From: a virus
IMG/VR virus record: IMGVR_UViG_3300025718_000001
Location: 1 to 64,000 of that record
Reading direction: 5' to 3' (one strand)
Length of the DNA stretch: 64,000 nucleotides
The notes under the pieces are model-generated. The model did not search any database. It saw nothing but the letters and a program-made list of their open reading frames with translations, and had not been told where the DNA came from. The position numbers were made by a program, and so were the translations under genes. Positions 1-64,000 of this stretch are shown piece after piece; position 1 is the stretch's first letter; every line of letters begins with the position of its first letter.

Positions 1-206
1 AAATAAATTGTTGTGTCGCTATCATTTTGAAATGAAGCATATTTTCGACTTGCATTGGCGGCTAAGGCTAATCCTGATGCCACACCTGTAGTTACAGCTG
101 TCGGAGTTACGTTCGTTAAACTCCCAGTAAGCGTCACTGATATCGTTCCATCTTCGTTTATATTTAATCTATGGTCATCTTTATCCATGATTTGAGTTAC
201 ACTCAT
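1..206 (-). CDS. hypothetical virion-module protein, N-terminal part only (ORF runs off the left edge)
   Basis: ATG at 206 overlaps the upstream TGA (ATGA at 203-206). Frame is open to position 1 (MSVTQIMDKDDHRLNINEDGTISVTLTG...). Confidence 0.5.
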   Translation of the reverse strand, partial: MSVTQIMDKDDHRLNINEDGTISVTLTGSLTNVTPTAVTTGVASGLALAANASRKYASFQNDSDTTIY

Positions 207-409
207 TCAGAAACACCTCCAATATTTGTTTCAATTTCTGTTTGTTCTATCTTCTTCGGTTTTGCACTCCTCACTTTAGGCTTCTTTTTAGTCGCTGTAT
301 CCCTAGCTATCGGATGCAGTGATTTATTGAGTTGCCTTAGTTCGCTGAGAATGCAAAAGAGAAGTTGGTCTGTTTTATTGAATAGATCGTCTGGATTAAT
401 ATTGAACAT
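203..409 (-). CDS. small basic hypothetical protein (68 aa)
   Basis: Track ORF 203..421. The internal ATG at 409 follows GGAGGT plus 6 nt; the stop is coupled to the next start. Confidence 0.5.
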   Translation of the reverse strand: MFNINPDDLFNKTDQLLFCILSELRQLNKSLHPIARDTATKKKPKVRSAKPKKIEQTEIETNIGGVSE

Positions 410-422
410 AGATACCTCCAAA

Positions 423-446
423 GGAAAAGAGGCCCGAAGGCCCCCT
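423..446 (-). terminator. intrinsic terminator after the beta-helix gene
   Basis: Minus strand reads GGGGCC-TTCG-GGCCTC followed by TCTTTTCCTTT. Confidence 0.6.
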
Positions 447-450
447 AGTT

Positions 451-1386
451 TTAAGTTAAGGTTATAATTGGCACATACATTGTCTTTCCGTCTCCGTTAC
501 CTGTTGCAAGATTACCAACGCAACGAGTTACCGAGAGATCAAATGATGCCGAATGATTAGCAGCACTAATCCAGCGGTTATTGATGACCATGAATAAATC
601 TGAGTTTTCATCAATTGCAAGCGTGGTACAATCGATGAAGTTGTCAGCAATAAGGCCACCACCCGTTACCCCGTTTACAGCGACCACAATTCCAACCGCT
701 GCCCTAATATCATTACCAACAATTCGAGCATTGATATTCGTGCTAGTACCCGCGATCTCGAAACCTACCAATTGTTTAGCGGTTCCATCACCAGTTCCAT
801 AAACCCTACATCCCTCAATGCGAAGGTCTACATTGTTTGTTGAAAGCAATGCCTTAGTAGTTGTTCCATTACCCAAGAAGTCGCAATTGATAAATACTGC
901 TCCGTGGTTTCCTGCCGCAAGCGTGACTGTTGCAGCTGCCGTTACATTTTGAAATGCCATATTAATCCAACGACATCCCATGGCCTCAACTGTCGGGGCC
1001 TGTACGCCGATAAGTTTAGCCTTTGCTAAGAAATCTGTATTGCCAACTCCGATAATGTCCGTCTTTTCAGGGAAACGTGTGAGACTTTCCGTGTATGCCC
1101 CACCATTGATAAATAGCAGGTTTCGACGATCCCAATGGTTTGATTTGGCGATATCATCGTCAGCGAGCGCGATACCTGCCGCGACTGTTTTTACTGCCGT
1201 TTCCCAACTTAGACCATCGTTCGAGTTTGACCCTGCATTACCGTCAACATAGAAGGCTGTGCCGCGCCCGATTGCTGCATAGTTTATTTTTCCATATTTG
1301 TCTATGACCTGTAGCTCACTACCTGGTTCCCCTACTGCATAACCTAAATTTACAGAAGATACTCCGTCTGAATGGGAATAACTCAT
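451..1386 (-). CDS. right-handed parallel beta-helix protein; candidate head fibre or depolymerase
   Basis: Repeated PbH1-like turns (FINCDFLGNG, LRIEGCRVYG, RIVGNDIR, LIADNFIDC). Sits directly downstream of the capsid gene. Confidence 0.6.
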   Translation of the reverse strand: MSYSHSDGVSSVNLGYAVGEPGSELQVIDKYGKINYAAIGRGTAFYVDGNAGSNSNDGLSWETAVKTVAAGIALADDDIAKSNHWDRRNLLFINGGAYTESLTRFPEKTDIIGVGNTDFLAKAKLIGVQAPTVEAMGCRWINMAFQNVTAAATVTLAAGNHGAVFINCDFLGNGTTTKALLSTNNVDLRIEGCRVYGTGDGTAKQLVGFEIAGTSTNINARIVGNDIRAAVGIVVAVNGVTGGGLIADNFIDCTTLAIDENSDLFMVINNRWISAANHSASFDLSVTRCVGNLATGNGDGKTMYVPIITLT

Positions 1387-1400
1387 TTTGCAACCTCCTT

Positions 1401-1432
1401 AAATAAATAAGGAGAGGCGTTTTGCCCCTCCT
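1401..1432 (-). terminator. intrinsic terminator after the major capsid gene
   Basis: Minus strand AGGAGGGGC-AAAAC-GCCTCTCCT followed by TTATTTATTT. Confidence 0.6.
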
Positions 1433-1501
1433 AGAATCCTTTGATTGATAACACATTTGATACCGAAATACGATATTATTACTGTCGGCACGTTAAGCTA
1501 A

Positions 1502-2407
1502 TTATTGAGCCTGATGACCGTAGCACCAGTACCATTCGTCAAAGTTGAAGCTCCAAAGCCCCACCTCTTTATAACTGACAACCTCAGTATTGAAATTATC
1601 TTCGTATTCCAACTTAGGAATACGGTTGTTGTACCAATTAAGAAAGATGTTCATCAGGTCAGGATCGACAAGCATCCATTTTTTGCCTTCGATACCAGGA
1701 ATATAAAGATAGTCTAGCTCATCATTCCATACGTTGATCGTGTTATCGCCAGAATAAGGAACCTTGTCGCTGCCAACAATCTCCTTAGCCTTGACCCGAT
1801 AATGGTCACCAACGAGTAAGAGACGCGGGTTAACACCCAATTTATTCCCGCGATCATCAACGAATCGATGCATCGCAGTAACAGTAGTTTCAATATTAGT
1901 CGGGGTTAGCGCAAGGACACCAGCGTTTCCCTGTGTGTCAGCAGCGTTGTCAGGGGAATAAGGATGACCAGTGGCTCCGGCGAGCGCACATAAAGGTTTG
2001 CCGTCTGAACCCAAGAATGCAGTGTCGAACGCATTATTGAATACACTGTATGCGTGTTCTTGCTTGGTATTGTGTGCGCTAATGGCAAGCAGTTTCGTAG
2101 TCTTTTCAAGATGTTGCTTATATTCATTGTTGTCGAATATTTCTCTTTCAAACTGCAAGCCATCGCTATATTTCTGATGGCGATATGTCGTTTCCCATCG
2201 TTTTCCGATAGTATCATAGTTGACTTGGCCTGTCCACTTCTTCATAAGACCAATGCCACCGATACCAAAATGCTTTTCTTGGCTACGTTTAGATGTGGCT
2301 ACGTTGAATAGTTTCGGAACATAGTCCTTTAATTTCGATTGCTGAATATCATAGACGGTTTGCAGAACGCCTTCTAGTTCCATAAAATTCTCACGTGTTA
2401 AAGTCAT
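1502..2407 (-). CDS. major capsid protein (HK97-fold type, inferred)
   Basis: 301 aa, positioned after the scaffold and decoration-like genes. Flanked by terminators and preceded by a strong SD (AAGAGGAG). Confidence 0.75.
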   Translation of the reverse strand: MTLTRENFMELEGVLQTVYDIQQSKLKDYVPKLFNVATSKRSQEKHFGIGGIGLMKKWTGQVNYDTIGKRWETTYRHQKYSDGLQFEREIFDNNEYKQHLEKTTKLLAISAHNTKQEHAYSVFNNAFDTAFLGSDGKPLCALAGATGHPYSPDNAADTQGNAGVLALTPTNIETTVTAMHRFVDDRGNKLGVNPRLLLVGDHYRVKAKEIVGSDKVPYSGDNTINVWNDELDYLYIPGIEGKKWMLVDPDLMNIFLNWYNNRIPKLEYEDNFNTEVVSYKEVGLWSFNFDEWYWCYGHQAQ

Positions 2408-2426
2408 ATAATTTCACTCCTCTTAA

Positions 2427-2458
2427 ATTAAATAAAGCCCCCTGAATCAGAGAGCTTT
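2427..2458 (-). terminator. hairpin plus T-tract between the decoration-like and capsid genes
   Basis: Minus strand AAAGCTCTCTG-att-CAGGGGGCTTT (includes G.U pairs) followed by ATTTAATTT. Confidence 0.5.
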
Positions 2459-2484
2459 CACAAATATTAAATGCGCCCTAAATA

Positions 2485-3162
2485 TTAGAGCGCACCAGCA
2501 CCAGTTCCGAATTGATGCAGTCTCAGCTTCCAGAAGGACAATTTAAGTTCTGGTTGAGCATCTACAAGTTGAAGAACCTCGCCGCCCGAAGTATCCCAAT
2601 CAACATCTGTTCCATCAGAAGTCAAATCCCAGCCATATGAACCGATTGCCAATGGTCCAGGATGCAGATATGCAGTATCGCCAGAAGCGAAGGCAGCGGT
2701 CTGTGTAGCGAAGGTAATCGTCCCACCCGAACCCGTAGAATCTGTAATTGGAATCATAGCTCCGGCAAGCGAAGGGTCAGCGGCGCATGTTACAACTTCA
2801 AGCCGCCCGCCAATCCAGAGGTTATCAGTTGTTGGTAGGAGTCCGGCCACAACGAATGTGGTTGCACTACCGCCGGTTGCAGTAATGATGTTCGTGGTAC
2901 GTAGGGCAAATACAGCAGTAGGACTACAAGAAACTTTAATCTCTACCCCCACTTCTCTGCCCGCCGAAACTCCATTATGTCTTTCACTTGCAACCCCCAT
3001 AGCAGGGTCGTCGAAGTCCGTTCCTGCCACCGCCGCAATTCCTACCGCTGGAGTCGCTAATACAATCTCACCTTTTTCGATTACAGTGCCAGTAGCGATG
3101 GGGAATGGTTTCAGGATCTCAGTCGGGGAAGCATCGTCATACGCAAACTTAAAATATGCCAT
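2485..3162 (-). CDS. putative head decoration/cement protein
   Basis: 225 aa, rich in G, A and T residues. Lies between the scaffold and capsid genes; no enzymatic motif seen. Confidence 0.4.
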   Translation of the reverse strand: MAYFKFAYDDASPTEILKPFPIATGTVIEKGEIVLATPAVGIAAVAGTDFDDPAMGVASERHNGVSAGREVGVEIKVSCSPTAVFALRTTNIITATGGSATTFVVAGLLPTTDNLWIGGRLEVVTCAADPSLAGAMIPITDSTGSGGTITFATQTAAFASGDTAYLHPGPLAIGSYGWDLTSDGTDVDWDTSGGEVLQLVDAQPELKLSFWKLRLHQFGTGAGAL

Positions 3163-3165
3163 TTG

Positions 3166-4230
3166 TTAGCTCACTCCTTTTGATTTTTTGAATAATGCAG
3201 GGTTAGACCTCTTCGCAACTTCCTTCGGGTCAACACCGAATTCTTTCGCGAACTTGATCTGCCCAGGGGTTAATCTCTCTTCCGGTTTCTTCTCAGACTT
3301 GTTCGTCTCAACCGACTTCTTACTCCGGTCAACGATGTTTGCAGTAGTTCTCTTTTCAACAAGCGACTTCTCCTGCTGGGCAATCTTTTCGCCATTGACT
3401 AACCGAAACGCCTCATCCATCGTCAGGCCATTGTTCGCAATTAATCCAACGATTTTAGGATCAAGGACCTGCAGCAACTCGTCAAAACTCTTCGCTTCGG
3501 GAACCAACTCGCCATACTTTCCTTTGAGAACTTTGTGTTGTTCGAGAAGGATTTTTTGTCCTTCACTGATAGATTGTTCCCGCTGTAGGCGTTCCTGTTC
3601 TTTCTGCGCTTTCTGTTGATCCGCTTCCGTTTGATTGAGTCGTTGTTGAAGGGTTTCGAGTTGTTGCTGAGTTGTTAAGGCTACTTCCTGTGCTTTAAGC
3701 CATTCAACAACTACTCTCTCGTCATAACCAGCATCACGCATCTGTTGTGCCATATCGATATGACTTTGACGCTGATCATTTACTCTTGCTTGTAACTGTT
3801 CCTGGGATTGTTTTTCAACTTCCTGACGATACTTCGCTAAGTCATCATGGCCGAATTGCTTTTTCTGCCATTCCTTTTGCTCGTTGAGTTCCTTTTCGAG
3901 TTGTACTGCTCTTTCTTCCGCTACCCTTGTTCTCTTAAAGGCGGCATCAACTTCAACTGATTGCTTGCTTGTCCGTTCCTCCTTGACTTCTTCGGTTTTG
4001 ACTTCCTCTGCAACTTCTTCCACAGTTTCTTCGGTTGACTCTTCCGCTTCATCGACTTCTTCCGTGGATTCTTCTGCAACTTCTTCTTCATCACCTACGG
4101 AAAAACTAAGACTTGCAAATGGGTCTGCTACCGTTTCAGCGTCGGAGCCAGCGACCTCTCCTGCTACTTCACTTCCGCTTATGTCACTTTCGGGAGCATA
4201 GAATGGGTTACGATTAAATGGTATGAACAT
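3166..4230 (-). CDS. capsid scaffolding protein
   Basis: 354 aa with an acidic E-rich N-terminus and long Q/E/K coiled-coil stretches. Located between portal and capsid. Confidence 0.7.
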   Translation of the reverse strand: MFIPFNRNPFYAPESDISGSEVAGEVAGSDAETVADPFASLSFSVGDEEEVAEESTEEVDEAEESTEETVEEVAEEVKTEEVKEERTSKQSVEVDAAFKRTRVAEERAVQLEKELNEQKEWQKKQFGHDDLAKYRQEVEKQSQEQLQARVNDQRQSHIDMAQQMRDAGYDERVVVEWLKAQEVALTTQQQLETLQQRLNQTEADQQKAQKEQERLQREQSISEGQKILLEQHKVLKGKYGELVPEAKSFDELLQVLDPKIVGLIANNGLTMDEAFRLVNGEKIAQQEKSLVEKRTTANIVDRSKKSVETNKSEKKPEERLTPGQIKFAKEFGVDPKEVAKRSNPALFKKSKGVS

Positions 4231-4302
4231 TGGACACCTCCGCGTTTTCCCTCGCCAGGGTATTACGCCTTAAAGTCAGCGAACTCTCGCGATAAATGGA
4301 TA

Positions 4303-4326
4303 TAAAAAAAGAACCTTTGCGGTTCG
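4303..4326 (-). terminator. short hairpin plus T7 tract
   Basis: Minus strand GAACC-gcaaa-GGTTC followed by TTTTTTT. Confidence 0.45.
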
Positions 4327-4400
4327 TCAGTTTGTCAATATTGAGTTAGTGCAAGGGCATCAACTCCTTTAATTCCGTCCACGGTTGAAACGTGGTCGAA

Positions 4401-4679
4401 TCAGCAGCCTTTTCCATTGCCGCCCATCTTTCCTTGTCCTTTGCCGCCCATGCCTTTACCCTTGCCTTTTCCAGGTCCAGCCATCTTAGCCATTTCCATT
4501 TTGTTGCTCATTTTACCCATCTCAGGTTTCTTGCCGACTTCTTTCATCGGTGCAGTTTTCTTAGCAGGACTCATAGGTGGCGCAGGAAACGGTTTTGTCG
4601 GGTTAGGTTGTTTGCCCTTTTTACCTGCTAGCATTGCTTTAAATGCGTTCTGTGCTGCGGTCTGCTTTGTGCTTGCCAT
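4401..4679 (-). CDS. highly basic K/G/M/P-rich low-complexity protein (92 aa)
   Basis: ATG at 4679 follows GGTGGA plus 4 nt and comes just after the upstream TAA. Sequence ends ...GKGKGKGMGGKGQGKMGGNGKGC. Confidence 0.5.
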   Translation of the reverse strand: MASTKQTAAQNAFKAMLAGKKGKQPNPTKPFPAPPMSPAKKTAPMKEVGKKPEMGKMSNKMEMAKMAGPGKGKGKGMGGKGQGKMGGNGKGC

Positions 4680-4680
4680 A

Positions 4681-4929
4681 TTATCCACCATACCTTTCAA
4701 AATTAGCTATAATCATTTGGTCGATGATGTCGCATTGGATATGACCACATATTTCTTGTCTTGTACCAAAGCCAGCATTGAAATATCCTGTCATAACTTC
4801 GCCATCTTTAAGTTTAAATGAAACAACAATCGAATCTATTTCTCTTTCCTTCGCTATATCAAAGGTTTCGATAAGGAATTCGTTAGGACCGTTTGCCTTT
4901 GATTGAGGAAAGTGGACTATTTTAGCCAC
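4681..4929 (-). CDS. hypothetical protein (82 aa)
   Basis: ORF overlaps the portal stop by 8 nt, inside the head module. Confidence 0.6.
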   Translation of the reverse strand: MAKIVHFPQSKANGPNEFLIETFDIAKEREIDSIVVSFKLKDGEVMTGYFNAGFGTRQEICGHIQCDIIDQMIIANFERYGG

Positions 4930-6958
4930 CTGGTTGCCCTCCTTGCCCCTGCGACTCCATTAGTTTTTGAATAATCTGCATCTTAGACTCGTCAGGAGCA
5001 TTTTTAAACGCTTGTTGCTCCTCAGGTGTCATATGCGCTAACGCTTCTTGTACGACTTGCGTTACTTGTTCCTGTGGGTTTGCTTGCCCTTGCGGTTGTT
5101 GCCCTCCTGTAGAACCTCCTGTAGGTCCTCCTGCGCCTTGTGGTGGCATCTGTGGTTGCTGTGGTTGTTGTTCCGCCATCTTAGCCTTCATCTCTTCATC
5201 TAGCCTCTTAAGAACTTCCTCTTTTGGAGGAAACTTGCCCTCTTCCATTGTGTACCAAAAGGATTGCATGTCGATAAGTCCAGCAGGTTTCATCTTGATA
5301 GCAAGGTCGGTGTAGTAATCCCTACTCGTTGGACGCTCATCAGCAAGCTTAACCTTCACGTCCATCTCTGGAATATACTCTTCCATTTCAGCAGGTTTTG
5401 TCTCGTTGCCTTGCTCATCATATTCAGCAGGACTTCTAGGCCAAGTCTTGACCATTTCCTTATTACTGAACGTTCCACTTTGTGATTTCCCCTCGCTACC
5501 TGTTATCCTCCATTGCCTTTCTTCTGTCCAGAACTGAGCTATTCGAGATAATTCAAGCTGTCTAAAATCATTCAGGAAGTCCTCTAGTATCTCAACCTTT
5601 CCCCTTGTGCGAGTGTCAGCCCTATTACCAAGCTCTTTAATAGCAGAGAAGGCAGTAACGCCACCCGGCTTAGTTCCCTGCTGGATAGGAGTGTTTTGTG
5701 AGATTGTTTCAACCATTCTCTGCTTCTGCTCTTTGTAGTTGGCAATTGATGCAGGTATCTTAGGACCTGTTCTTTCACGAATGCCCATAATGTCATTGAC
5801 TTCTAGGACCGCGCCACCTTTAGCGTTTAGGTTTCTATGATCGGCTAATTGTTTTTGACTTAATGCCCCTTTGTTGTAATACATTCCTCCTAGCCCCTCG
5901 ATGGACATTGCTTCTATCTCGATCTCGTCAGCTTTGTTGTGCATGATCTGAGGAATCTTGATATTCCGTATCTCTCCGAATCCCCATTGTGACTTTTCAT
6001 CCTCATACATAACCTTATAGACAAAAGGATACAGGCCGTCATCATAAACATAAGGGATATATTCAAGGAAAACGTCACGCGTGCAGTAGCAAACGTGAAC
6101 TCCATCTAAGGTTCCCTTTGCCATAGATGTAAACATCTCAGCTTTGAACGAATCTGGATTTGCACTAGGAGGGTTATAGTCCTGCGCCTTTTGCTTGAAG
6201 TGTTGAACCCATTCGTCAGGGACCATCTTAGGCTTGCCCTTTGTCCATCGTTCGATGAGAGTTGCCTGCCCTGCATCTAATCCTTCTTGGTCAACAGTAT
6301 CCATGTCCTGCTCGACATACTCACCCTTGTCTGGCCAACGCTCTTCGAAGTAACTCTTTTTGCGCCTTAGTTTACGGTGAATGTAAGAGCAATCCTGTAG
6401 TCTGTCCTCTAAGTCTGTTATAGCAGGGTCAGGATAGAACTCTTTGCGTTTGATATTGAGTAAGCGCACGTCACCCATCCAACGATTAGGTCCTGAACCT
6501 CCTGTCCATGTGTTATCCCATAGAACTGCACCGATTAGAGGCCCATAACTCAGTCCTTGCAGAACGATCTTTTTCCATACCGCCTTGAATTTGTTCTTAT
6601 ATTCTATAAATTCGATAACAGGTCCAAGTTTCTGAGCAATATCTGTGTCGTTTACTTCGCGCGGTTCTATTGCACAGGTTGGAGTTGTTGCTGTTAGTGC
6701 GCTATGGATATTGATTACAGCTGGCATGACAAAGTTATCTACAGAGTTCGGCCTGATTCTCTTGGCATCCGATGAGCGCCGAGCTATGGATGTATCCCAT
6801 TGATCGCCAATGTACATTTTGTATTCGTCATCCCATATTTGGTCGATATCCGTTCGCATTGATTCTGCGTTCCGTTGGTCCATGACGATTTTAGAGAGCA
6901 GGACGTTTTCTTCTTTGGTATTGGTGTTTATGTTTAAGTCAGGTTTTTCTTTATCCAA
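4922..6958 (-). CDS. portal protein
   Basis: 678 aa, located downstream of terL (a 65-aa ORF lies between) in canonical order. Has a Q/P/G-rich C-terminal tail. Confidence 0.75.
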   Translation of the reverse strand: MDKEKPDLNINTNTKEENVLLSKIVMDQRNAESMRTDIDQIWDDEYKMYIGDQWDTSIARRSSDAKRIRPNSVDNFVMPAVINIHSALTATTPTCAIEPREVNDTDIAQKLGPVIEFIEYKNKFKAVWKKIVLQGLSYGPLIGAVLWDNTWTGGSGPNRWMGDVRLLNIKRKEFYPDPAITDLEDRLQDCSYIHRKLRRKKSYFEERWPDKGEYVEQDMDTVDQEGLDAGQATLIERWTKGKPKMVPDEWVQHFKQKAQDYNPPSANPDSFKAEMFTSMAKGTLDGVHVCYCTRDVFLEYIPYVYDDGLYPFVYKVMYEDEKSQWGFGEIRNIKIPQIMHNKADEIEIEAMSIEGLGGMYYNKGALSQKQLADHRNLNAKGGAVLEVNDIMGIRERTGPKIPASIANYKEQKQRMVETISQNTPIQQGTKPGGVTAFSAIKELGNRADTRTRGKVEILEDFLNDFRQLELSRIAQFWTEERQWRITGSEGKSQSGTFSNKEMVKTWPRSPAEYDEQGNETKPAEMEEYIPEMDVKVKLADERPTSRDYYTDLAIKMKPAGLIDMQSFWYTMEEGKFPPKEEVLKRLDEEMKAKMAEQQPQQPQMPPQGAGGPTGGSTGGQQPQGQANPQEQVTQVVQEALAHMTPEEQQAFKNAPDESKMQIIQKLMESQGQGGQPGG

Positions 6959-6971
6959 TATGTGTCACCTC

Positions 6972-7169
6972 CTAATCGAAGAAGTTTTTAGGTTCCTCCT
7001 GCTTTTCTTTTTTATTAGATAAGGAATCAACGATATTGCTTATGATCGGCATACTAACAGGAGGGCTGCCTTTCTTCGACATCCACCCGAAGTAAAAACC
7101 CGTCCATGTACACGATAAAAAAAATAAGCCTTGAATAATTATCAGTGCTAGGACTTGCCAAAATGTCAT
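6972..7169 (-). CDS. small membrane protein (65 aa)
   Basis: Hydrophobic N-terminal half (WQVLALIIIQGLFFLSCTWTGFYFGW). Lies between terL and portal. Confidence 0.5.
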   Translation of the reverse strand: MTFWQVLALIIIQGLFFLSCTWTGFYFGWMSKKGSPPVSMPIISNIVDSLSNKKEKQEEPKNFFD

Positions 7170-7181
7170 TGTAGTTCCTCC

Positions 7182-8705
7182 TTAGTCGAAGAATGATTCT
7201 GCGTCATCGTCGTAGTCGGTGAAGTTTTCATCGGGGTATTCTCTGTTGTCGTGCTTTTCTAATATGGGGATGATGGAATAAATAAAGCGTTGTAAACCTT
7301 GCGACATTGCGTCTACGGAATCGTCATGCGCCCCATTTGGAAACGCCGCGCACTCTTCGATAAAATCATTCACCCACGGTGCAATAGATGCGTTAGGAAG
7401 GTATACGTTACCTGCTTCTATGAGAGGTGAAATAGCACTTGTTCTAGCCACTTTACTACCCTTTGGATTTACAGCTATTAGCCCGCCAATTTTATGTCTT
7501 AGCATGGAGATTACAGCAGGACCGTTCGCTTTATCTTCAATCAGCTTTGTTCCAGTTTCAGGCCATTTCGCAGACAACGCTTCTATGGATGACATTGTGC
7601 GAGTAAAGTCCATGCGATCCTTTACCTGGTCCAATAGAAAGATATCAGCCCCCCTAATGCCCCATACTTGACCAACCACAAAGTCGGTCCCATCGGAATC
7701 CTTGAACGTGCAATCCCAAGATTGAAGTTGATGCTCTAGGTTCTTAGGAACATCACTATAAAACTTCCACCAATGCCTTTTAAGCATGTTCCCTTCTTGG
7801 CTTGATGGTCTGCCTTGGAACAATGCTGACCACGCTCTTGCTCCCTCTGCAGTCGTGTAGGAAAGCTTAAACTTTGTTAGCCACTTTTTACCTTTTCCTA
7901 TTTCGGGGAATAAAGCATCACCAATTTCCCTGCCTAATGGGTCGTTTTCTTCTGCCTCACACGGTAGGTTTATAACCCGAACATTACTCTTCTCGTCTTT
8001 GATTACCCTTCCTGCTAAATCGTCCTCATGCCACCTAGTCATAATGATAATGACTTTCCCATCCGCGCTAAGGCGAGTTTTGAGACTATTTAGCCATTCT
8101 TCCCACACCCTATCCCTATAAGATGCAAGGTCTGCTTCCTGTCTGTTTTTTATCGGATCGTCGCAGAGGATGAGGTCAGCAGCTTGCCCGGTGATCCCTG
8201 CCATAATACCCCTTGAAATCATACCACCAACATTATTACTTAACTCAAACTCTGTAGAGGCAGAAACCTTTTTACTAATCTCAATTCCGAATAACTTCTT
8301 CCCAAACCGTTCTATCTTCTCCTTGTTACGTCTACCAAAACGTGTGGCTAAATCATCACCGTAACTCGCGCATATAACCTTCTTAGTCGGGAACTTACCC
8401 AAGAACCATGAAGGTAATGTTTCTGTTACTGATTGACTTTTCCCATGTTGAGGCGGCAACTGAAGTATAAGTATTTTCTCATCCATCTTATCCTCAATGA
8501 ACTCTTGAACAGTATTGCAAACATAGATAAGGTGCTTGCTCGGCAACCATCGTTTTTCATGTACATATTCAACATAAGAAACATATCTCCGTCTAGCCAT
8601 CTCTTGCTTTAGAAAGTCCAATGTTGGCAAATCGCTTGCTTTTATTTTCTGCTTTGGTGCAGGTTTAACAATAGCTTCTGCTTTCACTTCTTTTGTTTCT
8701 GCCAT
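7182..8705 (-). CDS. terL: terminase large subunit
   Basis: Walker A PPQHGKS, Walker B LILCDDP, and a C-terminal nuclease-type motif GAHDDSVDAMS. Confidence 0.9.
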   Translation of the reverse strand: MAETKEVKAEAIVKPAPKQKIKASDLPTLDFLKQEMARRRYVSYVEYVHEKRWLPSKHLIYVCNTVQEFIEDKMDEKILILQLPPQHGKSQSVTETLPSWFLGKFPTKKVICASYGDDLATRFGRRNKEKIERFGKKLFGIEISKKVSASTEFELSNNVGGMISRGIMAGITGQAADLILCDDPIKNRQEADLASYRDRVWEEWLNSLKTRLSADGKVIIIMTRWHEDDLAGRVIKDEKSNVRVINLPCEAEENDPLGREIGDALFPEIGKGKKWLTKFKLSYTTAEGARAWSALFQGRPSSQEGNMLKRHWWKFYSDVPKNLEHQLQSWDCTFKDSDGTDFVVGQVWGIRGADIFLLDQVKDRMDFTRTMSSIEALSAKWPETGTKLIEDKANGPAVISMLRHKIGGLIAVNPKGSKVARTSAISPLIEAGNVYLPNASIAPWVNDFIEECAAFPNGAHDDSVDAMSQGLQRFIYSIIPILEKHDNREYPDENFTDYDDDAESFFD

Positions 8706-8721
8706 TGTTTATCATCACCTT

Positions 8722-8895
8722 TCACCAATTGAATTCTGCAAGCAATCCTATCGCTATTGCGCCTTTTTCATCGCCACACTTAACACCATTGAAGAATGAA
8801 CAATTTCCACAGTTAGGTGGTATACCACTTATAAATATGTCGGGGTTTATGTTTGTTCGTTGGTCGAACTTTTTGCAGGAACGGTTTTCTGCCAA
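8722..8895 (-). CDS. small Cys-containing protein (57 aa, below the track cutoff)
   Basis: TTG start follows GGAAGAAGGGG plus 5 nt. Contains the motif CGNCSFFNGVKCG and ends 17 nt before terL. Confidence 0.4.
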   Translation of the reverse strand: MAENRSCKKFDQRTNINPDIFISGIPPNCGNCSFFNGVKCGDEKGAIAIGLLAEFNW

Positions 8896-8931
8896 TTTGG
8901 CCCCTTCTTCCTATGGGATTACATTAAACTA

Positions 8932-9042
8932 TTATTTAAAAATTAGATTAGTGTTTTTAAGGGGACAAAAGCAAGACTTGCATGTGCAACAATCCCTTGT
9001 GGTTGTCGTTGACCTCGCTTCATAGCTACTACATACCATCAT
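8932..9042 (-). CDS. 36-aa Cys-rich peptide (MMVCSSYEARSTTTTRDCCTCKSCFCPL...)
   Basis: ATG follows GGAGG. Six Cys residues. Too short to be sure it is translated. Confidence 0.3.
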   Translation of the reverse strand: MMVCSSYEARSTTTTRDCCTCKSCFCPLKNTNLIFK

Positions 9043-9168
9043 TAAACCTCCTTCGCCCAAACGTTGATTGATACGTTTGACTGTACGTTTTATTATTTAT
9101 AGCTTGGCTGCAACGCTGAGCAACCTTATTTGTGCGGTATTGATGGGTTTTGAGTTGAGAAGAAGGAG

Positions 9169-9708
9169 TTAAAGGGAACTTTTAACAGTTGCATATTTCT
9201 CCAGCACCCATCCCGGCAACACCTTGTCAAGTTGATTCTTGAAGATAAGGTACAGGTTAAGGGGTATCCGGTTAGACCCAAAGAAGTATATCGGATTGAT
9301 ATAATATTGAGTTACCTTTTCCCCGCCTGTCATGACTATTACCTTAGCAATCATACCGACTGTTATCATCTTCCTCATAAATGTCTTGGCCTGGTATGGC
9401 TTTAATCCTACGATGTTTCCTATTTGCTCATCACTATATGACTTAATGCCTCCGTTGCCTCTATATCCTAGCATATTAGTTGTTGACCACATCTTCTTAG
9501 ATAGAGTAGCCATCTGACCTATCTCCTTCATTGTCATAGCCTTTGGAAAGTCAACATCAATAAATGACTTGGCGAAATTCTTCCTTGCCCAAAAGAGATA
9601 ACCCTTCTCATCATGGAACGCTGCGCCTATATACTGCATATTTTCCTTTTCTATAACTCCGGTATCAGTATTAATATATTGGGTTTTCTTAATGATTTTA
9701 TCGCTCAT
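9169..9708 (-). CDS. winged-helix protein resembling the plasmid RepL type (tentative)
   Basis: 179 aa. An HTH-like stretch (IGNIVGLKPYQAKTFMRKMITVGMI) is followed by YYINPIYFFGSN. Inserted between terS and terL. Confidence 0.35.
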   Translation of the reverse strand: MSDKIIKKTQYINTDTGVIEKENMQYIGAAFHDEKGYLFWARKNFAKSFIDVDFPKAMTMKEIGQMATLSKKMWSTTNMLGYRGNGGIKSYSDEQIGNIVGLKPYQAKTFMRKMITVGMIAKVIVMTGGEKVTQYYINPIYFFGSNRIPLNLYLIFKNQLDKVLPGWVLEKYATVKSSL

Positions 9709-10472
9709 TTTACACCTAATTTCCTAGTTGGTTTTTCTGCTTATTTAAGTTTAAAAAAACGTCAATAAACCAACTTTATTAAAAGTGTATCAATCCCTTG
9801 CGGGAGTAGGTCTAAGGTATACTTACCTAACTTTATTCATGCAAAGATACAAAGGAAGTACTTACGGCTATCTCTACATGGTTGGTTATTTACACAACCC
9901 CTCGTACATGGATTTATATTCAAGGAGGGAGTCGTATTCTTTTGTGGATATGACAATTAGGTTATCCTCATCTGAATATTTGCCGCTGATCATGATTCGT
10001 TCAGCTAGTTCGATAACCTTATTACCCAATGCTTATCAAATCCTTTTTTGTAATTTTTTATTTTTATTTTTTTTTGAAATATGTGTGACTGTTGACTCTA
10101 GATTGTCTGTATATAATATATACACCCGTAGCTCCCTCACCAGCCCAATCTCGTGCCACTTCTCGGGACCCCACCCCCCGGTAGATCAGCTCAGCCAATA
10201 CAGCAACATGGTCCCAGTATTGCCTTAATACCCCTAAGGAAGCAGAAGCCATACCCTATAGTCAAGACAGCACAGCAATGGTCAATGCATCTGATTAGTA
10301 CAGCACAGCGAACCAGACAGTAACGTCAGTATCATAAGGTACACCATTCAGTCCACTTATAGCACTTTTAAAAATGCAGTCATAGCAGGGGTTCCGGCAA
10401 TCATCATCTGTACTATAAGGTTAATAAATGAATTAAGAAACGTTCCATTACCTTCACATACCTTTTGGTACG

Positions 10473-11069
10473 CTAATTATCTGGCTCAATATCTACTATC
10501 TCAGGGCTAGGAAGCTGTGCTCTTTCCATTATTTCGATCATCTTAGTTAGATCAGCATCCGATAGAGTTGCTACCTGGTTAATGAGTAGTGGGCCACCGT
10601 TAGGACCTGTTTGCTCGACTGTCTGGATATCTTTCCAACCATAATTGTTCTTTAGGTTAAAGATAACCCCTGCAACCTGAGTAGTTCTAAGGAGTTGTTC
10701 CTCTAAATATTGCTCAACTCGCTCCTTGGCCTTTTTAAGTGGTTCACTAAACTCATCTCTGCATTCATAATCCAACAAAACTTTTCTACTAACTCCTAAA
10801 TGCCTACACATCCCTAATATACTAGGAATTTCCAAATAATCAGTAACCATCACTTGTCTACCTGCATTATTAAGCCTTGGCACTTTATCAAATAGATCAT
10901 TACCATCATCATCTTTACCAATTACCACAGAATCAAATACAGGCTTAGTAATAGTTATGGTGTTAAAGTAATCATCTATCTCACAAGCTAAGTCATCAAC
11001 TGATTTATATCTTAATGGCCTGCCACCCTCATTACCTAAAGCATATTGATTTCCAAGCGCAGCACCCAT
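10473..11069 (-). CDS. terS: terminase small subunit
   Basis: Family hallmarks GNQYALGNEGGRP, an HTH (LGVSRKVLLDYE) and FNLKNNYGWKD. ATG at 11069 follows GGAGGTGA. Confidence 0.85.
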   Translation of the reverse strand: MGAALGNQYALGNEGGRPLRYKSVDDLACEIDDYFNTITITKPVFDSVVIGKDDDGNDLFDKVPRLNNAGRQVMVTDYLEIPSILGMCRHLGVSRKVLLDYECRDEFSEPLKKAKERVEQYLEEQLLRTTQVAGVIFNLKNNYGWKDIQTVEQTGPNGGPLLINQVATLSDADLTKMIEIMERAQLPSPEIVDIEPDN

Positions 11070-11091
11070 ACCAATCACCTCCACTATCTCA

Positions 11092-11199
11092 CTACTTTAA
11101 ATGCTTAGCCTTGCAATCTTTTGAATCTGCACAGTTAAAGCATCCCAAATCAATACAATGTATCTCGTCGCACCCATTACAACAACAGTCCTTACACAT
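11092..11199 (-). CDS. 35-aa Cys-rich peptide (MCKDCCCNGCDEIHCIDLGCFNCADSKDC...)
   Basis: ATG follows GAGGTG plus 5 nt. Lies immediately upstream of terS. Confidence 0.4.
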   Translation of the reverse strand: MCKDCCCNGCDEIHCIDLGCFNCADSKDCKAKHLK

Positions 11200-11222
11200 C
11201 AGTACACCTCACTATCTAATAA

Positions 11223-11432
11223 CTATCTAATCTCATGAGTTGCCGGTTGTCCACACATAGGACAATACTCGCCATCATCCCAAGTATACATACAACGATT
11301 ACATCCATACTTATTACCAACCGAGTCAATCAGGCTAATAATGCGACTTACTCCATCTTTTGAAACTTTAGGATGTTCTATTTTGTCCCAATCCACATAG
11401 TCGGCAACGCTACCAAGATCAAATGTATCCAT
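11223..11432 (-). CDS. zinc-ribbon protein (69 aa)
   Basis: CNRC...CPMC motif with a strong SD (GAGGGAGG). Confidence 0.6.
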   Translation of the reverse strand: MDTFDLGSVADYVDWDKIEHPKVSKDGVSRIISLIDSVGNKYGCNRCMYTWDDGEYCPMCGQPATHEIR

Positions 11433-11779
11433 CAGTTAACCTCCCTCAATCCCTCACCACAAGCCACCAGATTAAATCTAAGCCCACTAATTAATAAACA
11501 GGTACAATCATACTAATTTACTAACAACTAAGCTCAAACAACATAATCACAACAACGTAACAAACCCTAGTTTAATCATCCCACATCCCTCACGCTTACT
11601 ACATTCCCTGCAATCCGTGAACGAATAACACACCTCCATGTGATCAACTCCCCGAAGCTTTTACTACGCACTAATCCAGGCTAAACGCATCTGCCGCCAT
11701 ACTTTTAGTATCCTATTCCAGTTACATCCGCGCAGTTAAATAAAGGCAAAAATAAATCCAAATAATCTTTAAAAACCTC

Positions 11780-11809
11780 TTGACAACGTACCGCAATTAG
11801 CAGTACAAT
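11780..11809 (+). promoter_or_regulatory. sigma-A-type promoter for the plus-strand island
   Basis: TTGACA (11780-85), 18-nt spacer, TACAAT (11804-09). Confidence 0.6.
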
Positions 11810-11840
11810 ACAAATAACAAATCAAGGGAGGTTAACACAC

Positions 11841-11969
11841 ATGACAAGATCAAAAATGGTTAAATACCTACTAAGAGAAACACGCTACACCATCCACGAG
11901 TTAAGCGCCATGAGCGATGCAACTATCACCCGATACTACAAAGAGGAAAAGGAGTGTAATACTGAATGA
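11841..11969 (+). CDS. 42-aa hypothetical protein
   Basis: ATG follows AAGGGAGG. Its stop overlaps the next ATG (ATGA). Confidence 0.5.
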   Translation: MTRSKMVKYLLRETRYTIHELSAMSDATITRYYKEEKECNTE

Positions 11970-12136
11970 TTAAACCATCCGATAAACCCTACACCGTCGA
12001 AATATTCCAGAACGGAACATATGTCCAGTGGATTTCAACCTATGCACCTTCTCCCAACTCCGCAAGGTTAAAAGCGCTTAGAATGTTTAGGGAGGATAAC
12101 AAAGGTTCTAAAGGGATAACCGCTGTTACTAAATAA
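11966..12136 (+). CDS. 56-aa hypothetical protein
   Basis: Start is translationally coupled to the upstream ORF. Confidence 0.5.
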   Translation: MIKPSDKPYTVEIFQNGTYVQWISTYAPSPNSARLKALRMFREDNKGSKGITAVTK

Positions 12137-12151
12137 GGGGAGGAAATAACA

Positions 12152-12307
12152 ATGAAATCTTACAATCAATTATCTGATATCGAAATGGGATGGGTACAAG
12201 AATACAGAGAATGGTGTAAATGTGATATCCCAGCGCTCGCACTAGAACAGGCCACTCATTACAGAAAACTTCTTGCGAAACATGGATTGGATGCAAGTGA
12301 TTACTAA
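12152..12307 (+). CDS. 51-aa hypothetical protein
   Basis: ATG follows GGGGAGGAA. Confidence 0.5.
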   Translation: MKSYNQLSDIEMGWVQEYREWCKCDIPALALEQATHYRKLLAKHGLDASDY

Positions 12308-12385
12308 GAAGGCTTTTGCCTTCGTCTAGCTCAATCAAACTTGGTTGGTCTAGACGGAAACAAAAACTTGAAAGAAGGAATTAAA

Positions 12386-13525
12386 ATGACAAACCATAAA
12401 TTTAAAATTGGTGACAAGGTAAACTGGACCAACTCAAACAGCGTAAATCTTGGAGTAAGAACGGTAATTGGCCTTGACGAAAGAACAGGCAGACCAACGT
12501 ATTACATTGATCCTATTGATTCGCCATGGTTTTCTGTTGGTGAAGAGGAACTTGAAGAATGCACCGCAGAAAGTATTGAGACAGTTGAACTCATAGAACC
12601 CGTTCAACCCGTAGAAGTCATTGAGATAGTGGAGGAATCAAAGCCCTCTATAGTAACAGTCGAAGCTCCAGCACCAACAATCACTATACAAAACTTAAGC
12701 CTCATCAATGAACAACTAGCCCAACGGTCCAAGGAAAACATGAGTTTTTCCAGCTACACACCAGGCAGCGCAACTCGCGAATTTAACCAGGAGATCGCAG
12801 AAGTTACCACGGCAATCGAAAATGCTAAAACTAAGGTATCTCCTGAAGCGCAAAACAAACTTGATAACCTTCTCTCTTCTTACACCTCCCGATATGCAAG
12901 TTGGACCAACAGACGCAATGCAAACGGCGCAGGCCATGTTAGCGTGATGTTAGCCGGACCTTCCAATTACAATATGAGCAAGCATAACAAGTATCTATCC
13001 AAAGAAGGTAAGTTATGGGCAGAGTATGATGAGTTCAAGGATATCTACAACCGAATATCCTCAATAGTCGCAGGGGATAAGATCATCAAATCCAACGATG
13101 CCAACGCCATCGACAAGCTAAAAGAAAAACTTGCCAACGCTCAAGAAGAACATGCAGAGTACAAAGCATACAACGCCAAAGCCCGCAAAGAGGGAACACC
13201 TCCGCACATGGCCTATGTGCTTCAAAACAGCAACGGCAGGATAAAAGGTATCAAGGACCGCATCGCACACCTTGAACGACTCGCAGCACGTGGAACGCAA
13301 GAAATCGTAGTCGAAGCCGAATCAACCGAAACCGAAGGAATCCGCATAGTTGACAATGTAGAAGCGCATCGCTTACAAATCTTCTTCAACGGCAAGCCCT
13401 CCGCAGAAGTCAGATCCCAGCTGAAGAAAAACGGTTTCAGATGGACTCCAAGTATATCCGCATGGCAAGCATACAGAAGCGACAATGCCAGCAGAGCAGC
13501 GCAGGAAATCGTATCTGCAATGTAA
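12386..13525 (+). CDS. DUF3560-like plasmid/ICE-type protein
   Basis: C-terminus reads RLQIFFNGKPSAEVRSQLKKNGFRWTPSISAWQ, preceded by a coiled coil (NDANAIDKLKEKL). ATG at 12386 follows AAGAAGGAA. Confidence 0.55.
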   Translation: MTNHKFKIGDKVNWTNSNSVNLGVRTVIGLDERTGRPTYYIDPIDSPWFSVGEEELEECTAESIETVELIEPVQPVEVIEIVEESKPSIVTVEAPAPTITIQNLSLINEQLAQRSKENMSFSSYTPGSATREFNQEIAEVTTAIENAKTKVSPEAQNKLDNLLSSYTSRYASWTNRRNANGAGHVSVMLAGPSNYNMSKHNKYLSKEGKLWAEYDEFKDIYNRISSIVAGDKIIKSNDANAIDKLKEKLANAQEEHAEYKAYNAKARKEGTPPHMAYVLQNSNGRIKGIKDRIAHLERLAARGTQEIVVEAESTETEGIRIVDNVEAHRLQIFFNGKPSAEVRSQLKKNGFRWTPSISAWQAYRSDNASRAAQEIVSAM

Positions 13526-13526
13526 T

Positions 13527-13568
13527 TCCACAAGGCTAGCCCGGAGCCAATACCGGGCGAAGGAGGAA
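13527..13568 (+). promoter_or_regulatory. conserved GC hairpin abutting the SD (copy 1)
   Basis: CCACAAGGCTA-GCCCGG-agccaata-CCGGGC-GAAGGAGG. A near-identical element sits at 15037-15079. Confidence 0.5.
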
Positions 13569-13572
13569 AACC

Positions 13573-13818
13573 ATGAATACTGACAAATTAAAGGCCATCT
13601 ACCACACTAAATTCAGCAAGGGTATCAGTCGTAAATCCAACCGTATGGAAATATTGCTTGATAGGGCATGGGAAGCTCGCGATAATCACCCCGTAATGAT
13701 CAGCAATTACACAAGACTAAAAGGACCGACCCCAAAGGACCGCCTAGAACTTAAAGCACTCGGCGAATTAATCAAACTATATCAATCGCTTGCAGGATAC
13801 AGGAAGGTGGCTAGTTAA
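13573..13818 (+). CDS. hypothetical protein (81 aa)
   Basis: ORF with GGAGG plus 6 nt before the ATG. Confidence 0.6.
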   Translation: MNTDKLKAIYHTKFSKGISRKSNRMEILLDRAWEARDNHPVMISNYTRLKGPTPKDRLELKALGELIKLYQSLAGYRKVAS

Positions 13819-13974
13819 ATGGGAACAGCAGAAAAGCCAAGCATTAACGTCCGATGCACGCCAGACGAATACGCGCAAATCACAGAAAAGGCAAAATCCC
13901 ACGGAATGACCATATCCGAGTATGTCCGATTTATCGCACTAAATGCCAAGATCACAGTCAAGGCCACTAAATAA
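13819..13974 (+). CDS. ribbon-helix-helix protein, MobC/CopG-like (51 aa)
   Basis: INVRCTPDEYAQITEKAKSHGMTISEYVRFIAL matches the RHH pattern. ATG is adjacent to the upstream TAA. Confidence 0.55.
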   Translation: MGTAEKPSINVRCTPDEYAQITEKAKSHGMTISEYVRFIALNAKITVKATK

Positions 13975-14053
13975 GTGGTCTTTCTTTTTACCCTCATTTA
14001 AACCCACCATTAGTCCATTAGATATAAATACACCTAAAGGACTAGAACTAAGC

Positions 14054-14224
14054 TTAAAACCCTATCCTACGCCCTGCTAACACCCTTTCCATTTGCTCTC
14101 TCTTCCACCTCTCCACACACTCCACGCTTGATAGTCTAGCGCAATCCGAGCAACCCCGATTAGCGAACAAAACCGCAACCCCAGGTACCCATTGCCTAAG
14201 CTCAAACTTTGCACAAGGCTTCAT
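14054..14224 (-). CDS. 56-aa Cys-containing protein, divergent from the next operon
   Basis: ATG at 14224 follows GGAGGG plus 6 nt. Confidence 0.5.
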   Translation of the reverse strand: MKPCAKFELRQWVPGVAVLFANRGCSDCARLSSVECVERWKREQMERVLAGRRIGF

Positions 14225-14248
14225 TTTGTACCCTCCAAATTGTGTCAA

Positions 14249-14298
14249 ATAATAGTACAATGTAAATGCTTTACAAGTGCGTGCATGCGTGGTAAGAT
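14249..14298. promoter_or_regulatory. back-to-back divergent promoters
   Basis: Plus strand: TTTACA, 17 nt, TAAGAT (14270-98). Minus strand: TTGTAA, 16 nt, TATTAT (14276-49). Inverted repeat TGTAAA/TTTACA lies between. Confidence 0.45.
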
Positions 14299-14361
14299 AA
14301 CATCAATCAAGGAGTTGCTTGCGGAACACAAAGGGGTTCGGAGCGTAAAGGAGTTTTACGA

Positions 14362-14577
14362 ATGAAATACAGTGTAATTATAGACTGCGAAGGAATGACC
14401 ATATCCGAAATACCTGAATTAACTAAGAAGGAAGCCATTAAAACAGCCAAAGCAGAAGCGTCTATTCCCTCAATGGTAGATAGTAAAGTATTTGTAACAT
14501 GGTTTAGGCCATCAGACCAGCAACACGGATACTTAAACAGGGATGGCAACCACGAAATAACAGGGAGGGCTTGGTAA
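14362..14577 (+). CDS. hypothetical protein (71 aa)
   Basis: ORF with SD AAAGGAG. Confidence 0.6.
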   Translation: MKYSVIIDCEGMTISEIPELTKKEAIKTAKAEASIPSMVDSKVFVTWFRPSDQQHGYLNRDGNHEITGRAW

Positions 14578-14578
14578 T

Positions 14579-15034
14579 ATGCAAGTAGGGCTCAATACAC
14601 GCATCGAGCTTGATCTTCGGGTCCGGCTTGATGCTCAGGCCAAAAGAGAAGATCGCCCATTATCTAAGGTAGTAGCCGAAGCGATTGAGCAATACCTAAA
14701 TACGAAGAAGGAAAGCGAAATGAGCAAAGTCCTAAACTTCCCTGCTGATCGAATCGCTAAAGGTGTCCATTCCTACACCCCCGAAATGGGACAGCGCAAG
14801 CCGAACTGCCAAATGAGAGTCACATTAGGCCACTACGGAACGCACTATTATATCGATACCCCGCTCGAACTAAAAAAGGCCAGGGGAATCAAGCTCAGGA
14901 AGCAGTACAAAAGTTCAGACTTAACGGGTCCCGGTCAGTACATGGTCGGTTGGTACAGCTACGAAGTCACCTGCTTAGCCTACGACAGGCTGAAGGAACA
15001 GTATTCCATATCTCGCGAATCGTTATTAGACTAA
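14579..15034 (+). CDS. protein with an N-terminal ribbon-helix-helix domain (151 aa)
   Basis: The N-terminus (IELDLRVRLDAQAKREDRPLSKVVAEAIEQYL) fits the CopG/Arc pattern. Confidence 0.55.
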   Translation: MQVGLNTRIELDLRVRLDAQAKREDRPLSKVVAEAIEQYLNTKKESEMSKVLNFPADRIAKGVHSYTPEMGQRKPNCQMRVTLGHYGTHYYIDTPLELKKARGIKLRKQYKSSDLTGPGQYMVGWYSYEVTCLAYDRLKEQYSISRESLLD

Positions 15035-15036
15035 AT

Positions 15037-15079
15037 CCCACAAGGCCAGCCGGGGACCATAAGCCCGGCGAAGGAGGAA
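15037..15079 (+). promoter_or_regulatory. conserved GC hairpin abutting the SD (copy 2)
   Basis: CCACAAGGCCA-GCCGGG-gaccataag-CCCGGC-GAAGGAGG. Stem change is compensated relative to copy 1. Confidence 0.5.
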
Positions 15080-15092
15080 GGATGTTTTTAAA

Positions 15093-15287
15093 ATGAAATG
15101 TGTTATTGATGCTTTTGTAGAAGATTTAATTAGGGCTCATTCAATCAGAGAAAGTGCTTTTGCTTCTGATCATCTTAATGCCGATTTTGCATCTAAAATA
15201 GAATATTTAGTTAAGCATTATGGTGATTTAACTCTTTCTGATGTTCGTCCTTTGGTTGATGCTTTGGTAAAATTGCGCGGATTTTAA
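15093..15287 (+). CDS. hypothetical protein (64 aa)
   Basis: The ATG lies 15 nt after the SD. It overlaps the stop of a 4-codon mini-ORF (15082-15096, MFLK). Confidence 0.55.
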   Translation: MKCVIDAFVEDLIRAHSIRESAFASDHLNADFASKIEYLVKHYGDLTLSDVRPLVDALVKLRGF

Positions 15288-15315
15288 TTCGAGGATATAA
15301 GGAGGATTAATAACA

Positions 15316-15435
15316 ATGGGTGATGATGATAAATCGAAAATTCGTTTAGTGTGCCAATATGATTCTAGCGAGTTTTGTTCGCTCGATAAATATGACGAAA
15401 GCGTTTGCGAAAGATGCTGTAACTATAATCCATGA
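15316..15435 (+). CDS. 39-aa Cys-rich peptide
   Basis: ATG follows AAGGAGG. Ends at the terminator stem. Confidence 0.45.
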   Translation: MGDDDKSKIRLVCQYDSSEFCSLDKYDESVCERCCNYNP

Positions 15436-15458
15436 GAGCTTAACGGCTCTCTTTTTTT
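15434..15458 (+). terminator. intrinsic terminator closing the plus-strand island
   Basis: GAGAGC-ttaacg-GCTCTC followed by TTTTTTT. Confidence 0.75.
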
Positions 15459-15680
15459 ATACTACAATAACCCCACGATTGTCCTGCTACTACGCATCAT
15501 CCGTCCCAATTCCTCAATCTCATTTTCTCTCCTGCGCCTCGCATTTTCCTCTTTACTGAGACAAACAAAATCGTCAGGGCACCAGCATATACAGCTCATA
15601 CAGGTAGGTTTAATAGATTTATAGGCAGCGATATAATTATGACACACATCAAATCGCCCCTTTTGAACAAAAATAGCATA

Positions 15681-15713
15681 GAAAAATGCGCCCCGACTAA
15701 AACGCAGGACGCA
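15681..15713 (-). terminator. terminator after the late-activator gene
   Basis: Minus strand TGCGTCC...GGGGCGCA followed by TTTTTC. Confidence 0.5.
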
Positions 15714-15801
15714 TTTCCAATATCATTATGATATCACATTAATATCATATCAAGCTTGGAAGTGAGAAACAGAGAACTTTTAAAGAAAAAATAATGATTA
15801 T

Positions 15802-16350
15802 TCAGTTCGCTTTCCTGAAATACAGATATCTTTGAAATAACGGACCAAGAATATGCCATAGAATATCTAGTGATTCCCTATTGATCTTCTTCAACCCATC
15901 GGACTGAATATAAACCCTGCCAACTGAATACTTCTCATTGAACGCTATTTCTATGTTTCGCCACGTCTCCGACTCGAAATACTTTGCTTCGATAATTGTC
16001 CTCTGCTCCTTAGTCAGTGCTTTCAACGCTCCATCGATTTGATCTATCTCTGTAGCCTTAAAGCGCACCTTTGACTTGTCTTCGCCAATCCATTCCTGTA
16101 CCATCTCCTCAGTTACTTCCCTATGCCCCGCTATACGCTCTGTAGGTGACGTTGTAGTCGTTGCGTGTGGCATCCCAGGTATTACACTAATAGAGCTTTC
16201 GAACAGCCATAGCTCCCCGCTTTTTAGTGCCTGTTCCCATACTTCAATTCGTTGTGATGTGGTTATTATTTCGGCTTTATGCTTTTTGTAGAGCTTCAAG
16301 CGTTCTTCGAGTATGTTTTGGGATTCTTTTATCATAGCTATGGCGCTCAC
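15802..16350 (-). CDS. late-gene transcriptional activator (ArpU/RinA or sigma-70 region-4-like)
   Basis: C-terminus LTKEQRTIIEAKYFE...WRNIEIAFNEKY...GLKKINRESLD. It is the last gene of the early operon. Confidence 0.6.
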   Translation of the reverse strand: MSAIAMIKESQNILEERLKLYKKHKAEIITTSQRIEVWEQALKSGELWLFESSISVIPGMPHATTTTSPTERIAGHREVTEEMVQEWIGEDKSKVRFKATEIDQIDGALKALTKEQRTIIEAKYFESETWRNIEIAFNEKYSVGRVYIQSDGLKKINRESLDILWHILGPLFQRYLYFRKAN

Positions 16351-16356
16351 CTCCTA

Positions 16357-16695
16357 CTACAGCGTTTGATTTATTTTATATAACTGCTCTCTGTATTCGT
16401 CAGTATCGAATCCATGACCAAATTTGTGTTTCCTAACCCTCGCCAAGGCCCAATCGCTTCGCCTATGTTTTTTGCCAATCATATAAGTAGATGCCCAAGG
16501 CGTAGCATTAGGACTGAGATAAAAATACAGCGGCAACCATTTTCCATAGCAAGTTAATGGGAGTCTAAAGCAAATATATCCCCATTTCTTAGTCCAATAA
16601 GTCACTCCCCAGTGCATTGCGTTCCTTCCAAATATAGTTAAGTTACCGATACTTATATGCCCGCCTAGGAACTTTTCAATAAATCTATCAAACAT
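16357..16695 (-). CDS. hypothetical protein (112 aa)
   Basis: ATG at 16695 follows GGGGGA plus 8 nt and overlaps the upstream stop. Confidence 0.6.
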   Translation of the reverse strand: MFDRFIEKFLGGHISIGNLTIFGRNAMHWGVTYWTKKWGYICFRLPLTCYGKWLPLYFYLSPNATPWASTYMIGKKHRRSDWALARVRKHKFGHGFDTDEYREQLYKINQTL

Positions 16696-17110
16696 TTGGT
16701 TCATCCCCCAAGCTCTTAATGTCGAACACAATTCCCCTACACCATTTATTATCTTCCTCGTCCATTATCTCAAATGTTGCGTGAGGTATTTCCGTGTCAT
16801 ATGTCCAAGCGAAACCTTCTTCGCTATCATCCCAACTAATATCAATCAGTTTGTACTTTTCCTTCGCCAATACAGAGTGCGAACATTCACAATCGCACTC
16901 TTCGAATAGTCCATGCTCGTCAAGGTGCATTTCTCCACCGTTATAGCAACCTACGGAATCTTCAATGGCTCCGCAAAGATATGCCCCATCGTCAGAGTAT
17001 CCAAAGATAACCACGAACCCTAGCGATTTTGCCTGCTCTCTTTCCTCGTGTGTTATCTCATTATCTATACCCCGACCATCCAGCATCTTAGCAAATTCTT
17101 CTATTGTCAT
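16688..17110 (-). CDS. hypothetical acidic Cys-containing protein (140 aa)
   Basis: ORF in an operon context. Confidence 0.6.
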   Translation of the reverse strand: MTIEEFAKMLDGRGIDNEITHEEREQAKSLGFVVIFGYSDDGAYLCGAIEDSVGCYNGGEMHLDEHGLFEECDCECSHSVLAKEKYKLIDISWDDSEEGFAWTYDTEIPHATFEIMDEEDNKWCRGIVFDIKSLGDEPNV

Positions 17111-17115
17111 CTCTA

Positions 17116-17358
17116 TTACCTTCCCTTTCTATTGCGCATAATCCCGAATACCGCAACAACACACACTACCAATATTCCCAATATCAAACTACCCCATAGT
17201 GGAGCCGTAACCCACAACCAACTCCATGTAATCACGCCCATTAATTTAAGCGTAATGAAAACTATTGCCAGTAATCCAAGGAAACCAATTCCACCGCTTG
17301 AACTATTATTTTTACTCATTTCTCTTTCCTTCTCTCTTCTGTAATCTCTATAGAACAT
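17116..17358 (-). CDS. two-TM membrane protein (80 aa)
   Basis: ATG at 17358 follows GAGGGAGGGA plus 6 nt. Two hydrophobic helices with a WSWLWV motif. Confidence 0.6.
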   Translation of the reverse strand: MFYRDYRREKEREMSKNNSSSGGIGFLGLLAIVFITLKLMGVITWSWLWVTAPLWGSLILGILVVCVVAVFGIMRNRKGR

Positions 17359-17372
17359 TTTAAATCCCTCCC

Positions 17373-17450
17373 TCATCTCTTCTCATTCCAACTCAAAAAC
17401 CCAATCAGCGCAAACAATCCTATAAAGCAAACGGCATCAGACCAATTCAT
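17373..17450 (-). CDS. 25-aa single-TM peptide
   Basis: ATG follows GGAGG plus 6 nt (MNWSDAVCFIGLFALIGFLSWNEKR). Confidence 0.3.
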   Translation of the reverse strand: MNWSDAVCFIGLFALIGFLSWNEKR

Positions 17451-17583
17451 TCTTTTCCTCCAATAAATCAATCGCGCTTTGTATCTGAATTTCCACCATT
17501 TCAAGCATGATTAACCCAACCTTGCGTACATTATCGCAATTAATCAGCGCACATTCTAACATCTCCGCAACTTCATTTTTCAT
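17437..17583 (-). CDS. 48-aa hypothetical protein
   Basis: ATG shares the TAATG junction with the upstream stop. Confidence 0.4.
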   Translation of the reverse strand: MKNEVAEMLECALINCDNVRKVGLIMLEMVEIQIQSAIDLLEEKNELV

Positions 17584-17846
17584 TATTTTCCATCCTCCTT
17601 CAACCCTAACCCAATATCACTCAATAGCCCCTCGATTTCTTCAATTCCTCTTCTGTTCATCCTACGTACAGAAGCAAGGTCAGCCCAGCTAAGTTGCACC
17701 AAATCCCCTACAGTGACTATCCCAGCTCTTCTCAGAATGTTATACGTGCGAACGGTTGTGTCAAGCTCTATGATTGACTTAGCCAGCAGCGCTTTCCTGT
17801 CGTTGCCCTTTTTACTTAGGAGGGTTTTGATCTTTTGTATTAGCAT
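17583..17846 (-). CDS. standalone RNA polymerase alpha-subunit C-terminal-domain (alpha-CTD) homologue
   Basis: IELDTTVRTYNILRRAGIVTVGDLV...VRRMNRRGIEEIEGLLSDIGLGLKED parallels RpoA CTD ([20 protein letters not shown]...LGLGL). Confidence 0.8.
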   Translation of the reverse strand: MLIQKIKTLLSKKGNDRKALLAKSIIELDTTVRTYNILRRAGIVTVGDLVQLSWADLASVRRMNRRGIEEIEGLLSDIGLGLKEDGK

Positions 17847-18275
17847 TTATTGCTGCACCTCCACTGACGGTATTCTCCATGTGCATCCTGAAAAGCATCC
17901 TGCTGTATCGCTGCTTTTCCTTTTCCCTTGACATTCTCTTAATTTATCAGCGTTATCAATTCTTATATTGTCGCAAAATCCTTTACCGCAGATTGGCTTT
18001 TCTCGCGCATTTGATTTAATTTCTTGCTTCCTATTTGCAAGCTTAACCCCAACTAATATTTGGCAATAATCACTTGCCTTTTTCAAATCATCTAGCTTTT
18101 GAGTCTGCTTAAACCGACTCGCATACTTGATAATATTAGCGAGGCAGAAATCATCCGCTAATCCCTTGGCTATTATCAGGTCGATAGGTTCCAGTTCGTT
18201 CACTGCTTTATAATGCTCACTGCCCTCAGTTTGGCAGTATTCGCGCCCTGCTTTGCGGATTTCGTAGATGTTCAT
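17847..18275 (-). CDS. DUF3310-like protein with a Cys-rich C-terminal extension
   Basis: HYK...EPIDLI...FCLANIIKYASRFKQTQKLDDLKKASDY. ATG at 18275 follows AAAAGGGG. Confidence 0.6.
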   Translation of the reverse strand: MNIYEIRKAGREYCQTEGSEHYKAVNELEPIDLIIAKGLADDFCLANIIKYASRFKQTQKLDDLKKASDYCQILVGVKLANRKQEIKSNAREKPICGKGFCDNIRIDNADKLRECQGKRKSSDTAGCFSGCTWRIPSVEVQQ

Positions 18276-18374
18276 TCTATTGCCCCTTTTCAATCTTCCG
18301 TTGTTGGTTCACGTCAGGCATTTTTAAATACACTTCCCATAGCTTGTCGAGAATTTTGCGCTGCTTGTCGTTCA

Positions 18375-18704
18375 TTAATCCACCCGGTTGATGCTTTTTT
18401 CTTTTGAGAATCCGTCAGGATAACGCTTCATCAACTTATTGATGTTCATTTTTGCAATATCCTTTAGGCTTATCCCAGCCACCGTTGCCAAAGCCGAGAG
18501 GTAAAACAACACATCCCCAAGTTCTTCCTTTAGCTTGTCATGGTCCAATTCATGCCCATGAAATATTACCTTTTTGAGATAGTCCAAGCATTCAGCCGAT
18601 TCGCCAACTAGTCCCATGCTGTAGTTAGTAAGAGCCATATTAGGCGTTAAACTATGATCCATTGTTCTCCTTGATTGCCCCTGAAAATCGTTAAGGTCAC
18701 TCAT
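18375..18704 (-). CDS. MazG-like nucleotide pyrophosphohydrolase
   Basis: GLVGESAECLDYLKK...ELGDVLFYL...NINKLMKRYP. ATG at 18704 follows AAGGAGG. Confidence 0.75.
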   Translation of the reverse strand: MSDLNDFQGQSRRTMDHSLTPNMALTNYSMGLVGESAECLDYLKKVIFHGHELDHDKLKEELGDVLFYLSALATVAGISLKDIAKMNINKLMKRYPDGFSKEKSINRVD

Positions 18705-18834
18705 GATCCAGCCTCCTTTTTCTCTCTGCCCTTCTCTGATCAGCAACCATGTCGCAAACATACTTAGCACACGCTTCTCGCGGTACTCCATATTTTGAAC
18801 ACGCTACCCATGCACAGTTCATGCAATTTTTCAT
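18697..18834 (-). CDS. 45-aa Cys-rich protein
   Basis: ATGA coupling at both ends (MKNCMNCAWVACSKYGVPREACAKYVC...). Confidence 0.45.
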   Translation of the reverse strand: MKNCMNCAWVACSKYGVPREACAKYVCDMVADQRRAERKRRLDHE

Positions 18835-18941
18835 CCCTCAGCATCCTTCCACTTACTAAAATTTACACATTTATGGCATACAAAGTTAGGAACCAAAACC
18901 GTATAATTTTCTGAACACGTTTCGCACGATGGCTTTTTCAT
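18831..18941 (-). CDS. 36-aa zinc-ribbon-like peptide
   Basis: ATG follows AGGGGG. Contains CETC...CHKC. Confidence 0.45.
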   Translation of the reverse strand: MKKPSCETCSENYTVLVPNFVCHKCVNFSKWKDAEG

Positions 18942-18985
18942 CTCACTTACCCCCTCTATTGCATTGTTGCTATACTATTGTTTTC

Positions 18986-19492
18986 TTAGCCCTCTTTTTC
19001 ACTTTTGGGCTTGACGTACAGATCATAATAAGTCACACCCACAGCGTAACTTTGCCATACATCCTTACTAAATCCAAAGAACCATCCTGGCGCCTTCTTG
19101 GTCCCCTTACCGTGGTTTGGTTGTCCAGACGCAAATCTGTCAACTAGTGCTTGTGTTATGTTGCTATCCTTAGCTTTCATACTATGGCAGAGATTCATTT
19201 TTTCTTCTTTTCGGTAAATAAGTCTTACTTCGTTTAGGTCCATTCTTTTCAGCGCTATTTCCCAGAAGCGCCCCACCCATATACATGTATCAAATACTTC
19301 TTTGCCAACTGCCATTCCGTAACTGGCGATAGCCTCTATTGCCACATTATTTATCTTGTGGTCATACATTAGCTCGGGTGTTAGTATTGCTAAATCAGCG
19401 TTTAATATCTTTCCAAATTTGATAGGCTTTAAAGTTTCATCAAGGACCGTAAATGCACTCTCAGAGCTTCCAGGATCGATCGATAAAATCAT
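18986..19492 (-). CDS. RuvC-like Holliday junction resolvase
   Basis: MILSIDPGSSESAF and AIEAIASYG acidic motifs. ATG at 19492 follows GGAGGG. Confidence 0.7.
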   Translation of the reverse strand: MILSIDPGSSESAFTVLDETLKPIKFGKILNADLAILTPELMYDHKINNVAIEAIASYGMAVGKEVFDTCIWVGRFWEIALKRMDLNEVRLIYRKEEKMNLCHSMKAKDSNITQALVDRFASGQPNHGKGTKKAPGWFFGFSKDVWQSYAVGVTYYDLYVKPKSEKEG

Positions 19493-19773
19493 TAATCGCC
19501 CTCCACAATCTTGCATTCCAACAACCCCGCTAAAAATTCCATACCCTTCTTGCTAACAAAATACACTTGCGGATTTTCACCCCCACCGTTAGGGAAAGGC
19601 AGCTTTGTGGCAAGCTCCAAACTTACCAATTCATCCCAGCTCGGGCCGTTGTCGTTCGTTGTATAGTAATTTCGCCACGCAACGTACTTTTTACGCTTTA
19701 CCCTGTCACCGCGAAATCCGATGCAATGTTTCATATTTTCTATTTGCTTTACGGTTATATTATCCATAATCAT
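19492..19773 (-). CDS. hypothetical protein (93 aa)
   Basis: ATG at 19773 overlaps the upstream TGA (ATGA). Confidence 0.6.
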   Translation of the reverse strand: MIMDNITVKQIENMKHCIGFRGDRVKRKKYVAWRNYYTTNDNGPSWDELVSLELATKLPFPNGGGENPQVYFVSKKGMEFLAGLLECKIVEGD

Positions 19774-19892
19774 TTCATCCCCCACTGCCTGTCTGTTTTA
19801 TCTGCCATTCTTACCATTGACCAAGCTACCACTGTTGCGACGATGACAGTTACCGTAATTCCACCAGCTATAAACCCATGCCAAAATATCAC
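19770..19892 (-). CDS. 40-aa single-TM peptide
   Basis: GTG start overlaps the upstream TGA (GTGA). Hydrophobic core HGFIAGGITVTVIVATVVAW. Confidence 0.4.
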   Translation of the reverse strand: MIFWHGFIAGGITVTVIVATVVAWSMVRMADKTDRQWGMK

Positions 19893-20080
19893 TTCGCCAC
19901 TCTCCTTTTCTCGTTATGCTTTATATCACATATCCAGCTTTCACATTCAGTACAATCTCCGTTACACGCCTCGACCAGCAATTCACACGTTAGCCCCGGT
20001 CCATCCTCGCGCTGCCGTGATTCTTTACAGACAAGACATTTACAAGGGTTACGTTGTCGTTGCCGTTTTCCTCTTGCCAT
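19889..20080 (-). CDS. 63-aa Cys-rich protein
   Basis: ORF with motifs CKCLVC...CNGDCTEC. Confidence 0.55.
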   Translation of the reverse strand: MARGKRQRQRNPCKCLVCKESRQREDGPGLTCELLVEACNGDCTECESWICDIKHNEKRRVAK

Positions 20081-20081
20081 A

Positions 20082-20296
20082 TCAGTATGACGGGTCTAAT
20101 ATTTCAGCATTGCCTAAACTGCACCACGGTGGAATGATTCGCCCACCCTCGTAATGTATCAACCGGTAAACGTTGTTTCGGTATCGGCTACCCTTGCACC
20201 GTATTTCAGGACCGTGATTGGGTGATATCGATGCGACTATCAGAGCATTCGGGCATTCAGTGCAGGATTCTATTGTTTTTGTATATTGTTTTGGCA
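20082..20296 (-). CDS. 71-aa Cys-containing protein
   Basis: ATG at 20296 follows AAAGGAGG. Contains a CTEC motif. Confidence 0.55.
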
Positions 20297-20313
20297 TTTG
20301 GGGCCTCCTTTCG

Positions 20314-20793
20314 TCAATTTGCTTCCTGTTTGGGATATTTTCTATGAGCATCGTTATGGCATTCAACACACAGCCATTGAATATCTAAGGGTTTATCATA
20401 ATCTGTATGGTGAGCTTGAATTTGACTTGATTCTTTGCCACAATTGGAGCAATTGTTTGGCCTAGTAAGTATTCTGTCTCGGATTGCGTTGCCGGTTATT
20501 GTGTGAGCTTTGTATTTATTAGGGTATTTTTCCTGGTATCTTTTCTGAGATTTCGCATTTCTTCCATCTTCGATCCATGTCTGCGTTACCTTTTTTCTAA
20601 GTTATACTCGATGAGGAAGGTTAGCCCTTTTTCGATCATATTCTTTGCAGTATTCTAAGTTTTCCTCACGATGCTTATTAGAGTCCTTCTTAGTACATTC
20701 CTTACATTTACCTAAGTAGCCATCCTTCATCGCTTTGTGTTTGTAAAACTCTGTTAACTCCTTTGTTCCTCCACACTTGAAACAAGTTTTCAT
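20314..20793 (-). pseudogene. HNH endonuclease interrupted by an in-frame TAA
   Basis: The N-terminal Zn-ribbon ORF ends at TAA 20602-04. The same frame continues into CSNCG...AHHTDYDKPLDIQWLCVECHNDAH with no start of its own. Confidence 0.65.
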
Positions 20794-20818
20794 TTATACC
20801 TCCTTATTTGTAATTGTT

Positions 20819-21214
20819 CTAAAATGGTATGTCACTCGATAGATCAACTTCGTTAGTATTGCGTTCTGTTGCGTTGTTGTCGTGTTGTTGTTCATCTCTT
20901 GGACTTAATCCGTTAATGCTATCCGCTACAACCTCAGTCACCCAATGCTTTTGCCCATCCTTGTCATTGTATGTCCTGACTTGCAAACGTCCGTCAATCG
21001 ATGCTAATTTTCCCTTTCCAATGTAGTTTGCCGCATATTCCGCAGCCTGTTTAAAAACTACGCATGGAATAAAATCAGTTTCCTTTTGCCCATCTGCGCT
21101 TTTAAAATTCCTCTCAACAGCAAGGGTAAAATTAGCAATTGCGACACCTGCCGGAGAATATCTAAGTTCGATCTCCTTACAGATACGGCCTACGAGTGTA
21201 GTACGATTTAGCAT
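20819..21214 (-). CDS. ssb: single-stranded DNA-binding protein
   Basis: OB-fold N-terminus (MLNRTTLVGRICKEIELRY...) and an acidic tail ending DIPF. Confidence 0.9.
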   Translation of the reverse strand: MLNRTTLVGRICKEIELRYSPAGVAIANFTLAVERNFKSADGQKETDFIPCVVFKQAAEYAANYIGKGKLASIDGRLQVRTYNDKDGQKHWVTEVVADSINGLSPRDEQQHDNNATERNTNEVDLSSDIPF

Positions 21215-21240
21215 TTGTCATTCCTCCAATTATTTTATTT

Positions 21241-21789
21241 TTATATTCCAGCTACCTGAGAAGCCAGCATGTCGGCCTGATGCGTCCATAGTACATTCGG
21301 ATACTTACGGACAGCCCTGGTATAATAATTCCATTCTTCCTTATCCGTAAATGCTCCCATGTGGTAGCGAATGCACATAACTTCCTCTTCTGTCAATCGC
21401 ATTAGTGTGGATAAAATCATGATCGACTTGTCCCCATGGCCTTTTAGTGGGCACTCATTGTTGTGTTCCCACCATGACGGTCTTTCGGGATCAGGGTCGA
21501 TTACATGAATATAAGTATCTGTTTTGCACAAATCGTGGAACATGCCGATGATATAAGGGCTTTCTTCTCTGCTCCATTCAAGCCCATTCAGCTTAGTGAG
21601 GAATATAAGTTTTCTCATAACTTCAAGCGAATGATCGAATAGTCCACCCTCATGATTTCCGTGATATTTAGTAGATGCAGGTGCCGTAAAAAATCCTTTG
21701 TCTTTCAGGAAAAATAACATTTCAGAGGTAACAGAAGGCAGGAAAGGTTCATTCATGGATCGTAAGAACAGTTTTTCTCTTTCACTCAT
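21241..21789 (-). CDS. HD-domain phosphohydrolase
   Basis: H...HD pattern: YHGNHEGGLFDHSLEV and FHDLCK. Confidence 0.7.
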   Translation of the reverse strand: MSEREKLFLRSMNEPFLPSVTSEMLFFLKDKGFFTAPASTKYHGNHEGGLFDHSLEVMRKLIFLTKLNGLEWSREESPYIIGMFHDLCKTDTYIHVIDPDPERPSWWEHNNECPLKGHGDKSIMILSTLMRLTEEEVMCIRYHMGAFTDKEEWNYYTRAVRKYPNVLWTHQADMLASQVAGI

Positions 21790-22364
21790 CCCGCTATCTC
21801 CTCCATCATTTGTGCCATTCTCTCATCAAACCTAACCCCAGCCCTTTGAATCGTCCTCTCCCTAATCCCTTTTAGCCATCCACCGATTTCAATCAGCAAT
21901 TGCTCATCATCTTCTTCTGTTTCCAGCTTAGAGAGATCATCCCTGAGTTTTTCTATTGCATCCGGTGTCCATTTGGGATCACTTGATACCGTAAAATCAG
22001 GCATCCAACTTGGCTCAGGCTCCACCAACCCTTCGAGATCATCTTTAGTTTCTTCGATGGGATTTTGATTTATATATCGGCACTCCTCGCGCCTATCACA
22101 CCACGAGGTTATACAAGGCCGATCCCCGCCATCGTACTTTCCAAAGCAATACCATTTCTTTGGTTTATCCTCAGACACCACTCCTAGCCCTTCCTCTTCT
22201 CTATTAGGACGATCACACGCACTAATAGGTTTACTCTGCTCACAGGGTACTTGTATGTCCTCTGGCAGTGTTTCTATAGCACTCGACAACATGCCATTGT
22301 CGGATAGCACTTCTCGTTCTTCTTTGGTGATTGGCTGATTAACTGGCGTTATGTGGCGTTTCAC
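21786..22364 (-). CDS. hypothetical acidic protein (192 aa)
   Basis: ORF overlaps its neighbours by 4 nt on each side. Confidence 0.6.
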   Translation of the reverse strand: MKRHITPVNQPITKEEREVLSDNGMLSSAIETLPEDIQVPCEQSKPISACDRPNREEEGLGVVSEDKPKKWYCFGKYDGGDRPCITSWCDRREECRYINQNPIEETKDDLEGLVEPEPSWMPDFTVSSDPKWTPDAIEKLRDDLSKLETEEDDEQLLIEIGGWLKGIRERTIQRAGVRFDERMAQMMEEIAG

Positions 22365-22654
22365 TTTGCAACCTCCTTCTCCTTAAAAAACTTGCAAGGT
22401 TTTGGTTCGCAATAACTATACCTTCCGAGTTTCCTCCAAGTACCTTCGTCCCTATCACAAGTCGGGCTTAATATTCCATAACCAAGACCATCCTGTACTT
22501 TGCCTAAATGCATGCACGTATCACAAGTTGGCGAATATGCGAATGTTCCCTTGCGGTTACGGAATTTAATACTTTTTCTCACATTGCTGCCATGCTGGGA
22601 TATCGATATGTTTACCGCGATATACGATTTATTTGGAGTTGCTGTCTTTGTCAT
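22361..22654 (-). CDS. hypothetical Cys-containing protein (97 aa)
   Basis: ATG follows GAGGGAGG. Confidence 0.6.
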   Translation of the reverse strand: MTKTATPNKSYIAVNISISQHGSNVRKSIKFRNRKGTFAYSPTCDTCMHLGKVQDGLGYGILSPTCDRDEGTWRKLGRYSYCEPKPCKFFKEKEVAK

Positions 22655-22790
22655 AATTTACCTCCCTCAATTTAGCAACATAAGCGCCCTTGTTCGCATA
22701 ATAATTTTCATGGTCCAAAATGATTTCGATTTCCAGAAGTTTGAGTTCATCTTTAGTGCGGGCGAGGTTGATTTTTTCGAGGAGGGTCAT
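22629..22790 (-). CDS. 53-aa hypothetical protein
   Basis: ATG overlaps the upstream TGA (ATGA at 22787-90). Confidence 0.45.
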   Translation of the reverse strand: MTLLEKINLARTKDELKLLEIEIILDHENYYANKGAYVAKLREVNYDKDSNSK

Positions 22791-23125
22791 AGGCTTGTTT
22801 CCTCTTTTAACCTTGCTATCTTAAAAGAGATACTACTTAATGTTTTTGTATTTTGCGCAAGTGCTTTTTCTAGCAAATCAGAAGTTTTTTCCCATTCATT
22901 ACCCAGTTCAATTCCGCATTCCTTAAATTCTTTACCCCAGGGACATTCTCCACAACCGTTGAACATATCCATTTCCTCGCCCAAGCAAAATCCGCATTCC
23001 GGTATGCCTAATTTAACGTTCCCTTGGTCACCTACTCCATCAACTAGGTTTTCAAGTATGAAGTTGATGCGTTCATACCGCACTTTGGATTGTTCCCATA
23101 TTTTGAGTTCTGTTTCTTTGTTCAT
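22787..23125 (-). CDS. hypothetical Cys-rich protein (112 aa)
   Basis: ORF in an operon context. Confidence 0.6.
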   Translation of the reverse strand: MNKETELKIWEQSKVRYERINFILENLVDGVGDQGNVKLGIPECGFCLGEEMDMFNGCGECPWGKEFKECGIELGNEWEKTSDLLEKALAQNTKTLSSISFKIARLKEETSL

Positions 23126-23226
23126 TATTTAAGACTCGCTCCTCCCTTCGCAGGACTTCTTAATACGCTAAGTAATCTCACGATATCTTTTATGAGTAGG
23201 TCAAATTCCTCTTCACTCATTTTCAA
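23125..23226 (-). CDS. 33-aa hypothetical peptide
   Basis: TTG start follows AAAGGAGTG plus 6 nt. TAATG junction with the next gene. Confidence 0.35.
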   Translation of the reverse strand: MKMSEEEFDLLIKDIVRLLSVLRSPAKGGASLK

Positions 23227-23241
23227 GGCGTTCACTCCTTT

Positions 23242-23478
23242 CTAATCCATAATCATTAATGCTGTTCCGAATTTTCTCGCTATTATGCAATCTACTATGT
23301 CTGCATCTTGTAAATTTTCCATTGTTATGATTGACAAAAGGTCCAATGCGATACTTCCTGCGGTCATACTTTCTGTTATGGCTTCCAGTACCGCGAATTC
23401 TCTATCGCTTATTAACCCAGCTAAATTCATCTCAAATGCCGTTGTTTGAAATTGCATAACTAGCTCAGATATTTGCAA
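23242..23478 (-). CDS. hypothetical protein (78 aa)
   Basis: ORF overlaps the dnaB stop. Confidence 0.55.
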   Translation of the reverse strand: MQISELVMQFQTTAFEMNLAGLISDREFAVLEAITESMTAGSIALDLLSIITMENLQDADIVDCIIARKFGTALMIMD

Positions 23479-24763
23479 CGTCGATTACCTGCATCTTCGC
23501 TTTATCGAATTTAACCGGGATACTAATTTCTCCCTGTCCATCCCTGTTTTTATCCAAGAATACGAAGTAATCTGGCTTAACTCTAAATCCCTGGGATAGC
23601 GATTCTATTTTTTCGTCTTCCGTCATGGGTAAGAGCTTGATTAATATATCTGCTTCGTTCCGCATTCTCTTGGCGGCCTGTAGCGCTCCCTCTTCCGTGA
23701 GCTGGGCTAAGACAATAACCGCTATTTCTAATTCCTGTGCTATTGTTTTCAGCGCCTTGCAAATACTACTTAATGCTTCCCACTCTTTTTGGTCCTTTGC
23801 CGTGTCCATCCGTCCGATATAATCAAGAACAACTAACTTAATGCCTTTTTGCACTTTCAATTTACGAATCATGCTCACCAATTTATTGATATTCAGACTT
23901 GGACATGGGTAATGGTAAAATGGTGCTTTGTCGATGATCTCCATGTTTCCGAATATACCTTGTTTCTCTTCTTCGGTTATCTCTCCGTACTTGATACGGT
24001 CAGCATCTACCCCTGATACCATCGAAGCAAATCTCATAATTACTTGTTTCTTACTCATCTCGCTGTTAGCGTAAAGCGTCCCAACTTCGTGCATAAAGCA
24101 CCCTGCTGCTATGAAATTTTGCGCAAATGCTGTTTTTCCCTTTCCACTCTCTGCTGTAAGTAAGATAAGGTCCCCAGGTTTCCAGCCATTCGTTAGCCTG
24201 TTTAATTTACGGATTCCTGTACTTATACCTTGAAGCTCTCCCTTGTGTGCCATACGGTCTTCTATGACTTCTCTGCCTATCCTCGCAAGGTCTGCGCCTG
24301 TGTCTATTTGCTCTGTCGTTGTGGTTATTAACCCCGCAAGGTTTCTACTTGCGTTATTAATAAGCTCGTCCACATCAATAGCCGGACTTTTTAATTCTTC
24401 GGACAGGTTCATTAACACAGAACGCAAGGCTCGTAGTCTGCTTTTATCCTTGACATTTTTAAACCAATAAGGAAGGGAAACGGTACTAACATGGAACCCA
24501 ATGGTCTGTTTAGCGTATTCCCTGTCCTCAATGCTTGCCATCGTCCCCAGCTTAACTCCCTCTTTTAGCATTTCTAAGAAGGTTGGCTTTATGGCTTTTA
24601 CATACAATCCACTTAGTATGTCAAACATAGCCTTATGCTTTGGTTCGTAATAATCATCAGTCTGCATCGTTGCACAAGCTTGAATCATGCTTTCTTCACT
24701 TGCTAACATAGCCGCGATGATGCAGCGCTCACTCTCTATGTCGTAGTATTGATTTATCTCCAT
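23465..24763 (-). CDS. dnaB: replicative DNA helicase (DnaB family)
   Basis: 432 aa with Walker A ESGKGKTAF, Walker B LVVLDYIG and a DnaB-type N-terminal domain. Confidence 0.9.
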   Translation of the reverse strand: MEINQYYDIESERCIIAAMLASEESMIQACATMQTDDYYEPKHKAMFDILSGLYVKAIKPTFLEMLKEGVKLGTMASIEDREYAKQTIGFHVSTVSLPYWFKNVKDKSRLRALRSVLMNLSEELKSPAIDVDELINNASRNLAGLITTTTEQIDTGADLARIGREVIEDRMAHKGELQGISTGIRKLNRLTNGWKPGDLILLTAESGKGKTAFAQNFIAAGCFMHEVGTLYANSEMSKKQVIMRFASMVSGVDADRIKYGEITEEEKQGIFGNMEIIDKAPFYHYPCPSLNINKLVSMIRKLKVQKGIKLVVLDYIGRMDTAKDQKEWEALSSICKALKTIAQELEIAVIVLAQLTEEGALQAAKRMRNEADILIKLLPMTEDEKIESLSQGFRVKPDYFVFLDKNRDGQGEISIPVKFDKAKMQVIDVANI

Positions 24764-25512
24764 TGAATTTCTCCCTCCCTCTTAGGGGATTCGTTAATCT
24801 TGTCCTCCACCTGATTAAGATAGTTTTCAAAATTAGTAGGGCTAAATAATGTATTTGGCCTAAGAAAGTTTGATAAAGGCTTACCCTCCTTATCTTTTTT
24901 GCCAATCCACTCTTTGCATTTAATATCAATAACTTTCTTGAAATCATCTAGTGTTCTGCCCTCGCCCCATCTACCGTTTATAAATTTAATAGTAGCTTCC
25001 GTTTTTGGAGAAAAATTCTTCCCTGTTCTAAGGTTTAAGTAAGTAATAATTTCGAAATACGGTATCACTTCTTTAATTTCATTTGGTGTAGTTTCGTTTG
25101 GTTTAATAGTTGAACTATCGTCCAACTCCTGTTGAACGTCCGTTGAACGTCCGTTTGCCCTTCTCCATGCTTGAGCTGATGCCTTTCCGGCCTTTGATGC
25201 CTGTAATCTTTTCCCATCCAAATGCTCCATTCTCTTAAGAAGGGAAAGGCTAAAAAAGTCATGTTCATCAACCTCAAATAATCCATAGTTATTAATGACT
25301 GTTTTCATTTTTTCAAAGGTTGTGTTGTACCTTCGAGAGATAGCGGGTATAAGGGTTAGCGGATACCTATACCCCGGCTGATCCCTAAGCATTTCTACCA
25401 AAACCCAGTAGATGCCATACCCTTCAAGCCCCAACTGTTCAATAAGTAAAACGCACTTCGGATCATCCTTCGCATTAGAATCATGAGAAAAGTAATACGC
25501 ATCGATTGCCAT
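24754..25512 (-). CDS. phage replisome organiser (DUF4373 N-domain plus DnaD-like conserved phage C-terminus)
   Basis: YYFSHDSNAKDDPK...GYGIYWVLVEML at the N-terminus. IITYLNLRTGKNF...FLRPNTLFSPTNFENYLNQ at the C-terminus. Confidence 0.8.
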   Translation of the reverse strand: MAIDAYYFSHDSNAKDDPKCVLLIEQLGLEGYGIYWVLVEMLRDQPGYRYPLTLIPAISRRYNTTFEKMKTVINNYGLFEVDEHDFFSLSLLKRMEHLDGKRLQASKAGKASAQAWRRANGRSTDVQQELDDSSTIKPNETTPNEIKEVIPYFEIITYLNLRTGKNFSPKTEATIKFINGRWGEGRTLDDFKKVIDIKCKEWIGKKDKEGKPLSNFLRPNTLFSPTNFENYLNQVEDKINESPKREGEIQWR

Positions 25513-25524
25513 ATTTTATCCTTC

Positions 25525-25764
25525 CTACGCCAAAATCTTAGCAGCACAATCCTTACAAACCCTAGTCCCCCCAAATTCAACAAGCTCGTCCATTCCTTTG
25601 CAAAAAGTACAACCAACCTCATACCTCCGCATGTAAATTCCCTTGTCATCTGCCAGCATTTCTATTGCTGTTCCCTCAGACATATTGAGCGCCTTTCTTA
25701 CCTCTTTTGGAATAACAATTCTCCCAAGATTATCCACGTTACGAGTGATTCCCAGTGCTTTCAT
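25525..25764 (-). CDS. AbrB/SpoVT-family DNA-binding protein with a C-terminal zinc ribbon
   Basis: ITRNVDNLGRIVIPKEVRKAL swapped-hairpin motif, then CTFC...CKDC. Confidence 0.75.
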   Translation of the reverse strand: MKALGITRNVDNLGRIVIPKEVRKALNMSEGTAIEMLADDKGIYMRRYEVGCTFCKGMDELVEFGGTRVCKDCAAKILA

Positions 25765-25856
25765 TTAACTTCCTCCTCTTTGTTTTTGTCTTCTTCCTAA
25801 CTATACATTCATTACATATATTGAGCAATTATTACAAATTATGATATATTAGTAAA

Positions 25857-25886
25857 TTACGACCTCACAAGACGATGTGATACAAT
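25857..25886 (+). promoter_or_regulatory. plus-strand promoter for a candidate sRNA
   Basis: TTACGA, 18-nt spacer, TACAAT preceded by TG (extended -10). Confidence 0.45.
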
Positions 25887-25892
25887 TTGTCG

Positions 25893-25987
25893 AGAATACG
25901 CGTACCAACCATTTGATAATAGGTAGAATTTGTCGGAAAGTTTTTGGACCAAACCCGGAAAGACTAGCTCTTCCGGGTCTTTTTTTT
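25893..25987 (+). ncRNA. candidate ~95-nt sRNA ending in an intrinsic terminator
   Basis: Terminator ACCCGGAA(A)G...CTTCCGGGT followed by CTTTTTTTT (25953-87). No SD or ORF. AATTTGTCG occurs twice. Confidence 0.4.
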
Positions 25988-25989
25988 GT

Positions 25990-26313
25990 CTACTCTTCGA
26001 TGTACCATTTTCCCTTAATTTGTTCTAATGTTATTTGTCCATGTCTCAGCAACCATTCAATACTGCATCTACGAGATGCATTATTCTCTGGAGTAACTTT
26101 CTTACCGCTATTAGCAACTGTCATAAAGTCAACTTTTTCAGGCACTAAGGTCCATTCGTGATTAAGGAACCTTTTAGTTAATTTAACAATTACATCGCCA
26201 TCCACCCACACTATGTCACAGCAAAATCTCCGAATCCCATTTCCTTCTTCATTGACGAAAACGCATTCGTTATTTTCTTGACTCAAAATATCAATTATCT
26301 CACTTGTTCTCAA
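25990..26313 (-). CDS. hypothetical protein (107 aa)
   Basis: ORF overlaps the upstream gene by 4 nt. Confidence 0.6.
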   Translation of the reverse strand: MRTSEIIDILSQENNECVFVNEEGNGIRRFCCDIVWVDGDVIVKLTKRFLNHEWTLVPEKVDFMTVANSGKKVTPENNASRRCSIEWLLRHGQITLEQIKGKWYIEE

Positions 26314-26828
26314 ACTATCCCCGCCCTTTCTTTCCCCTTAAACAAATTAGGCCCCTTAGACCACCACGACTTTGAATACCCTGCCGCCCCAACTTCCTGC
26401 GGAGTCATTACCTTCGTCTCAGATGCTCTCTCCAAGCTCCACCCTTGCCTCATGCGCCAGGTGAATGTTTTGTACGGTATACCGTTCTCCTTCGCTCTAT
26501 CGACATATTGCTTAGGGTATTTGCGGTTCTTTTCATGTTGCTTCCTCACGAGATCCGCTTTATTGGTCAATGGCTGAGTTGTAGCTCTTTCTGCATCCCA
26601 TCCGTCATACATTCTTTTTTGAATGACATGGTAAGGTATTCCGTTTTGCTCGGCTATCTTTACTAATTCTTTCAGATTAGTTCGCTTTTGAGGGGGTTCT
26701 GTTATCGCTCTTTCTTTGTGCCAACCGTGGCGGCGAATACGATTTTCCAAGGTATCTGCGCAGATGCCGTTGGATAGGGCGGTTTGATAATCTTCGGGGG
26801 ATACGTAAAATTCAAAACCCAATCCCAT
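26310..26828 (-). CDS. DNA-binding protein with three HTH-like repeats
   Basis: Three repeats of NGI.....R(I/M)..GW..ERA: GWHKERAITEP, GWDAERATTQP and GWSLERASET. Confidence 0.5.
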   Translation of the reverse strand: MGLGFEFYVSPEDYQTALSNGICADTLENRIRRHGWHKERAITEPPQKRTNLKELVKIAEQNGIPYHVIQKRMYDGWDAERATTQPLTNKADLVRKQHEKNRKYPKQYVDRAKENGIPYKTFTWRMRQGWSLERASETKVMTPQEVGAAGYSKSWWSKGPNLFKGKERAGIV

Positions 26829-26844
26829 CCCTCCTTTGATTGAT

Positions 26845-26875
26845 GGGGCAACCGAAATTGCCCCTTTATTTTTTT
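26845..26875 (+). terminator. plus-sense intrinsic terminator inside a minus-strand operon
   Basis: GGGGCAA-ccgaaa-TTGCCCC followed by TTTATTTTTTT. On the minus strand it is a hairpin 8 nt before AAGGAGGG. Confidence 0.45.
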
Positions 26876-26932
26876 AGCGGATTGTGGCTTTCATTGATGG
26901 GCTTCGGATGTGGTGGATTTTATTCACCTCTT

Positions 26933-27677
26933 TCAAAACGGATAAAGTTCTAACGGAACATTCAGCCCAGCTTCGGCAATGGCAACTTCTTTGCCTGTTA
27001 ACTCTGTAATCTCTCGAATCATTCTCTCTGCGTCACTGTTGTTGTACGAAAGGTGCAGAAGAACTATTTTCTTCACCTTCGATAAATCATTAGCTGATAA
27101 GAACTCCTTAACGTGTTCTAGAGAAAAATGACTTTCGAGTAATCGGTTTTTCATTTCGCGCGGGATAAAGCCAGTTTCGATGTTAGCGTCTAGGGTATCC
27201 TTGCAGTAATTGCATTCGATTAGCAGAAAATCAAGTCCAGAGAAGCGATTACGAATAAAGTAGGTGTCAGTCGCAAAAAGGATTTTAGATTTAGTTGGCT
27301 TGTGGTAGATTAGATATCCAAGTGGTTCAATTGAGTCATGTTCTGTCTTAAAAGGTAAAACAGTAAAGTCTCCTACTGTGAACTGAACACCTGTATCAAC
27401 CATTTGCGTTCTATGGCTCTGTGATATACCTAGTTGCTTGGCTGTCCCCATACTGGTATAAACATCTACCCCTGCCTTAATAATGGCCTCTACGCTTTTA
27501 CAATGGTCAAAGATGTTCGTGTGAAATTAAGCATCCCTGAATTCTTGATAGGCTAAAATCAAGGGACTGTTGTATTTTTTTAAACTTAATTCCACACTCA
27601 ATCATCAAGTCGCCGGTATCTGTCTGTAGAAGGTAGCAATTTCCGCTAGAATTACTACCTAACACTCTTAAGTTCAT
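26933..27677 (-). pseudogene. MBL-fold metallo-hydrolase with a 1-nt frameshift inside the HxHxDH motif
   Basis: The N-terminal frame (27677-27507) ends ...SHEHL-TGA. Dropping one T of CTTTGAC gives SHEHLDHCKS and joins the 172-aa ORF. Confidence 0.7.
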
Positions 27678-27678
27678 C

Positions 27679-28584
27679 CTAGAATCCAGGTCCCTTCTCA
27701 GCGTTCACCTTTTCCTCGTTCTTTCGATCCATCTCCACAATCTCAGCATCGGTAATCCCTTCTTCAACTTCTCCCTCAATCTGGATATCGATCAATTCAC
27801 CGTTGGAATTCCCTTCAATCTCTTCCTTAACCCTCGCTTCGATAGCTTCATCGTCAGTCTCCTTAGCGAACTTGCTGACAATGCTCTTATCATTCGAGGT
27901 ATTAATAATCATCTTGCAAGCTTTATTGATTACTGTCTTAACGCACATATCAGCTGTGAATTTTCCATGGACGCTGCTAGGCTTGATTTCGCCATTTTCA
28001 TTTACAGGATTCATTTTGCTTTGCTTCCAGGCTTGCTTAATTTGATCAATTGTCAAGATAGTAGATTCCTCTTTGCCCGAAAAATACAAAACTGTGGCAT
28101 AGGCGGCAATGATTTTACTTTTGTTCACATTCTCAATCTTTTGATTGTGCTTGGTTATGACATCTCTCCCGCGAACTTTTGAGTATTCAAATTCGTCACC
28201 CTCATAAACTGGTTCACCAAAGATAGTTTCAATGTTCGGGTCAACCATCTTAGCAACCGCTACACTCCCAAAATAACTCCTCTGTAGCGTGAGTTTTGTG
28301 CCGTAAGCGATAAAGTAACATTGCTTTTTGTCTGGGTTTAATCCTTGTACAACCATGCCTAAGAGGGCATTAGCAATGCTTTCCTTTGTGCAAAAATCAA
28401 GGACATATTTATGGTCCATGTTCTGCGTTTCCTGCAAGATGAGCCACGCAGCCTTCAATGCGTTCTGTGGAATGTAATTAGCAGGGAAGGTTAATTCACC
28501 ATTGTTTTCAAATTCCCTGACCCGCGTTGCTACAAAATCCACTGTTTCCTTTTTTACTACTAGGGCGTTGTTTACGTTTACCAT
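27679..28584 (-). CDS. recT: RecT-family single-strand annealing recombinase
   Basis: 301 aa, typical size with an acidic tail. Sits in the usual ATPase/RecT/nuclease context. Confidence 0.7.
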   Translation of the reverse strand: MVNVNNALVVKKETVDFVATRVREFENNGELTFPANYIPQNALKAAWLILQETQNMDHKYVLDFCTKESIANALLGMVVQGLNPDKKQCYFIAYGTKLTLQRSYFGSVAVAKMVDPNIETIFGEPVYEGDEFEYSKVRGRDVITKHNQKIENVNKSKIIAAYATVLYFSGKEESTILTIDQIKQAWKQSKMNPVNENGEIKPSSVHGKFTADMCVKTVINKACKMIINTSNDKSIVSKFAKETDDEAIEARVKEEIEGNSNGELIDIQIEGEVEEGITDAEIVEMDRKNEEKVNAEKGPGF

Positions 28585-30590
28585 TATGCCTGTACCTCCA
28601 CTCTCAAAATAGGATCTTCCACACTTGCGATAAGCCTAATTAACTGTGATTTAACCTCAATAGGACTCGTTACGGCCTCTGAATTGTCCACAAAGATGAC
28701 TGCACTCACTCCGTAAAACTCTGACAACATTTCAATAATTGAAAGCCCAGCAATAATTCTTCCGCCTGTATTTGCACCATCCCATTCAACCCAAACGCCA
28801 TTCGTATTAACTAACGTCCGACAAACTTCTTTCTCGCTACCATCATTCAAGGTATCGAACAACTTAAACTTCACAGTCTCAAACCTGTTATTAATAGCGT
28901 CTTCTAGCATCTTCACCTTTGTACTGGTGAACTTTTTAATCAGATAATCGTGCCGTTCGTACTCGCTTAATTCGCCAGCTAATTTGCGCTCTTCTGCTTT
29001 TAGTTCGTTGATACGGATATGCGCCTTTTCGACTACTTCTTTTTGGTTGAGTGTTTTGTTTAGGGATTCGATTGTGTCTGTAATTTCTTGCTTTCTGGCT
29101 AGGATTTCGGTTGTTGTGTCGATGATTGGCTTTTCTAGCTCAGCGTTTATCCTGTCAAGAGTTGCCTTCAACACGGAATAGGTATCATCTGCGTCATAAT
29201 TTACGGTTGCCGGTTGTTGTTGTGCTGTGATTTCGGTTTCGAGTTCGGAAAGGCGGGTATTAATCCTTTGGAGGGATTCTTCCAGTGTGGCAAGACTCGA
29301 AACATCCATTTCCCTTTCTTTATTAAGCGCCTCGGCCCTATCTGCCTTATCCTTGCCTTTTTCACGAATAGATGCTAATAATTGAGCTTTATTCTTATTA
29401 AAGTTTTCCTTCAACTTGTCAATCTTCTCTTGCGTCTTACCTTCTGGTAATGGTTGTTCGCAAGTCGGGCAATTAATTCCACTAGGTGCTACGAATTGTT
29501 TTGCATTTTCCTCACTCCATGTTGCGCGTAGCTCGATGATTCCTTTAGTTATAGAATCCAGCTCTATGGTTCTCAGGAGAGAGTTGGAACCCAATCTTGC
29601 AACTTCCTTGGAAAAACTGTACTCTTCATCTTTGAGCCTCGCCTTTTCATCAACCAACTTCTTGACATCTGCACCAGCAGCTACTTCAAGCTCCAACTTC
29701 CGTCCATTAACTTGATTCTGCAAACCATACGCCTGTTGCTGTTTCTGGCGGTATAAACTAGCACCTTGTGCATTTGTAGCAAGTTCTAATTCAATTGCCC
29801 GTAATGTGGCTTTATGGGCTTGTATGACTGTTTCTATTGCTGCGTAGTCAATCGCATCTTCGCTGGTATTCCGTTGCTGTTCGCTAATCCGTGCAGGAAT
29901 CCCATCAAGATCCTTTTTAGTGTTTTTGATCTTTTCGGCAATGACTAGTTTGTGATTGCCGATTGTCCTGCCCGAGTTGATGATTGTTAAGAGGTCGAGC
30001 ATACTTTTGTCGCCCACAGTGACTAGAGAATCAATCACATCTGTATCCGACACATCACCCGAAATCTCAAAGAGAATCTTTCGCCGTTCTTTCCAATCCC
30101 ATCCCTTCTCATTTGTATTGAAGAATAAGGGATTCGTGAGCAGTTTAAATACGTTTTCCTTGATGATTGAACCAATTTCGATAGCGTAGTCTTTCGCTTT
30201 TGTCGGGACATCGTTGACCCAATAGGAAGTAACATTGCCTGTAAAATCTACGTTCTTTGTCGTTTGATTTTTTGTCCATTTTTCTGAAAGTTGACGTTTT
30301 AGTTTTAGTTGCTTGCCGTTGATTGTGAGTATTCCCTCTACAATTGATTCGAGATGGTGGAGTTCATTGCCGTCCTCATCCTGCGGTTTTACCTGATAAT
30401 CAGATCGATTGGCCGAATCTTTGCCGAATAGCAACCATAAAAAGCTATCGTATAAGGTAGATTTTCCAGTTGCGTTTTTTCCATAAATGTCAGCATTTTT
30501 ACCGTCAAGAGTTAACGTAAATCCTTCACCCTCTACCCCTTTGAAGTTTTTCAACATTAGTGACTGTAGGCGAATGTCAGTTTTTGTCAT
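28584..30590 (-). CDS. SMC/Rad50/SbcC-like AAA ATPase
   Basis: Walker A GKNATGKST, a long central coiled coil with CPTC, and C-terminal AGLSII...VIFVDNSE. Confidence 0.7.
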   Translation of the reverse strand: MTKTDIRLQSLMLKNFKGVEGEGFTLTLDGKNADIYGKNATGKSTLYDSFLWLLFGKDSANRSDYQVKPQDEDGNELHHLESIVEGILTINGKQLKLKRQLSEKWTKNQTTKNVDFTGNVTSYWVNDVPTKAKDYAIEIGSIIKENVFKLLTNPLFFNTNEKGWDWKERRKILFEISGDVSDTDVIDSLVTVGDKSMLDLLTIINSGRTIGNHKLVIAEKIKNTKKDLDGIPARISEQQRNTSEDAIDYAAIETVIQAHKATLRAIELELATNAQGASLYRQKQQQAYGLQNQVNGRKLELEVAAGADVKKLVDEKARLKDEEYSFSKEVARLGSNSLLRTIELDSITKGIIELRATWSEENAKQFVAPSGINCPTCEQPLPEGKTQEKIDKLKENFNKNKAQLLASIREKGKDKADRAEALNKEREMDVSSLATLEESLQRINTRLSELETEITAQQQPATVNYDADDTYSVLKATLDRINAELEKPIIDTTTEILARKQEITDTIESLNKTLNQKEVVEKAHIRINELKAEERKLAGELSEYERHDYLIKKFTSTKVKMLEDAINNRFETVKFKLFDTLNDGSEKEVCRTLVNTNGVWVEWDGANTGGRIIAGLSIIEMLSEFYGVSAVIFVDNSEAVTSPIEVKSQLIRLIASVEDPILRVEVQA

Positions 30591-30604
30591 TCGTTTTCCT
30601 CCTT

Positions 30605-30868
30605 CTATTTAGTTCTGTTGAGATTTAAGCTCACGCTGGTTTCTCCTATGCTTGATGAAATTTCAAACTTATTTCCATGCCCGAACAAGCTGAAAAATTC
30701 TGAACACCTACCAGGCGATCCGCATATATCATGACCCTGAGAAATCAATTCGTCCATAAGCTTATTGGCTAAAAACTCAATCCTTTCATTATCTGGAAGT
30801 TTAGTAATCTTAATAGTGATTCTTTTGGTAAACAGGTTGAACGCCCATTCGCGGATTGCTTTTTTCAT
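30605..30868 (-). CDS. hypothetical protein (87 aa)
   Basis: ORF in an operon. Confidence 0.55.
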   Translation of the reverse strand: MKKAIREWAFNLFTKRITIKITKLPDNERIEFLANKLMDELISQGHDICGSPGRCSEFFSLFGHGNKFEISSSIGETSVSLNLNRTK

Positions 30869-31092
30869 TGTTTCCCCTCCTTTGCTAGAAACCTATAACC
30901 GCAATCTACGCCCGCCTCGCAACCGCCTTTGCAAAATTCATTGTGTTGGCATATTGGACAATCGTTGGTTTCCTCTCCATCTTCCTCATCCTCGACTTCG
31001 CCACGTTCAAGGGGGCGGTCTTCAATTCGTGGGTCCCATTCCCTTTCGTGCATCTCTTCATAATGCTCTCGCCCCATAATCTTCCTACCCAC
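30865..31092 (-). CDS. hypothetical acidic Cys-containing protein (75 aa)
   Basis: ORF with 4-nt overlaps to its neighbours. Confidence 0.55.
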   Translation of the reverse strand: MGRKIMGREHYEEMHEREWDPRIEDRPLERGEVEDEEDGEETNDCPICQHNEFCKGGCEAGVDCGYRFLAKEGKQ

Positions 31093-31414
31093 GCCCCCGC
31101 CTCGCCATCAACTCAATAACCTTCACTATAAGCGCAGTATCAGAACTCATTTCCACAATAGCCCCCTTCTCAGGATCAAACCAAATATCCAGCTCGCCAA
31201 TCTCATACTTGCACCGCATTTCGGTCTGCCATTCTTCCTTGATCGTTTCAGCCTCCGCAACAAGCCTTTTTGCTAATGCGTCTGCATCATCAAGGACTTT
31301 GAGTGCTTCGTCTAGCTTTGCCATTCCCCTTTTGAATCGTTCTGCCTCATCATCTGTGACAAGTGCCAATACTTTTTGTTCAGACATTGGGATCATCTTT
31401 TCTTTATCCGTCAT
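31085..31414 (-). CDS. hypothetical coiled-coil protein (109 aa)
   Basis: ORF in an operon. Confidence 0.55.
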   Translation of the reverse strand: MTDKEKMIPMSEQKVLALVTDDEAERFKRGMAKLDEALKVLDDADALAKRLVAEAETIKEEWQTEMRCKYEIGELDIWFDPEKGAIVEMSSDTALIVKVIELMARRGRG

Positions 31415-32222
31415 AACATCCGCATGCTTGGTCTACTACATCAATAAACATCGAAGGTTGATATTTACCATCCCCTAAAGCAACTTCTCCAGGCAAAGCC
31501 TTCGATTGTTCAATCTCCCTGCATCTCGTGTACCTAACAAACTTCATCCAAGAGAAACTTCTCCCAAGTCCCGAAATTGTTGTAAGATGAGCATGTATTT
31601 CCATCTTTAATGCCCTTTTTAACAAGTCGGGATGGTTTGCTCTTAATTCTAAAATCTCTGCCTTTTTCATGCTTGGGCAAAAGAAGCAGGATGATTTACC
31701 TGGTTGAGGAAGGTTTTCATTGGCAATTATTTGCTCACATTCATTCCTTCCAATATCCCATTCAATTAACGGATACCAGTATTCATATTTTTTGTCGTCG
31801 TATGCTTTAGCTCTCCTTTCTTCGTTTGCATCGTATCCAATAGCTTTAGTTACTTTTTCGCCCTTTTTCCATGTTTCTAAGGCTAATGGGAAATGGTTGC
31901 AATATTTATCCTGTGGCGCAGCCTTGAATTTTTGGGAACAAGTTTTAAATCCATAAGCTAGTGATGGTAACATTCTTTTTTCGAGACAATTTCTTTCAAG
32001 CGTCATTGTTTCCCCATTTAAATCAACCTTACTTACGGTAGTTATTGGAGGCATGCCATGAGAAACTAGCCAAAGGGAAAACATAATGATGTACCAATAT
32101 GTCTCAGGTCGTTCCCCCCCCGTATCAGCAAACAGGATGAGGTCGGGAATAATCCTGCGTTTCCACATTTCAATAAGCATTGCTGTCGAGTTTGTTCCTG
32201 CTCCATATGCAACGACTAGCAT
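31404..32222 (-). CDS. PAPS-reductase/PP-loop (adenine nucleotide alpha-hydrolase) family protein
   Basis: N-terminus VVAYGAGTNSTAMLIEMWKRRIIPDLILFADTGGERPETY resembles a PP-loop plus PAPS-reductase core. Confidence 0.5.
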   Translation of the reverse strand: MLVVAYGAGTNSTAMLIEMWKRRIIPDLILFADTGGERPETYWYIIMFSLWLVSHGMPPITTVSKVDLNGETMTLERNCLEKRMLPSLAYGFKTCSQKFKAAPQDKYCNHFPLALETWKKGEKVTKAIGYDANEERRAKAYDDKKYEYWYPLIEWDIGRNECEQIIANENLPQPGKSSCFFCPSMKKAEILELRANHPDLLKRALKMEIHAHLTTISGLGRSFSWMKFVRYTRCREIEQSKALPGEVALGDGKYQPSMFIDVVDQACGCYDG

Positions 32223-32560
32223 TCTTCACTCGCCAACTTAAGCTTTATAACTTCATTAACCGTTGCGATAAACTCCGAATTCGAGAATGGTCTTGCCCTA
32301 CCCATAATTCTCAGCCATGTTTCGTCATCTACTCTGCTTGCCCTAATCGCAGTACGAATCCCTCTCTCGACGCTGGGACCCATGCAATCTTTGTGCATTT
32401 TCGCTACTCCGGGGTATAATTCTTTCATCATTGCGTGGATTGATTCGGGATTTGTTTGCAAGAATAAAAGTGCGCTTTTTAAAAACTCATAACCTTTGAT
32501 ATGGGCAGGGATTTGGAGTTCGCGTAAGATGTTGTAGGTTTCAATTTTGAATTTGTTCAT
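32216..32560 (-). CDS. Spo0A C-terminal (effector/DNA-binding) domain protein without a receiver domain
   Basis: LQIPAHIKGYEFLKSAL, LYPGVAKM, SVERGIRTAIR and PFSNSEFIATVNEVIKLKL parallel Spo0A VPAHIKGYLYLREAI...SRVERAIRHAIE...PTNSEFIAMVADKLRL. Confidence 0.8.
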   Translation of the reverse strand: MNKFKIETYNILRELQIPAHIKGYEFLKSALLFLQTNPESIHAMMKELYPGVAKMHKDCMGPSVERGIRTAIRASRVDDETWLRIMGRARPFSNSEFIATVNEVIKLKLASEEC

Positions 32561-32577
32561 TCGTGTTCTCCTTTCTA

Positions 32578-33207
32578 TTATTGATTGGCTTTGAAGAAGG
32601 CGTTTGCGAATCCCGCTGGCGTAATACTGCGCCTGACTTGACGCTTATCTAATCCACAGGCAGGGTTATAAACGAAACCATCCGGTAATTCAGGCAAGTC
32701 TTCAAGTAAACGAGCATCAAATTTGATCGGGTCGTAGGATACTTGGTTCATTGCCGGCGTTTGGAAGTTGCCCCAAATATGAGTTATCTTTTTATATGGA
32801 TCACCAAACTGATGCGGGCTAAATTCCAACGGAGGTTTTCCGAGGAAGTATTTCAGAAATCCCCGGGGATTCTCTAGCGCCCAAAACTTCAAGGTTGTGA
32901 CTTTTGAGTTTGGACTGATTAGTGCATATTGTTGTTGCCAAATTATCCCTAAGCATCTCTTGACCAGCTTCATAGACCCCTCTAAATCTCTTGGATTCCT
33001 TGCGTTTGTACGAGCGAGACTAAAATGTGTGCAGGTTGGTGCTGCGAGAATGCCATATACCCCCCCTGGAGGCTCGTAGGTGAATAGATCGTGTTCTGGC
33101 AAGGTGACAAGTCTAACGTCATATCCTGCGTCCTTATATGGCTTGGACCAGGACCCTGTCCCACCGCATAAATCCAAGATGATCTTGTCGGAATTGTCCA
33201 TTACCAT
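32578..33207 (-). CDS. short C5-cytosine-methyltransferase-like protein with no obvious target-recognition domain
   Basis: Motif I ILDLCGGTGSWS, motif IV AAPTCTHFS, motif VI ALENPRG, and QFGDPYKK. Only 209 aa. Confidence 0.55.
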   Translation of the reverse strand: MVMDNSDKIILDLCGGTGSWSKPYKDAGYDVRLVTLPEHDLFTYEPPGGVYGILAAPTCTHFSLARTNARNPRDLEGSMKLVKRCLGIIWQQQYALISPNSKVTTLKFWALENPRGFLKYFLGKPPLEFSPHQFGDPYKKITHIWGNFQTPAMNQVSYDPIKFDARLLEDLPELPDGFVYNPACGLDKRQVRRSITPAGFANAFFKANQ

Positions 33208-33606
33208 CTACCCTTCATTTCTCATGATATCTTCCAAACTCCACACGCTTGTGCTAGACTGATCTTGTGATATTTCCTCTAGGTCCCTCTGCAAAGGGGC
33301 CTTTTTCATAACTAACTTTATGAGCGTTTCTTCCTCATAATTGATATAAAACAGCTCACATTCCACCCCATCCATAGGGTCTGTGTAGTTTAGCGACTTG
33401 CCAGCGTGTTCGAGATTCGGGAATAATTCGTCAAGCTCATCGCTGATCGCTTGTTCGACTCTATTCCAATCAACATCAGGCATGGAATGTATTACGATTG
33501 CCGAGGTTGAGTCGTTCAGGAGTTCGATGGTCACTCTTTGGATTATGCTTGGGTATTTAGCGAGTTCTTTGATGGCTTGGAATTGGTCTGACGTTATTTC
33601 TTTCAT
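33208..33606 (-). CDS. hypothetical protein (132 aa)
   Basis: ATG at 33606 overlaps the upstream TGA (ATGA). Confidence 0.55.
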   Translation of the reverse strand: MKEITSDQFQAIKELAKYPSIIQRVTIELLNDSTSAIVIHSMPDVDWNRVEQAISDELDELFPNLEHAGKSLNYTDPMDGVECELFYINYEEETLIKLVMKKAPLQRDLEEISQDQSSTSVWSLEDIMRNEG

Positions 33607-33836
33607 TCTCCTACTCCCCAATTACAGCAATCGAATCTATCAAACCCACTCGGCTTCTCCGTCTCCGCATCCCTCACGGCTTGTCCCTTCATTATCAATT
33701 GCCAATCATGCCGATACTGCTCCTCACGCTGATCCTCATGCTCTTTCCTCCACGCCTCAACTTCTCTGCGGAACCAATTGACTTTGAGTAGTTGCTTGCC
33801 AATTGCCTTTGCCCACTTTTTCATAAGGTTTTTCAT
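33603..33836 (-). CDS. hypothetical protein (77 aa)
   Basis: ORF in an operon. Confidence 0.55.
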   Translation of the reverse strand: MKNLMKKWAKAIGKQLLKVNWFRREVEAWRKEHEDQREEQYRHDWQLIMKGQAVRDAETEKPSGFDRFDCCNWGVGE

Positions 33837-33840
33837 CGTT

Positions 33841-34725
33841 TTAACCCTTCCTCCTTCGGTATTCTGGCCACGGTGTTGTTTTGAATGTGGCTTTATGGAT
33901 TACCCATCTCGCAAAGTCAGCCTGATATGGATCTGTTTTATCAAAAGGCATTACGAACGGGTCTACACCCAAACTCTTTAGCATTTCGACCCTGTATAAA
34001 TCCTCATCCTCAGTTGTGTCGTATCCGATCAGAACGTAGAACATCAATTTGTAAGGCAACATATACTTTGTTAGAATTCGTATACCATCCAATACAACTT
34101 GCTCTAGATCCATTGAATCCCAAGCGAATCTTAACTTTCCGCTTTTCCATAACCTAACCTTAGAGAGACGCTTCGCCTTATCGTCATCTATCAAGCGAAT
34201 ATCTAATCCTTGATTAAAATCTGTCTTAATCTTATGTTTGATAACTTGATTGACAATCAGATTAAAATGTTCCGTATCTCCCGTTAAATTGTTATCCATC
34301 AGAGTTATATGCTCTTGGCCTTGCCAAAATTGGTGTATGTCTGCTACAGGGTGCAAACGGCCCTCCTTAATGGGCACGATACAGAAAGAGCAAGAACGGT
34401 TGCATCCTCGTGTACAAAACCCTCTCGACACCTGAGAGTTGTATAAAGAGTAGTCGGGATACATTGTTTCCACTTCGTCAGGTAACTTGATCGTTAGGTC
34501 GAATCCACTTCCACCTTGAATTATTTCGCAATCTGGAAAGTATCCGTAGTTATCAGAAGCTTTAAATATTTTAGATGAGTAGATACGGTCTGGTTTGTTC
34601 TCCTTAATATCAAACATGGGGTCAAATATCTTGACAGAATCCCCAAGCCCTTTGTGGTAAGCCGACAGCTTCATAAGTACTAAGTTCGGTATCTTGGAAT
34701 CAACATCGACCAAACCTACCTTCAT
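33841..34725 (-). CDS. radical SAM enzyme
   Basis: CNRSCSFC (CX3CX2C) follows a Rossmann-like N-terminus (MKVGLVDVDSKIPNLVLMKLSAYHK). Confidence 0.6.
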   Translation of the reverse strand: MKVGLVDVDSKIPNLVLMKLSAYHKGLGDSVKIFDPMFDIKENKPDRIYSSKIFKASDNYGYFPDCEIIQGGSGFDLTIKLPDEVETMYPDYSLYNSQVSRGFCTRGCNRSCSFCIVPIKEGRLHPVADIHQFWQGQEHITLMDNNLTGDTEHFNLIVNQVIKHKIKTDFNQGLDIRLIDDDKAKRLSKVRLWKSGKLRFAWDSMDLEQVVLDGIRILTKYMLPYKLMFYVLIGYDTTEDEDLYRVEMLKSLGVDPFVMPFDKTDPYQADFARWVIHKATFKTTPWPEYRRRKG

Positions 34726-34958
34726 CTTTTGTCAGCCTTCCGTTGCGCTACCATCGCTTCATACCGTTCCTTCCGCTTCTCCTTCATCTTCGCAAACCCC
34801 GAAGCAACTGGAATATTCGTGATCGCCCAAAACCCTTCTGTGCCAAGGGTCCATGTTGCGCGGCAGTATTTGTTTTGGCATTTGGTTTGGACTTGGCCAT
34901 CTGGAAAGGTTATTTCTTTACCGCACTGGCAGAGTTGAGTTGGAGATTGTACGACCAT
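34722..34958 (-). CDS. zinc-ribbon protein (78 aa)
   Basis: CQC...C..KYC motif. SD GAGGAGGAAG. Confidence 0.55.
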   Translation of the reverse strand: MVVQSPTQLCQCGKEITFPDGQVQTKCQNKYCRATWTLGTEGFWAITNIPVASGFAKMKEKRKERYEAMVAQRKADKR

Positions 34959-35140
34959 TGGGCTTCCTCCTCTTGCTTTTTTCTAGGAGTAAAGTAGTTC
35001 AGATTCACCATTTGAAGACCACAGCATTTGTTACATGGGGAAGCATAGTGCGAAACCGTAACATTTGTGCAAAAACTGCAATTTGGGCAAACATCTTTAT
35101 TGATGTCAAAGTGAGTAGGAAAAAGTGCTGGTTTAAGCAT
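34910..35140 (-). CDS. Cys-rich protein (76 aa)
   Basis: CPNCSFC...CNKCC motifs. SD GGGAGGAG. Confidence 0.55.
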   Translation of the reverse strand: MLKPALFPTHFDINKDVCPNCSFCTNVTVSHYASPCNKCCGLQMVNLNYFTPRKKQEEEAQWSYNLQLNSASAVKK

Positions 35141-35156
35141 GGGTTACTCCTCCCTC

Positions 35157-35441
35157 TTAAGAATTACTTCTAATCTTGGCAATAGTGAGACGCTTTACCG
35201 TTGCATCCGCTAAACCCATAAGGTAGTCGTAATCGGTCCAATTATCATCAACCCAACGACTATCCAGAATTCCCCTTCTGCCCTTCAAGAAACTATCGCA
35301 ATGCTCATAAACTATGTGCGAATCTGTGACCGCTAATACGAGTAGCCCTTCAGATGAATATGAATAATCCTCTTTCCCATTTCCATAATTTACTGGACCT
35401 GTTCGAATAGCCTTCTTGCCTACTAATTGGTGAATTAACAT
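35157..35441 (-). CDS. hypothetical protein (94 aa)
   Basis: ORF in an operon. Confidence 0.55.
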   Translation of the reverse strand: MLIHQLVGKKAIRTGPVNYGNGKEDYSYSSEGLLVLAVTDSHIVYEHCDSFLKGRRGILDSRWVDDNWTDYDYLMGLADATVKRLTIAKIRSNS

Positions 35442-35456
35442 GGTCTATTCCTCCCT

Positions 35457-35666
35457 TTAAATCTTTATCGAAGCGTCCAATTCCTTCTCAATACGCTCAA
35501 CTTCCTCCATCAATTCCACAAACCCCGATGCCTTAGAAATTCTGATTTGATGCCTAAGTAGAAACTTGTAGCACTGCCCTAATGTGAGTAAGTGGGCAAT
35601 CGTTGACATTACTTCCTCGCCCTTTTCGTCAAACTTAGGCGGGATACTTCGTGTGTTGACCATCAT
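35457..35666 (-). CDS. hypothetical protein; true start may be ATC at 35717
   Basis: The first ATG has no SD. The frame is open upstream to 35731, and GAGGAGG plus 8 nt precedes an in-frame ATC. Confidence 0.5.
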   Translation of the reverse strand: MMVNTRSIPPKFDEKGEEVMSTIAHLLTLGQCYKFLLRHQIRISKASGFVELMEEVERIEKELDASIKI

Positions 35667-35731
35667 TGAGTTAGTGTTAGACGTGATTGAGTATTTTTCG
35701 CCGATGTTAATACGGATAGGCTTGTCCTCCT

Positions 35732-35884
35732 CTACTTAATAAGTTTTCCTACATACACCTTGAGTTGCCCTTTGGATTGTTCGTCTACTGAGCTAGTTTT
35801 TGACTTAATCCTTTGAAGTTCTTGATACTTTAATCTCTTCGCTTGGTCCTTACGCACGAGATTACCTGCTTTCTGGTGATGCAA
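35732..35884 (-). CDS. 50-aa basic hypothetical protein
   Basis: TTG start follows AGGTGA plus 5 nt. Confidence 0.35.
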   Translation of the reverse strand: MHHQKAGNLVRKDQAKRLKYQELQRIKSKTSSVDEQSKGQLKVYVGKLIK

Positions 35885-35893
35885 TGGAATCAC

Positions 35894-36001
35894 CTACTTT
35901 TTCAAAACTGAGTTGAATAATTGGACATTACGTGGGTCACTGTGCTTGTCCACAACTACCTTGATGCCGTTTGAGCTAACATAGACAACTTGCTTTTTCA
36001 T
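35894..36001 (-). CDS. 35-aa hypothetical peptide
   Basis: ATG follows GAGGAA plus 7 nt. Confidence 0.4.
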   Translation of the reverse strand: MKKQVVYVSSNGIKVVVDKHSDPRNVQLFNSVLKK

Positions 36002-36020
36002 TTAAATTTCCTCGCTTTCC

Positions 36021-36170
36021 TTAAATTAATCTGAGCCCAGTTACTTCTTGGATAAGCCCGAATGCTTGATTGATATAGGAGATTACCTCAGGCTTGGTAA
36101 GATATGGCTTACCTTTAAGGATTGGCTTGGCTAATTCATGGAACATTGTCTCAGTCATTCTGTAGATCAT
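36021..36170 (-). CDS. 49-aa hypothetical protein
   Basis: ATG is adjacent to the upstream TAA. Confidence 0.4.
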   Translation of the reverse strand: MIYRMTETMFHELAKPILKGKPYLTKPEVISYINQAFGLIQEVTGLRLI

Positions 36171-36785
36171 TTAATTCACACTCGCTTTCTTTCCAATCGC
36201 CTCATCGTAGGCCACTTGGCACTCTTCCCTAGTCCTAAATATTTTGGAACATCCTACCTCGTATTTGTATTCCTGGTCGTGCATCCAGACGTGAATCCAT
36301 TTATGAACACTATTTATTTCGATCTGCAATCTTTCTACTTTACCCTCAACAATTTCATAAACGCTGTATTGCATCTTCTGACGCTTGGAGTAAGTTCCAC
36401 ATATAGGGCATTCAGCCTCCACTTCGACTGAATCAACGATAACTTTTACCTTGTGGCTGCTTTTGCACCTATCACATTTTTGAGTTAAGAATGTTTCATG
36501 AAGGAAGAAAACTTTATCGCCAACCGCACAATCGAACCAATATTCTCTTTGGGCAATCTTCGCGGCCTCCTTAAGTTGCTTTTCGTGAGTTGACTTCGTT
36601 ACCCTAACTTCATTCCTTAGCACACTGAGTTCGATTGATTGTGCTGCGTATTCGTGGTTGATAGATTCCAGCTCTTCGACAGTTTGCTTGATTTGGTTTT
36701 TGACTTCCTCGACAATTAGGTCGTTGATCTTCAAGGAAAATTCATCCGCTAATTCGTAGTCCTCGTAAAATTCATCTTCTTCCAA
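36171..36785 (-). CDS. coiled-coil plus zinc-ribbon protein (204 aa)
   Basis: ORF with CDRC...CPIC. Confidence 0.6.
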   Translation of the reverse strand: MEEDEFYEDYELADEFSLKINDLIVEEVKNQIKQTVEELESINHEYAAQSIELSVLRNEVRVTKSTHEKQLKEAAKIAQREYWFDCAVGDKVFFLHETFLTQKCDRCKSSHKVKVIVDSVEVEAECPICGTYSKRQKMQYSVYEIVEGKVERLQIEINSVHKWIHVWMHDQEYKYEVGCSKIFRTREECQVAYDEAIGKKASVN

Positions 36786-36790
36786 TTAGC

Positions 36791-37090
36791 TCACTCACTT
36801 TCAATTAATTTTGGTTCATCTTCCCCATTCGTTACACTTCCCTCAATAGTGACCTGCAAAAACTCCAAGTCCTGCACCTGCTTTTTCAATGCCGAAATCT
36901 TTTCACCGATCATTGAGTTGAGGAAGAATGCCGAACTAGCTTTGTGGGTTAATGAATGGTTATTAAACGCCTGATGAATGAACTGACGGCTAACTCCGTA
37001 CTTTTCGGCAATATCGCTACCATTGAACCCCGTCAACCTCTTGAATTCCTTTACTAATTCCTTCTCGATTGCTTTCCCCTCCCTTGACAA
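36791..37090 (-). CDS. HTH DNA-binding protein (start uncertain; an alternative TTG is at 37036)
   Basis: HTH SDIAEKYGVSRQFIHQAF. It is the first gene after the long early leader. Confidence 0.5.
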   Translation of the reverse strand: MSREGKAIEKELVKEFKRLTGFNGSDIAEKYGVSRQFIHQAFNNHSLTHKASSAFFLNSMIGEKISALKKQVQDLEFLQVTIEGSVTNGEDEPKLIESE

Positions 37091-37131
37091 AATCTTTCTT
37101 AAATATCCTTCCCTAAGACTTTATTGAATAT

Positions 37132-37164
37132 TTGTCAATGTTTATTACGAAAACCCATTGACAA
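37132..37164. promoter_or_regulatory. operator-like inverted repeat overlapping the -35 element
   Basis: TTGTCAATG, 15 nt, CATTGACAA. Confidence 0.45.
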
Positions 37165-37186
37165 GCATCTCGTAATTGAGTATATT
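37158..37186 (+). promoter_or_regulatory. near-consensus plus-strand promoter pointing toward cro (antisense) and the cI-like gene
   Basis: TTGACA, 17-nt spacer, TATATT. Confidence 0.6.
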
Positions 37187-37192
37187 GAACTC

Positions 37193-37490
37193 AGATAAAC
37201 AATTGCACAGCAAACAGACACATTGCGTTGTGCGAGAGTTTAACTTAGCCACTGGAAATGGCTAAACGTGTTCTGTGGTAGGAACAAATTACTAGAGCGT
37301 GGTTGCTCGGCATCGACATGCTCTCGGCTTTTCGATTACTGGTAATAATCGAATGACTGGGAGTGTGTCAAATCTCATTTTGATACATTGAATAAGAATC
37401 GACTCCCTTCTATTGCACTGGTAAGATGCGATGGAAGGCTAATTGAGGTTTGGGGTGCTTCTTGAAATGTAATAAAAAAATAAATCACCC
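37193..37490 (+). ncRNA. structured non-coding RNA or leader with three CUGG(U/A)AA-loop hairpins
   Basis: Hairpins at 37245-65, 37331-53 and 37406-38. Stems differ, loops are conserved, and G.U pairs exist only on the plus strand. No SD or ORF. Confidence 0.5.
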
Positions 37491-37503
37491 ATCCGGCACT
37501 TCT

Positions 37504-37701
37504 CTAATCTTCTTTGAATAAATCGGCCATAGTGCATCCGAGAACCTTCGCGATCTTCTCAAGAATCCTAACAGTGGGCATTTTCTTAGCTCCTAGAATT
37601 TCCGATATGGTAGCCGAGGAAACCCCAGCTAACTTAGCTAACTCGAATTGCTTAAGCCCCCTTTGATCCATGTACTTCTTGACGTTCTTTGCGACAATCA
37701 A
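37504..37701 (-). CDS. Cro-like XRE-family HTH regulator
   Basis: LKQFELAKLAGVSSATISEI. TTG at 37701 follows AAGGAGGTG plus 6 nt (the track ORF extends to 37746). Confidence 0.75.
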   Translation of the reverse strand: MIVAKNVKKYMDQRGLKQFELAKLAGVSSATISEILGAKKMPTVRILEKIAKVLGCTMADLFKED

Positions 37702-37809
37702 ATTTGTCACCTCCTTGACCTTTGTTAGCACGGTAATAACCATCACCTTTCTTTTAGCTTACAGCAAACATTCGGGTAAAAAATATATGTTTGCCTGTTT
37801 ATATTTATG

Positions 37810-37838
37810 ATTATATTAGCCACGTGCTAAGAAGTCAA
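37810..37838 (-). promoter_or_regulatory. leftward early promoter
   Basis: Minus strand TTGACT, 17-nt spacer, TATAAT. Followed by the inverted repeat GCAAACAT/ATGTTTGC. Confidence 0.65.
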
Positions 37839-37953
37839 GTCCCTGCATAGACTATTTTAATCATATGGCTAAAAGGATATTTTTTACCATTACTCGAATT
37901 GTTAGATTGGGGTATAATACGTTTGTATCTGTTGATTTAAGGGGGTGAACTAA

Positions 37954-38334
37954 TTGATTTTTGGGGAGAAAGTCAAGTATGTCCGGGAATTACGAAATCT
38001 AACACAGGCCGACCTTTCTGCTAAGTGTTCCCTAAGTATTCCTTTTATATCAGAAATTGAAACAGGGAAAAAGAGGCCCTCCACTAGGGCACTAGAGAGG
38101 ATAGCGAAGGCGTTAAATACTAATACTTGGTTCTTCCAAGATGATGCCGCTATTACCTTTAAGGAGATAAATAAACTATCCGATTATGAACCACCGGAAG
38201 GTATAGTTGAATTCTTTTCCCAAAAGGAAAGTTTGCCTTACGCAATATTAGCCAGAGAGTTAAGCGATGAAGGAATAGACCCCGAATTCCTTCGCGATCT
38301 ACTTGACTCAATCAGAAAAATGAAAGCAAAGTAA
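37954..38334 (+). CDS. CI-like XRE-family repressor
   Basis: LTQADLSAKCSLSIPFISEIETGKKRPS plus a C-terminal domain. TTG start follows AAGGGGGTG. Divergent from cro. Confidence 0.75.
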   Translation: MIFGEKVKYVRELRNLTQADLSAKCSLSIPFISEIETGKKRPSTRALERIAKALNTNTWFFQDDAAITFKEINKLSDYEPPEGIVEFFSQKESLPYAILARELSDEGIDPEFLRDLLDSIRKMKAK

Positions 38335-38350
38335 ACGCATGTATTATCTT

Positions 38351-38396
38351 TATAACCGACAATTCATGATAGAATTAGTCGGTTATAGTTATTTTT
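38351..38396 (+). terminator. terminator after the repressor gene
   Basis: TATAACCGAC...GTCGGTTATA followed by GTTATTTTT. Confidence 0.6.
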
Positions 38397-38568
38397 AATT
38401 GTAATTAGTCGAACTTAATATAATTTGTACTTAAATTTACAACTTATGGCATACGATTATAAAGGAGTCTAAATATACGTTCGCGAAGAAGTATAGGCAC
38501 GAAATAGTAGCACTAATGTTTCACTAAGTAGAACTGGTATTCTAAATAGCTGAAAGGAAGTATCAGGC

Positions 38569-38793
38569 ATGATAGTAGAAAAGGACCTAAAAGGGGTTTT
38601 TAAATGGATTGTAGTTGATGAAAATTCGGTTATTGTTGATCCTGTGTATATGGGGGAGTATCAGAATTCAATAAAAGGCAGTAGGGTACCATTATTCATG
38701 TGCCCTCACAAGATCATTATGTTAGTGGCCTGTATATCTGCCGCCATCTCATTACCCGTCCTCCATAGCCTATGCTCTTTGCATAAAAGCTGA
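38569..38793 (+). CDS. hypothetical protein (74 aa) with a hydrophobic C-terminus
   Basis: ORF with SD AAAGGAAG. Weak support. Confidence 0.35.
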   Translation: MIVEKDLKGVFKWIVVDENSVIVDPVYMGEYQNSIKGSRVPLFMCPHKIIMLVACISAAISLPVLHSLCSLHKS

Positions 38794-38998
38794 TAATTAA
38801 AAAGGAAAATACAATAACCCTGTCGAATTAAACTAAAAAAGGATATGGAAAAACCTCTTAGAATTCCCACCGGCAAGTGATATCCTAAGAGGTTCCAATA
38901 AGACAGGAAACATTCCTGTGTTTTATGCTGTTGATTAACATTATAAAGCACATTAGAACTTCTGTCCATTCCTTAATAGAATTGACGGGGGTTTTATT

Positions 38999-39388
38999 TT
39001 GTTCAGATTACCACGCCCACAGAAAAACTATACAGAAGTTCCTAACATTGTTTTTGATGAGCTAATACCCAACATATCCAATATGGCTGCGCTCAAATGT
39101 TACCTAATCTTAATTCGTAAGACATGGGGATGGGAAAAGATAGGTGACTATTTAGCTATGCCCCAATTAACCAAGCTCACGAAACTTTCAAGGCCCAGCG
39201 TAACAGCCGGGATGCGCTGGCTAGATAGCAGGGGTTATATTTGGATTGCAAAGGCAGGTGAACCTGGTCAAGAGAAGATTATGTATTTCCTTTGCACCGA
39301 GGAAACTGAACACCTTGAACGGTCCGTAAAAGAAGGGCTATTGAGTGCGGATACCCTCTATAAAATGATGATGAAAGAGCGAGAATAG
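38999..39388 (+). CDS. lambda-O-like replication initiator, N-terminal wHTH domain
   Basis: YTEVPNIVFDELI...LKCYLILIRKTWGWEKIGDYLAMPQLTKLTKLSRPSVTAGMRWLDSRGYI fits the Phage_rep_O pattern. Iterons follow. Confidence 0.7.
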   Translation: MFRLPRPQKNYTEVPNIVFDELIPNISNMAALKCYLILIRKTWGWEKIGDYLAMPQLTKLTKLSRPSVTAGMRWLDSRGYIWIAKAGEPGQEKIMYFLCTEETEHLERSVKEGLLSADTLYKMMMKERE

Positions 39389-39525
39389 TTATCCACATAC
39401 CCCGAAAGAATCTTTCCCCCTCCCCGAAAGAATTTTGCGGGGACCCCGAAAGAATCTTTCCCCACAAGAAATACTCTTTAAAACAGCTATCTTATTAATA
39501 ATACGCGCGAGGTAAGTTATCCACA
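39389..39525. other. candidate replication origin
   Basis: Perfect DnaA boxes TTATCCACA at 39389-97 and 39517-25 flank three iterons and an AT-rich stretch. Confidence 0.6.
39400..39459 (+). repeat. three direct iterons CCCCGAAAGAAT(C/T)TT at 22-bp phasing
   Basis: Copies start at 39400, 39422 and 39444. Confidence 0.75.
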
Positions 39526-39543
39526 GGAAAGGACGGTTTTATA

Positions 39544-40107
39544 GTGTATTTAACGCTTAAGCAATGTGCAGACCTAGCTAAAATTGGGGTAAGTAGCGCC
39601 CGCTTTTATAAAGATAAGCCAGAATTCAAACACTACTTCACTACGATCGGAGAAGGAAGGAACACGAAATATCAAGAAGGGTCTACGATAGAACTCCTCA
39701 CATTAATCAGTAAGTCTTACGCTGACAATTTAGACGCTGATCAAATCGTAGAAATACTAGAAAGTAGTTATGGAGTAGTAACTGATTTAGTGACCCAAGA
39801 AAAGAAAAATAATAGCACCACAGAACAACAAGAAGATTTAACGCACAGTATACGGGCTATTTTCAGTGAGGAATTAGGGAAGAGAGATCAACTTATCCTT
39901 GATTTACAAGAACAGCTTTCAGATAATCAACAAGAGCTTACCGACATAAAGCAATCCCTCGAATCACTCCACGAGAAGAGCGAGAACAGGGATAGGACCT
40001 CTTTACGGAGACATGAGGACATAACACTCATGATGAAAAATCTAATGGCAGAGAAGGAACGTATACAGCAACAACGAAAATGGTGGCACATATTTTCGGG
40101 GAAATAA
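39544..40107 (+). CDS. MerR-type HTH plus coiled-coil protein (DUF3967-like)
   Basis: LTLKQCADLAKIGVSSARFY, a long Q/E coiled coil, and a C-terminal KWWHIFSGK. Confidence 0.5.
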   Translation: MYLTLKQCADLAKIGVSSARFYKDKPEFKHYFTTIGEGRNTKYQEGSTIELLTLISKSYADNLDADQIVEILESSYGVVTDLVTQEKKNNSTTEQQEDLTHSIRAIFSEELGKRDQLILDLQEQLSDNQQELTDIKQSLESLHEKSENRDRTSLRRHEDITLMMKNLMAEKERIQQQRKWWHIFSGK

Positions 40108-40139
40108 ATCCATACTACTGTTGAGGAAAGATTAGAGAT

Positions 40140-40166
40140 ACCCGGCTGAAATATGCTGGGTTTTTG
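40140..40166 (+). terminator. intrinsic terminator
   Basis: ACCCGGC-tgaaatat-GCTGGGT followed by TTTTT. Confidence 0.55.
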
Positions 40167-40169
40167 CTA

Positions 40170-40480
40170 TGCCTAATTTTGGCAGGAATAATAGACGAAC
40201 GGTACGCCATACCTTTCAGTATCACCTAAACGTTGAATGAAACGGTCAACGGCTATCAATCTACACTAGGAGGTGAAAGCTTGTAACTAATCGGTAGTGA
40301 AAACGCTTTTGATGGCTCCTACCTTTTATCGCTAATAACTAGCGTATTGTTACATCAAGAGGGTGGTTGACATCACCCTGTTCTTCCCAGGATCATGCCT
40401 GAGAAGAAACGGCATGACGGTACTCTATTCCCATCTGCCTTAGATTCATAGCTCCAATTCTATCGTCATTTGATTGATAG
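40170..40480 (-). ncRNA. candidate TnpB omega RNA (reRNA); boundaries approximate
   Basis: Hairpins downstream of the tnpB stop: GGGTG..CACCC, CGCTA..TAGCG, CGTTGA..TCAACG and GGTA..TACC. Confidence 0.4.
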
Positions 40481-41514
40481 CCACATGATTTACAAGTGAA
40501 GCTATGTTTTTTCTTGTTGCGATTAGATCGCTCAGTATGACCGCACTTTGGGCATTTCTGACTTGTATATCTTGGATCAACTGCAATTGTCTGATTTCCT
40601 GCCAACATTGATTTATATTCAATCTTGCTTCTCATGTCAAGAAACGCCCAAGAAACGGAATAGTATCTGTCCTGACGTTTAACGCGTTCAGTAGCAGAAC
40701 GAATTCCTTTTAGATCCTCTAAGACTATAAGACTATTAGATCCCGCAAATTCAACGAGTGCCTTAGCAGTTTGATGATTAACATCTTGTTGCCAACGGTT
40801 TTCTCTATTACCAATCTTTCTTAATCGCCTGCGAGAGGATGGAGTTTTCTTTTGTTGTAGAGACTTCCTTATTCTCTTAAACTGAGCTTTTTTGTTCTTG
40901 ATATATCTACCACCAACGAAGAGGGTCTTGTTATTACTGTCAATGGCTGTGACAAGATAATTCATTCCAACATCAACACCTACAACATTTATGATGTCAT
41001 TATTGGGGCAGATTGCGAATTCCTTTTTAACAGATATATGGAGATAATATTTATCCTTCTTCTTAACTAGAGTACTTGCCCCATACTCCCAAGTTCCATC
41101 AAAATAGTCTTCCAATCCTTTGGCGACGTATGACATCTTAATTCTAGTGCCTATTGTCCCGATACTCAATGTACCGTCTTTGAGAAACGAATAGTCTCGA
41201 TTATAAGAATATTGGAGTTTTGGTTGTTTATAAACAGCCAAGGTGTTCTCTCCGTTCGATTTCATTGACGCATATGTCCCTGCTACCACTGAGCAGACGT
41301 TACAGGCCATCTGGGACTTCAATTGAAACTGTTCCCTAAGATCATAGTAGACTAACCCCTGCAACTTCTTAAATGCTGACAGTTGATTATTCTTAAATGC
41401 AATTTCACTAGCGAAATTCAAACCAGCTTTAACCTGTATTAATGTTTTATCTAACTGTCTTTTCTGCTCTTCATTTGGTAAAAGCTTAACCTTTGCAGTA
41501 ATAATAGCTTCCAT
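40393..41514 (-). CDS. tnpB: TnpB RNA-guided endonuclease (OrfB)
   Basis: RuvC-I VGVDVGMNY, RuvC-II VLEDLKG, zinc ribbon CPKCGH...CKSCGY and RuvC-III NDDRIGAMN. Confidence 0.9.
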   Translation of the reverse strand: MEAIITAKVKLLPNEEQKRQLDKTLIQVKAGLNFASEIAFKNNQLSAFKKLQGLVYYDLREQFQLKSQMACNVCSVVAGTYASMKSNGENTLAVYKQPKLQYSYNRDYSFLKDGTLSIGTIGTRIKMSYVAKGLEDYFDGTWEYGASTLVKKKDKYYLHISVKKEFAICPNNDIINVVGVDVGMNYLVTAIDSNNKTLFVGGRYIKNKKAQFKRIRKSLQQKKTPSSRRRLRKIGNRENRWQQDVNHQTAKALVEFAGSNSLIVLEDLKGIRSATERVKRQDRYYSVSWAFLDMRSKIEYKSMLAGNQTIAVDPRYTSQKCPKCGHTERSNRNKKKHSFTCKSCGYQSNDDRIGAMNLRQMGIEYRHAVSSQA

Positions 41515-41529
41515 GTTCTCTTCACCCCC

Positions 41530-41565
41530 CTTCAGTAACTACTATATTATACCATATTACTGAAG
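41530..41565. repeat. 9-bp inverted repeat in the tnpB/ftsK-like intergenic region
   Basis: CTTCAGTAA, 18 nt, TTACTGAAG. Encloses TGGTATAAT on the minus strand. Confidence 0.4.
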
Positions 41566-41603
41566 CGAATAGAAGTCCTAACGTTGAGTTGAAAGGAGAA
41601 AGA

Positions 41604-42959
41604 ATGAAAAAGCACAGCGACTTCTCTTCTGAAATTAAAGAGCAAATTATGAGAGCTATATACCGTGGACCAGATAACGAAATACCCTCTGCCATCTATG
41701 ATGCAATTTCTATCCTGTATGCTAGTTGCCCCCTTAAGCCATTCATTTTCAAGAAAACTCTTCTCTCCCCCAAGGAAAAACTAAAGCCTCAGCTACCCGA
41801 AAACCTCAATCCGCAAGAAATCCTCCACTGGATAATGCACAGACCAAAACTAAAGCAGACATGGTGCTTAGTGATTCACCTGCCGCCTGGAATAGACTTC
41901 ACTGAGTTCAAAAGTAGAGAACCCTACTTCTCCACAGCGATTGGCAACGGTTCATGCGAAATAGAGCGCAATGGAAAAGTTGTATTAATGACCATATCTA
42001 ATATATTACTCAATAAGTCATATCCTTTTGAGTTCGACCCATACCCATATCTAAAGAAAATGAGCTTGCCTATCCTCCTTGGCTATAGTGCAAGTGGTCC
42101 TATTATTGTAGATATGGCAGAGCTAGTGACTATTTTAACAGGAGGACTCAGGGGATCGGGCAAGTCAGTTTTATTCCACGGAGCTATATATAGTCTCCTA
42201 AGGCTTAACACCGACCTACTCAATCCTAAAGTAATTGTCTGTATCATCGACCCAAAGATTAAGGAATTCAAATACTTTGAGGAATATGGCGCAATATGGG
42301 TTCATGACATGGATGAAATACGGCAACTACTCGAAATGTTAGATGAAGAGAACGAACGCAGACAGGACTTAATCGGTGGCAAGGCTAACAACATCATTGA
42401 ATATCATGCGCTTGGAAAGAAGTTGCCTTTTGTTGTTGTGGTAGCAGATGAAGTAACTGACTTAGGCGAAGATAAGAATTGCAGGAAGTTAATGATTAAG
42501 GCAGTGCGCAAGTATCGTAGTCAAGGAATTTATGTATGGGCAGCTACGCAAAGGCCTTCCGCAAAAGCATGGGGAAGTTCAAACGAATTCAGCGAATTCA
42601 AGAGCCAGTTTGAATCAAGGGTATGCTTCAGGACCGCCGACCCTATTAACAGTCAAATGATATTGGATTCCAACCGTGCTAGTTCCCTTCCGAAGATCCC
42701 CGGTCGAGCCATCTATAAATTCAGCGAAGAGACTGAAATACAAGTTCCTTATTTTCCATCTAAGGCAAAGCATCCTAAACTATTTCACGAACTTATGGAC
42801 CAATTACCCAAAGTTGCACTTCCCTATCACAACATCGAAGGTGAGGTATATGATTATGAACCCAATTACCCACTCCAAAGGACGCAAAAGAGATCAGCAG
42901 GTCCTAGCGCATCTCGAAGCTTGCGGGGTCTTATCTCAGGAGCAAATACATTTGCTTGA
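41604..42959 (+). CDS. FtsK/SpoIIIE-family DNA translocase ATPase
   Basis: Walker A GGLRGSGKS, Walker B FVVVVADEV, and ATQRPS. ATG at 41604 follows AAAGGAGAA. Confidence 0.8.
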   Translation: MKKHSDFSSEIKEQIMRAIYRGPDNEIPSAIYDAISILYASCPLKPFIFKKTLLSPKEKLKPQLPENLNPQEILHWIMHRPKLKQTWCLVIHLPPGIDFTEFKSREPYFSTAIGNGSCEIERNGKVVLMTISNILLNKSYPFEFDPYPYLKKMSLPILLGYSASGPIIVDMAELVTILTGGLRGSGKSVLFHGAIYSLLRLNTDLLNPKVIVCIIDPKIKEFKYFEEYGAIWVHDMDEIRQLLEMLDEENERRQDLIGGKANNIIEYHALGKKLPFVVVVADEVTDLGEDKNCRKLMIKAVRKYRSQGIYVWAATQRPSAKAWGSSNEFSEFKSQFESRVCFRTADPINSQMILDSNRASSLPKIPGRAIYKFSEETEIQVPYFPSKAKHPKLFHELMDQLPKVALPYHNIEGEVYDYEPNYPLQRTQKRSAGPSASRSLRGLISGANTFA

Positions 42960-43554
42960 ATTCTGGAATGTCAGTAGGGAAATGTCCCATCGTTGCACTC
43001 AAAGGCTGGAAAGGGACCACCTTATTCGCAGGGTTAAAATGTCCTGGAGCGACATGCCCGATTGGTTTTATCTCTACGATGAGAAAAGACCGGATCAAAT
43101 TCAGCACAGGTTGGGCAAGTCTTGGATTTATACCGCATGGCATATGAAAGCATTAGATTCTTACGGAGTGCAATCTCTGACATACTTCAAATCAGAGAAC
43201 CGAAAGTTTTATGATAAGGACAAATCCCATCCTATCCCCGATTGCTATGGTGTAATGAACCATAAAGTGTATGGTAATATATTTAGCTTCGGAGAGTTCC
43301 AAGTCAATTCATCTTCTAACACATGGAATAAGGATTATCGCTCATTATTTGATACATTCGCATTGGATCAGTATCTTTCCTTGATGGTGGTAACAACGGA
43401 TTCGTTCGATACAATCAAGGCTAAGATGTACAGCGAGCTTTTGGGAAAGAAGAATATCAGGCTTGAATTCTATACCTTAGATAAATTAAGGGATCTATGT
43501 TGGAGAATTGTGCTTATAAAGAGAGAGGAACATCGACAAAAGGAGTTGACATAA
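42856..43554 (+). CDS. replication-relaxation (Replic_Relax)-like protein
   Basis: N-terminal wHTH RDQQVLAHLEACGVLSQEQI...RCTQRLERDHLIRR, later PIPDCYG. Overlaps the ftsK-like 3' end by about 100 nt. Confidence 0.5.
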   Translation: MNPITHSKGRKRDQQVLAHLEACGVLSQEQIHLLEFWNVSREMSHRCTQRLERDHLIRRVKMSWSDMPDWFYLYDEKRPDQIQHRLGKSWIYTAWHMKALDSYGVQSLTYFKSENRKFYDKDKSHPIPDCYGVMNHKVYGNIFSFGEFQVNSSSNTWNKDYRSLFDTFALDQYLSLMVVTTDSFDTIKAKMYSELLGKKNIRLEFYTLDKLRDLCWRIVLIKREEHRQKELT

Positions 43555-43776
43555 ATGAGTCCTGGAGAAATCGCAATCAAAAATATGTTTTTGGTTATGC
43601 AAATGGGCGCAGCGATATTTGTTTTCAATTGGGGATGCGACATATTCGGATTCGGCAGAGCTAAGATGGTTATTAGTATTTTAGGCATGGCCGCATTAGC
43701 CGCAATGATATTCAGTTCGTTGTCTGGATTTATGGGAGCTGCGGAAAGTATCAGTAAAGGAGTTTGGCCTAAATGA
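43555..43776 (+). CDS. small two-TM membrane protein (73 aa)
   Basis: Two hydrophobic helices. ATG follows the upstream TAA. Confidence 0.6.
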   Translation: MSPGEIAIKNMFLVMQMGAAIFVFNWGCDIFGFGRAKMVISILGMAALAAMIFSSLSGFMGAAESISKGVWPK

Positions 43777-44486
43777 TCAGCGATATTATTCGCCTATCCG
43801 CTTTATATGTCTTAGCTAGGGTCCTTGCTGAGATAGCTTTCCCTTCTGGTAAAGTAGTTATTAAGTATCTCTTCTATACAGGCGTTATATTGACCGTAGT
43901 TGGCGTTGTAGGTCCACAGATTAACCGTATGACCTCAGACTTACATGAGGTTGCAGTTACCTATACTAAGGCCAGGGAGGGAGTACAGAGCATCAAGAGC
44001 GGAGTAGACGCTGTCACTAACTTGCCAGAAATGATGGAGTCAATACCTTATGTAGGAGTCGCGGCAAAGTATCCACCAGGGATAACGCTAATGGAAAAGC
44101 TAAGACCATCTACTATCCGTTTTAGCGTGCCGGTAGTAGGACCCATCTCTCAGCCATTCAAAGGCGCAGATCATCACGGCATAGACATTGCCGTGAATGT
44201 TGGTACACCAGTTAAAGCATCTAGGGTAGGAGTAATTTGCGTTAATCACGACAGCATTTATGGGGATTATGTAATTGTAGACCATGGCGAAGGATGGCAG
44301 ACGCTTTATGCTCACCTGTCTAAGGTTAGCGCAAAAGCAGGGGATAAGGTTTTAGGGGGAAGCATAATCGGGCTTAGCGGAGGAATTAAAGGAGCAGAGG
44401 GTTCGGGCAATTCAGAAGGACCGCATTTGCATTTTGAGATTAGGGTTGGTGGAATCGTGAGGGACCCGCAACCATATCTTAGATAA
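43773..44486 (+). CDS. membrane-anchored M23 (LytM) peptidoglycan peptidase
   Basis: N-terminal TM segments, then HHGIDIA, VDHGEGWQTLYAHL and GPHLHFEIR. Confidence 0.85.
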   Translation: MISDIIRLSALYVLARVLAEIAFPSGKVVIKYLFYTGVILTVVGVVGPQINRMTSDLHEVAVTYTKAREGVQSIKSGVDAVTNLPEMMESIPYVGVAAKYPPGITLMEKLRPSTIRFSVPVVGPISQPFKGADHHGIDIAVNVGTPVKASRVGVICVNHDSIYGDYVIVDHGEGWQTLYAHLSKVSAKAGDKVLGGSIIGLSGGIKGAEGSGNSEGPHLHFEIRVGGIVRDPQPYLR

Positions 44487-44499
44487 AGGAGTGTTTATT

Positions 44500-44700
44500 A
44501 TGGCAAAGTCTAAACGACAGGTCATCGGATGTGAACAACTTATTGCAGCAATAATGCTATTCGCTCAAAAATCTTCACAATATGAGTATCAGGGAGCCAT
44601 ACTCCAAGATGAATGGGAAGAAGTAACTGTTGAGTCTTTAATCGAATGTGTAAGAAAGGAATTGGGAGGGAAGGAACTCGTGATGGAGGCGGTAAAATGA
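44500..44700 (+). CDS. hypothetical protein (66 aa)
   Basis: ATG follows AAAGGAG. Confidence 0.55.
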   Translation: MAKSKRQVIGCEQLIAAIMLFAQKSSQYEYQGAILQDEWEEVTVESLIECVRKELGGKELVMEAVK

Positions 44701-44819
44701 AAGTATGGATAGTAGTTGATATGTATTGGGGAAACATACTATCTGTTTATTCCAACGAGAAGGATGCTTGGGATGATAAAACAGAAGGAACGGAAATATT
44801 TGAAAGGATCGTGAAGTAA
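44697..44819 (+). CDS. 40-aa hypothetical protein
   Basis: ATGA overlap with the upstream stop. Confidence 0.45.
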   Translation: MKVWIVVDMYWGNILSVYSNEKDAWDDKTEGTEIFERIVK

Positions 44820-44820
44820 A

Positions 44821-45486
44821 ATGTTTATAGTCCTTCGCAAGTCCTCTATTAAAAGAACACTAGCTATCGCCATGATGCTTATCATAATAGGACTCTCTTT
44901 GAAATCACCAGCGTTCACTCAGGCTAACGAATCCCCCTTATACTACTTATACCCCTATCCAAGCAATAACCCCTCTCAAACGTCTTTATTCTGGTCAGAG
45001 GCAGATCCATCAATGGGAGCATTTAGTCTGGATATGTGGCATAAGATAGTGCCCGGCAGGCAGATCGTAGTGGGATTGCCAAAGGGCTATGATATTGTTG
45101 AAACAAGGGGAGGGATATTATCCGACTACATTAAAGCGAAAATAGGAAGCAATTTAAAGAATGGGAGTAAGCCTGTAGATGTCGGTAAACCTGTTCCGAT
45201 CCCGAAGGACAGTATAACTTATGAGCGAAAGATAACTTCCGATGGGATTCAAGAGAAAATCAGAGTAGAAGTTGGAGAGCATTTTAGGGATAATGATAAT
45301 TTTGAGAGATACCTTGACAGCGTAAAACGAAATCTAACTAATAAAAATGAATTGCCAGACAGACCGCCTGTTCCACTAGAGATACCAGAACCTACGCCAG
45401 AAGCCGCGAAAGCCGTAGGGAATACACTTGTACTTAGCGGAGTAGTAATTATGATGTTTAAGCTTTTACCTTTGTTGGCATTATAG
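44821..45486 (+). CDS. secreted or membrane-anchored protein (221 aa)
   Basis: Signal-like N-terminus, a proline-rich segment and a C-terminal hydrophobic anchor. Confidence 0.6.
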   Translation: MFIVLRKSSIKRTLAIAMMLIIIGLSLKSPAFTQANESPLYYLYPYPSNNPSQTSLFWSEADPSMGAFSLDMWHKIVPGRQIVVGLPKGYDIVETRGGILSDYIKAKIGSNLKNGSKPVDVGKPVPIPKDSITYERKITSDGIQEKIRVEVGEHFRDNDNFERYLDSVKRNLTNKNELPDRPPVPLEIPEPTPEAAKAVGNTLVLSGVVIMMFKLLPLLAL

Positions 45487-45490
45487 GCAT

Positions 45491-45530
45491 AAAAATACCG
45501 TCCGGCTCGATTGAGTTTAGACGGTATTTT
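45491..45530. terminator. bidirectional terminator between convergent operons
   Basis: AAAATACCGTC...GACGGTATTTT, an 11-bp stem with A/T runs on both sides. Confidence 0.7.
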
Positions 45531-45538
45531 TGGTTTAT

Positions 45539-45871
45539 TTATTTCTTATTCTCAAACGCATATCCCATTGCTTCATCGAAACTACAACCACCATTATAAT
45601 AGCTCACTTCAAAATTAAGTATTCCATCCTTGCCCTCAGTTACAATGAATGTATCATCATTCCCCACTTCTTTCTTTTCCACTAAATACAAGATTCCTTC
45701 ATTCTCAATATATTTCTCATAATCTTCGTCAAGCAACCCATCTTTGTAGGAATCGTAGAAGCCGTCTAGTTCATCCTTACCCCACAATCTCTTACATTGA
45801 TCTTCAAGCGTTTCATTGTCCAATCTCTCAACTGCTATTAATGTTCCTCTGTAGTGTACTGTTTCGCTCAT
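45539..45871 (-). CDS. strongly acidic hypothetical protein (110 aa)
   Basis: ORF rich in D and E residues. Confidence 0.55.
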   Translation of the reverse strand: MSETVHYRGTLIAVERLDNETLEDQCKRLWGKDELDGFYDSYKDGLLDEDYEKYIENEGILYLVEKKEVGNDDTFIVTEGKDGILNFEVSYYNGGCSFDEAMGYAFENKK

Positions 45872-45895
45872 CCCTATTTCATCCCCCTACAATAT

Positions 45896-46180
45896 TTATT
45901 TCCCTAACACTTTTATCCCATCAAAAGACTTCCTTATCCCACTACACAATAACGATTCTCTAACCTCCTCTATCGTCTCGCAAGTTCCAACTCCCCATAT
46001 GGCTGACTTCTCCTGAAGACTTATTAGCTCTATGTCCTTGGATTCCTCATCATAATCATTATCTAGCTGAACGATGTATTTGTGATCTACGTCATTGTTG
46101 ATGCGCGTTATTACTACTACGGAACCTAATTCAATTTTGCCAATCTCGTCAATTAGATTGTTAATATATGTTTTATCCAT
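45896..46180 (-). CDS. acidic hypothetical protein (94 aa)
   Basis: ORF in an operon. Confidence 0.55.
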   Translation of the reverse strand: MDKTYINNLIDEIGKIELGSVVVITRINNDVDHKYIVQLDNDYDEESKDIELISLQEKSAIWGVGTCETIEEVRESLLCSGIRKSFDGIKVLGK

Positions 46181-46183
46181 TAC

Positions 46184-46474
46184 TTATTCCTCACTTCCGC
46201 TAGACACGCGTTTTTTGAGCACCGCAATTCTTCTTTTGAATAATTCTTTAGCCGAACCCAGCATTTTTATATCGTGCAAATCTTCCTTTGTTATCTCACA
46301 CGATTTAAACAGATTGCTGGCATTCCTCTTATCACCTTCATCATAAAGGAGGGGTTGTATGTCGCTAATGGTACAGTTTTTTAAAACGTCTATGCCTTTT
46401 TCCTCTAAATCTCTTAGGAATTGCTCAGTTTGTTTTATTAAATCAGCAGTCATCTTTTTATTCCTCCCTCCCAT
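46184..46474 (-). CDS. hypothetical protein (96 aa)
   Basis: ORF in an operon. Confidence 0.55.
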   Translation of the reverse strand: MGGRNKKMTADLIKQTEQFLRDLEEKGIDVLKNCTISDIQPLLYDEGDKRNASNLFKSCEITKEDLHDIKMLGSAKELFKRRIAVLKKRVSSGSEE

Positions 46475-46488
46475 ACTTCTTCAAGAGA

Positions 46489-46881
46489 TCATTCCGTTGC
46501 TTTTAACCCAGCAATCCATTTGCTTAAATTACCTCTCTTGTGTTCAGAAATTCCAGTTGATTCAGGGTGCATTCTTATATATTCCTTTATCATCTCCCTG
46601 TCTCTTTGCTTATCTCGTTCGGTTATTGGGATGATTGTTACCCCTTTATAGTCTCGAACGGAATCAACTTTTATTACGCCGTATGGAGGATGTAGTTTCT
46701 TGAACCTCGGCACCATCTCTCCATTAACCTCAACCTTCTCGAAAAATATATCCCTCGGTCGAGCGTACATTGCTCCTTTTTCGTTCTGATATACCACAAG
46801 AAAATCACCTGTTTCAGTATGCAAAACCGACGTATCAATTAGTGTATAGATGCCACCTTTGTAATGCTGGTATTTAGTCAT
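46489..46881 (-). CDS. DUF1653-like protein
   Basis: YQHYKGGIYTLI...ETGDFLVVYQN...YARPRDIFF. Confidence 0.55.
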   Translation of the reverse strand: MTKYQHYKGGIYTLIDTSVLHTETGDFLVVYQNEKGAMYARPRDIFFEKVEVNGEMVPRFKKLHPPYGVIKVDSVRDYKGVTIIPITERDKQRDREMIKEYIRMHPESTGISEHKRGNLSKWIAGLKATE

Positions 46882-47331
46882 TCAATCATTCCTTCCATAC
46901 TTCTTATTCAAAATATTGTCAATGTGGTTGTTGGGCTTAGGATTCCACAACGCACTCCTAAAAATCTCATTGATATTATCGAAAACTTCCACAGGCAACG
47001 CAACCCGACACATTTCATAATTACTATAATCAGAAGGAGATATGCCCAACGCCCTGGACATTTTCACAATATTAATCTGTAGCTCTCTCCTTTTAGCCTT
47101 AATCAATAGCATATCTATATTGTTCTTACTGTTCTCCTCTTCTACTGCAGCTCTTCTTTCTTCCAAAGCATTCAGTTGTATATCCCTGTTTCGTTTGACT
47201 AAGCAACTTATATTATGACAATCGTATGCCCTGCCATGAGTACCGTTTGGACCATCCCATAGCGCAAAGATGTATTTAGTTGGGTCGGAGCAGGTTTGAC
47301 AGTTCACATCAATACTCAACCTTTCCACCAC
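46882..47331 (-). CDS. Cys-containing protein with a possible XRE-like HTH
   Basis: IVKMSRALGISPSDYSNYE. Start is uncertain. Confidence 0.45.
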   Translation of the reverse strand: MVERLSIDVNCQTCSDPTKYIFALWDGPNGTHGRAYDCHNISCLVKRNRDIQLNALEERRAAVEEENSKNNIDMLLIKAKRRELQINIVKMSRALGISPSDYSNYEMCRVALPVEVFDNINEIFRSALWNPKPNNHIDNILNKKYGRND

Positions 47332-47689
47332 AATGATGGCAATAGTTACAATTAAAAAGTTTAGTTATTATCTCAGGGCAAATCATTTTTCCACAATGGG
47401 GACAAAATTGCACTTCATGTAATAATGGGAGATCGCACTCTGCCCCTGTCTTACTTATTAGTTTTGTTGATTTATTTTTTAGATACATAGATATCATATC
47501 GTTAGCATTTGCCCTTATCATATTAATTTGATTTTGATACACAAGCTTTGAGTGAATTTCATTGCCAGTGCGTGGATGCTCAAAATACAGACCCATATTT
47601 CTCCATTGTTTCTTCAACTCTTGTATAAGTTCCCCGGCTTGATTTTCTATTGCTTCAATGATTTTGTCGTTGTAGATATCGCAGTTCAT
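47309..47689 (-). CDS. zinc-ribbon protein (126 aa)
   Basis: ATG at 47689 follows GGAAGGAG. Contains CPHCG...CHHCG. Confidence 0.55.
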   Translation of the reverse strand: MNCDIYNDKIIEAIENQAGELIQELKKQWRNMGLYFEHPRTGNEIHSKLVYQNQINMIRANANDMISMYLKNKSTKLISKTGAECDLPLLHEVQFCPHCGKMICPEIITKLFNCNYCHHCGGKVEY

Positions 47690-47892
47690 TATTTCAACTC
47701 CTTCCCACAAATAGGGCAATAGTTAATATCAATATATGCAGAATCAGAATGAGCATCAAAGCTAATAAAAGCTTTGCCATTGCAGTCATCATCATCTATG
47801 CATATTCTTACATCCCCATTGGGTAATAGTTCCTTTTCCCTTAAACAGTAATTACACCCTTTACGCTTTGTTATTGAGGTGTCATATGACAT
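47689..47892 (-). CDS. zinc-ribbon protein (67 aa)
   Basis: CNYC...CPICG. Confidence 0.55.
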   Translation of the reverse strand: MSYDTSITKRKGCNYCLREKELLPNGDVRICIDDDDCNGKAFISFDAHSDSAYIDINYCPICGKELK

Positions 47893-47894
47893 CC

Positions 47895-48284
47895 TTATTC
47901 TCCACCCTTCTTAATATCTAGCAATTCGCCATTCTCATAAACATTCCCCACAACCTCAATACTCCTAAATATATTCTGAAATTCAATCCAGTTCCAATTA
48001 CCGAACCAAAGGGAACCACCTCGCCATACGATCTGATGAGTGAATTCTTCCTCGTTGTGCTTGAATGCTTTGACGATATCTTTTTCGTAGATTTCGACTT
48101 GGTTTTTGTCGAGAAGGTTTGTGAACTCCATCAGTTCAAAGTCCGTAACTTTATAGGTATCATCATCTGAAAGTTCCAATCTTCCATCTATATGGATTAT
48201 AAGTATGTCACCACTGGAAAGCTCGCTGTCGTAAAACATTTCATTCATAACCTTATCCCATGCGCGAAATTTGATTATTTTCAT
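47895..48284 (-). CDS. YopX-family protein
   Basis: N-terminus MKIIKFRAWDKVMNEMFYD. Confidence 0.6.
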   Translation of the reverse strand: MKIIKFRAWDKVMNEMFYDSELSSGDILIIHIDGRLELSDDDTYKVTDFELMEFTNLLDKNQVEIYEKDIVKAFKHNEEEFTHQIVWRGGSLWFGNWNWIEFQNIFRSIEVVGNVYENGELLDIKKGGE

Positions 48285-48301
48285 TTATTCTCCACCCTTC
48301 T

Positions 48302-48721
48302 TTAACACCATTCAACCTTTGTGCCATCGGAAAAGATATTCTTTAAATCTGACATTTTGGCACAATCCTTCCTGCCCGAATAACCAAAGCTAATGCTATC
48401 GTCACATTCCTTGATTAGTGAGTATATTTCCTTGGCTTGTTTTCTATCTATCTTCCCATTGCAATCTGCTTGATACAAGAAATTGGCTACTTCTACCGTT
48501 ACTTCTTTTTGCTTTATGAGTTCCTCCGTAGTTGCGTTATACTTTTTGAAAAAATCCTCTCTTTTACTTCCGTATAAAATCATAACCTCTGGCCTATCCA
48601 TACTTACGTAATGCTCACCGAACCTCTTCCCTACCTTTTCGGATACCAAGTTCCTAAACCTATTAAAGCCGAAGTACCCCATATCGCAACTATGTCTTTT
48701 TGAGCTTATTGTTATCCCCAT
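48302..48721 (-). CDS. hypothetical protein (139 aa)
   Basis: ORF in an operon. Confidence 0.55.
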   Translation of the reverse strand: MGITISSKRHSCDMGYFGFNRFRNLVSEKVGKRFGEHYVSMDRPEVMILYGSKREDFFKKYNATTEELIKQKEVTVEVANFLYQADCNGKIDRKQAKEIYSLIKECDDSISFGYSGRKDCAKMSDLKNIFSDGTKVEWC

Positions 48722-48736
48722 GTTTACCTTTCCTCC

Positions 48737-49546
48737 TTATTTCAATCCTGCTTCATAATATAGATTCTCCAATATACCCCTCATCGCAAAGTGATTAATA
48801 TTATGGTCTGTCTCAAGATGATTTCGCAGAAAATGTTGGTCAATCATAGTTTCCATGTTTCCCTCATCTATAGAGAATTCACTCATAAAGCCGCTAATAA
48901 CTTCCGATACTCTTTCTATTTGCTTTTTCTTTAAAGCAGAATGTTCATATCCCTTGTATTCAAGATAAGCATTGAAGTAATAGGCAATTGTAGAAGCAGA
49001 CCTTCTCACATACTCTTTTACCTCTGACGTACGCGCATCTACAGATCGCGTACCATTATAATTATTGTATTTTATGTCGGTAGTTTGTGGAGTAGTGTAT
49101 GTTAAAGAATCTTCCGAAACGCAGTCCTCTTTATTTGTAATAGAAGTTTCCTTACTTTGAAAGCGAAGAAACTGATCAATAAAGGCTTTTTGATTAATCT
49201 TATAGTGGATAGTTGGATTTCCGTTAGCTTTCTTGAGCTTGGTTTCGAGTATTCCCATAGACTCTAGATTCTTCCGAATCTTCCTTAACGAATATTCGGA
49301 AATGAAAACCTCATCTTGCCATTCCCTAATTGTTTTGTAGATGAATCCGTCTTTCCTACTCCCCTTGTCTGTCCAGTAAATAAGTTGAGCAAGAAATACT
49401 CCTGACTCTAGATCACCAGTGAAGCGAATTATTTCCCTTGGTATGGCGAGTAGATTCTTTTCGCCCGATAATGATTGAATCATATTGAATATTTGTTGTT
49501 GGAATGAATCATTATTTTGATTGTTCAATCCATTCGATAACTGCAT
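48737..49546 (-). CDS. wHTH replication-initiator/DnaD-N-like protein
   Basis: GVFLAQLIYWTDKGSRKDGFIYKTIREWQDEVFISEYSLRKIRKNLESMGILE...NPTIHYKIN. Confidence 0.45.
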   Translation of the reverse strand: MQLSNGLNNQNNDSFQQQIFNMIQSLSGEKNLLAIPREIIRFTGDLESGVFLAQLIYWTDKGSRKDGFIYKTIREWQDEVFISEYSLRKIRKNLESMGILETKLKKANGNPTIHYKINQKAFIDQFLRFQSKETSITNKEDCVSEDSLTYTTPQTTDIKYNNYNGTRSVDARTSEVKEYVRRSASTIAYYFNAYLEYKGYEHSALKKKQIERVSEVISGFMSEFSIDEGNMETMIDQHFLRNHLETDHNINHFAMRGILENLYYEAGLK

Positions 49547-49697
49547 CCTTCTCTATCCTCCAATCCCTCACAACCTTAAACGCCTTCAACCTACCCTCGG
49601 TGATTTCTTTTTGAATAGTTCGCTTACTGATTTTCAGGAATTCTGAAAGTTGCCTAATCGTCACAACGTCTGGTAATTTATCAAGTCCCATTTTCAA
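49512..49697 (-). CDS. excisionase-family (MerR-like) HTH DNA-binding protein
   Basis: VTIRQLSEFLKISKRTIQKEITEGRLKAFKV. Confidence 0.55.
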   Translation of the reverse strand: MKMGLDKLPDVVTIRQLSEFLKISKRTIQKEITEGRLKAFKVVRDWRIEKDAVIEWIEQSK

Positions 49698-49708
49698 CCT
49701 CCTATCTT

Positions 49709-49749
49709 GTGTATACCTGTGCTAATTGTACCATATCAATGTATACCTG
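49709..49749. repeat. two direct TGTATACCTGT repeats 30 bp apart; operator candidates
   Basis: Copies at 49709-19 and 49739-49. They overlap a minus-strand TTGATA, 18 nt, TATACA promoter. Confidence 0.45.
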
Positions 49750-49772
49750 TCCATGTTTATTTCCATATTTGA

Positions 49773-49806
49773 ACAAAAAAAGAACCCCCACTATTTCTAG
49801 TAGGGG
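49773..49806 (-). terminator. terminator after the lysis cassette
   Basis: Minus strand CCCCCTACTA-gaaa-TAGTGGGGG followed by TTCTTTTTTT. Confidence 0.65.
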
Positions 49807-49820
49807 GAGAGATTTATACA

Positions 49821-50225
49821 TTATTTAGTCTGTGCTGACAATGCCTGAATATTATCTGCTACTACGGCATTAAAAGCGGAATTCGCTTGATCTAAGACGG
49901 GTTGAAGAACGCTTGGTATGATTGGCTCAGTTGTTGATCCAAACGAAGCTGTGGGCATCGCAGGGGCTTCTATTGGCACATCTGAGATGGCTATATGCTC
50001 AGGTGCTACAACAGACTTACCAGTGATAACCTTAGTTGCCTTGATGCGCCCATATATGGCCACAGCAGAACCAATAGCCCCCGAGATAGCAAGGGCAGTA
50101 TTGACCATATCCCCCTGCATTTGAGTGTTGATATCGTAGTTGAACGCAGAAGCGATGAGACTGAGCAAGACTACGATTGAGCCGATTACAGAACTCGACT
50201 GCCACCAGAGTTTAGTTTCAGACAT
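49821..50225 (-). CDS. two-TM membrane protein, putative holin
   Basis: Two hydrophobic helices in the N-terminal half. Last gene of the lysis cassette. Confidence 0.45.
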   Translation of the reverse strand: MSETKLWWQSSSVIGSIVVLLSLIASAFNYDINTQMQGDMVNTALAISGAIGSAVAIYGRIKATKVITGKSVVAPEHIAISDVPIEAPAMPTASFGSTTEPIIPSVLQPVLDQANSAFNAVVADNIQALSAQTK

Positions 50226-50243
50226 TTTAATTCCTTCTTTCTC

Positions 50244-50912
50244 TTATTTTTGTTGCAATAATGCAAGTGTTAATTTTTTGCAAGCAAAGCCATCCGCGAA
50301 AGTTTTAGCCATGAACGCTGTTGATAAGCTTTCTTGAATACATACGACTACGTAGCAATCGGGATCGGGGTCTACTGTTTTTACGTCTGGCATTTTAGGC
50401 ACCTCCTGAATTACTGATTTATTACCTAATACCGCTTTCTCAAACTCATCGTAGGACCACATACCCCTTAGTGTGGGAACCTTAGAATAAGTGCACCCTG
50501 GGCAGTCTGTATACGTCACCTGACCGTGTGGATATACATTGTCTAGGGTTAACCCATACTGAGCCATTAGACGCTTTACAAGGGCAACTAGAGCGTTAAA
50601 TTGAGCTTGTGGCATGGGATACTTTGTGAAGTCCCCAGCTACACCAATTCCGATGGAGTTTTGATTCCACCATTGATCCCCCTTTTGAGAATAAGGTTTT
50701 TTATCAGAAAGTGTATGCGCTCCCTGGTAATTAAGTGGTCTACCGTCTCTGATTGTTCCGTCTGCTTCTACCCCAAAATCATATTCAGGGTAATCATAGT
50801 TGGCAGGATTCCAACGTTTGAGAATGGATACTTCAGGAGGTTTACCGTCCCCCATGTGGTGAATGACTATATCTTGGATTGATCTGTTAAATGGAGTTGA
50901 CATATTTTTCAC
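50244..50912 (-). CDS. N-acetylmuramoyl-L-alanine amidase endolysin (Amidase_2/PGRP type)
   Basis: IVIHHMGDG, NSIGIGVAGDF and YPHGQVTYTDCPG. Confidence 0.8.
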   Translation of the reverse strand: MKNMSTPFNRSIQDIVIHHMGDGKPPEVSILKRWNPANYDYPEYDFGVEADGTIRDGRPLNYQGAHTLSDKKPYSQKGDQWWNQNSIGIGVAGDFTKYPMPQAQFNALVALVKRLMAQYGLTLDNVYPHGQVTYTDCPGCTYSKVPTLRGMWSYDEFEKAVLGNKSVIQEVPKMPDVKTVDPDPDCYVVVCIQESLSTAFMAKTFADGFACKKLTLALLQQK

Positions 50913-51302
50913 CTACTTTCCTAAAAACTTATCTAAAATAGTTATGTTCTGCCCTAGAGCCACTAGCAATATTAGTGCAAACAAGACAAACCCACCCTTG
51001 ATAACCCAAGTGCCTAATTCGCTTTGCCAGAATCTAGCCTCCTTTTCTTGCTCTATTACTCCCTCTCGTTCTTCTCGTTCTGACGTTCTATCAAGGATTC
51101 GATTGTCAATTCGTTCGAGTGCATCATTCTGCTTTTCTTGATTTTTCATAGCGATTTCTTGAAGGACAGTCAGGCGAACTAAAAGTTCTTTCATGTCTGT
51201 AATTGCGCCAGTGTGACCGTCTAGGCGTTTGTCTAAAGTATTGAGCTCTTTATCAACCGCCGCGTGTGTTCGAGAGCATGAATCGTTGGATACATCGGTC
51301 AT
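50913..51302 (-). CDS. XhlA-like lysis accessory membrane protein
   Basis: ATG at 51302 follows AAAGGGG. Coiled coil plus a C-terminal TM (VIKGGFVLFALILLVAL). Same position as PBSX xhlA. Confidence 0.5.
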   Translation of the reverse strand: MTDVSNDSCSRTHAAVDKELNTLDKRLDGHTGAITDMKELLVRLTVLQEIAMKNQEKQNDALERIDNRILDRTSEREEREGVIEQEKEARFWQSELGTWVIKGGFVLFALILLVALGQNITILDKFLGK

Positions 51303-51520
51303 AGTTAATCCCCTTTCTTGATCGTGCACCTCTTCTAAAAGAGGGAATAGAAAGAGACACCCGATTGCTCGAATGTCTCTTGTGGTGCCGATATCCTGCA
51401 CCCTGCCGTGGTGTTGCCAACATATACTGAGGGATACCTGGCAAAGGCGTTTGTCACTAAAGCAGCCTTGCAAAGCAAACTTTAGTCTATCCCTCAGTGT
51501 TTTGGATTATATCATAACCC
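51303..51520 (-). promoter_or_regulatory. promoter plus ~195-nt structured leader of the lysis cassette
   Basis: Minus-strand TGATATAAT (51514-06), a 10-bp closing stem CTGAGGGATA/TATCCCTCAG, then GAGACA..TGTCTC followed by TTTCTATT. Confidence 0.4.
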
Positions 51521-52402
51521 TTAGATAAGGGATAGTTGTTGGTGGCCGTTTTTCATTCCAATCCATTCATGTATTTTAGCTAGTCTTTCCTCGCTGAAAA
51601 ATGGTTGGCGTTTGTACCAGGATTCCATGTTACTTTTGCCTTTACTGGAATTAATAGTCTTTTCGCATGGAACGATATTTTGTCTTACGTAATGCCCTCC
51701 CATAATTATGGGGATTATATGATCTTGGCTGATTTTTTTCATAGGTGAACCAGTGTAGGCATCCACATAATTAAAGAAGTTTAGGCAATCTTCTAGATCT
51801 TTGTTTGAAAATGTTGATATAAGTGATTTCTTTATAGCTCTCCGTTTTTGAGTGCTAACATTTACTTTGTCCTTATTGGACTTTTTCCAATTACTACGGC
51901 GTTTTGATATCTTATCCATGTTGTCAATGGCATATTTTTTTATAGATTCTTGATTATCCACATGTTGTTGCTTGATGATTTCTTTATGCAATTCGTAATA
52001 TATCTTTCCTCGTTGCTTTATGGCGTCCTTATTTTCTTCTTGGTATTTTTTGGCGTAAGCAGAGGCGATTTCCTTATTTTCTGGTATGTCCCTATAACGC
52101 TTCAATCGCGCTAATACTTGCTCTTTGTTCTCTTCGATGTATATTCCCTTAGACTCTTTTAATCTTTCCCCATTAACCAGTCGATAATTCTTATGATAAT
52201 TAGCTATTTTATCTTTGTTTTCTTCTAGATATACCATCTTTACCGCACGTATTTTCTCCTTGTTGTCCAAGTTATATTGCTTATCGCGTTTTTTTACGCA
52301 AATTTTGCAGATACCTTCAATTCCGTTTTTACATGACTTCCTAGCCTTAAAATACTCTTTTGTTGCTGGCTTGCTTTCCTCGCACTTAGTACATACCTTC
52401 AT
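51521..52402 (-). CDS. HNH endonuclease with a Zn-ribbon N-terminus and ~15-aa tandem repeats
   Basis: MKVCTKCEESKP..., repeated Y..ENK(E/D)KI units, and DHIIPIIMGG...NIVP...N..KG. ATGA coupling at 52402. Confidence 0.8.
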   Translation of the reverse strand: MKVCTKCEESKPATKEYFKARKSCKNGIEGICKICVKKRDKQYNLDNKEKIRAVKMVYLEENKDKIANYHKNYRLVNGERLKESKGIYIEENKEQVLARLKRYRDIPENKEIASAYAKKYQEENKDAIKQRGKIYYELHKEIIKQQHVDNQESIKKYAIDNMDKISKRRSNWKKSNKDKVNVSTQKRRAIKKSLISTFSNKDLEDCLNFFNYVDAYTGSPMKKISQDHIIPIIMGGHYVRQNIVPCEKTINSSKGKSNMESWYKRQPFFSEERLAKIHEWIGMKNGHQQLSLI

Positions 52403-52578
52403 TTCACACATAATATCCCATTCCCCTGAGTATGTAATAAGAAAAGTTCTTCCAAATAGTTTTGGTCTACCAATACAAAACCTTGGATAACTACCCACTT
52501 AAAGTATCCCTTCATGCCATACAGCGACACCACCTTTTCTTCCCCATCCATAATAATCGTGCTTGGATAATCTGACAT
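52399..52578 (-). CDS. 59-aa hypothetical protein
   Basis: ATG follows GAGGAGG plus 8 nt. Its stop overlaps the HNH start. Confidence 0.45.
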   Translation of the reverse strand: MSDYPSTIIMDGEEKVVSLYGMKGYFKWVVIQGFVLVDQNYLEELFLLHTQGNGILCVK

Positions 52579-52709
52579 CGCGAAAACCTCCTCATTTTCG
52601 CCCTATCCAAAAGAGATTCGCCATGTTAAAATAGAAGGCGAAATAGTTCTCTTTGGAGGGCCGTTTGTTTTGGGATACTCTTGCTCTTGGTCGGGTGGGG
52701 AGTATCCCT

Positions 52710-52886
52710 TTAATTTTTACCTTTTTCCTCTAACCACTTTTGAACTTTTACCTTTTCGTACCTGACTGTGTTACCGAACCTGACAAAGGGAAGCCCGAGT
52801 CTACGCCAGTTATTTGCCGTATTCTTACTAATTTTTAACCACTGACATAATTCTTCGGTTGTGATATATTCATCTTTGATTACCAA
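52710..52886 (-). CDS. excisionase/AlpA-like HTH protein (58 aa)
   Basis: TTG start follows AAGGGG. ITTEELCQWLKISKNTANNWRRLGLPFVRFGNTVRY. Confidence 0.5.
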   Translation of the reverse strand: MVIKDEYITTEELCQWLKISKNTANNWRRLGLPFVRFGNTVRYEKVKVQKWLEEKGKN

Positions 52887-52964
52887 TCACCCCTTTATAT
52901 GGTAATTATATATCACAACTTATCACAAGTCAACATATATAATACAAGGGAGGAAGTGTGAGTA

Positions 52965-53207
52965 ATGACTGACTTAGAGAAATCCAGAATGTTTTGGGAA
53001 AAAGTAATCGCGACTACAGTAGTTCTAATGTTCATAGGAATGGCTATTTTTCTTTATTCGTTAACTATGAAATTGATGAGTTGGGGGATAGATGTAGGTC
53101 CAATCACGGGGGTATTGCTTCAAATAATATTCATGGGGTTCATTGCGTATCTAAATAATAGTTTTAGGGAAGAATTAGACAGACGGCTACCATCACCAAG
53201 GAACTAG
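52965..53207 (+). CDS. small multi-TM membrane protein (80 aa), moron-like
   Basis: ATG follows GGGAGGAAG. Has its own terminator and opposite orientation to its neighbours. Confidence 0.6.
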   Translation: MTDLEKSRMFWEKVIATTVVLMFIGMAIFLYSLTMKLMSWGIDVGPITGVLLQIIFMGFIAYLNNSFREELDRRLPSPRN

Positions 53208-53232
53208 GAGCAGGAATTAACCTGCTCTTTTG
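53208..53232 (+). terminator. intrinsic terminator
   Basis: GAGCAGG-aattaa-CCTGCTC followed by TTTTG. Confidence 0.55.
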
Positions 53233-56200
53233 TTATTTCAAGAACAATTTCTTTGAGTTATTTTCCACGGATTGCATTAATTTAGGGGTATCGGCAGAGA
53301 CGGCTTTATTTGTAAGGATTAACATTTGGTCCTTAATGATCTTAATCTTGTCATCCTTCAAGGGGTCCGAACTAGATTGAATCTTATTAATCAACTTGGT
53401 CCCTCGACTTAACGCCGTACCCACCCCATTCATGGAGTTCCTCATATCTTCCTCTGGAGTTAGCTTTTTACCCGGTATCTTTTCGATGATATTCTTATCT
53501 ACTGCTGCCGCCGAAAGTTTATTGAGTTTGTCGTAATAGTCAGTCGTAGCCTGGTTACTAAATGTCGGGTCTGCCGTAAATTGTGTCTTCATAGCCTTTA
53601 ACGGGCTACCCCCTGGTACAAGTAGTGGTATCCCGATTTGGCCAATTACCCCGCTGTATGACTTAACTAGGTAATCAAGTATCTTCGGAGACAGTCCGCC
53701 CGGAAGACCGGGTACATTGGTTGTCAATTCTCCAATAGTCTTAGCAACAGAGGAAGTCTTGTCATCGTATTGTAGATAGTTAGAACGTTTGTCCATGAGC
53801 ATCCCTTGGGGAACTATTGCACGATTAGCGAAATCTTTATTCTTTCCGATATCGATAGCGGGGGTAATTAAACTACTTTCCAGAGGATTAGCCGGAGCGA
53901 AATTAGTTGCCACAGAATTACTAAATCCAGAAAATGAATTTTTCTGCCCCTCCGCTGCCCTCAAACCTCTCTCAAATAACGATCCAAACAACACGCCAAG
54001 TTCTCTGGATTTAGGAACTTTCCAGAATTCACCGTTACCCTTTGGTATAAGGAAGTAAGCATCTTTGGTTCTATTATCTAATGCCTGATAATTTGGGTCG
54101 TCCTTATTTACCATGTAAAGTGCAAGGTCGGGAGCAGTAATAGCAACGCCAGATTTAACGATTGTTGCGACTGCCGTCTTAGGGGAAAGGAATCCTCTAA
54201 AGAATTTGTCTAGTCCTTGGAAGCTCGCATTTACATACATTCCACCCATTTTATCAATATTCTTTGTGACATTTCCACCCCTAGAGAAATTAACGGTTAC
54301 ATCATTGGCGGCAAATAATGCCTTTGTCACATCACCCGTTTTATCAAGAACGCGATTAAACTCGGCAAGTCGGGGAGCCGCCTCAGTGAGATTATTAAAT
54401 CTTTCAATAGCCTTCAAGGGCTTTAGTGCTATATTCTTAATGGGGTTTATTTTTCCTGTCAATTCTGTCGCTGACTTAGTCACATCGCCAGACTTGAAGA
54501 AATTAGCACCACCACCACCGACCGCTTGGTATTTTTGTAATCGTGGGCTATTGGTCAATATGTCCTTACCCGCCCCAACGAGACCACTTGTAAACTTTAA
54601 GGGATTACTCTCGCTACCATAAGCGTAGGCGGTAGGGATATCTCTTGCGATATTACGTATTGCGAACAGGGGATTCTTCTGTGTGATCAATCCCTTGATG
54701 CCGTTAGTAACCGCCGTTAGAACGGGAACACTATTTATGCTTTTAGGCAACCCGTTCATGGCATCAAGTAACATCCTGTCGTTAATTTGTAAATATTGAG
54801 CTTTTCCATCCACAAGAACAGAGATAACATTATCCGTATTGGCGGTCATTCCATCCTTAACAGGGATAACTTCTGCAAATTGTTTCATCTTTTCAGGGCT
54901 ACTCTTAACAGCATCAAGTAGACTTTGCCCGACTTCGTTATACTTGGCTGTTCGGACAACCTTGCTAACTAGATTCATAATGTTTTCAATAGGGTCAATA
55001 ATGTCTCGTTCTGATCCAGTTGCCTTACGAATTGGAGTTCGTTGGTCTGCAAACTTAGAAGCTACTCCATCTGGTATGGCGCTCTCTAGTGTACTGAAAT
55101 CCCGCTGAGTGGGGAAATAAGACTTATAAGTTTGGCGCAAACTGGCGTATATGTCTTTATTAACGATACCAGTATCCACGCCCCACGTAGTCATGAAATC
55201 ATCTAACCACTTAACGATGCCATCCCCTACCGCTTTATATTCAGGATGCGCTTGTTCCGCAATTTTAACCGCATCTTCCGACATGCTAGGAGTGTAGTTT
55301 GCTTGAACGGGAGTAGGCTTTTTGGTGACCACTTTGTTCATAATCGGATTACCGTACTTATCATTGACAGTGAATCCCTGCTTATCTGTTTTAGGTACCA
55401 TATTGAATTCTTCCCTGGCTCTGTCGATATTATGGCGCTGTGACATGTACGTCCAAAATTCTTCCTCTTGGCCTTTTGGGATTGCTTCTACAGTTTTCTT
55501 TAGCGAATCGCCAACAACGTCACCATTCTTATCAACCATTGAGGTTAAAAAGTTATGATCTACAATGCCGCTAACGCTCTTTGTGTTACTTGCCAATTTA
55601 CCAACATCTGAACCAGCAATTTTCCCAACATCATAAATAGGCTGTTGGGTATTGACTACTTTTACATAAAACTTTTTCAAAGCGTCCTTAAAGGTGATCT
55701 TATCCTTTGGTTTTCCAATTATAATTTTACTTTGTGGTTCAGGTAATTCATCAGGTCGGTTAGCATCTGTCCTAATATTTTCAGATACGCCTCTTTCTTT
55801 TAGTCCTGCCGGAATACTTGGCTCCGATCCGATAACACTTTGAGGTACAGCATTCTGTGAGAACTTTTGAAGATCCATCCCTAGTAACGTTCTAATCTCT
55901 TCCTCGTTAGAAAGCTTACTGATATCAAGTTTACCTGATTGGATGTCCTTTTTCATAATCTCTAGGGTAAAAGGAGGTTGTTCTCCTTTGGCAAATAACT
56001 CCTTACTGACGCTTTGCCAGAACACCTTAGTATCTTTCGGCAATGGAGTTGGGCTCCTTAACGGAGTAGAATCATACCTAATCTCACTCAAAGGAACCCC
56101 CGAATTACTACCCTTAATCGTTACATAATCCACGCCATTATGATTGCCAGCATAGCCCGTCACTTCTACAGGTTGGTCAACATCTTTATTGGCCCATGTT

Positions 56201-58008
56201 GCTTTGCCCGTTTGAACATTTGGAGTGTTAGCAGAATCCCCAACCTTGGTAATTTCCGCATTAGGAGATTTCAAAGGAGCCTTTTCCCTCCCCTTCAATG
56301 CATCAGTTAACGTCTGTTCGGCAGAAATAGGTTTAAGTGGAGTAGCACCCCTTAACGGCTTAACGGGACTAAATGGAGCATCCACGGGAGGAAGACTACC
56401 CGATAACGTCAATCGTTGTGGTTGAATCGGCAATGGTTCGAGTTTTGGCGTTAGTTCGCGGGGTTTGAGCTTAGGAATAACGTCAAGCGTTCTCTTCCCC
56501 GGTAACTGTGCCTTTAACGTATCCAACAAACTACTATTCGCTTGATACTCAGGGTCCTTACTAGCCATCGTAAGGGCTTCCTTAGCGTAATCCTTCGGAA
56601 CAAATTTAGAGTCGCTTACAGCCTTAAGCAGATCGTCTGAGGTCATTTTTAACTCATCAGCCATCTGATCCAATGGCATCCCGGTAGTGTCATTTCTTAT
56701 CCAGTTTGGAATGACTCTTTTCTCTTCGAATATCCCATCATTAGCTTGACGAATGCCGCCTTTATCAAAAATAGCTTTGCGAATCGTTCCGATAGGAGTC
56801 TGTTCGTCAGCTTGCTTAATCATGGTTTCGTAGCCTTTGAGTTGGTTGTCCAATTGAGCGCTTATCTCATCTACATTGTTTTGAAGGTCTGTACTTTTCT
56901 TAAAGCTCTGCAAAGGCTTACCGAACGCATCCAAGCCTTGATAATCGCCTACAGGCTTACCAATACCCATGCTGGTATCAATGCCATCCTGCAAGGTTCT
57001 AGTGGCAAGGGGAGTGGTTGTAGTGCCTATAGGAGCATCCTTAAATAAGCTATTTAATTCAGCTTGTTTTGCCTTATACTCAGGAGTAAGAGTATCGCTT
57101 AACTTCAATGGTCCTAAGTCTGCTCCACGTTGAAATGAGCGAACGGGGGGTATAAGGGATTGTGGAGGTCCGAACGGTTCAGCAGGTACACCGAGGGGTT
57201 TGATTAAACTCTTAGTAGCCCCTACGCCTTCCCCTATCCCCTTGAATAATCCCCTAGTTGCTACGCCACCTAGCGCAACCATCGGCAATTGCTTTTCCTT
57301 ATCAATAAGGTCCTGTAGGTTTCCTCCTTGCTGAATAGTTTCTACAGGCGCAACGATTCCCCCATATGTCCCAGCATCCATCAACCCACCCTTAACAATA
57401 CCAGGAAGCTTAGAACCCACCTTCTCAGCCGTTGAAGCAAGGGCAGGGACTAGTTTACCTAACGACTTGCCCAACGTCCCTAAAGCCCCCTCCCCTGCCG
57501 CCCACAATGGTATGGAGGGGATCATTTCACCTAACTGTGCAGGAAGAGAATTAACAGGATTAGCATCTAAATACGCATTGCGCTTTTGATCATTAATTAA
57601 TGTCTGTCTACCGAATTGCCCTAAGACACCCGGATCAGTGGCATGAGCATTCGCCATATAGGTATCCATTTTCGATGAACCCGTATTGGCTAATCCATGC
57701 TCTAGTCCTAGAATTGCCTGATTACCCAAGCCCTTAAGGTCGAATGCTTTTATTTGGTCCCATGTTGAAGGTTGTGGAACTTGCGGAGCGGAAACACTAG
57801 CGTTGTTAGGCTGTTGTTGCGTTGTTGTGTCTAAGGAAAAGTTAGGCATTGTGTTAGAATCTTCTTGTCTTCTCCAATCTGCCGTAGACGAAGGAGGATT
57901 GAATATCGCTTGTCGTTCCGCTGCGTATCTGGATGATGGGGATGAGGCTGTACCTCCTACGGTTACTGTAACGCCCATCTGTTGCCTTTCGGCATCGTAT
58001 CTTCCCAT
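53233..58008 (-). CDS. giant virion-associated protein (1591 aa), function unknown; possibly an internal/ejection protein
   Basis: Longest ORF in the window. Follows the SLT-domain protein. No long coiled coil was noticed by eye. Confidence 0.4.
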   Translation of the reverse strand: MGRYDAERQQMGVTVTVGGTASSPSSRYAAERQAIFNPPSSTADWRRQEDSNTMPNFSLDTTTQQQPNNASVSAPQVPQPSTWDQIKAFDLKGLGNQAILGLEHGLANTGSSKMDTYMANAHATDPGVLGQFGRQTLINDQKRNAYLDANPVNSLPAQLGEMIPSIPLWAAGEGALGTLGKSLGKLVPALASTAEKVGSKLPGIVKGGLMDAGTYGGIVAPVETIQQGGNLQDLIDKEKQLPMVALGGVATRGLFKGIGEGVGATKSLIKPLGVPAEPFGPPQSLIPPVRSFQRGADLGPLKLSDTLTPEYKAKQAELNSLFKDAPIGTTTTPLATRTLQDGIDTSMGIGKPVGDYQGLDAFGKPLQSFKKSTDLQNNVDEISAQLDNQLKGYETMIKQADEQTPIGTIRKAIFDKGGIRQANDGIFEEKRVIPNWIRNDTTGMPLDQMADELKMTSDDLLKAVSDSKFVPKDYAKEALTMASKDPEYQANSSLLDTLKAQLPGKRTLDVIPKLKPRELTPKLEPLPIQPQRLTLSGSLPPVDAPFSPVKPLRGATPLKPISAEQTLTDALKGREKAPLKSPNAEITKVGDSANTPNVQTGKATWANKDVDQPVEVTGYAGNHNGVDYVTIKGSNSGVPLSEIRYDSTPLRSPTPLPKDTKVFWQSVSKELFAKGEQPPFTLEIMKKDIQSGKLDISKLSNEEEIRTLLGMDLQKFSQNAVPQSVIGSEPSIPAGLKERGVSENIRTDANRPDELPEPQSKIIIGKPKDKITFKDALKKFYVKVVNTQQPIYDVGKIAGSDVGKLASNTKSVSGIVDHNFLTSMVDKNGDVVGDSLKKTVEAIPKGQEEEFWTYMSQRHNIDRAREEFNMVPKTDKQGFTVNDKYGNPIMNKVVTKKPTPVQANYTPSMSEDAVKIAEQAHPEYKAVGDGIVKWLDDFMTTWGVDTGIVNKDIYASLRQTYKSYFPTQRDFSTLESAIPDGVASKFADQRTPIRKATGSERDIIDPIENIMNLVSKVVRTAKYNEVGQSLLDAVKSSPEKMKQFAEVIPVKDGMTANTDNVISVLVDGKAQYLQINDRMLLDAMNGLPKSINSVPVLTAVTNGIKGLITQKNPLFAIRNIARDIPTAYAYGSESNPLKFTSGLVGAGKDILTNSPRLQKYQAVGGGGANFFKSGDVTKSATELTGKINPIKNIALKPLKAIERFNNLTEAAPRLAEFNRVLDKTGDVTKALFAANDVTVNFSRGGNVTKNIDKMGGMYVNASFQGLDKFFRGFLSPKTAVATIVKSGVAITAPDLALYMVNKDDPNYQALDNRTKDAYFLIPKGNGEFWKVPKSRELGVLFGSLFERGLRAAEGQKNSFSGFSNSVATNFAPANPLESSLITPAIDIGKNKDFANRAIVPQGMLMDKRSNYLQYDDKTSSVAKTIGELTTNVPGLPGGLSPKILDYLVKSYSGVIGQIGIPLLVPGGSPLKAMKTQFTADPTFSNQATTDYYDKLNKLSAAAVDKNIIEKIPGKKLTPEEDMRNSMNGVGTALSRGTKLINKIQSSSDPLKDDKIKIIKDQMLILTNKAVSADTPKLMQSVENNSKKLFLK

Positions 58009-58022
58009 AACCTCCCTCCTTT

Positions 58023-59489
58023 TTATTTATTAACTGGCAATCCATAATAAAGCAATAATTGATCAGTTTCCTGGTCTGATAGTCCCTGCCCAATGATAGC
58101 TGTTCTTAATTGTGATTTTGTGTCAGGGTTTACACTCGTAACCCCATCACTATCCTTCGTTGTGTATAAAGTATTGAGTCTACCGACTAACTCGTTAGTA
58201 TTAATCTTGTCTGTTGGCTTAGTCCCTATCGTTTTTGTTCCTTCGCTTATTGTGTAATTCTTCGATTTATCAAGAACCCTCTGCAGATATTCAGGAGTCC
58301 CTTCTCCATACCCCATGATACCCTTATTCAAGTCTCCACCTGCCCATTGAATACGTTTAGCAAGATAAGCTGCGGCCCCATAAATAGATGACTTAGCGTC
58401 CGTCCTATTGACCCCTTCTTCATCTCCTGTTTTCGCTAAAAATTGCCCTAATCCTGTCGCTCCTGATACCTTATTAACATTATTGGGGTCCCAGCTTGAT
58501 TCCGCTTCAATAAGCCCAGCAAGGATAGCGGGAGGTATGCCGTTCTTAGCGGCCGCATCATTTACCCATCCGCTATATTCTGCTGGCATACTGCCACCGC
58601 TAACCGTTCCTCCACCTGTCCTAGTGATTCCTGCCGCTAATTCGTTGTTGTCTGCATTCTGCTGATCAATAGCCCGATTAGCAGCACTATTAGCATAGTT
58701 ATACGCCAACGTCCTGCCGAACTCATCCTTGCCATTATTAAACGTCTTATCAAATTGATTCGCTTGAATAGCCTGAGCTTGCTTCGACAACGTATCTTGT
58801 CCTTTGTAATTCCCCATTAAATTGCCGACGTTATACTCATTGCTGAATTTATCTTGAGCTACGCCATGATCAAACGTCTTTTGTGCAAGATTATTAGATA
58901 TAGCATTCTGCGCCTGAGCGTTCTCCATATCTAACCTAGCACCCGTAGGCATACCCATTGCCGCATCAACCCTTGGCGCATAATTAGCGGCTATTGCAGC
59001 CTTAATCTGAGAAGATAAATCTCCCTTATAGTTATCAAGCGCGGCCGAGGTATCGGCAGAAGTATTTCCGAAGACTCTTTGCCCACCATTGAGCATTGCA
59101 TCCGTTACGCCTGTGCCTTGCCCGCCCAAAAATACATCTTGCGGTGTCATTTGAGTTTTGCCTGGTTCAAATAAATTCACTGCCTGTTTGCCAGCATTAG
59201 CGTCAATATCAGCCTGTAAGCCATATATGCGCGGTGCGGCACCTGCTATAGCAGACTTAACCGAAGTTGAGGTATCTTTAAGATAACCGTCCAGTGCCTG
59301 AGCCGTATGATCCGAAGTATCCCCGAACACCCTCGTAACTCCCTGCCCTAACATTGCATCCGTCACGCCTGTTCCCGGACCACCGAGAAATACATCGCCA
59401 CTAGTAAGTTGAGTTTTGCCAGGTTCGTATAAGGAAACTCCCTTATTTTGATTCTTTTCCACATCAGCCTGTAATCCGTATATCGCCAT
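58023..59489 (-). CDS. virion protein with a lytic transglycosylase (SLT) domain
   Basis: IPPAILAGLIEAESSWDPNNVNKVSGATGLGQF. The N-terminus holds a tandem ~85-aa duplication. Confidence 0.7.
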   Translation of the reverse strand: MAIYGLQADVEKNQNKGVSLYEPGKTQLTSGDVFLGGPGTGVTDAMLGQGVTRVFGDTSDHTAQALDGYLKDTSTSVKSAIAGAAPRIYGLQADIDANAGKQAVNLFEPGKTQMTPQDVFLGGQGTGVTDAMLNGGQRVFGNTSADTSAALDNYKGDLSSQIKAAIAANYAPRVDAAMGMPTGARLDMENAQAQNAISNNLAQKTFDHGVAQDKFSNEYNVGNLMGNYKGQDTLSKQAQAIQANQFDKTFNNGKDEFGRTLAYNYANSAANRAIDQQNADNNELAAGITRTGGGTVSGGSMPAEYSGWVNDAAAKNGIPPAILAGLIEAESSWDPNNVNKVSGATGLGQFLAKTGDEEGVNRTDAKSSIYGAAAYLAKRIQWAGGDLNKGIMGYGEGTPEYLQRVLDKSKNYTISEGTKTIGTKPTDKINTNELVGRLNTLYTTKDSDGVTSVNPDTKSQLRTAIIGQGLSDQETDQLLLYYGLPVNK

Positions 59490-59510
59490 GTAATTTACCT
59501 CCTTTCCTAA

Positions 59511-60362
59511 TTATTTAGGGTAATACGATCTAACCCCATTTGCACTTGTAAAACTGTATCCGTTAGCTGATTCCGTCACATTTGTAGCGTTAGGAAAAAT
59601 TGCCGCAATCGAAGCAGGTAGCGCGGCTTGCGTAGTTGGGCTAATAGCCCCCGATGGATTATTAGCCGCCCATGCAGGGTAAAGATCAGAAACGATTTTA
59701 GGAACGTACCTCGTCAAATTGCCCGCATTAATCCCATTATTAAACGCATCCTGTGCCTGTTGTTGCCCGAAGGATCGATTCCACTGATTATCACCTACGG
59801 CATCCCTTCCATACTGATACGCCGCATTGTTGTAATTAATTGCGTTTGCCGCCTGTGCTGCCGCTATCTTATCAGCATAACTAGCGTCTAAAGATTGCCC
59901 TTGGAGATTATTGGCATTGATATTACTTGCTGTTCCAATATCGTTGGCGAGTTGTTGTGATGCTGATTCTCCGCTTTGTAGTAGCCCCATCTGAGCTAGT
60001 GCGGTTCTTATATGGTTCGCGTTAGTCATGCCTGCGGAAGATGCTTGATTATTCGCTACGGTAACTTGACCAGGAATCTTGGACCTTTCCGTATTGTACA
60101 TATTGATCGTAGAATCGAGCTGCTTACCATACGCATCCTTTAATGCAGCAAGTGCCGCAGCGTGGCTACCATCGTCATTCGATGAACTTCCTCCTGATCC
60201 ATATGAACCGGAAGAAGCCCCGCCTGTTTGAGTAAAACTAGGAGTTCCATCACTACCGTAAGATGTGGACACTCCATTAGCCTGTGCCGCCCTAGCGGCC
60301 GCTAATCTAGCGGAATTGGCGTTTGCATCACCCGATGGATTCTCGTTGTAGTAGCTTGCCAT
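59511..60362 (-). CDS. A/N/Q/G/S-rich low-complexity virion protein (283 aa)
   Basis: ORF in the virion module. Confidence 0.5.
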   Translation of the reverse strand: MASYYNENPSGDANANSARLAAARAAQANGVSTSYGSDGTPSFTQTGGASSGSYGSGGSSSNDDGSHAAALAALKDAYGKQLDSTINMYNTERSKIPGQVTVANNQASSAGMTNANHIRTALAQMGLLQSGESASQQLANDIGTASNINANNLQGQSLDASYADKIAAAQAANAINYNNAAYQYGRDAVGDNQWNRSFGQQQAQDAFNNGINAGNLTRYVPKIVSDLYPAWAANNPSGAISPTTQAALPASIAAIFPNATNVTESANGYSFTSANGVRSYYPK

Positions 60363-60431
60363 TTAGTCAACTCCTTTCAAAAAAAGGCATAAATAAAAAG
60401 GGGTTATTCCCCCTCCGTTGAGTTATTGTTA

Positions 60432-60566
60432 TTATGTTGTGTAAACCTCACCTGTGATTGTGAAGAATTGCTCTGCTGTGATTTTTCCTTTTACTACGAA
60501 TATCTTCACTTGTGCAATAGTATAATTCTTGGGGTAATTACTGGATATAAATGCGAACCAATCCAT
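60432..60566 (-). CDS. xkdX: XkdX-family protein (44 aa, below the track cutoff)
   Basis: [42 protein letters not shown] matches the XkdX pattern. TAATG junction with the upstream gene. Confidence 0.65.
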
Positions 60567-60856
60567 TACATTAGCCCTCCCATCACTAGAGCGAGAACGA
60601 CTTGCGATTGCACATCTTTTAGTATGTCGAGTTCCGAGGGAGGCCGTGATGGTTCGGGTAGCCTTTCTGTTGGCGTAATGTCAATTAGGCTTCCGTTGCC
60701 ACTTAATTCAAGTTCAAAAAACGGTTGCGACGATAGTATCTTTTGCCCCAATTCACTAGCGTCATCAACTACAAAAACATTCTCATAGTTGCCGAAGTTT
60801 TCATTAGGACTCAGTGAATTTGTTTCTACGCTTTTTGTATTTTTATGAATAATCAT
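60566..60856 (-). CDS. hypothetical protein in the xkdW position (96 aa)
   Basis: ORF lying between a fibre-like gene and xkdX. Confidence 0.45.
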
Positions 60857-60871
60857 TTACAAAAGCCCCCT

Positions 60872-61558
60872 TTATCTGAATGCGATATATCTATAGGGAT
60901 TCCAAAGTGTACCAGAGTTATTAGTAGTTAAATCCACTGTGCCCCCACCAGCATTAACGACATTGGCCACAGCAAACCCGGTTGCATTTATTTCGACAAT
61001 TTTATATTCGGTTGCTGAGACTGTCCAAGACGCAGGGAATCCATCTATGGCTAATCCTGCCGCTACATCACTATTCTGAACAGTTGTTTGTCCATATCTA
61101 TTCATTACAAGCACTGCCGACGGCCTAAACCCTATACTTATATTTCTTGAAGCACTATTATCCCCTGTGTAGGTTCCTACCACGTAAGGTTTTTCCACAG
61201 GGTGGCCTCCGCTATCCAGGGATGCTAAACCGCTTGCTTGCGCTTTTGTTCCCTTAAAGGCCGTGTAATCCACTATGTTAGTAGCAAGTCTGTCCTTGAC
61301 CTGTCCTGCCTCATTAGACAACTTATTATCATCTAATGAATTATCTGCAATACCTCCTGCCACTACGTCGATAATCTGTTGATATATCCAATTATCTGTG
61401 CCAGTAGAATTGAGTGCACCAATTAAAGCATTTAGTGCAACTCTCATTTCTTCACTTCGAGCATTCATATTTATTTTGGTTTGCGCAGGCGTCCACGATG
61501 GGTAATCTCCCAGCGTTGTATAGTCGAACGTAAAGGTATCCTTTGTTGGAAAGGTCAT
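60872..61558 (-). CDS. tail fibre / receptor-binding-like protein (228 aa)
   Basis: Position before the xkdW/X-like genes. G/T/N/S-rich C-terminal half. Confidence 0.45.
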   Translation of the reverse strand: MTFPTKDTFTFDYTTLGDYPSWTPAQTKINMNARSEEMRVALNALIGALNSTGTDNWIYQQIIDVVAGGIADNSLDDNKLSNEAGQVKDRLATNIVDYTAFKGTKAQASGLASLDSGGHPVEKPYVVGTYTGDNSASRNISIGFRPSAVLVMNRYGQTTVQNSDVAAGLAIDGFPASWTVSATEYKIVEINATGFAVANVVNAGGGTVDLTTNNSGTLWNPYRYIAFR

Positions 61559-63258
61559 CTCATTTCACTCCCGATATCGTATTCTGCGCGAAGGCTGATA
61601 ACGCTCATTCCCTCGTCTAATACGTTATTCCTGAACCTAAATTGAAAATAGTTAGCCCTTTTAGACATTCGCTTCCGCTTTAACACAGGGAAGAATGAGG
61701 TACTAAATGTAAAACCTACGAAGTTAAAGCCAACAAAGCTAAATGCGTTTGTTGCCATATTCAGCACTACAACTCCATTTGACTGACGAGAACGGATAGA
61801 TACTTCTGTCGAACCGCGAGTCATAGGCTTTGCTTCTAAATCAATTCGATTAATTACCTTAATTCTGTTTGGACTACCTGCTGATTCTTCGCGCGTGTCG
61901 TACCAAGCGTCAATAGCCGAACCATCATCGTTAGCAATAGTTTGGTCGAATTGATAAACTATTCCGTCTGTATTACTTCCGAAACAAAGCGTTCCATCGA
62001 TTACAGCAAAGCAGGATGCAGGAATATTTGTATCAAATAGCCAAGCGTTTGTTTTGTAATCCCAAACATAGGCACAATCATTAACACACAACCCATAGTA
62101 TCCATCAAAGTTGTATGATACTGCGGTTTGAAGATTAGCCTGTCGAAGTAATCCAAGGTCTTGCCGTTCAACTCCACCCCTGTCGATTAGGTCAGAAACA
62201 TCATTCACGGATAGACGATTATTGACGGTTGTGTTCGATAGGACTTGTAGCACTCCGTTGACCGTAGAAGCGCATACAACCGTGTTATCGACCTCTTGGA
62301 TACTTCCTGGTATATCTGTACCCTTTTCTGAATTAATCTCGCTGTAGGGGAATATAGGGTATTTGGTTCCATCTAAATAAGAAAGGAATCCATGCCCCTT
62401 CGAGTGCGAAACATAAAGTAGATCAAAGATATGAGCTAATCCTGCGACATTACCAGGTACTTTTTGTAGGGCATCGTCAGGGAAATAATTAGCAGAAGGC
62501 ATTTCTCCATACAACCGAGAGCGCCAAATTACATCAGGGAAGTTGGGGTTTCCGGAAAGGAACACAGTTGATTCCGATTTTCCTCCAAACACCTCAGCTA
62601 TAGTACAATTACGGATATACTCAGGATGCGTCAGAGATGCCTTGAAAGCAGTTATGACAACATTGTCTGTCCCTAGAGCAGGGGAGGCAACAAAAGTTAC
62701 TACTCCTGTCGTGAAGTTAACGGTATAATCCGTAGTCAGTTCTTTTACAAAGCCATTTATCTCCACAATTATAGGAGTTGTGTCTAGATGAGTATGGGGT
62801 AATGTATAGGCCGTTGCCGATCCTGTACCGCTAAATGATGTTTTAAATCCAGCAGACAATAGGTTGAAAGATTCATTCACTGTACCTGAGTTTGGTACTC
62901 CGGTTGGACTTCTTCCGATGAGTATTAGCGGGTTATAGCCAACAACATCCACTCCGTCCGAATCCATGTAATTAGTTCCATTTAACAAATAAAGGGTATC
63001 GGAAAGCGTAAAAAAAGTAGCCTTAGCATTTGCTAGGCCACTTCGCACCAATATTGGCTGATTATTAGAAGTTTGAGAGTAAAGTTTATTACTATGAGCT
63101 ATAGCCCTTATTTCTACCCCATTTGCCTTAACATAAGGGAAAACTCCGTTGATCTTTCCAGAACCGAGGGATGTGGGGAATAGTCTACGATAACCAGGAC
63201 GCTTACCTATACTGCCATCACGAATACGAATATTTTGACACTCAGGGGTGAATTTCAT
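61555..63258 (-). CDS. large virion/tail structural protein (567 aa or more); start probably upstream at ATC 63363
   Basis: The first ATG has no SD. There are 38 in-frame sense codons upstream, and GAGGGG plus 8 nt precedes an in-frame ATC. Confidence 0.55.
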   Translation of the reverse strand: MKFTPECQNIRIRDGSIGKRPGYRRLFPTSLGSGKINGVFPYVKANGVEIRAIAHSNKLYSQTSNNQPILVRSGLANAKATFFTLSDTLYLLNGTNYMDSDGVDVVGYNPLILIGRSPTGVPNSGTVNESFNLLSAGFKTSFSGTGSATAYTLPHTHLDTTPIIVEINGFVKELTTDYTVNFTTGVVTFVASPALGTDNVVITAFKASLTHPEYIRNCTIAEVFGGKSESTVFLSGNPNFPDVIWRSRLYGEMPSANYFPDDALQKVPGNVAGLAHIFDLLYVSHSKGHGFLSYLDGTKYPIFPYSEINSEKGTDIPGSIQEVDNTVVCASTVNGVLQVLSNTTVNNRLSVNDVSDLIDRGGVERQDLGLLRQANLQTAVSYNFDGYYGLCVNDCAYVWDYKTNAWLFDTNIPASCFAVIDGTLCFGSNTDGIVYQFDQTIANDDGSAIDAWYDTREESAGSPNRIKVINRIDLEAKPMTRGSTEVSIRSRQSNGVVVLNMATNAFSFVGFNFVGFTFSTSFFPVLKRKRMSKRANYFQFRFRNNVLDEGMSVISLRAEYDIGSEMR

Positions 63259-63367
63259 TGGCAGAAGGGATGCGTTGTTTTTATAGTCTAATCCCCCCGA
63301 AAAGTCTTGATAAATAATTTCCTTAGTAGAATTCTTAAACGAACCAACCTTTATTTGCGCGATATCA

Positions 63368-63985
63368 TCATCCCCTCATAATAATTCTTATTTGCAAGTA
63401 CCTTTTATCGGTTGTTAAATTAGTCACCTGCGTCCATGTTTTGGCATCTGCACTGACAAAATAATGAACCTCATATTGTTGAGCAACTAAAGTAGGCAAT
63501 GACTGAATCTCAACATCTATTAAATCAGGAATTTGGAGAGTCTTATAGGAACGAGATACAGGATCATCAACAGCGATAAAATGAATCATACCCTCATTCG
63601 TAATTGCTTCATACGTCTGAGAATCTAGTTGAGTAAAAGGGGTAATAAGAGTTGTCCCAACTTGTGGTATTGAGTAATCAGAAAGTAGCCAATCCAAGGA
63701 TTTAGACTCCACGGCATAGTTATAGCATAGGGAATCAATGCCTAACCCAACGGATAGGATATAAGCATTAATTAAGTCCGTAGGGTCACTTAACAGAGTT
63801 GCGGAGAAAGCATAAGCCATTCCGCATACTTTTACTCCTATTGACTTAGCTAATTCTACCGTCTGTACGTATTTGTTAAATGAGTTTATAAATCCACCTT
63901 CGGGAACTCCCGCATATGCTCCAACGCCATCATTAGTCCCTCTAATATAGTAGGACTCTAAGAGTACCCAATCGTCTGTTCCCAT
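63368..63985 (-). CDS. hypothetical virion-module protein (205 aa; could start beyond the window)
   Basis: The frame stays open through 64000. GAGGG lies 10 nt upstream of the ATG at 63985. Confidence 0.5.
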   Translation of the reverse strand: MGTDDWVLLESYYIRGTNDGVGAYAGVPEGGFINSFNKYVQTVELAKSIGVKVCGMAYAFSATLLSDPTDLINAYILSVGLGIDSLCYNYAVESKSLDWLLSDYSIPQVGTTLITPFTQLDSQTYEAITNEGMIHFIAVDDPVSRSYKTLQIPDLIDVEIQSLPTLVAQQYEVHYFVSADAKTWTQVTNLTTDKRYLQIRIIMRG

Positions 63986-64000
63986 CGATACAGGACCCTC

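Follow-up and report, generated by a model that had tools for sequence, protein, structure and literature searches.

Phage-plasmids of the P1 type (oriR/RepA) and the plasmid prophages of Bacillus combine a full tailed-phage gene set with a repressor switch and carry no integrase; in P1-type elements, an iteron and DnaA-box replicon is kept apart from the lytic replication genes. Lambda O consists of an N-terminal winged helix-turn-helix (wHTH) domain and a C-terminal helicase-recruiting half, and its directly repeated binding sites lie beside an A+T-rich stretch inside the gene. MOB_C relaxases, to which PF13814 (Replic_Relax) corresponds, belong to the PD-(D/E)XK enzymes and bear a wHTH at the N-terminus; their genes are usually adjoined by coupling-protein genes (PMC5357655, PMC3424549, PMC12857230). 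MobC of CloDF13, which has its own coupling protein, and TraX of pAD1 represent such modules. The Tcp locus of pCW3 unites membrane-linked wall hydrolases (TcpG/TcpI) and small transmembrane (TM) proteins (TcpD/TcpE) in one operon, and further includes the coupling protein TcpA, TcpF (VirB4-like), TcpH (VirB6-like), TcpC and the relaxase TcpM. Minimal FtsK-centred transfer systems also exist in Gram-positive bacteria (PMC13492992). In temperate Bacillus phages, pairs of FtsK and Replic_Relax genes recur (PMC4113786, PMC9476937); phages and plasmids with such pairs include BtCS33 (ORF21-23), the gamma-like phages, 268TH007 and pDW444-67560. The roles suggested for their FtsK/SpoIIIE proteins are DNA translocation during infection and control of host sporulation (PMC4113786) or plasmid replication and segregation (PMC9658697); DNA transfer has never been shown for these pairs in the literature.

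Here, we compare these systems with a locus in a 64,000-bp stretch of viral DNA (the window), which is part of a phage genome of 67,080 bp. We interpret the region 38999-45530 as the lysogeny-side arm of a temperate phage, composed of three independent units: a replicon (38999-40170), an insertion sequence (IS; ~40253-41579) and a five-gene cassette (41604-45486) (Table 1). Our confidence in this explanation, taken as a whole, is slightly better than even. A first-pass annotation had described the same 6.5 kb as a plus-strand array forming one plasmid- or ICE-type module; most of the components it named are found again, but they belong to three units, and the minus-strand tnpB element among them had been missed.

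Table 1. Features of the lysogeny-side arm, in window coordinates
Feature	Coordinates	Strand	Basis
cro-like HTH_3 regulator, divergent from the cI-like gene	37504..37746	-	Pfam HTH_3/HTH_31; called 65-aa gene
cI-like HTH_3 repressor, 126 aa; first plus-strand lysogeny-side gene	37954..38334	+	Pfam HTH_3/HTH_31
74-aa protein beside cI, one TM segment	38569..38793	+	
lambda-O-N-terminal-like wHTH protein, 129 aa, proposed plasmid-mode initiator (Rep)	38999..39388	+	PHROG, Pfam, tblastn
origin-like region	39389..39525	.	DnaA box 39389-39397, iterons 39399-39463, A+T-rich spacer, DnaA box 39517-39525
187-aa protein (orf187), homolog with MerR-type HTH	39544..40107	+	L024 homolog matches MerR_1
intrinsic terminator closing the replicon unit	40140..40170	+	
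TnpB-only IS200/IS605-type IS (tnpB 40393-41514)	~40253..41579	-	Pfam, PHROG, DNA similarity, empty site
TcpA/FtsK-like hexameric-type DNA translocase ATPase, no TM segment	41604..42959	+	Pfam, structure search, blastp
divergent Replic_Relax (MOB_C-type) protein, 232 aa	42856..43554	+	profile search, hhalign, syntenic ortholog
73-aa protein, two TM segments	43555..43776	+	
membrane-anchored M23 peptidoglycan endopeptidase	43773..44486	+	Pfam Peptidase_M23 3.5e-25
two overlapping small ORFs, 69 and 57 aa, doubtful significance	44491..44819	+	
221-aa bitopic envelope protein, last conserved cassette gene	44821..45486	+	
bidirectional intrinsic terminator between the cassette and convergent minus-strand genes	45490..45535	.	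AAAAATACCGTC...GACGGTATTTTT read directly

The genome, i.e. the window plus a gap of 3,080 bp, assembles as a circle, and independent assemblies have near-equal lengths of 67,079, 67,165 and 67,221 bp (the last with k=141). Since the end of the ENA contig falls within the JGI contig of 67,165 bp, the assemblies are circularly permuted. The packaging genes include a P22-type portal and a GP3-type small terminase; because a headful-packaging phage is also expected to give circular contigs, the circle is no proof of extrachromosomal lysogeny: a plasmid prophage and permuted virion DNA would yield it alike. The earlier statement that the 64 kb contain no recombinase holds for the complete genome: no integrase or recombinase was found among its scanned ORFs of at least 170 aa or among the ORFs of the gap. 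The phage is probably temperate, and its host is probably an uncultured, spore-forming member of the Bacillota from a Desulfosporosinus-like lineage; a protein with a Spo0A_C domain is encoded by the phage and by its relatives. Homologs of the cI-like repressor (45-63% identity) occupy the equivalent position in the related phages L022, L023, L024 and L031, and the 74-aa protein is kept 3' of cI in L022, L023 and L031 (58-61% identity). Terminator-like hairpins at 38852-38925 follow the gene of the latter.

The lambda-O-like initiator and the origin of the first-pass annotation are both borne out; together they would form a small replicon of theta type. The 129-aa protein matches the PHROG 'replication initiation O-like' at 3e-12 and, by tblastn, annotated phage O proteins at 4e-9 (35-42% identity, residues 10-81 only); against Pfam Phage_rep_O it scores 25.9 bits, slightly below the cut-off of 28.7. 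The family comprises 42 matching protein clusters, most of about 130 aa and nearly all with PF04492. In contrast to lambda O, only the DNA-binding half is present, and the origin follows the gene instead of lying within it. It contains three iterons of 22 bp each (TRF score 81) between two perfect DnaA boxes (TTATCCACA), of which four were observed in the window versus 0.6 by chance. As in ori-lambda, the predicted, directly repeated binding sites lie beside an A+T-rich stretch; because perfect DnaA boxes flank the iterons, however, dependence on host DnaA is suggested, not on a P-like helicase loader. The O-like protein would bind the iterons and DnaA the two boxes, the A+T-rich spacer would melt, and host replication proteins would then take over, because the helicase-recruiting half of lambda O is lacking. 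The adjoining orf187 has no direct family match. Its L024 homolog (41% identity) exceeds the cut-off for MerR_1 with a score of 25.5 bits, so that of the previous label 'MerR/DUF3967-like' the first half is retained and the second is unsupported. This gene travels with the replicon: it is seen with three different Rep genes, in plasmid-type variants only, and was not detected in relatives with a visible integrase or serine recombinase. It is a candidate replicon accessory that probably aids stability or copy control. Past its homolog in L022, an equivalent hairpin and T-run are present.

Among related phages, what lies between cI and the cassette differs: L010, L012 and L025 carry a tyrosine integrase there, L013, L026 and L029 a serine recombinase, the phage of the window, L022, L024 and L031 Rep with orf187, and L023 Rep with ParA (AAA_31 2.5e-56). 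The succession of box, three iterons, AT-rich stretch, box and orf187 recurs past the Rep stop codon in L022, where the iterons are near-identical; L024 has an equivalent layout, but an unrelated Rep of 138 aa and different iterons. In L019, which keeps this layout, and in L017, which has one perfect box, DnaA boxes and distinct iterons come after O-like homologs (62-69% identity) that adjoin ParA, the actin-like ALP and the toxin-antitoxin genes YefM/YoeB. Because recombinases and Rep/ori units alternate in this slot, we regard the replicon as a stand-in for the integrase. This position supports the phage-plasmid proposal in silico and, together with the ParA genes beside Rep homologs, makes maintenance as a plasmid plausible, although the circularity of the contig is not decisive for it. 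As compared with P1-type phage-plasmids, the initiator is a single-domain O-like protein, and the host comes from an uncultured lineage resembling Desulfosporosinus. No partition ATPase (ParA, ParM, TubZ) and no gene for multimer or dimer resolution was found in the 67,080 bp, which counts against plasmid maintenance; the small size of Rep, merely 129 aa, points the same way. Of two genes previously thought to fit a plasmid theme, the NikA/MobC-like RHH gene at 13819-13974 is upheld (2.8e-16), but the DUF3560 match at 12341-13525 reaches only E=0.034, and a PHROG with the annotation 'primase' is matched by this protein at 8.8e-57.

O-like proteins and iterons are classic features of lytic phages, Rep is truncated and no partition system accompanies it, and virions or replicating DNA could be the source of the assemblies. 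The unit might hence be an additional origin for lytic growth or an array of regulatory binding sites, and the integrase-less variant effectively virulent or only pseudolysogenic. We consider this unlikely: the unit lies on the strand of the repressor and in the integrase slot of relatives, not with the genes of early lytic growth; DnaB and two further initiator-like genes are already present in the genome; ParA, ALP and toxin-antitoxin genes adjoin homologous Rep-ori units; and Rep with ParA fills the equivalent slot in a sister phage.

The second unit landed in the 128-nt spacer that separates the replicon from the cassette, and L022 represents the empty site. Its tnpB matches Pfam Cas12f1-like_TNB (3e-20), OrfB_IS605 (2.2e-9) and a PHROG transposase (1.2e-45), and its DNA is similar to plasmid tnpB genes; on the 3' side of the IS lies a structured RNA region (RNA fold z-score -2.7). 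Because the IS parts the cassette from a conserved promoter-like site, the cassette is possibly poorly expressed here.

The cassette encodes a motor, a Replic_Relax-type nuclease, a two-TM protein, an M23 peptidase and a bitopic protein. The motor was rightly recognized as an FtsK/SpoIIIE ATPase (Pfam 1.3e-10, 41.5 bits, cut-off 24) with intact Walker A (GLRGSGKS) and Walker B (VVVADE) motifs and a TQRP motif, and its identity among relatives is 55-79%. It most resembles TcpA, a coupling protein of conjugative transfer: TcpA of pCW3 is the best solved-structure match (1.3e-17), and blastp aligns the two at 27% identity over 308 aa (8e-23). The N-terminal TM domain of TcpA is missing, and the lack of a TM anchor speaks against transfer. 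Identity to FtsK proteins of the Bacillus pairs is 26-29% only, and the score against NCBIfam plasmid_TraB (Streptomyces TraB family) is 23 bits, with a cut-off of 800.

The true start of the next gene, at 42856, creates an overlap of 104 nt with the 3' end of the motor gene. The product has no direct Pfam match even at E<=1, but the Replic_Relax assignment of the first-pass annotation is recovered through the family: 25 of the 30 proteins retrieved in a profile search belong to PF13814, hhalign supports the link (99.95%, E 1.4e-37), and the syntenic Desulfosporosinus ortholog matches PF13814 at 5.3e-15. Family alignment suggests an HTH-type N-terminal region in front of a PD-(D/E)XK-like domain. 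The AF2 model shows an alpha/beta fold for the C-terminal domain, in which H84, E114, D129 and E147 are invariant; the third motif is E-x-Q, while E-x-D predominates in the PF13814-rich set, and Foldseek matches to nuclease folds are weak (best E 0.04). We assign this predicted nuclease to a divergent branch of the MOB_C relaxase superfamily. As in MOB_C modules, it adjoins an FtsK-superfamily coupling-type ATPase; in contrast to them, no oriT was identified, the genes reside in a phage, and envelope proteins instead of a type IV secretion system lie downstream.

The 73-aa two-TM protein, which had been noted before, is detected in most relatives (37-63% identity). The M23 peptidase, also correctly named, is conserved in all of them and has two N-terminal TM segments; SpoIIQ models (4e-15) are among the many M23 models that it matches. 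Its HxxxD (HHGID) and HxH (HLH) motifs are intact, whereas the M23 active site of Bacillus SpoIIQ is not. The two tiny ORFs that follow do exist, but they match no family and were not detected in relatives, where the interval is variable or absent. The 221-aa protein, annotated earlier as secreted or anchored, possesses an N-terminal signal or anchor, a proline-rich stalk and a C-terminal TM segment; it has no family match and a poor AF2 model, yet 46 homologous clusters, one of them from Desulfosporosinus fructosivorans, and it is syntenic in all relatives. The bidirectional terminator beyond it is confirmed.

The whole cassette is syntenic in all relatives, and a further copy lies in a 204,685-bp contig of a Desulfosporosinus fructosivorans isolate, with lysis genes of prophage type on one side and genes of cellular Pfam families on the other. 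Since integrase-bearing relatives and this contig also possess it, the cassette is not tied to plasmid life. Six relatives with an integrase or serine recombinase (L010, L012, L013, L025, L026, L029) carry it without the replicon, and L017 and L019 carry the Rep-ori unit without the cassette. The original proposal of a single plasmid- or ICE-derived module, which would maintain the phage as a plasmid and confer autonomous, capsid-independent conjugative transfer, appears improbable. It agrees with the clustering of a motor resembling TcpA, a nuclease of MOB_C type and a wall hydrolase anchored in the membrane, with the absence of an integrase and with minimal FtsK-centred systems in Gram-positive bacteria (PMC13492992). 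Yet replicon and cassette are separable, a terminator and an IS lie between them here, and the gene set is not a minimal transfer set: neither a VirB4-type ATPase nor a VirB6-like or other polytopic channel protein was found in this phage, and the TraB score falls far below its cut-off. From pCW3 the cassette shares the wall hydrolase with small TM proteins, but counterparts of TcpF, TcpH and TcpC were not detected, and the relaxase is MOB_C-like. What survives of that interpretation is the missing integrase, the plausible plasmid state and the likeness to a transfer module. The claim that none of these genes are standard tailed-phage functions was too strong in view of the Bacillus pairs, which share gene order and the position between lysis and lysogeny modules; no two-TM protein, M23 peptidase or bitopic membrane protein lies downstream in the Bacillus cassettes examined.

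Segregation or spore carriage, i.e. a SpoIIIE-like motor with membrane and wall partners that moves phage DNA across the division or sporulation septum into the forespore, with the Replic_Relax protein as DNA-recognition or processing partner, is somewhat less doubtful, though still unlikely. The host clade is probably spore-forming, as the Desulfosporosinus copy indicates, the Spo0A_C-domain protein and the SpoIIQ match fit, and such roles were suggested for phage FtsK/SpoIIIE (PMC4113786, PMC9658697). However, integrated prophages keep the cassette without needing such carriage, the motor, which the search of solved structures places nearer TcpA than FtsK, has no TM anchor, unlike SpoIIIE, the M23 active site is intact, and nothing ties the cassette to sporulation timing. 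Least probable, in our view, is prophage-encoded defence or exclusion by a membrane-associated ATPase-nuclease pair that attacks or expels incoming DNA. The lysogeny-side location, an own HTH pair with the cassette in several relatives, the pairing of an FtsK/HerA-type ATPase with a PD-(D/E)XK nuclease and PADLOC matches of the FtsK domain (mad8 5e-16, SspH 5e-15) are compatible with it; but these matches cover the generic ATPase domain only, the other cassette proteins match no defence model, the nuclease family is that of the MOB_C relaxases themselves, and a wall hydrolase would be unusual in defence.

Because the motor is nearest to TcpA and its neighbour belongs to the MOB_C superfamily, the cassette does resemble a DNA-transfer module, and it is most likely a DNA-processing and translocation module akin to coupling-protein and relaxase mobilization (MOB-like) systems. 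The nuclease would recognize and cut or relax phage DNA, which the motor beside it would then take over; the three envelope proteins would locally remodel wall and membrane. Capsid-independent transfer is a hypothesis that would call for another conjugative element as helper, or for a route of unknown kind, because a VirB4 ATPase and channel protein were not found. Also weighing against transfer are the lack of a direct Pfam match, the weak fold matches and the E-x-Q motif of the nuclease, the absence of an identified oriT, the separation of the cassette from its promoter-like site, and the record of the Bacillus pairs. According to our model of three units, the replicon would allow the prophage to be maintained as a plasmid at low copy number, and lytic replication would be left to the minus-strand DnaB, DnaD-like and RecT genes, a division of labour that we infer by analogy with P1.

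The window holds a tailed temperate phage whose genes, according to ORF and profile scans, lie largely on the minus strand. Its virion, packaging and lysis set is complete, and the lysogeny switch consists of a cI/cro-like HTH pair. Exact-protein matches recover this sequence from different samples, on contigs of 67,079, 67,165 and 67,221 bp (the last is a k=141 assembly), and none of the contigs with identical proteins is longer than one genome unit. JGI 3300002986 and 3300002989 and ENA ERZ27294299 are the metagenomes of origin. Joining the window to locus L005 supplies the 3,080 bp absent from the window and gives a genome of 67,080 bp. Because the end of the ENA contig falls within the JGI contig of 67,165 bp, the assemblies differ by circular permutation; a circular assembly is in itself no proof of an episome, because a headful-packaging phage yields the same result. 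The 3,080 bp contain same-strand structural ORFs, and a profile scan of these matched no recombinase family. Phage_integrase, Resolvase and Recombinase found no match among the scanned window ORFs of at least 170 aa or among the ORFs outside the window. Since neither part of the genome matches recombinases, the lack of an integrase, first proposed for the window, extends to all 67,080 bp.

Features of the phage genome (window positions) with the basis of their assignment or a remark
Feature	Position	Strand	Basis or remark
Capsid protein, Mu-gpT-like	1502-2407		ORF/profile scans
Portal, P22-type	4922-6958		ORF/profile scans
Large terminase	7182-8705		ORF/profile scans
Small terminase, GP3-type	10473-11084		ORF/profile scans
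SLT-domain tail protein			ORF/profile scans
Second plus-strand island	11966-15287	+	between small terminase and late-regulator-like gene
DnaB	23465-24763		ORF/profile scans
Lin1244_N/Phg_2220_C protein	24754-25512	-	adjoins DnaB gene
RecT			ORF/profile scans
Gene cluster with phrog_424, phrog_757, phrog_9298	31404-34725	-	possible DNA modification
Spo0A_C-domain protein, 114 aa	32216-32560	-	
One-TM protein, 74 aa	38569-38793	+	directly after cI
O-like Rep, 129 aa, plus strand	38999-39388		profile and tblastn evidence
DnaA box 1, perfect	39389-39397		between O-like gene and orf187
Three iterons ACCCCGAAAGAATCTTTCCCC	39399-39463		22-bp spacing
A+T-rich spacer			between iterons and DnaA box 2; judged by eye
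DnaA box 2, perfect	39517-39525		
orf187, 187 aa	39544-40107		
Promoter-like site, conserved	40164-40192		
TnpB insertion sequence, ~1.33 kb, minus strand	40253-41579		
tnpB, 373 aa	40393-41514	-	profile matches and DNA similarity
FtsK/TcpA-like ATPase, 451 aa	41604-42959		ATG start at 41604
Replic_Relax-like protein, 232 aa	from 42856		overlap with ATPase gene 42856-42959
Bidirectional terminator	45490-45535		
Second DnaD/O-like protein	48737-49546	-	downstream of lysis genes
Amidase_2 endolysin	50244-50912		ORF/profile scans
LPD38 large polyvalent protein, 1591 aa	53233-58008	-	of a kind occurring in phages and conjugative elements alike

Several further genes are worth recording. The second plus-strand island had been annotated with MobC-like and DUF3560-like genes (12386-13974) as part of a plasmid theme. 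It does encode a 51-aa NikA/MobC-like RHH protein (2.8e-16), together with a 151-aa RHH protein, but the DUF3560 assignment reaches only E=0.034, and the 394-aa protein in question matches a PHROG annotated as 'primase' (8.8e-57). The cluster of PAPS-reductase-like (phrog_424), DNA methyltransferase-like (phrog_757) and radical-SAM (phrog_9298, 7.8e-79) genes may constitute a DNA-modification system. The 114-aa protein with a Spo0A C-terminal DNA-binding domain, 51-57% identical in three relatives (L010, L012, L013), may be a tool with which the phage manipulates host sporulation, and the one-TM protein that follows cI (58-61% identity in L022, L023 and L031) may be an exclusion-type protein.

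The region downstream of the repressor begins with a compact replication unit. As the first-pass annotation had proposed, the putative initiator is an O-N-terminal-like wHTH protein encoded beside an origin-like region, though its Pfam score lies under the gathering cut-off and residues 10-81 alone align with O proteins. The C-terminal, helicase-loader-recruiting half of a full-length lambda O is missing. Because a length of about 130 aa is kept in most of the 42 clusters matching the O-like Rep family, we regard the protein as a genuine small initiator rather than the product of a truncated gene; helicase loading would presumably be left to DnaA and host factors, since the protein lacks that C-terminal half. 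The origin itself, at 39389-39525, combines the features of an iteron-type theta replicon, i.e. a wHTH initiator encoded alongside, three direct phased repeats, DnaA boxes and an A+T-rich stretch. Perfect DnaA boxes number four in the 64 kb, against 0.6 expected, and two of them flank the iterons. An alternative placement of the origin-like region at the tnpB locus was dropped once these elements had been found. The unit lies on the repressor strand, apart from the genes for DnaB, the Lin1244/Phg_2220_C protein and the DnaD-like protein. Counting the small O-like Rep, there are three initiator-like genes per genome, the others being the Lin1244_N/Phg_2220_C and DnaD/O-like genes.

Comparison with other elements shows how this origin varies. 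In L022, whose Rep is 80% identical, both DnaA boxes are retained and the iterons are near-identical. In L024, a genome of 66,526 bp, an unrelated 138-aa protein occupies the Rep position and is followed by two perfect DnaA boxes enclosing three different iterons, and then by a homolog of the 187-aa protein. Two unrelated elements, L019 and L017, carry O-like homologs (62-69% identity) that are directly followed by perfect DnaA boxes – two in L019, one in L017 – and by iterons of their own; these genes adjoin ParA, an actin-like ALP protein and a YefM/YoeB pair. Hence the iterons differ wherever the Rep is divergent or unrelated (L017, L019, L024), and such covariation of iterons and initiator, against constant DnaA boxes, is what a functional iteron origin would predict.

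The position of the unit is as informative as its content. Relatives recovered by searches with the Replic_Relax-like protein and the 221-aa protein all carry the FtsK-like ATPase, the Replic_Relax-like protein, the M23 peptidase and the 221-aa protein, and most of them the two-TM protein. The position of this cassette is constant, beside convergent lysis-side genes, and the slot between cI and the cassette is filled in various ways: by a tyrosine integrase (L010, L012, L025), a large serine recombinase (L013, L026, L029), the O-like Rep with origin and orf187 (this phage and L022), another Rep with origin and orf187 (L024/L027; in L024 an unannotated 138-aa Rep at 6481-7083 with its own iterons and two perfect DnaA boxes), a 173-aa HTH_36 Rep with orf187 (L031, 667-1188), or an HTH_36 Rep with ParA (AAA_31, 2.5e-56) and a 152-aa partner (L023, 2076-3831). 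The replicon unit is thus the positional and presumably also the functional substitute of an integrase. The cassette, in turn, is an independent, lineage-wide module. The product of orf187 had been called MerR-like; it finds no family match directly, and a 41%-identical homolog reaches MerR_1. Because orf187 is confined to Rep units and is replaced by the ParA pair in L023, it is likely a candidate for a stability or copy-control function.

The earlier suggestion that the element is maintained as a phage-plasmid is therefore well supported in silico: the conserved origin architecture speaks for it, and the occurrence of a replicon in the integrase slot is the strongest argument of this kind. 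The ParA, ParM and TubZ partition families found no match in the 67,080-bp genome (scanned ORFs, of at least 170 aa in the window), and the case is somewhat weakened because a partition ATPase is absent.

Between the replicon and the cassette lies an insertion that the first-pass annotation, which described a plus-strand array, had overlooked. It is a TnpB-only element of the IS200/IS605 type: the TnpB protein has RuvC-like and zinc-ribbon domains, tnpB is the sole gene with no TnpA seen in the element, and a structured region lies 3' of it (z-score -2.7). No Rfam family matched this region, nor any other sequence within 37-46 kb, and when the 8-kb region was compared at DNA level with collections of phages and plasmids, the tnpB gene was the sole match. 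L022 represents the empty site; the distance from the orf187 homolog to the FtsK gene is 128 nt there versus 1,497 nt here, and homology to L022 stops at about 40252 and restarts at 41580. Because the element separates the conserved promoter-like site from the start of the FtsK-like gene, expression of the cassette may be altered in this phage.

The first cassette gene encodes the FtsK/SpoIIIE ATPase that had been noted, with both Walker motifs intact. Its best match among solved structures is TcpA of the Clostridium perfringens plasmid pCW3 (1.3e-17, versus 1.2e-13 for FtsK); that entries 6O1W-Z are TcpA was checked by a search with the pCW3 gene product. Blastp gives 27% identity to TcpA over 308 residues (8e-23), and by search scores the motor appears nearer to TcpA than to the FtsK of chromosomes. 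No hydrophobic segment that could serve as an N-terminal TM anchor was found in it; FtsK-type transfer ATPases without TM segments exist, e.g. TraD of pELF2 (PMC13492992). Two other affiliations were discarded, namely the Streptomyces TraB family (NCBIfam plasmid_TraB, 23.4 bits versus a cut-off of 800) and a T7SS motor, the EssC-type matches stemming from the shared ATPase domain alone. PADLOC gave generic ATPase-domain matches only, and no other cassette protein matches its defence models.

More challenging is the assignment of the second gene, previously labelled Replic_Relax-like. Neither the long mechanical ORF nor the 200-aa form has a direct match in Pfam (none at E<=1), NCBIfam or PHROG, and pairwise BLASTP against the proteins of phage BtCS33 and plasmid pDW444 is not significant. 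Support comes from the family: its profile retrieved 39 proteins out of 1.84 billion representatives, and 25 of the 30 scanned among them are Pfam Replic_Relax (PF13814). Profile–profile alignment by hhalign gives 99.95% probability (E 1.4e-37) between two sets of which the second had been retrieved with the first, and the syntenic ortholog in Desulfosporosinus fructosivorans exceeds the PF13814 cut-off with 56.4 bits. With its start at 42856, the gene begins out of frame within the last 104 nt of the FtsK-like gene, and its 32 N-terminal residues are conserved among the relatives. Every relative keeps such an out-of-frame overlap of about 100 nt (about 190 nt in Desulfosporosinus), with both frames conserved; the correct start is frequently overlooked in gene calling.

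In the AF2 model of this protein (pLDDT 72.8) the alpha/beta C-terminal domain is confident and the N-terminal region of low confidence, the HTH placed there resting on the family alignment. H84, E114, D129 and E147 are invariant, and Foldseek with the model returned weak, sub-threshold matches to nuclease folds of the PD-(D/E)XK type. Replic_Relax has been placed in the PD-(D/E)XK superfamily (PMC3424549) and equated with the MOB_C relaxases (PMC5357655). TraX, the prototype of these relaxases, combines a wHTH at its N-terminus with an active site resembling that of restriction endonucleases. The genes for relaxase and coupling protein typically lie side by side (PMC12857230). No oriT was identified.

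The remaining cassette genes point to the cell envelope, much as first described. They encode a 73-aa protein with two TM segments, a 237-aa M23 peptidase that has two TM segments near its N-terminus and retains intact HxxxD and HxH motifs – i.e. a membrane-anchored peptidoglycan hydrolase of the kind found in Gram-positive conjugative T4SS – and a 221-aa protein, hydrophobic at its N- and C-terminal ends, whose AF2 model is poor (pLDDT 58.9, pTM 0.30). A bidirectional terminator closes the array. A T4SS proper is rejected: no VirB4-type ATPase and no VirB6-like polytopic channel protein was found in the cassette or in the larger ORFs of the genome, and when all pCW3 genes were compared with the cassette, TcpA was the sole match. 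What the gene content appears to resemble is a MOB module to which a wall hydrolase and a pair of membrane proteins have been added; plasmids of the CloDF13 type (MOB_C1) likewise combine a relaxase with their own coupling protein (PMC7434980). The resemblance to mobilisation systems thus seems real but incomplete, and a transfer function is putative.

The initial statement that none of these genes are standard tailed-phage functions was overstated, because FtsK/SpoIIIE and 'replication-relaxation' pairs are already annotated in temperate phages and plasmids of Bacillus. One example is BtCS33 ORF21-23, located between the lysis and lysogeny genes of a phage that encodes integrases as well; another is pDW444-67560, a plasmid of B. 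cereus with the type MOBC. Such pairs have been published in gamma-like phages, 268TH007 and RBClin15, where translocation of DNA during infection, plasmid replication/segregation, induction and sporulation control were suggested as roles, none of them tested (PMC4113786, PMC9476937, PMC11526630, PMC9658697). What is new in the present lineage is that three envelope genes extend the pair and are strictly conserved. Overall, the first-pass annotation was largely right in what it observed and half right in what it made of it.

The host is likely a member of the spore-forming Clostridia, because a copy of the cassette occurs in D. fructosivorans and because the phage and its relatives encode a Spo0A_C-domain protein. 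D. fructosivorans is the sole isolate matched (via a homolog of the 221-aa protein); there the cassette lies on contig SPQQ01000010.1, of 204,685 bp, flanked by prophage-type lysis genes and by genes with Pfam Arginase and YceG domains that suggest cellular functions. Species-representative genomes contributed two MAG contigs of genome-unit size and no direct host assignment. With such a host, delivery of DNA into the forespore stays alive as a rival account of what the cassette serves. A bolder proposal – a self-regulated set of coupling protein, MOB_C-type nuclease, hydrolase and membrane proteins by which a lineage of temperate phages of spore-forming Clostridia would move their genome, capsid-free, between cells or into the forespore – we consider rather unlikely. 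If it were true, these phages would be viruses and at the same time mobilisable or conjugative elements, in the integrated as well as in the plasmid-borne state.

As for the replicon, this lineage appears to exchange a single small cassette in one fixed position, with at least three kinds of Rep units, of which two have origins with DnaA boxes and iterons. If confirmed, this would provide a clean natural system for the transition between integrated and episomal lysogeny, and a source of compact replicons for genetically intractable anaerobic Bacillota. FtsK and 'replication-relaxation' pairs have been annotated in numerous Firmicute phages and plasmids, and the cassette would offer a first, putative lead to their function; motor-driven phage spread or carriage in spores, if confirmed, would alter estimates of prophage mobility and host range.
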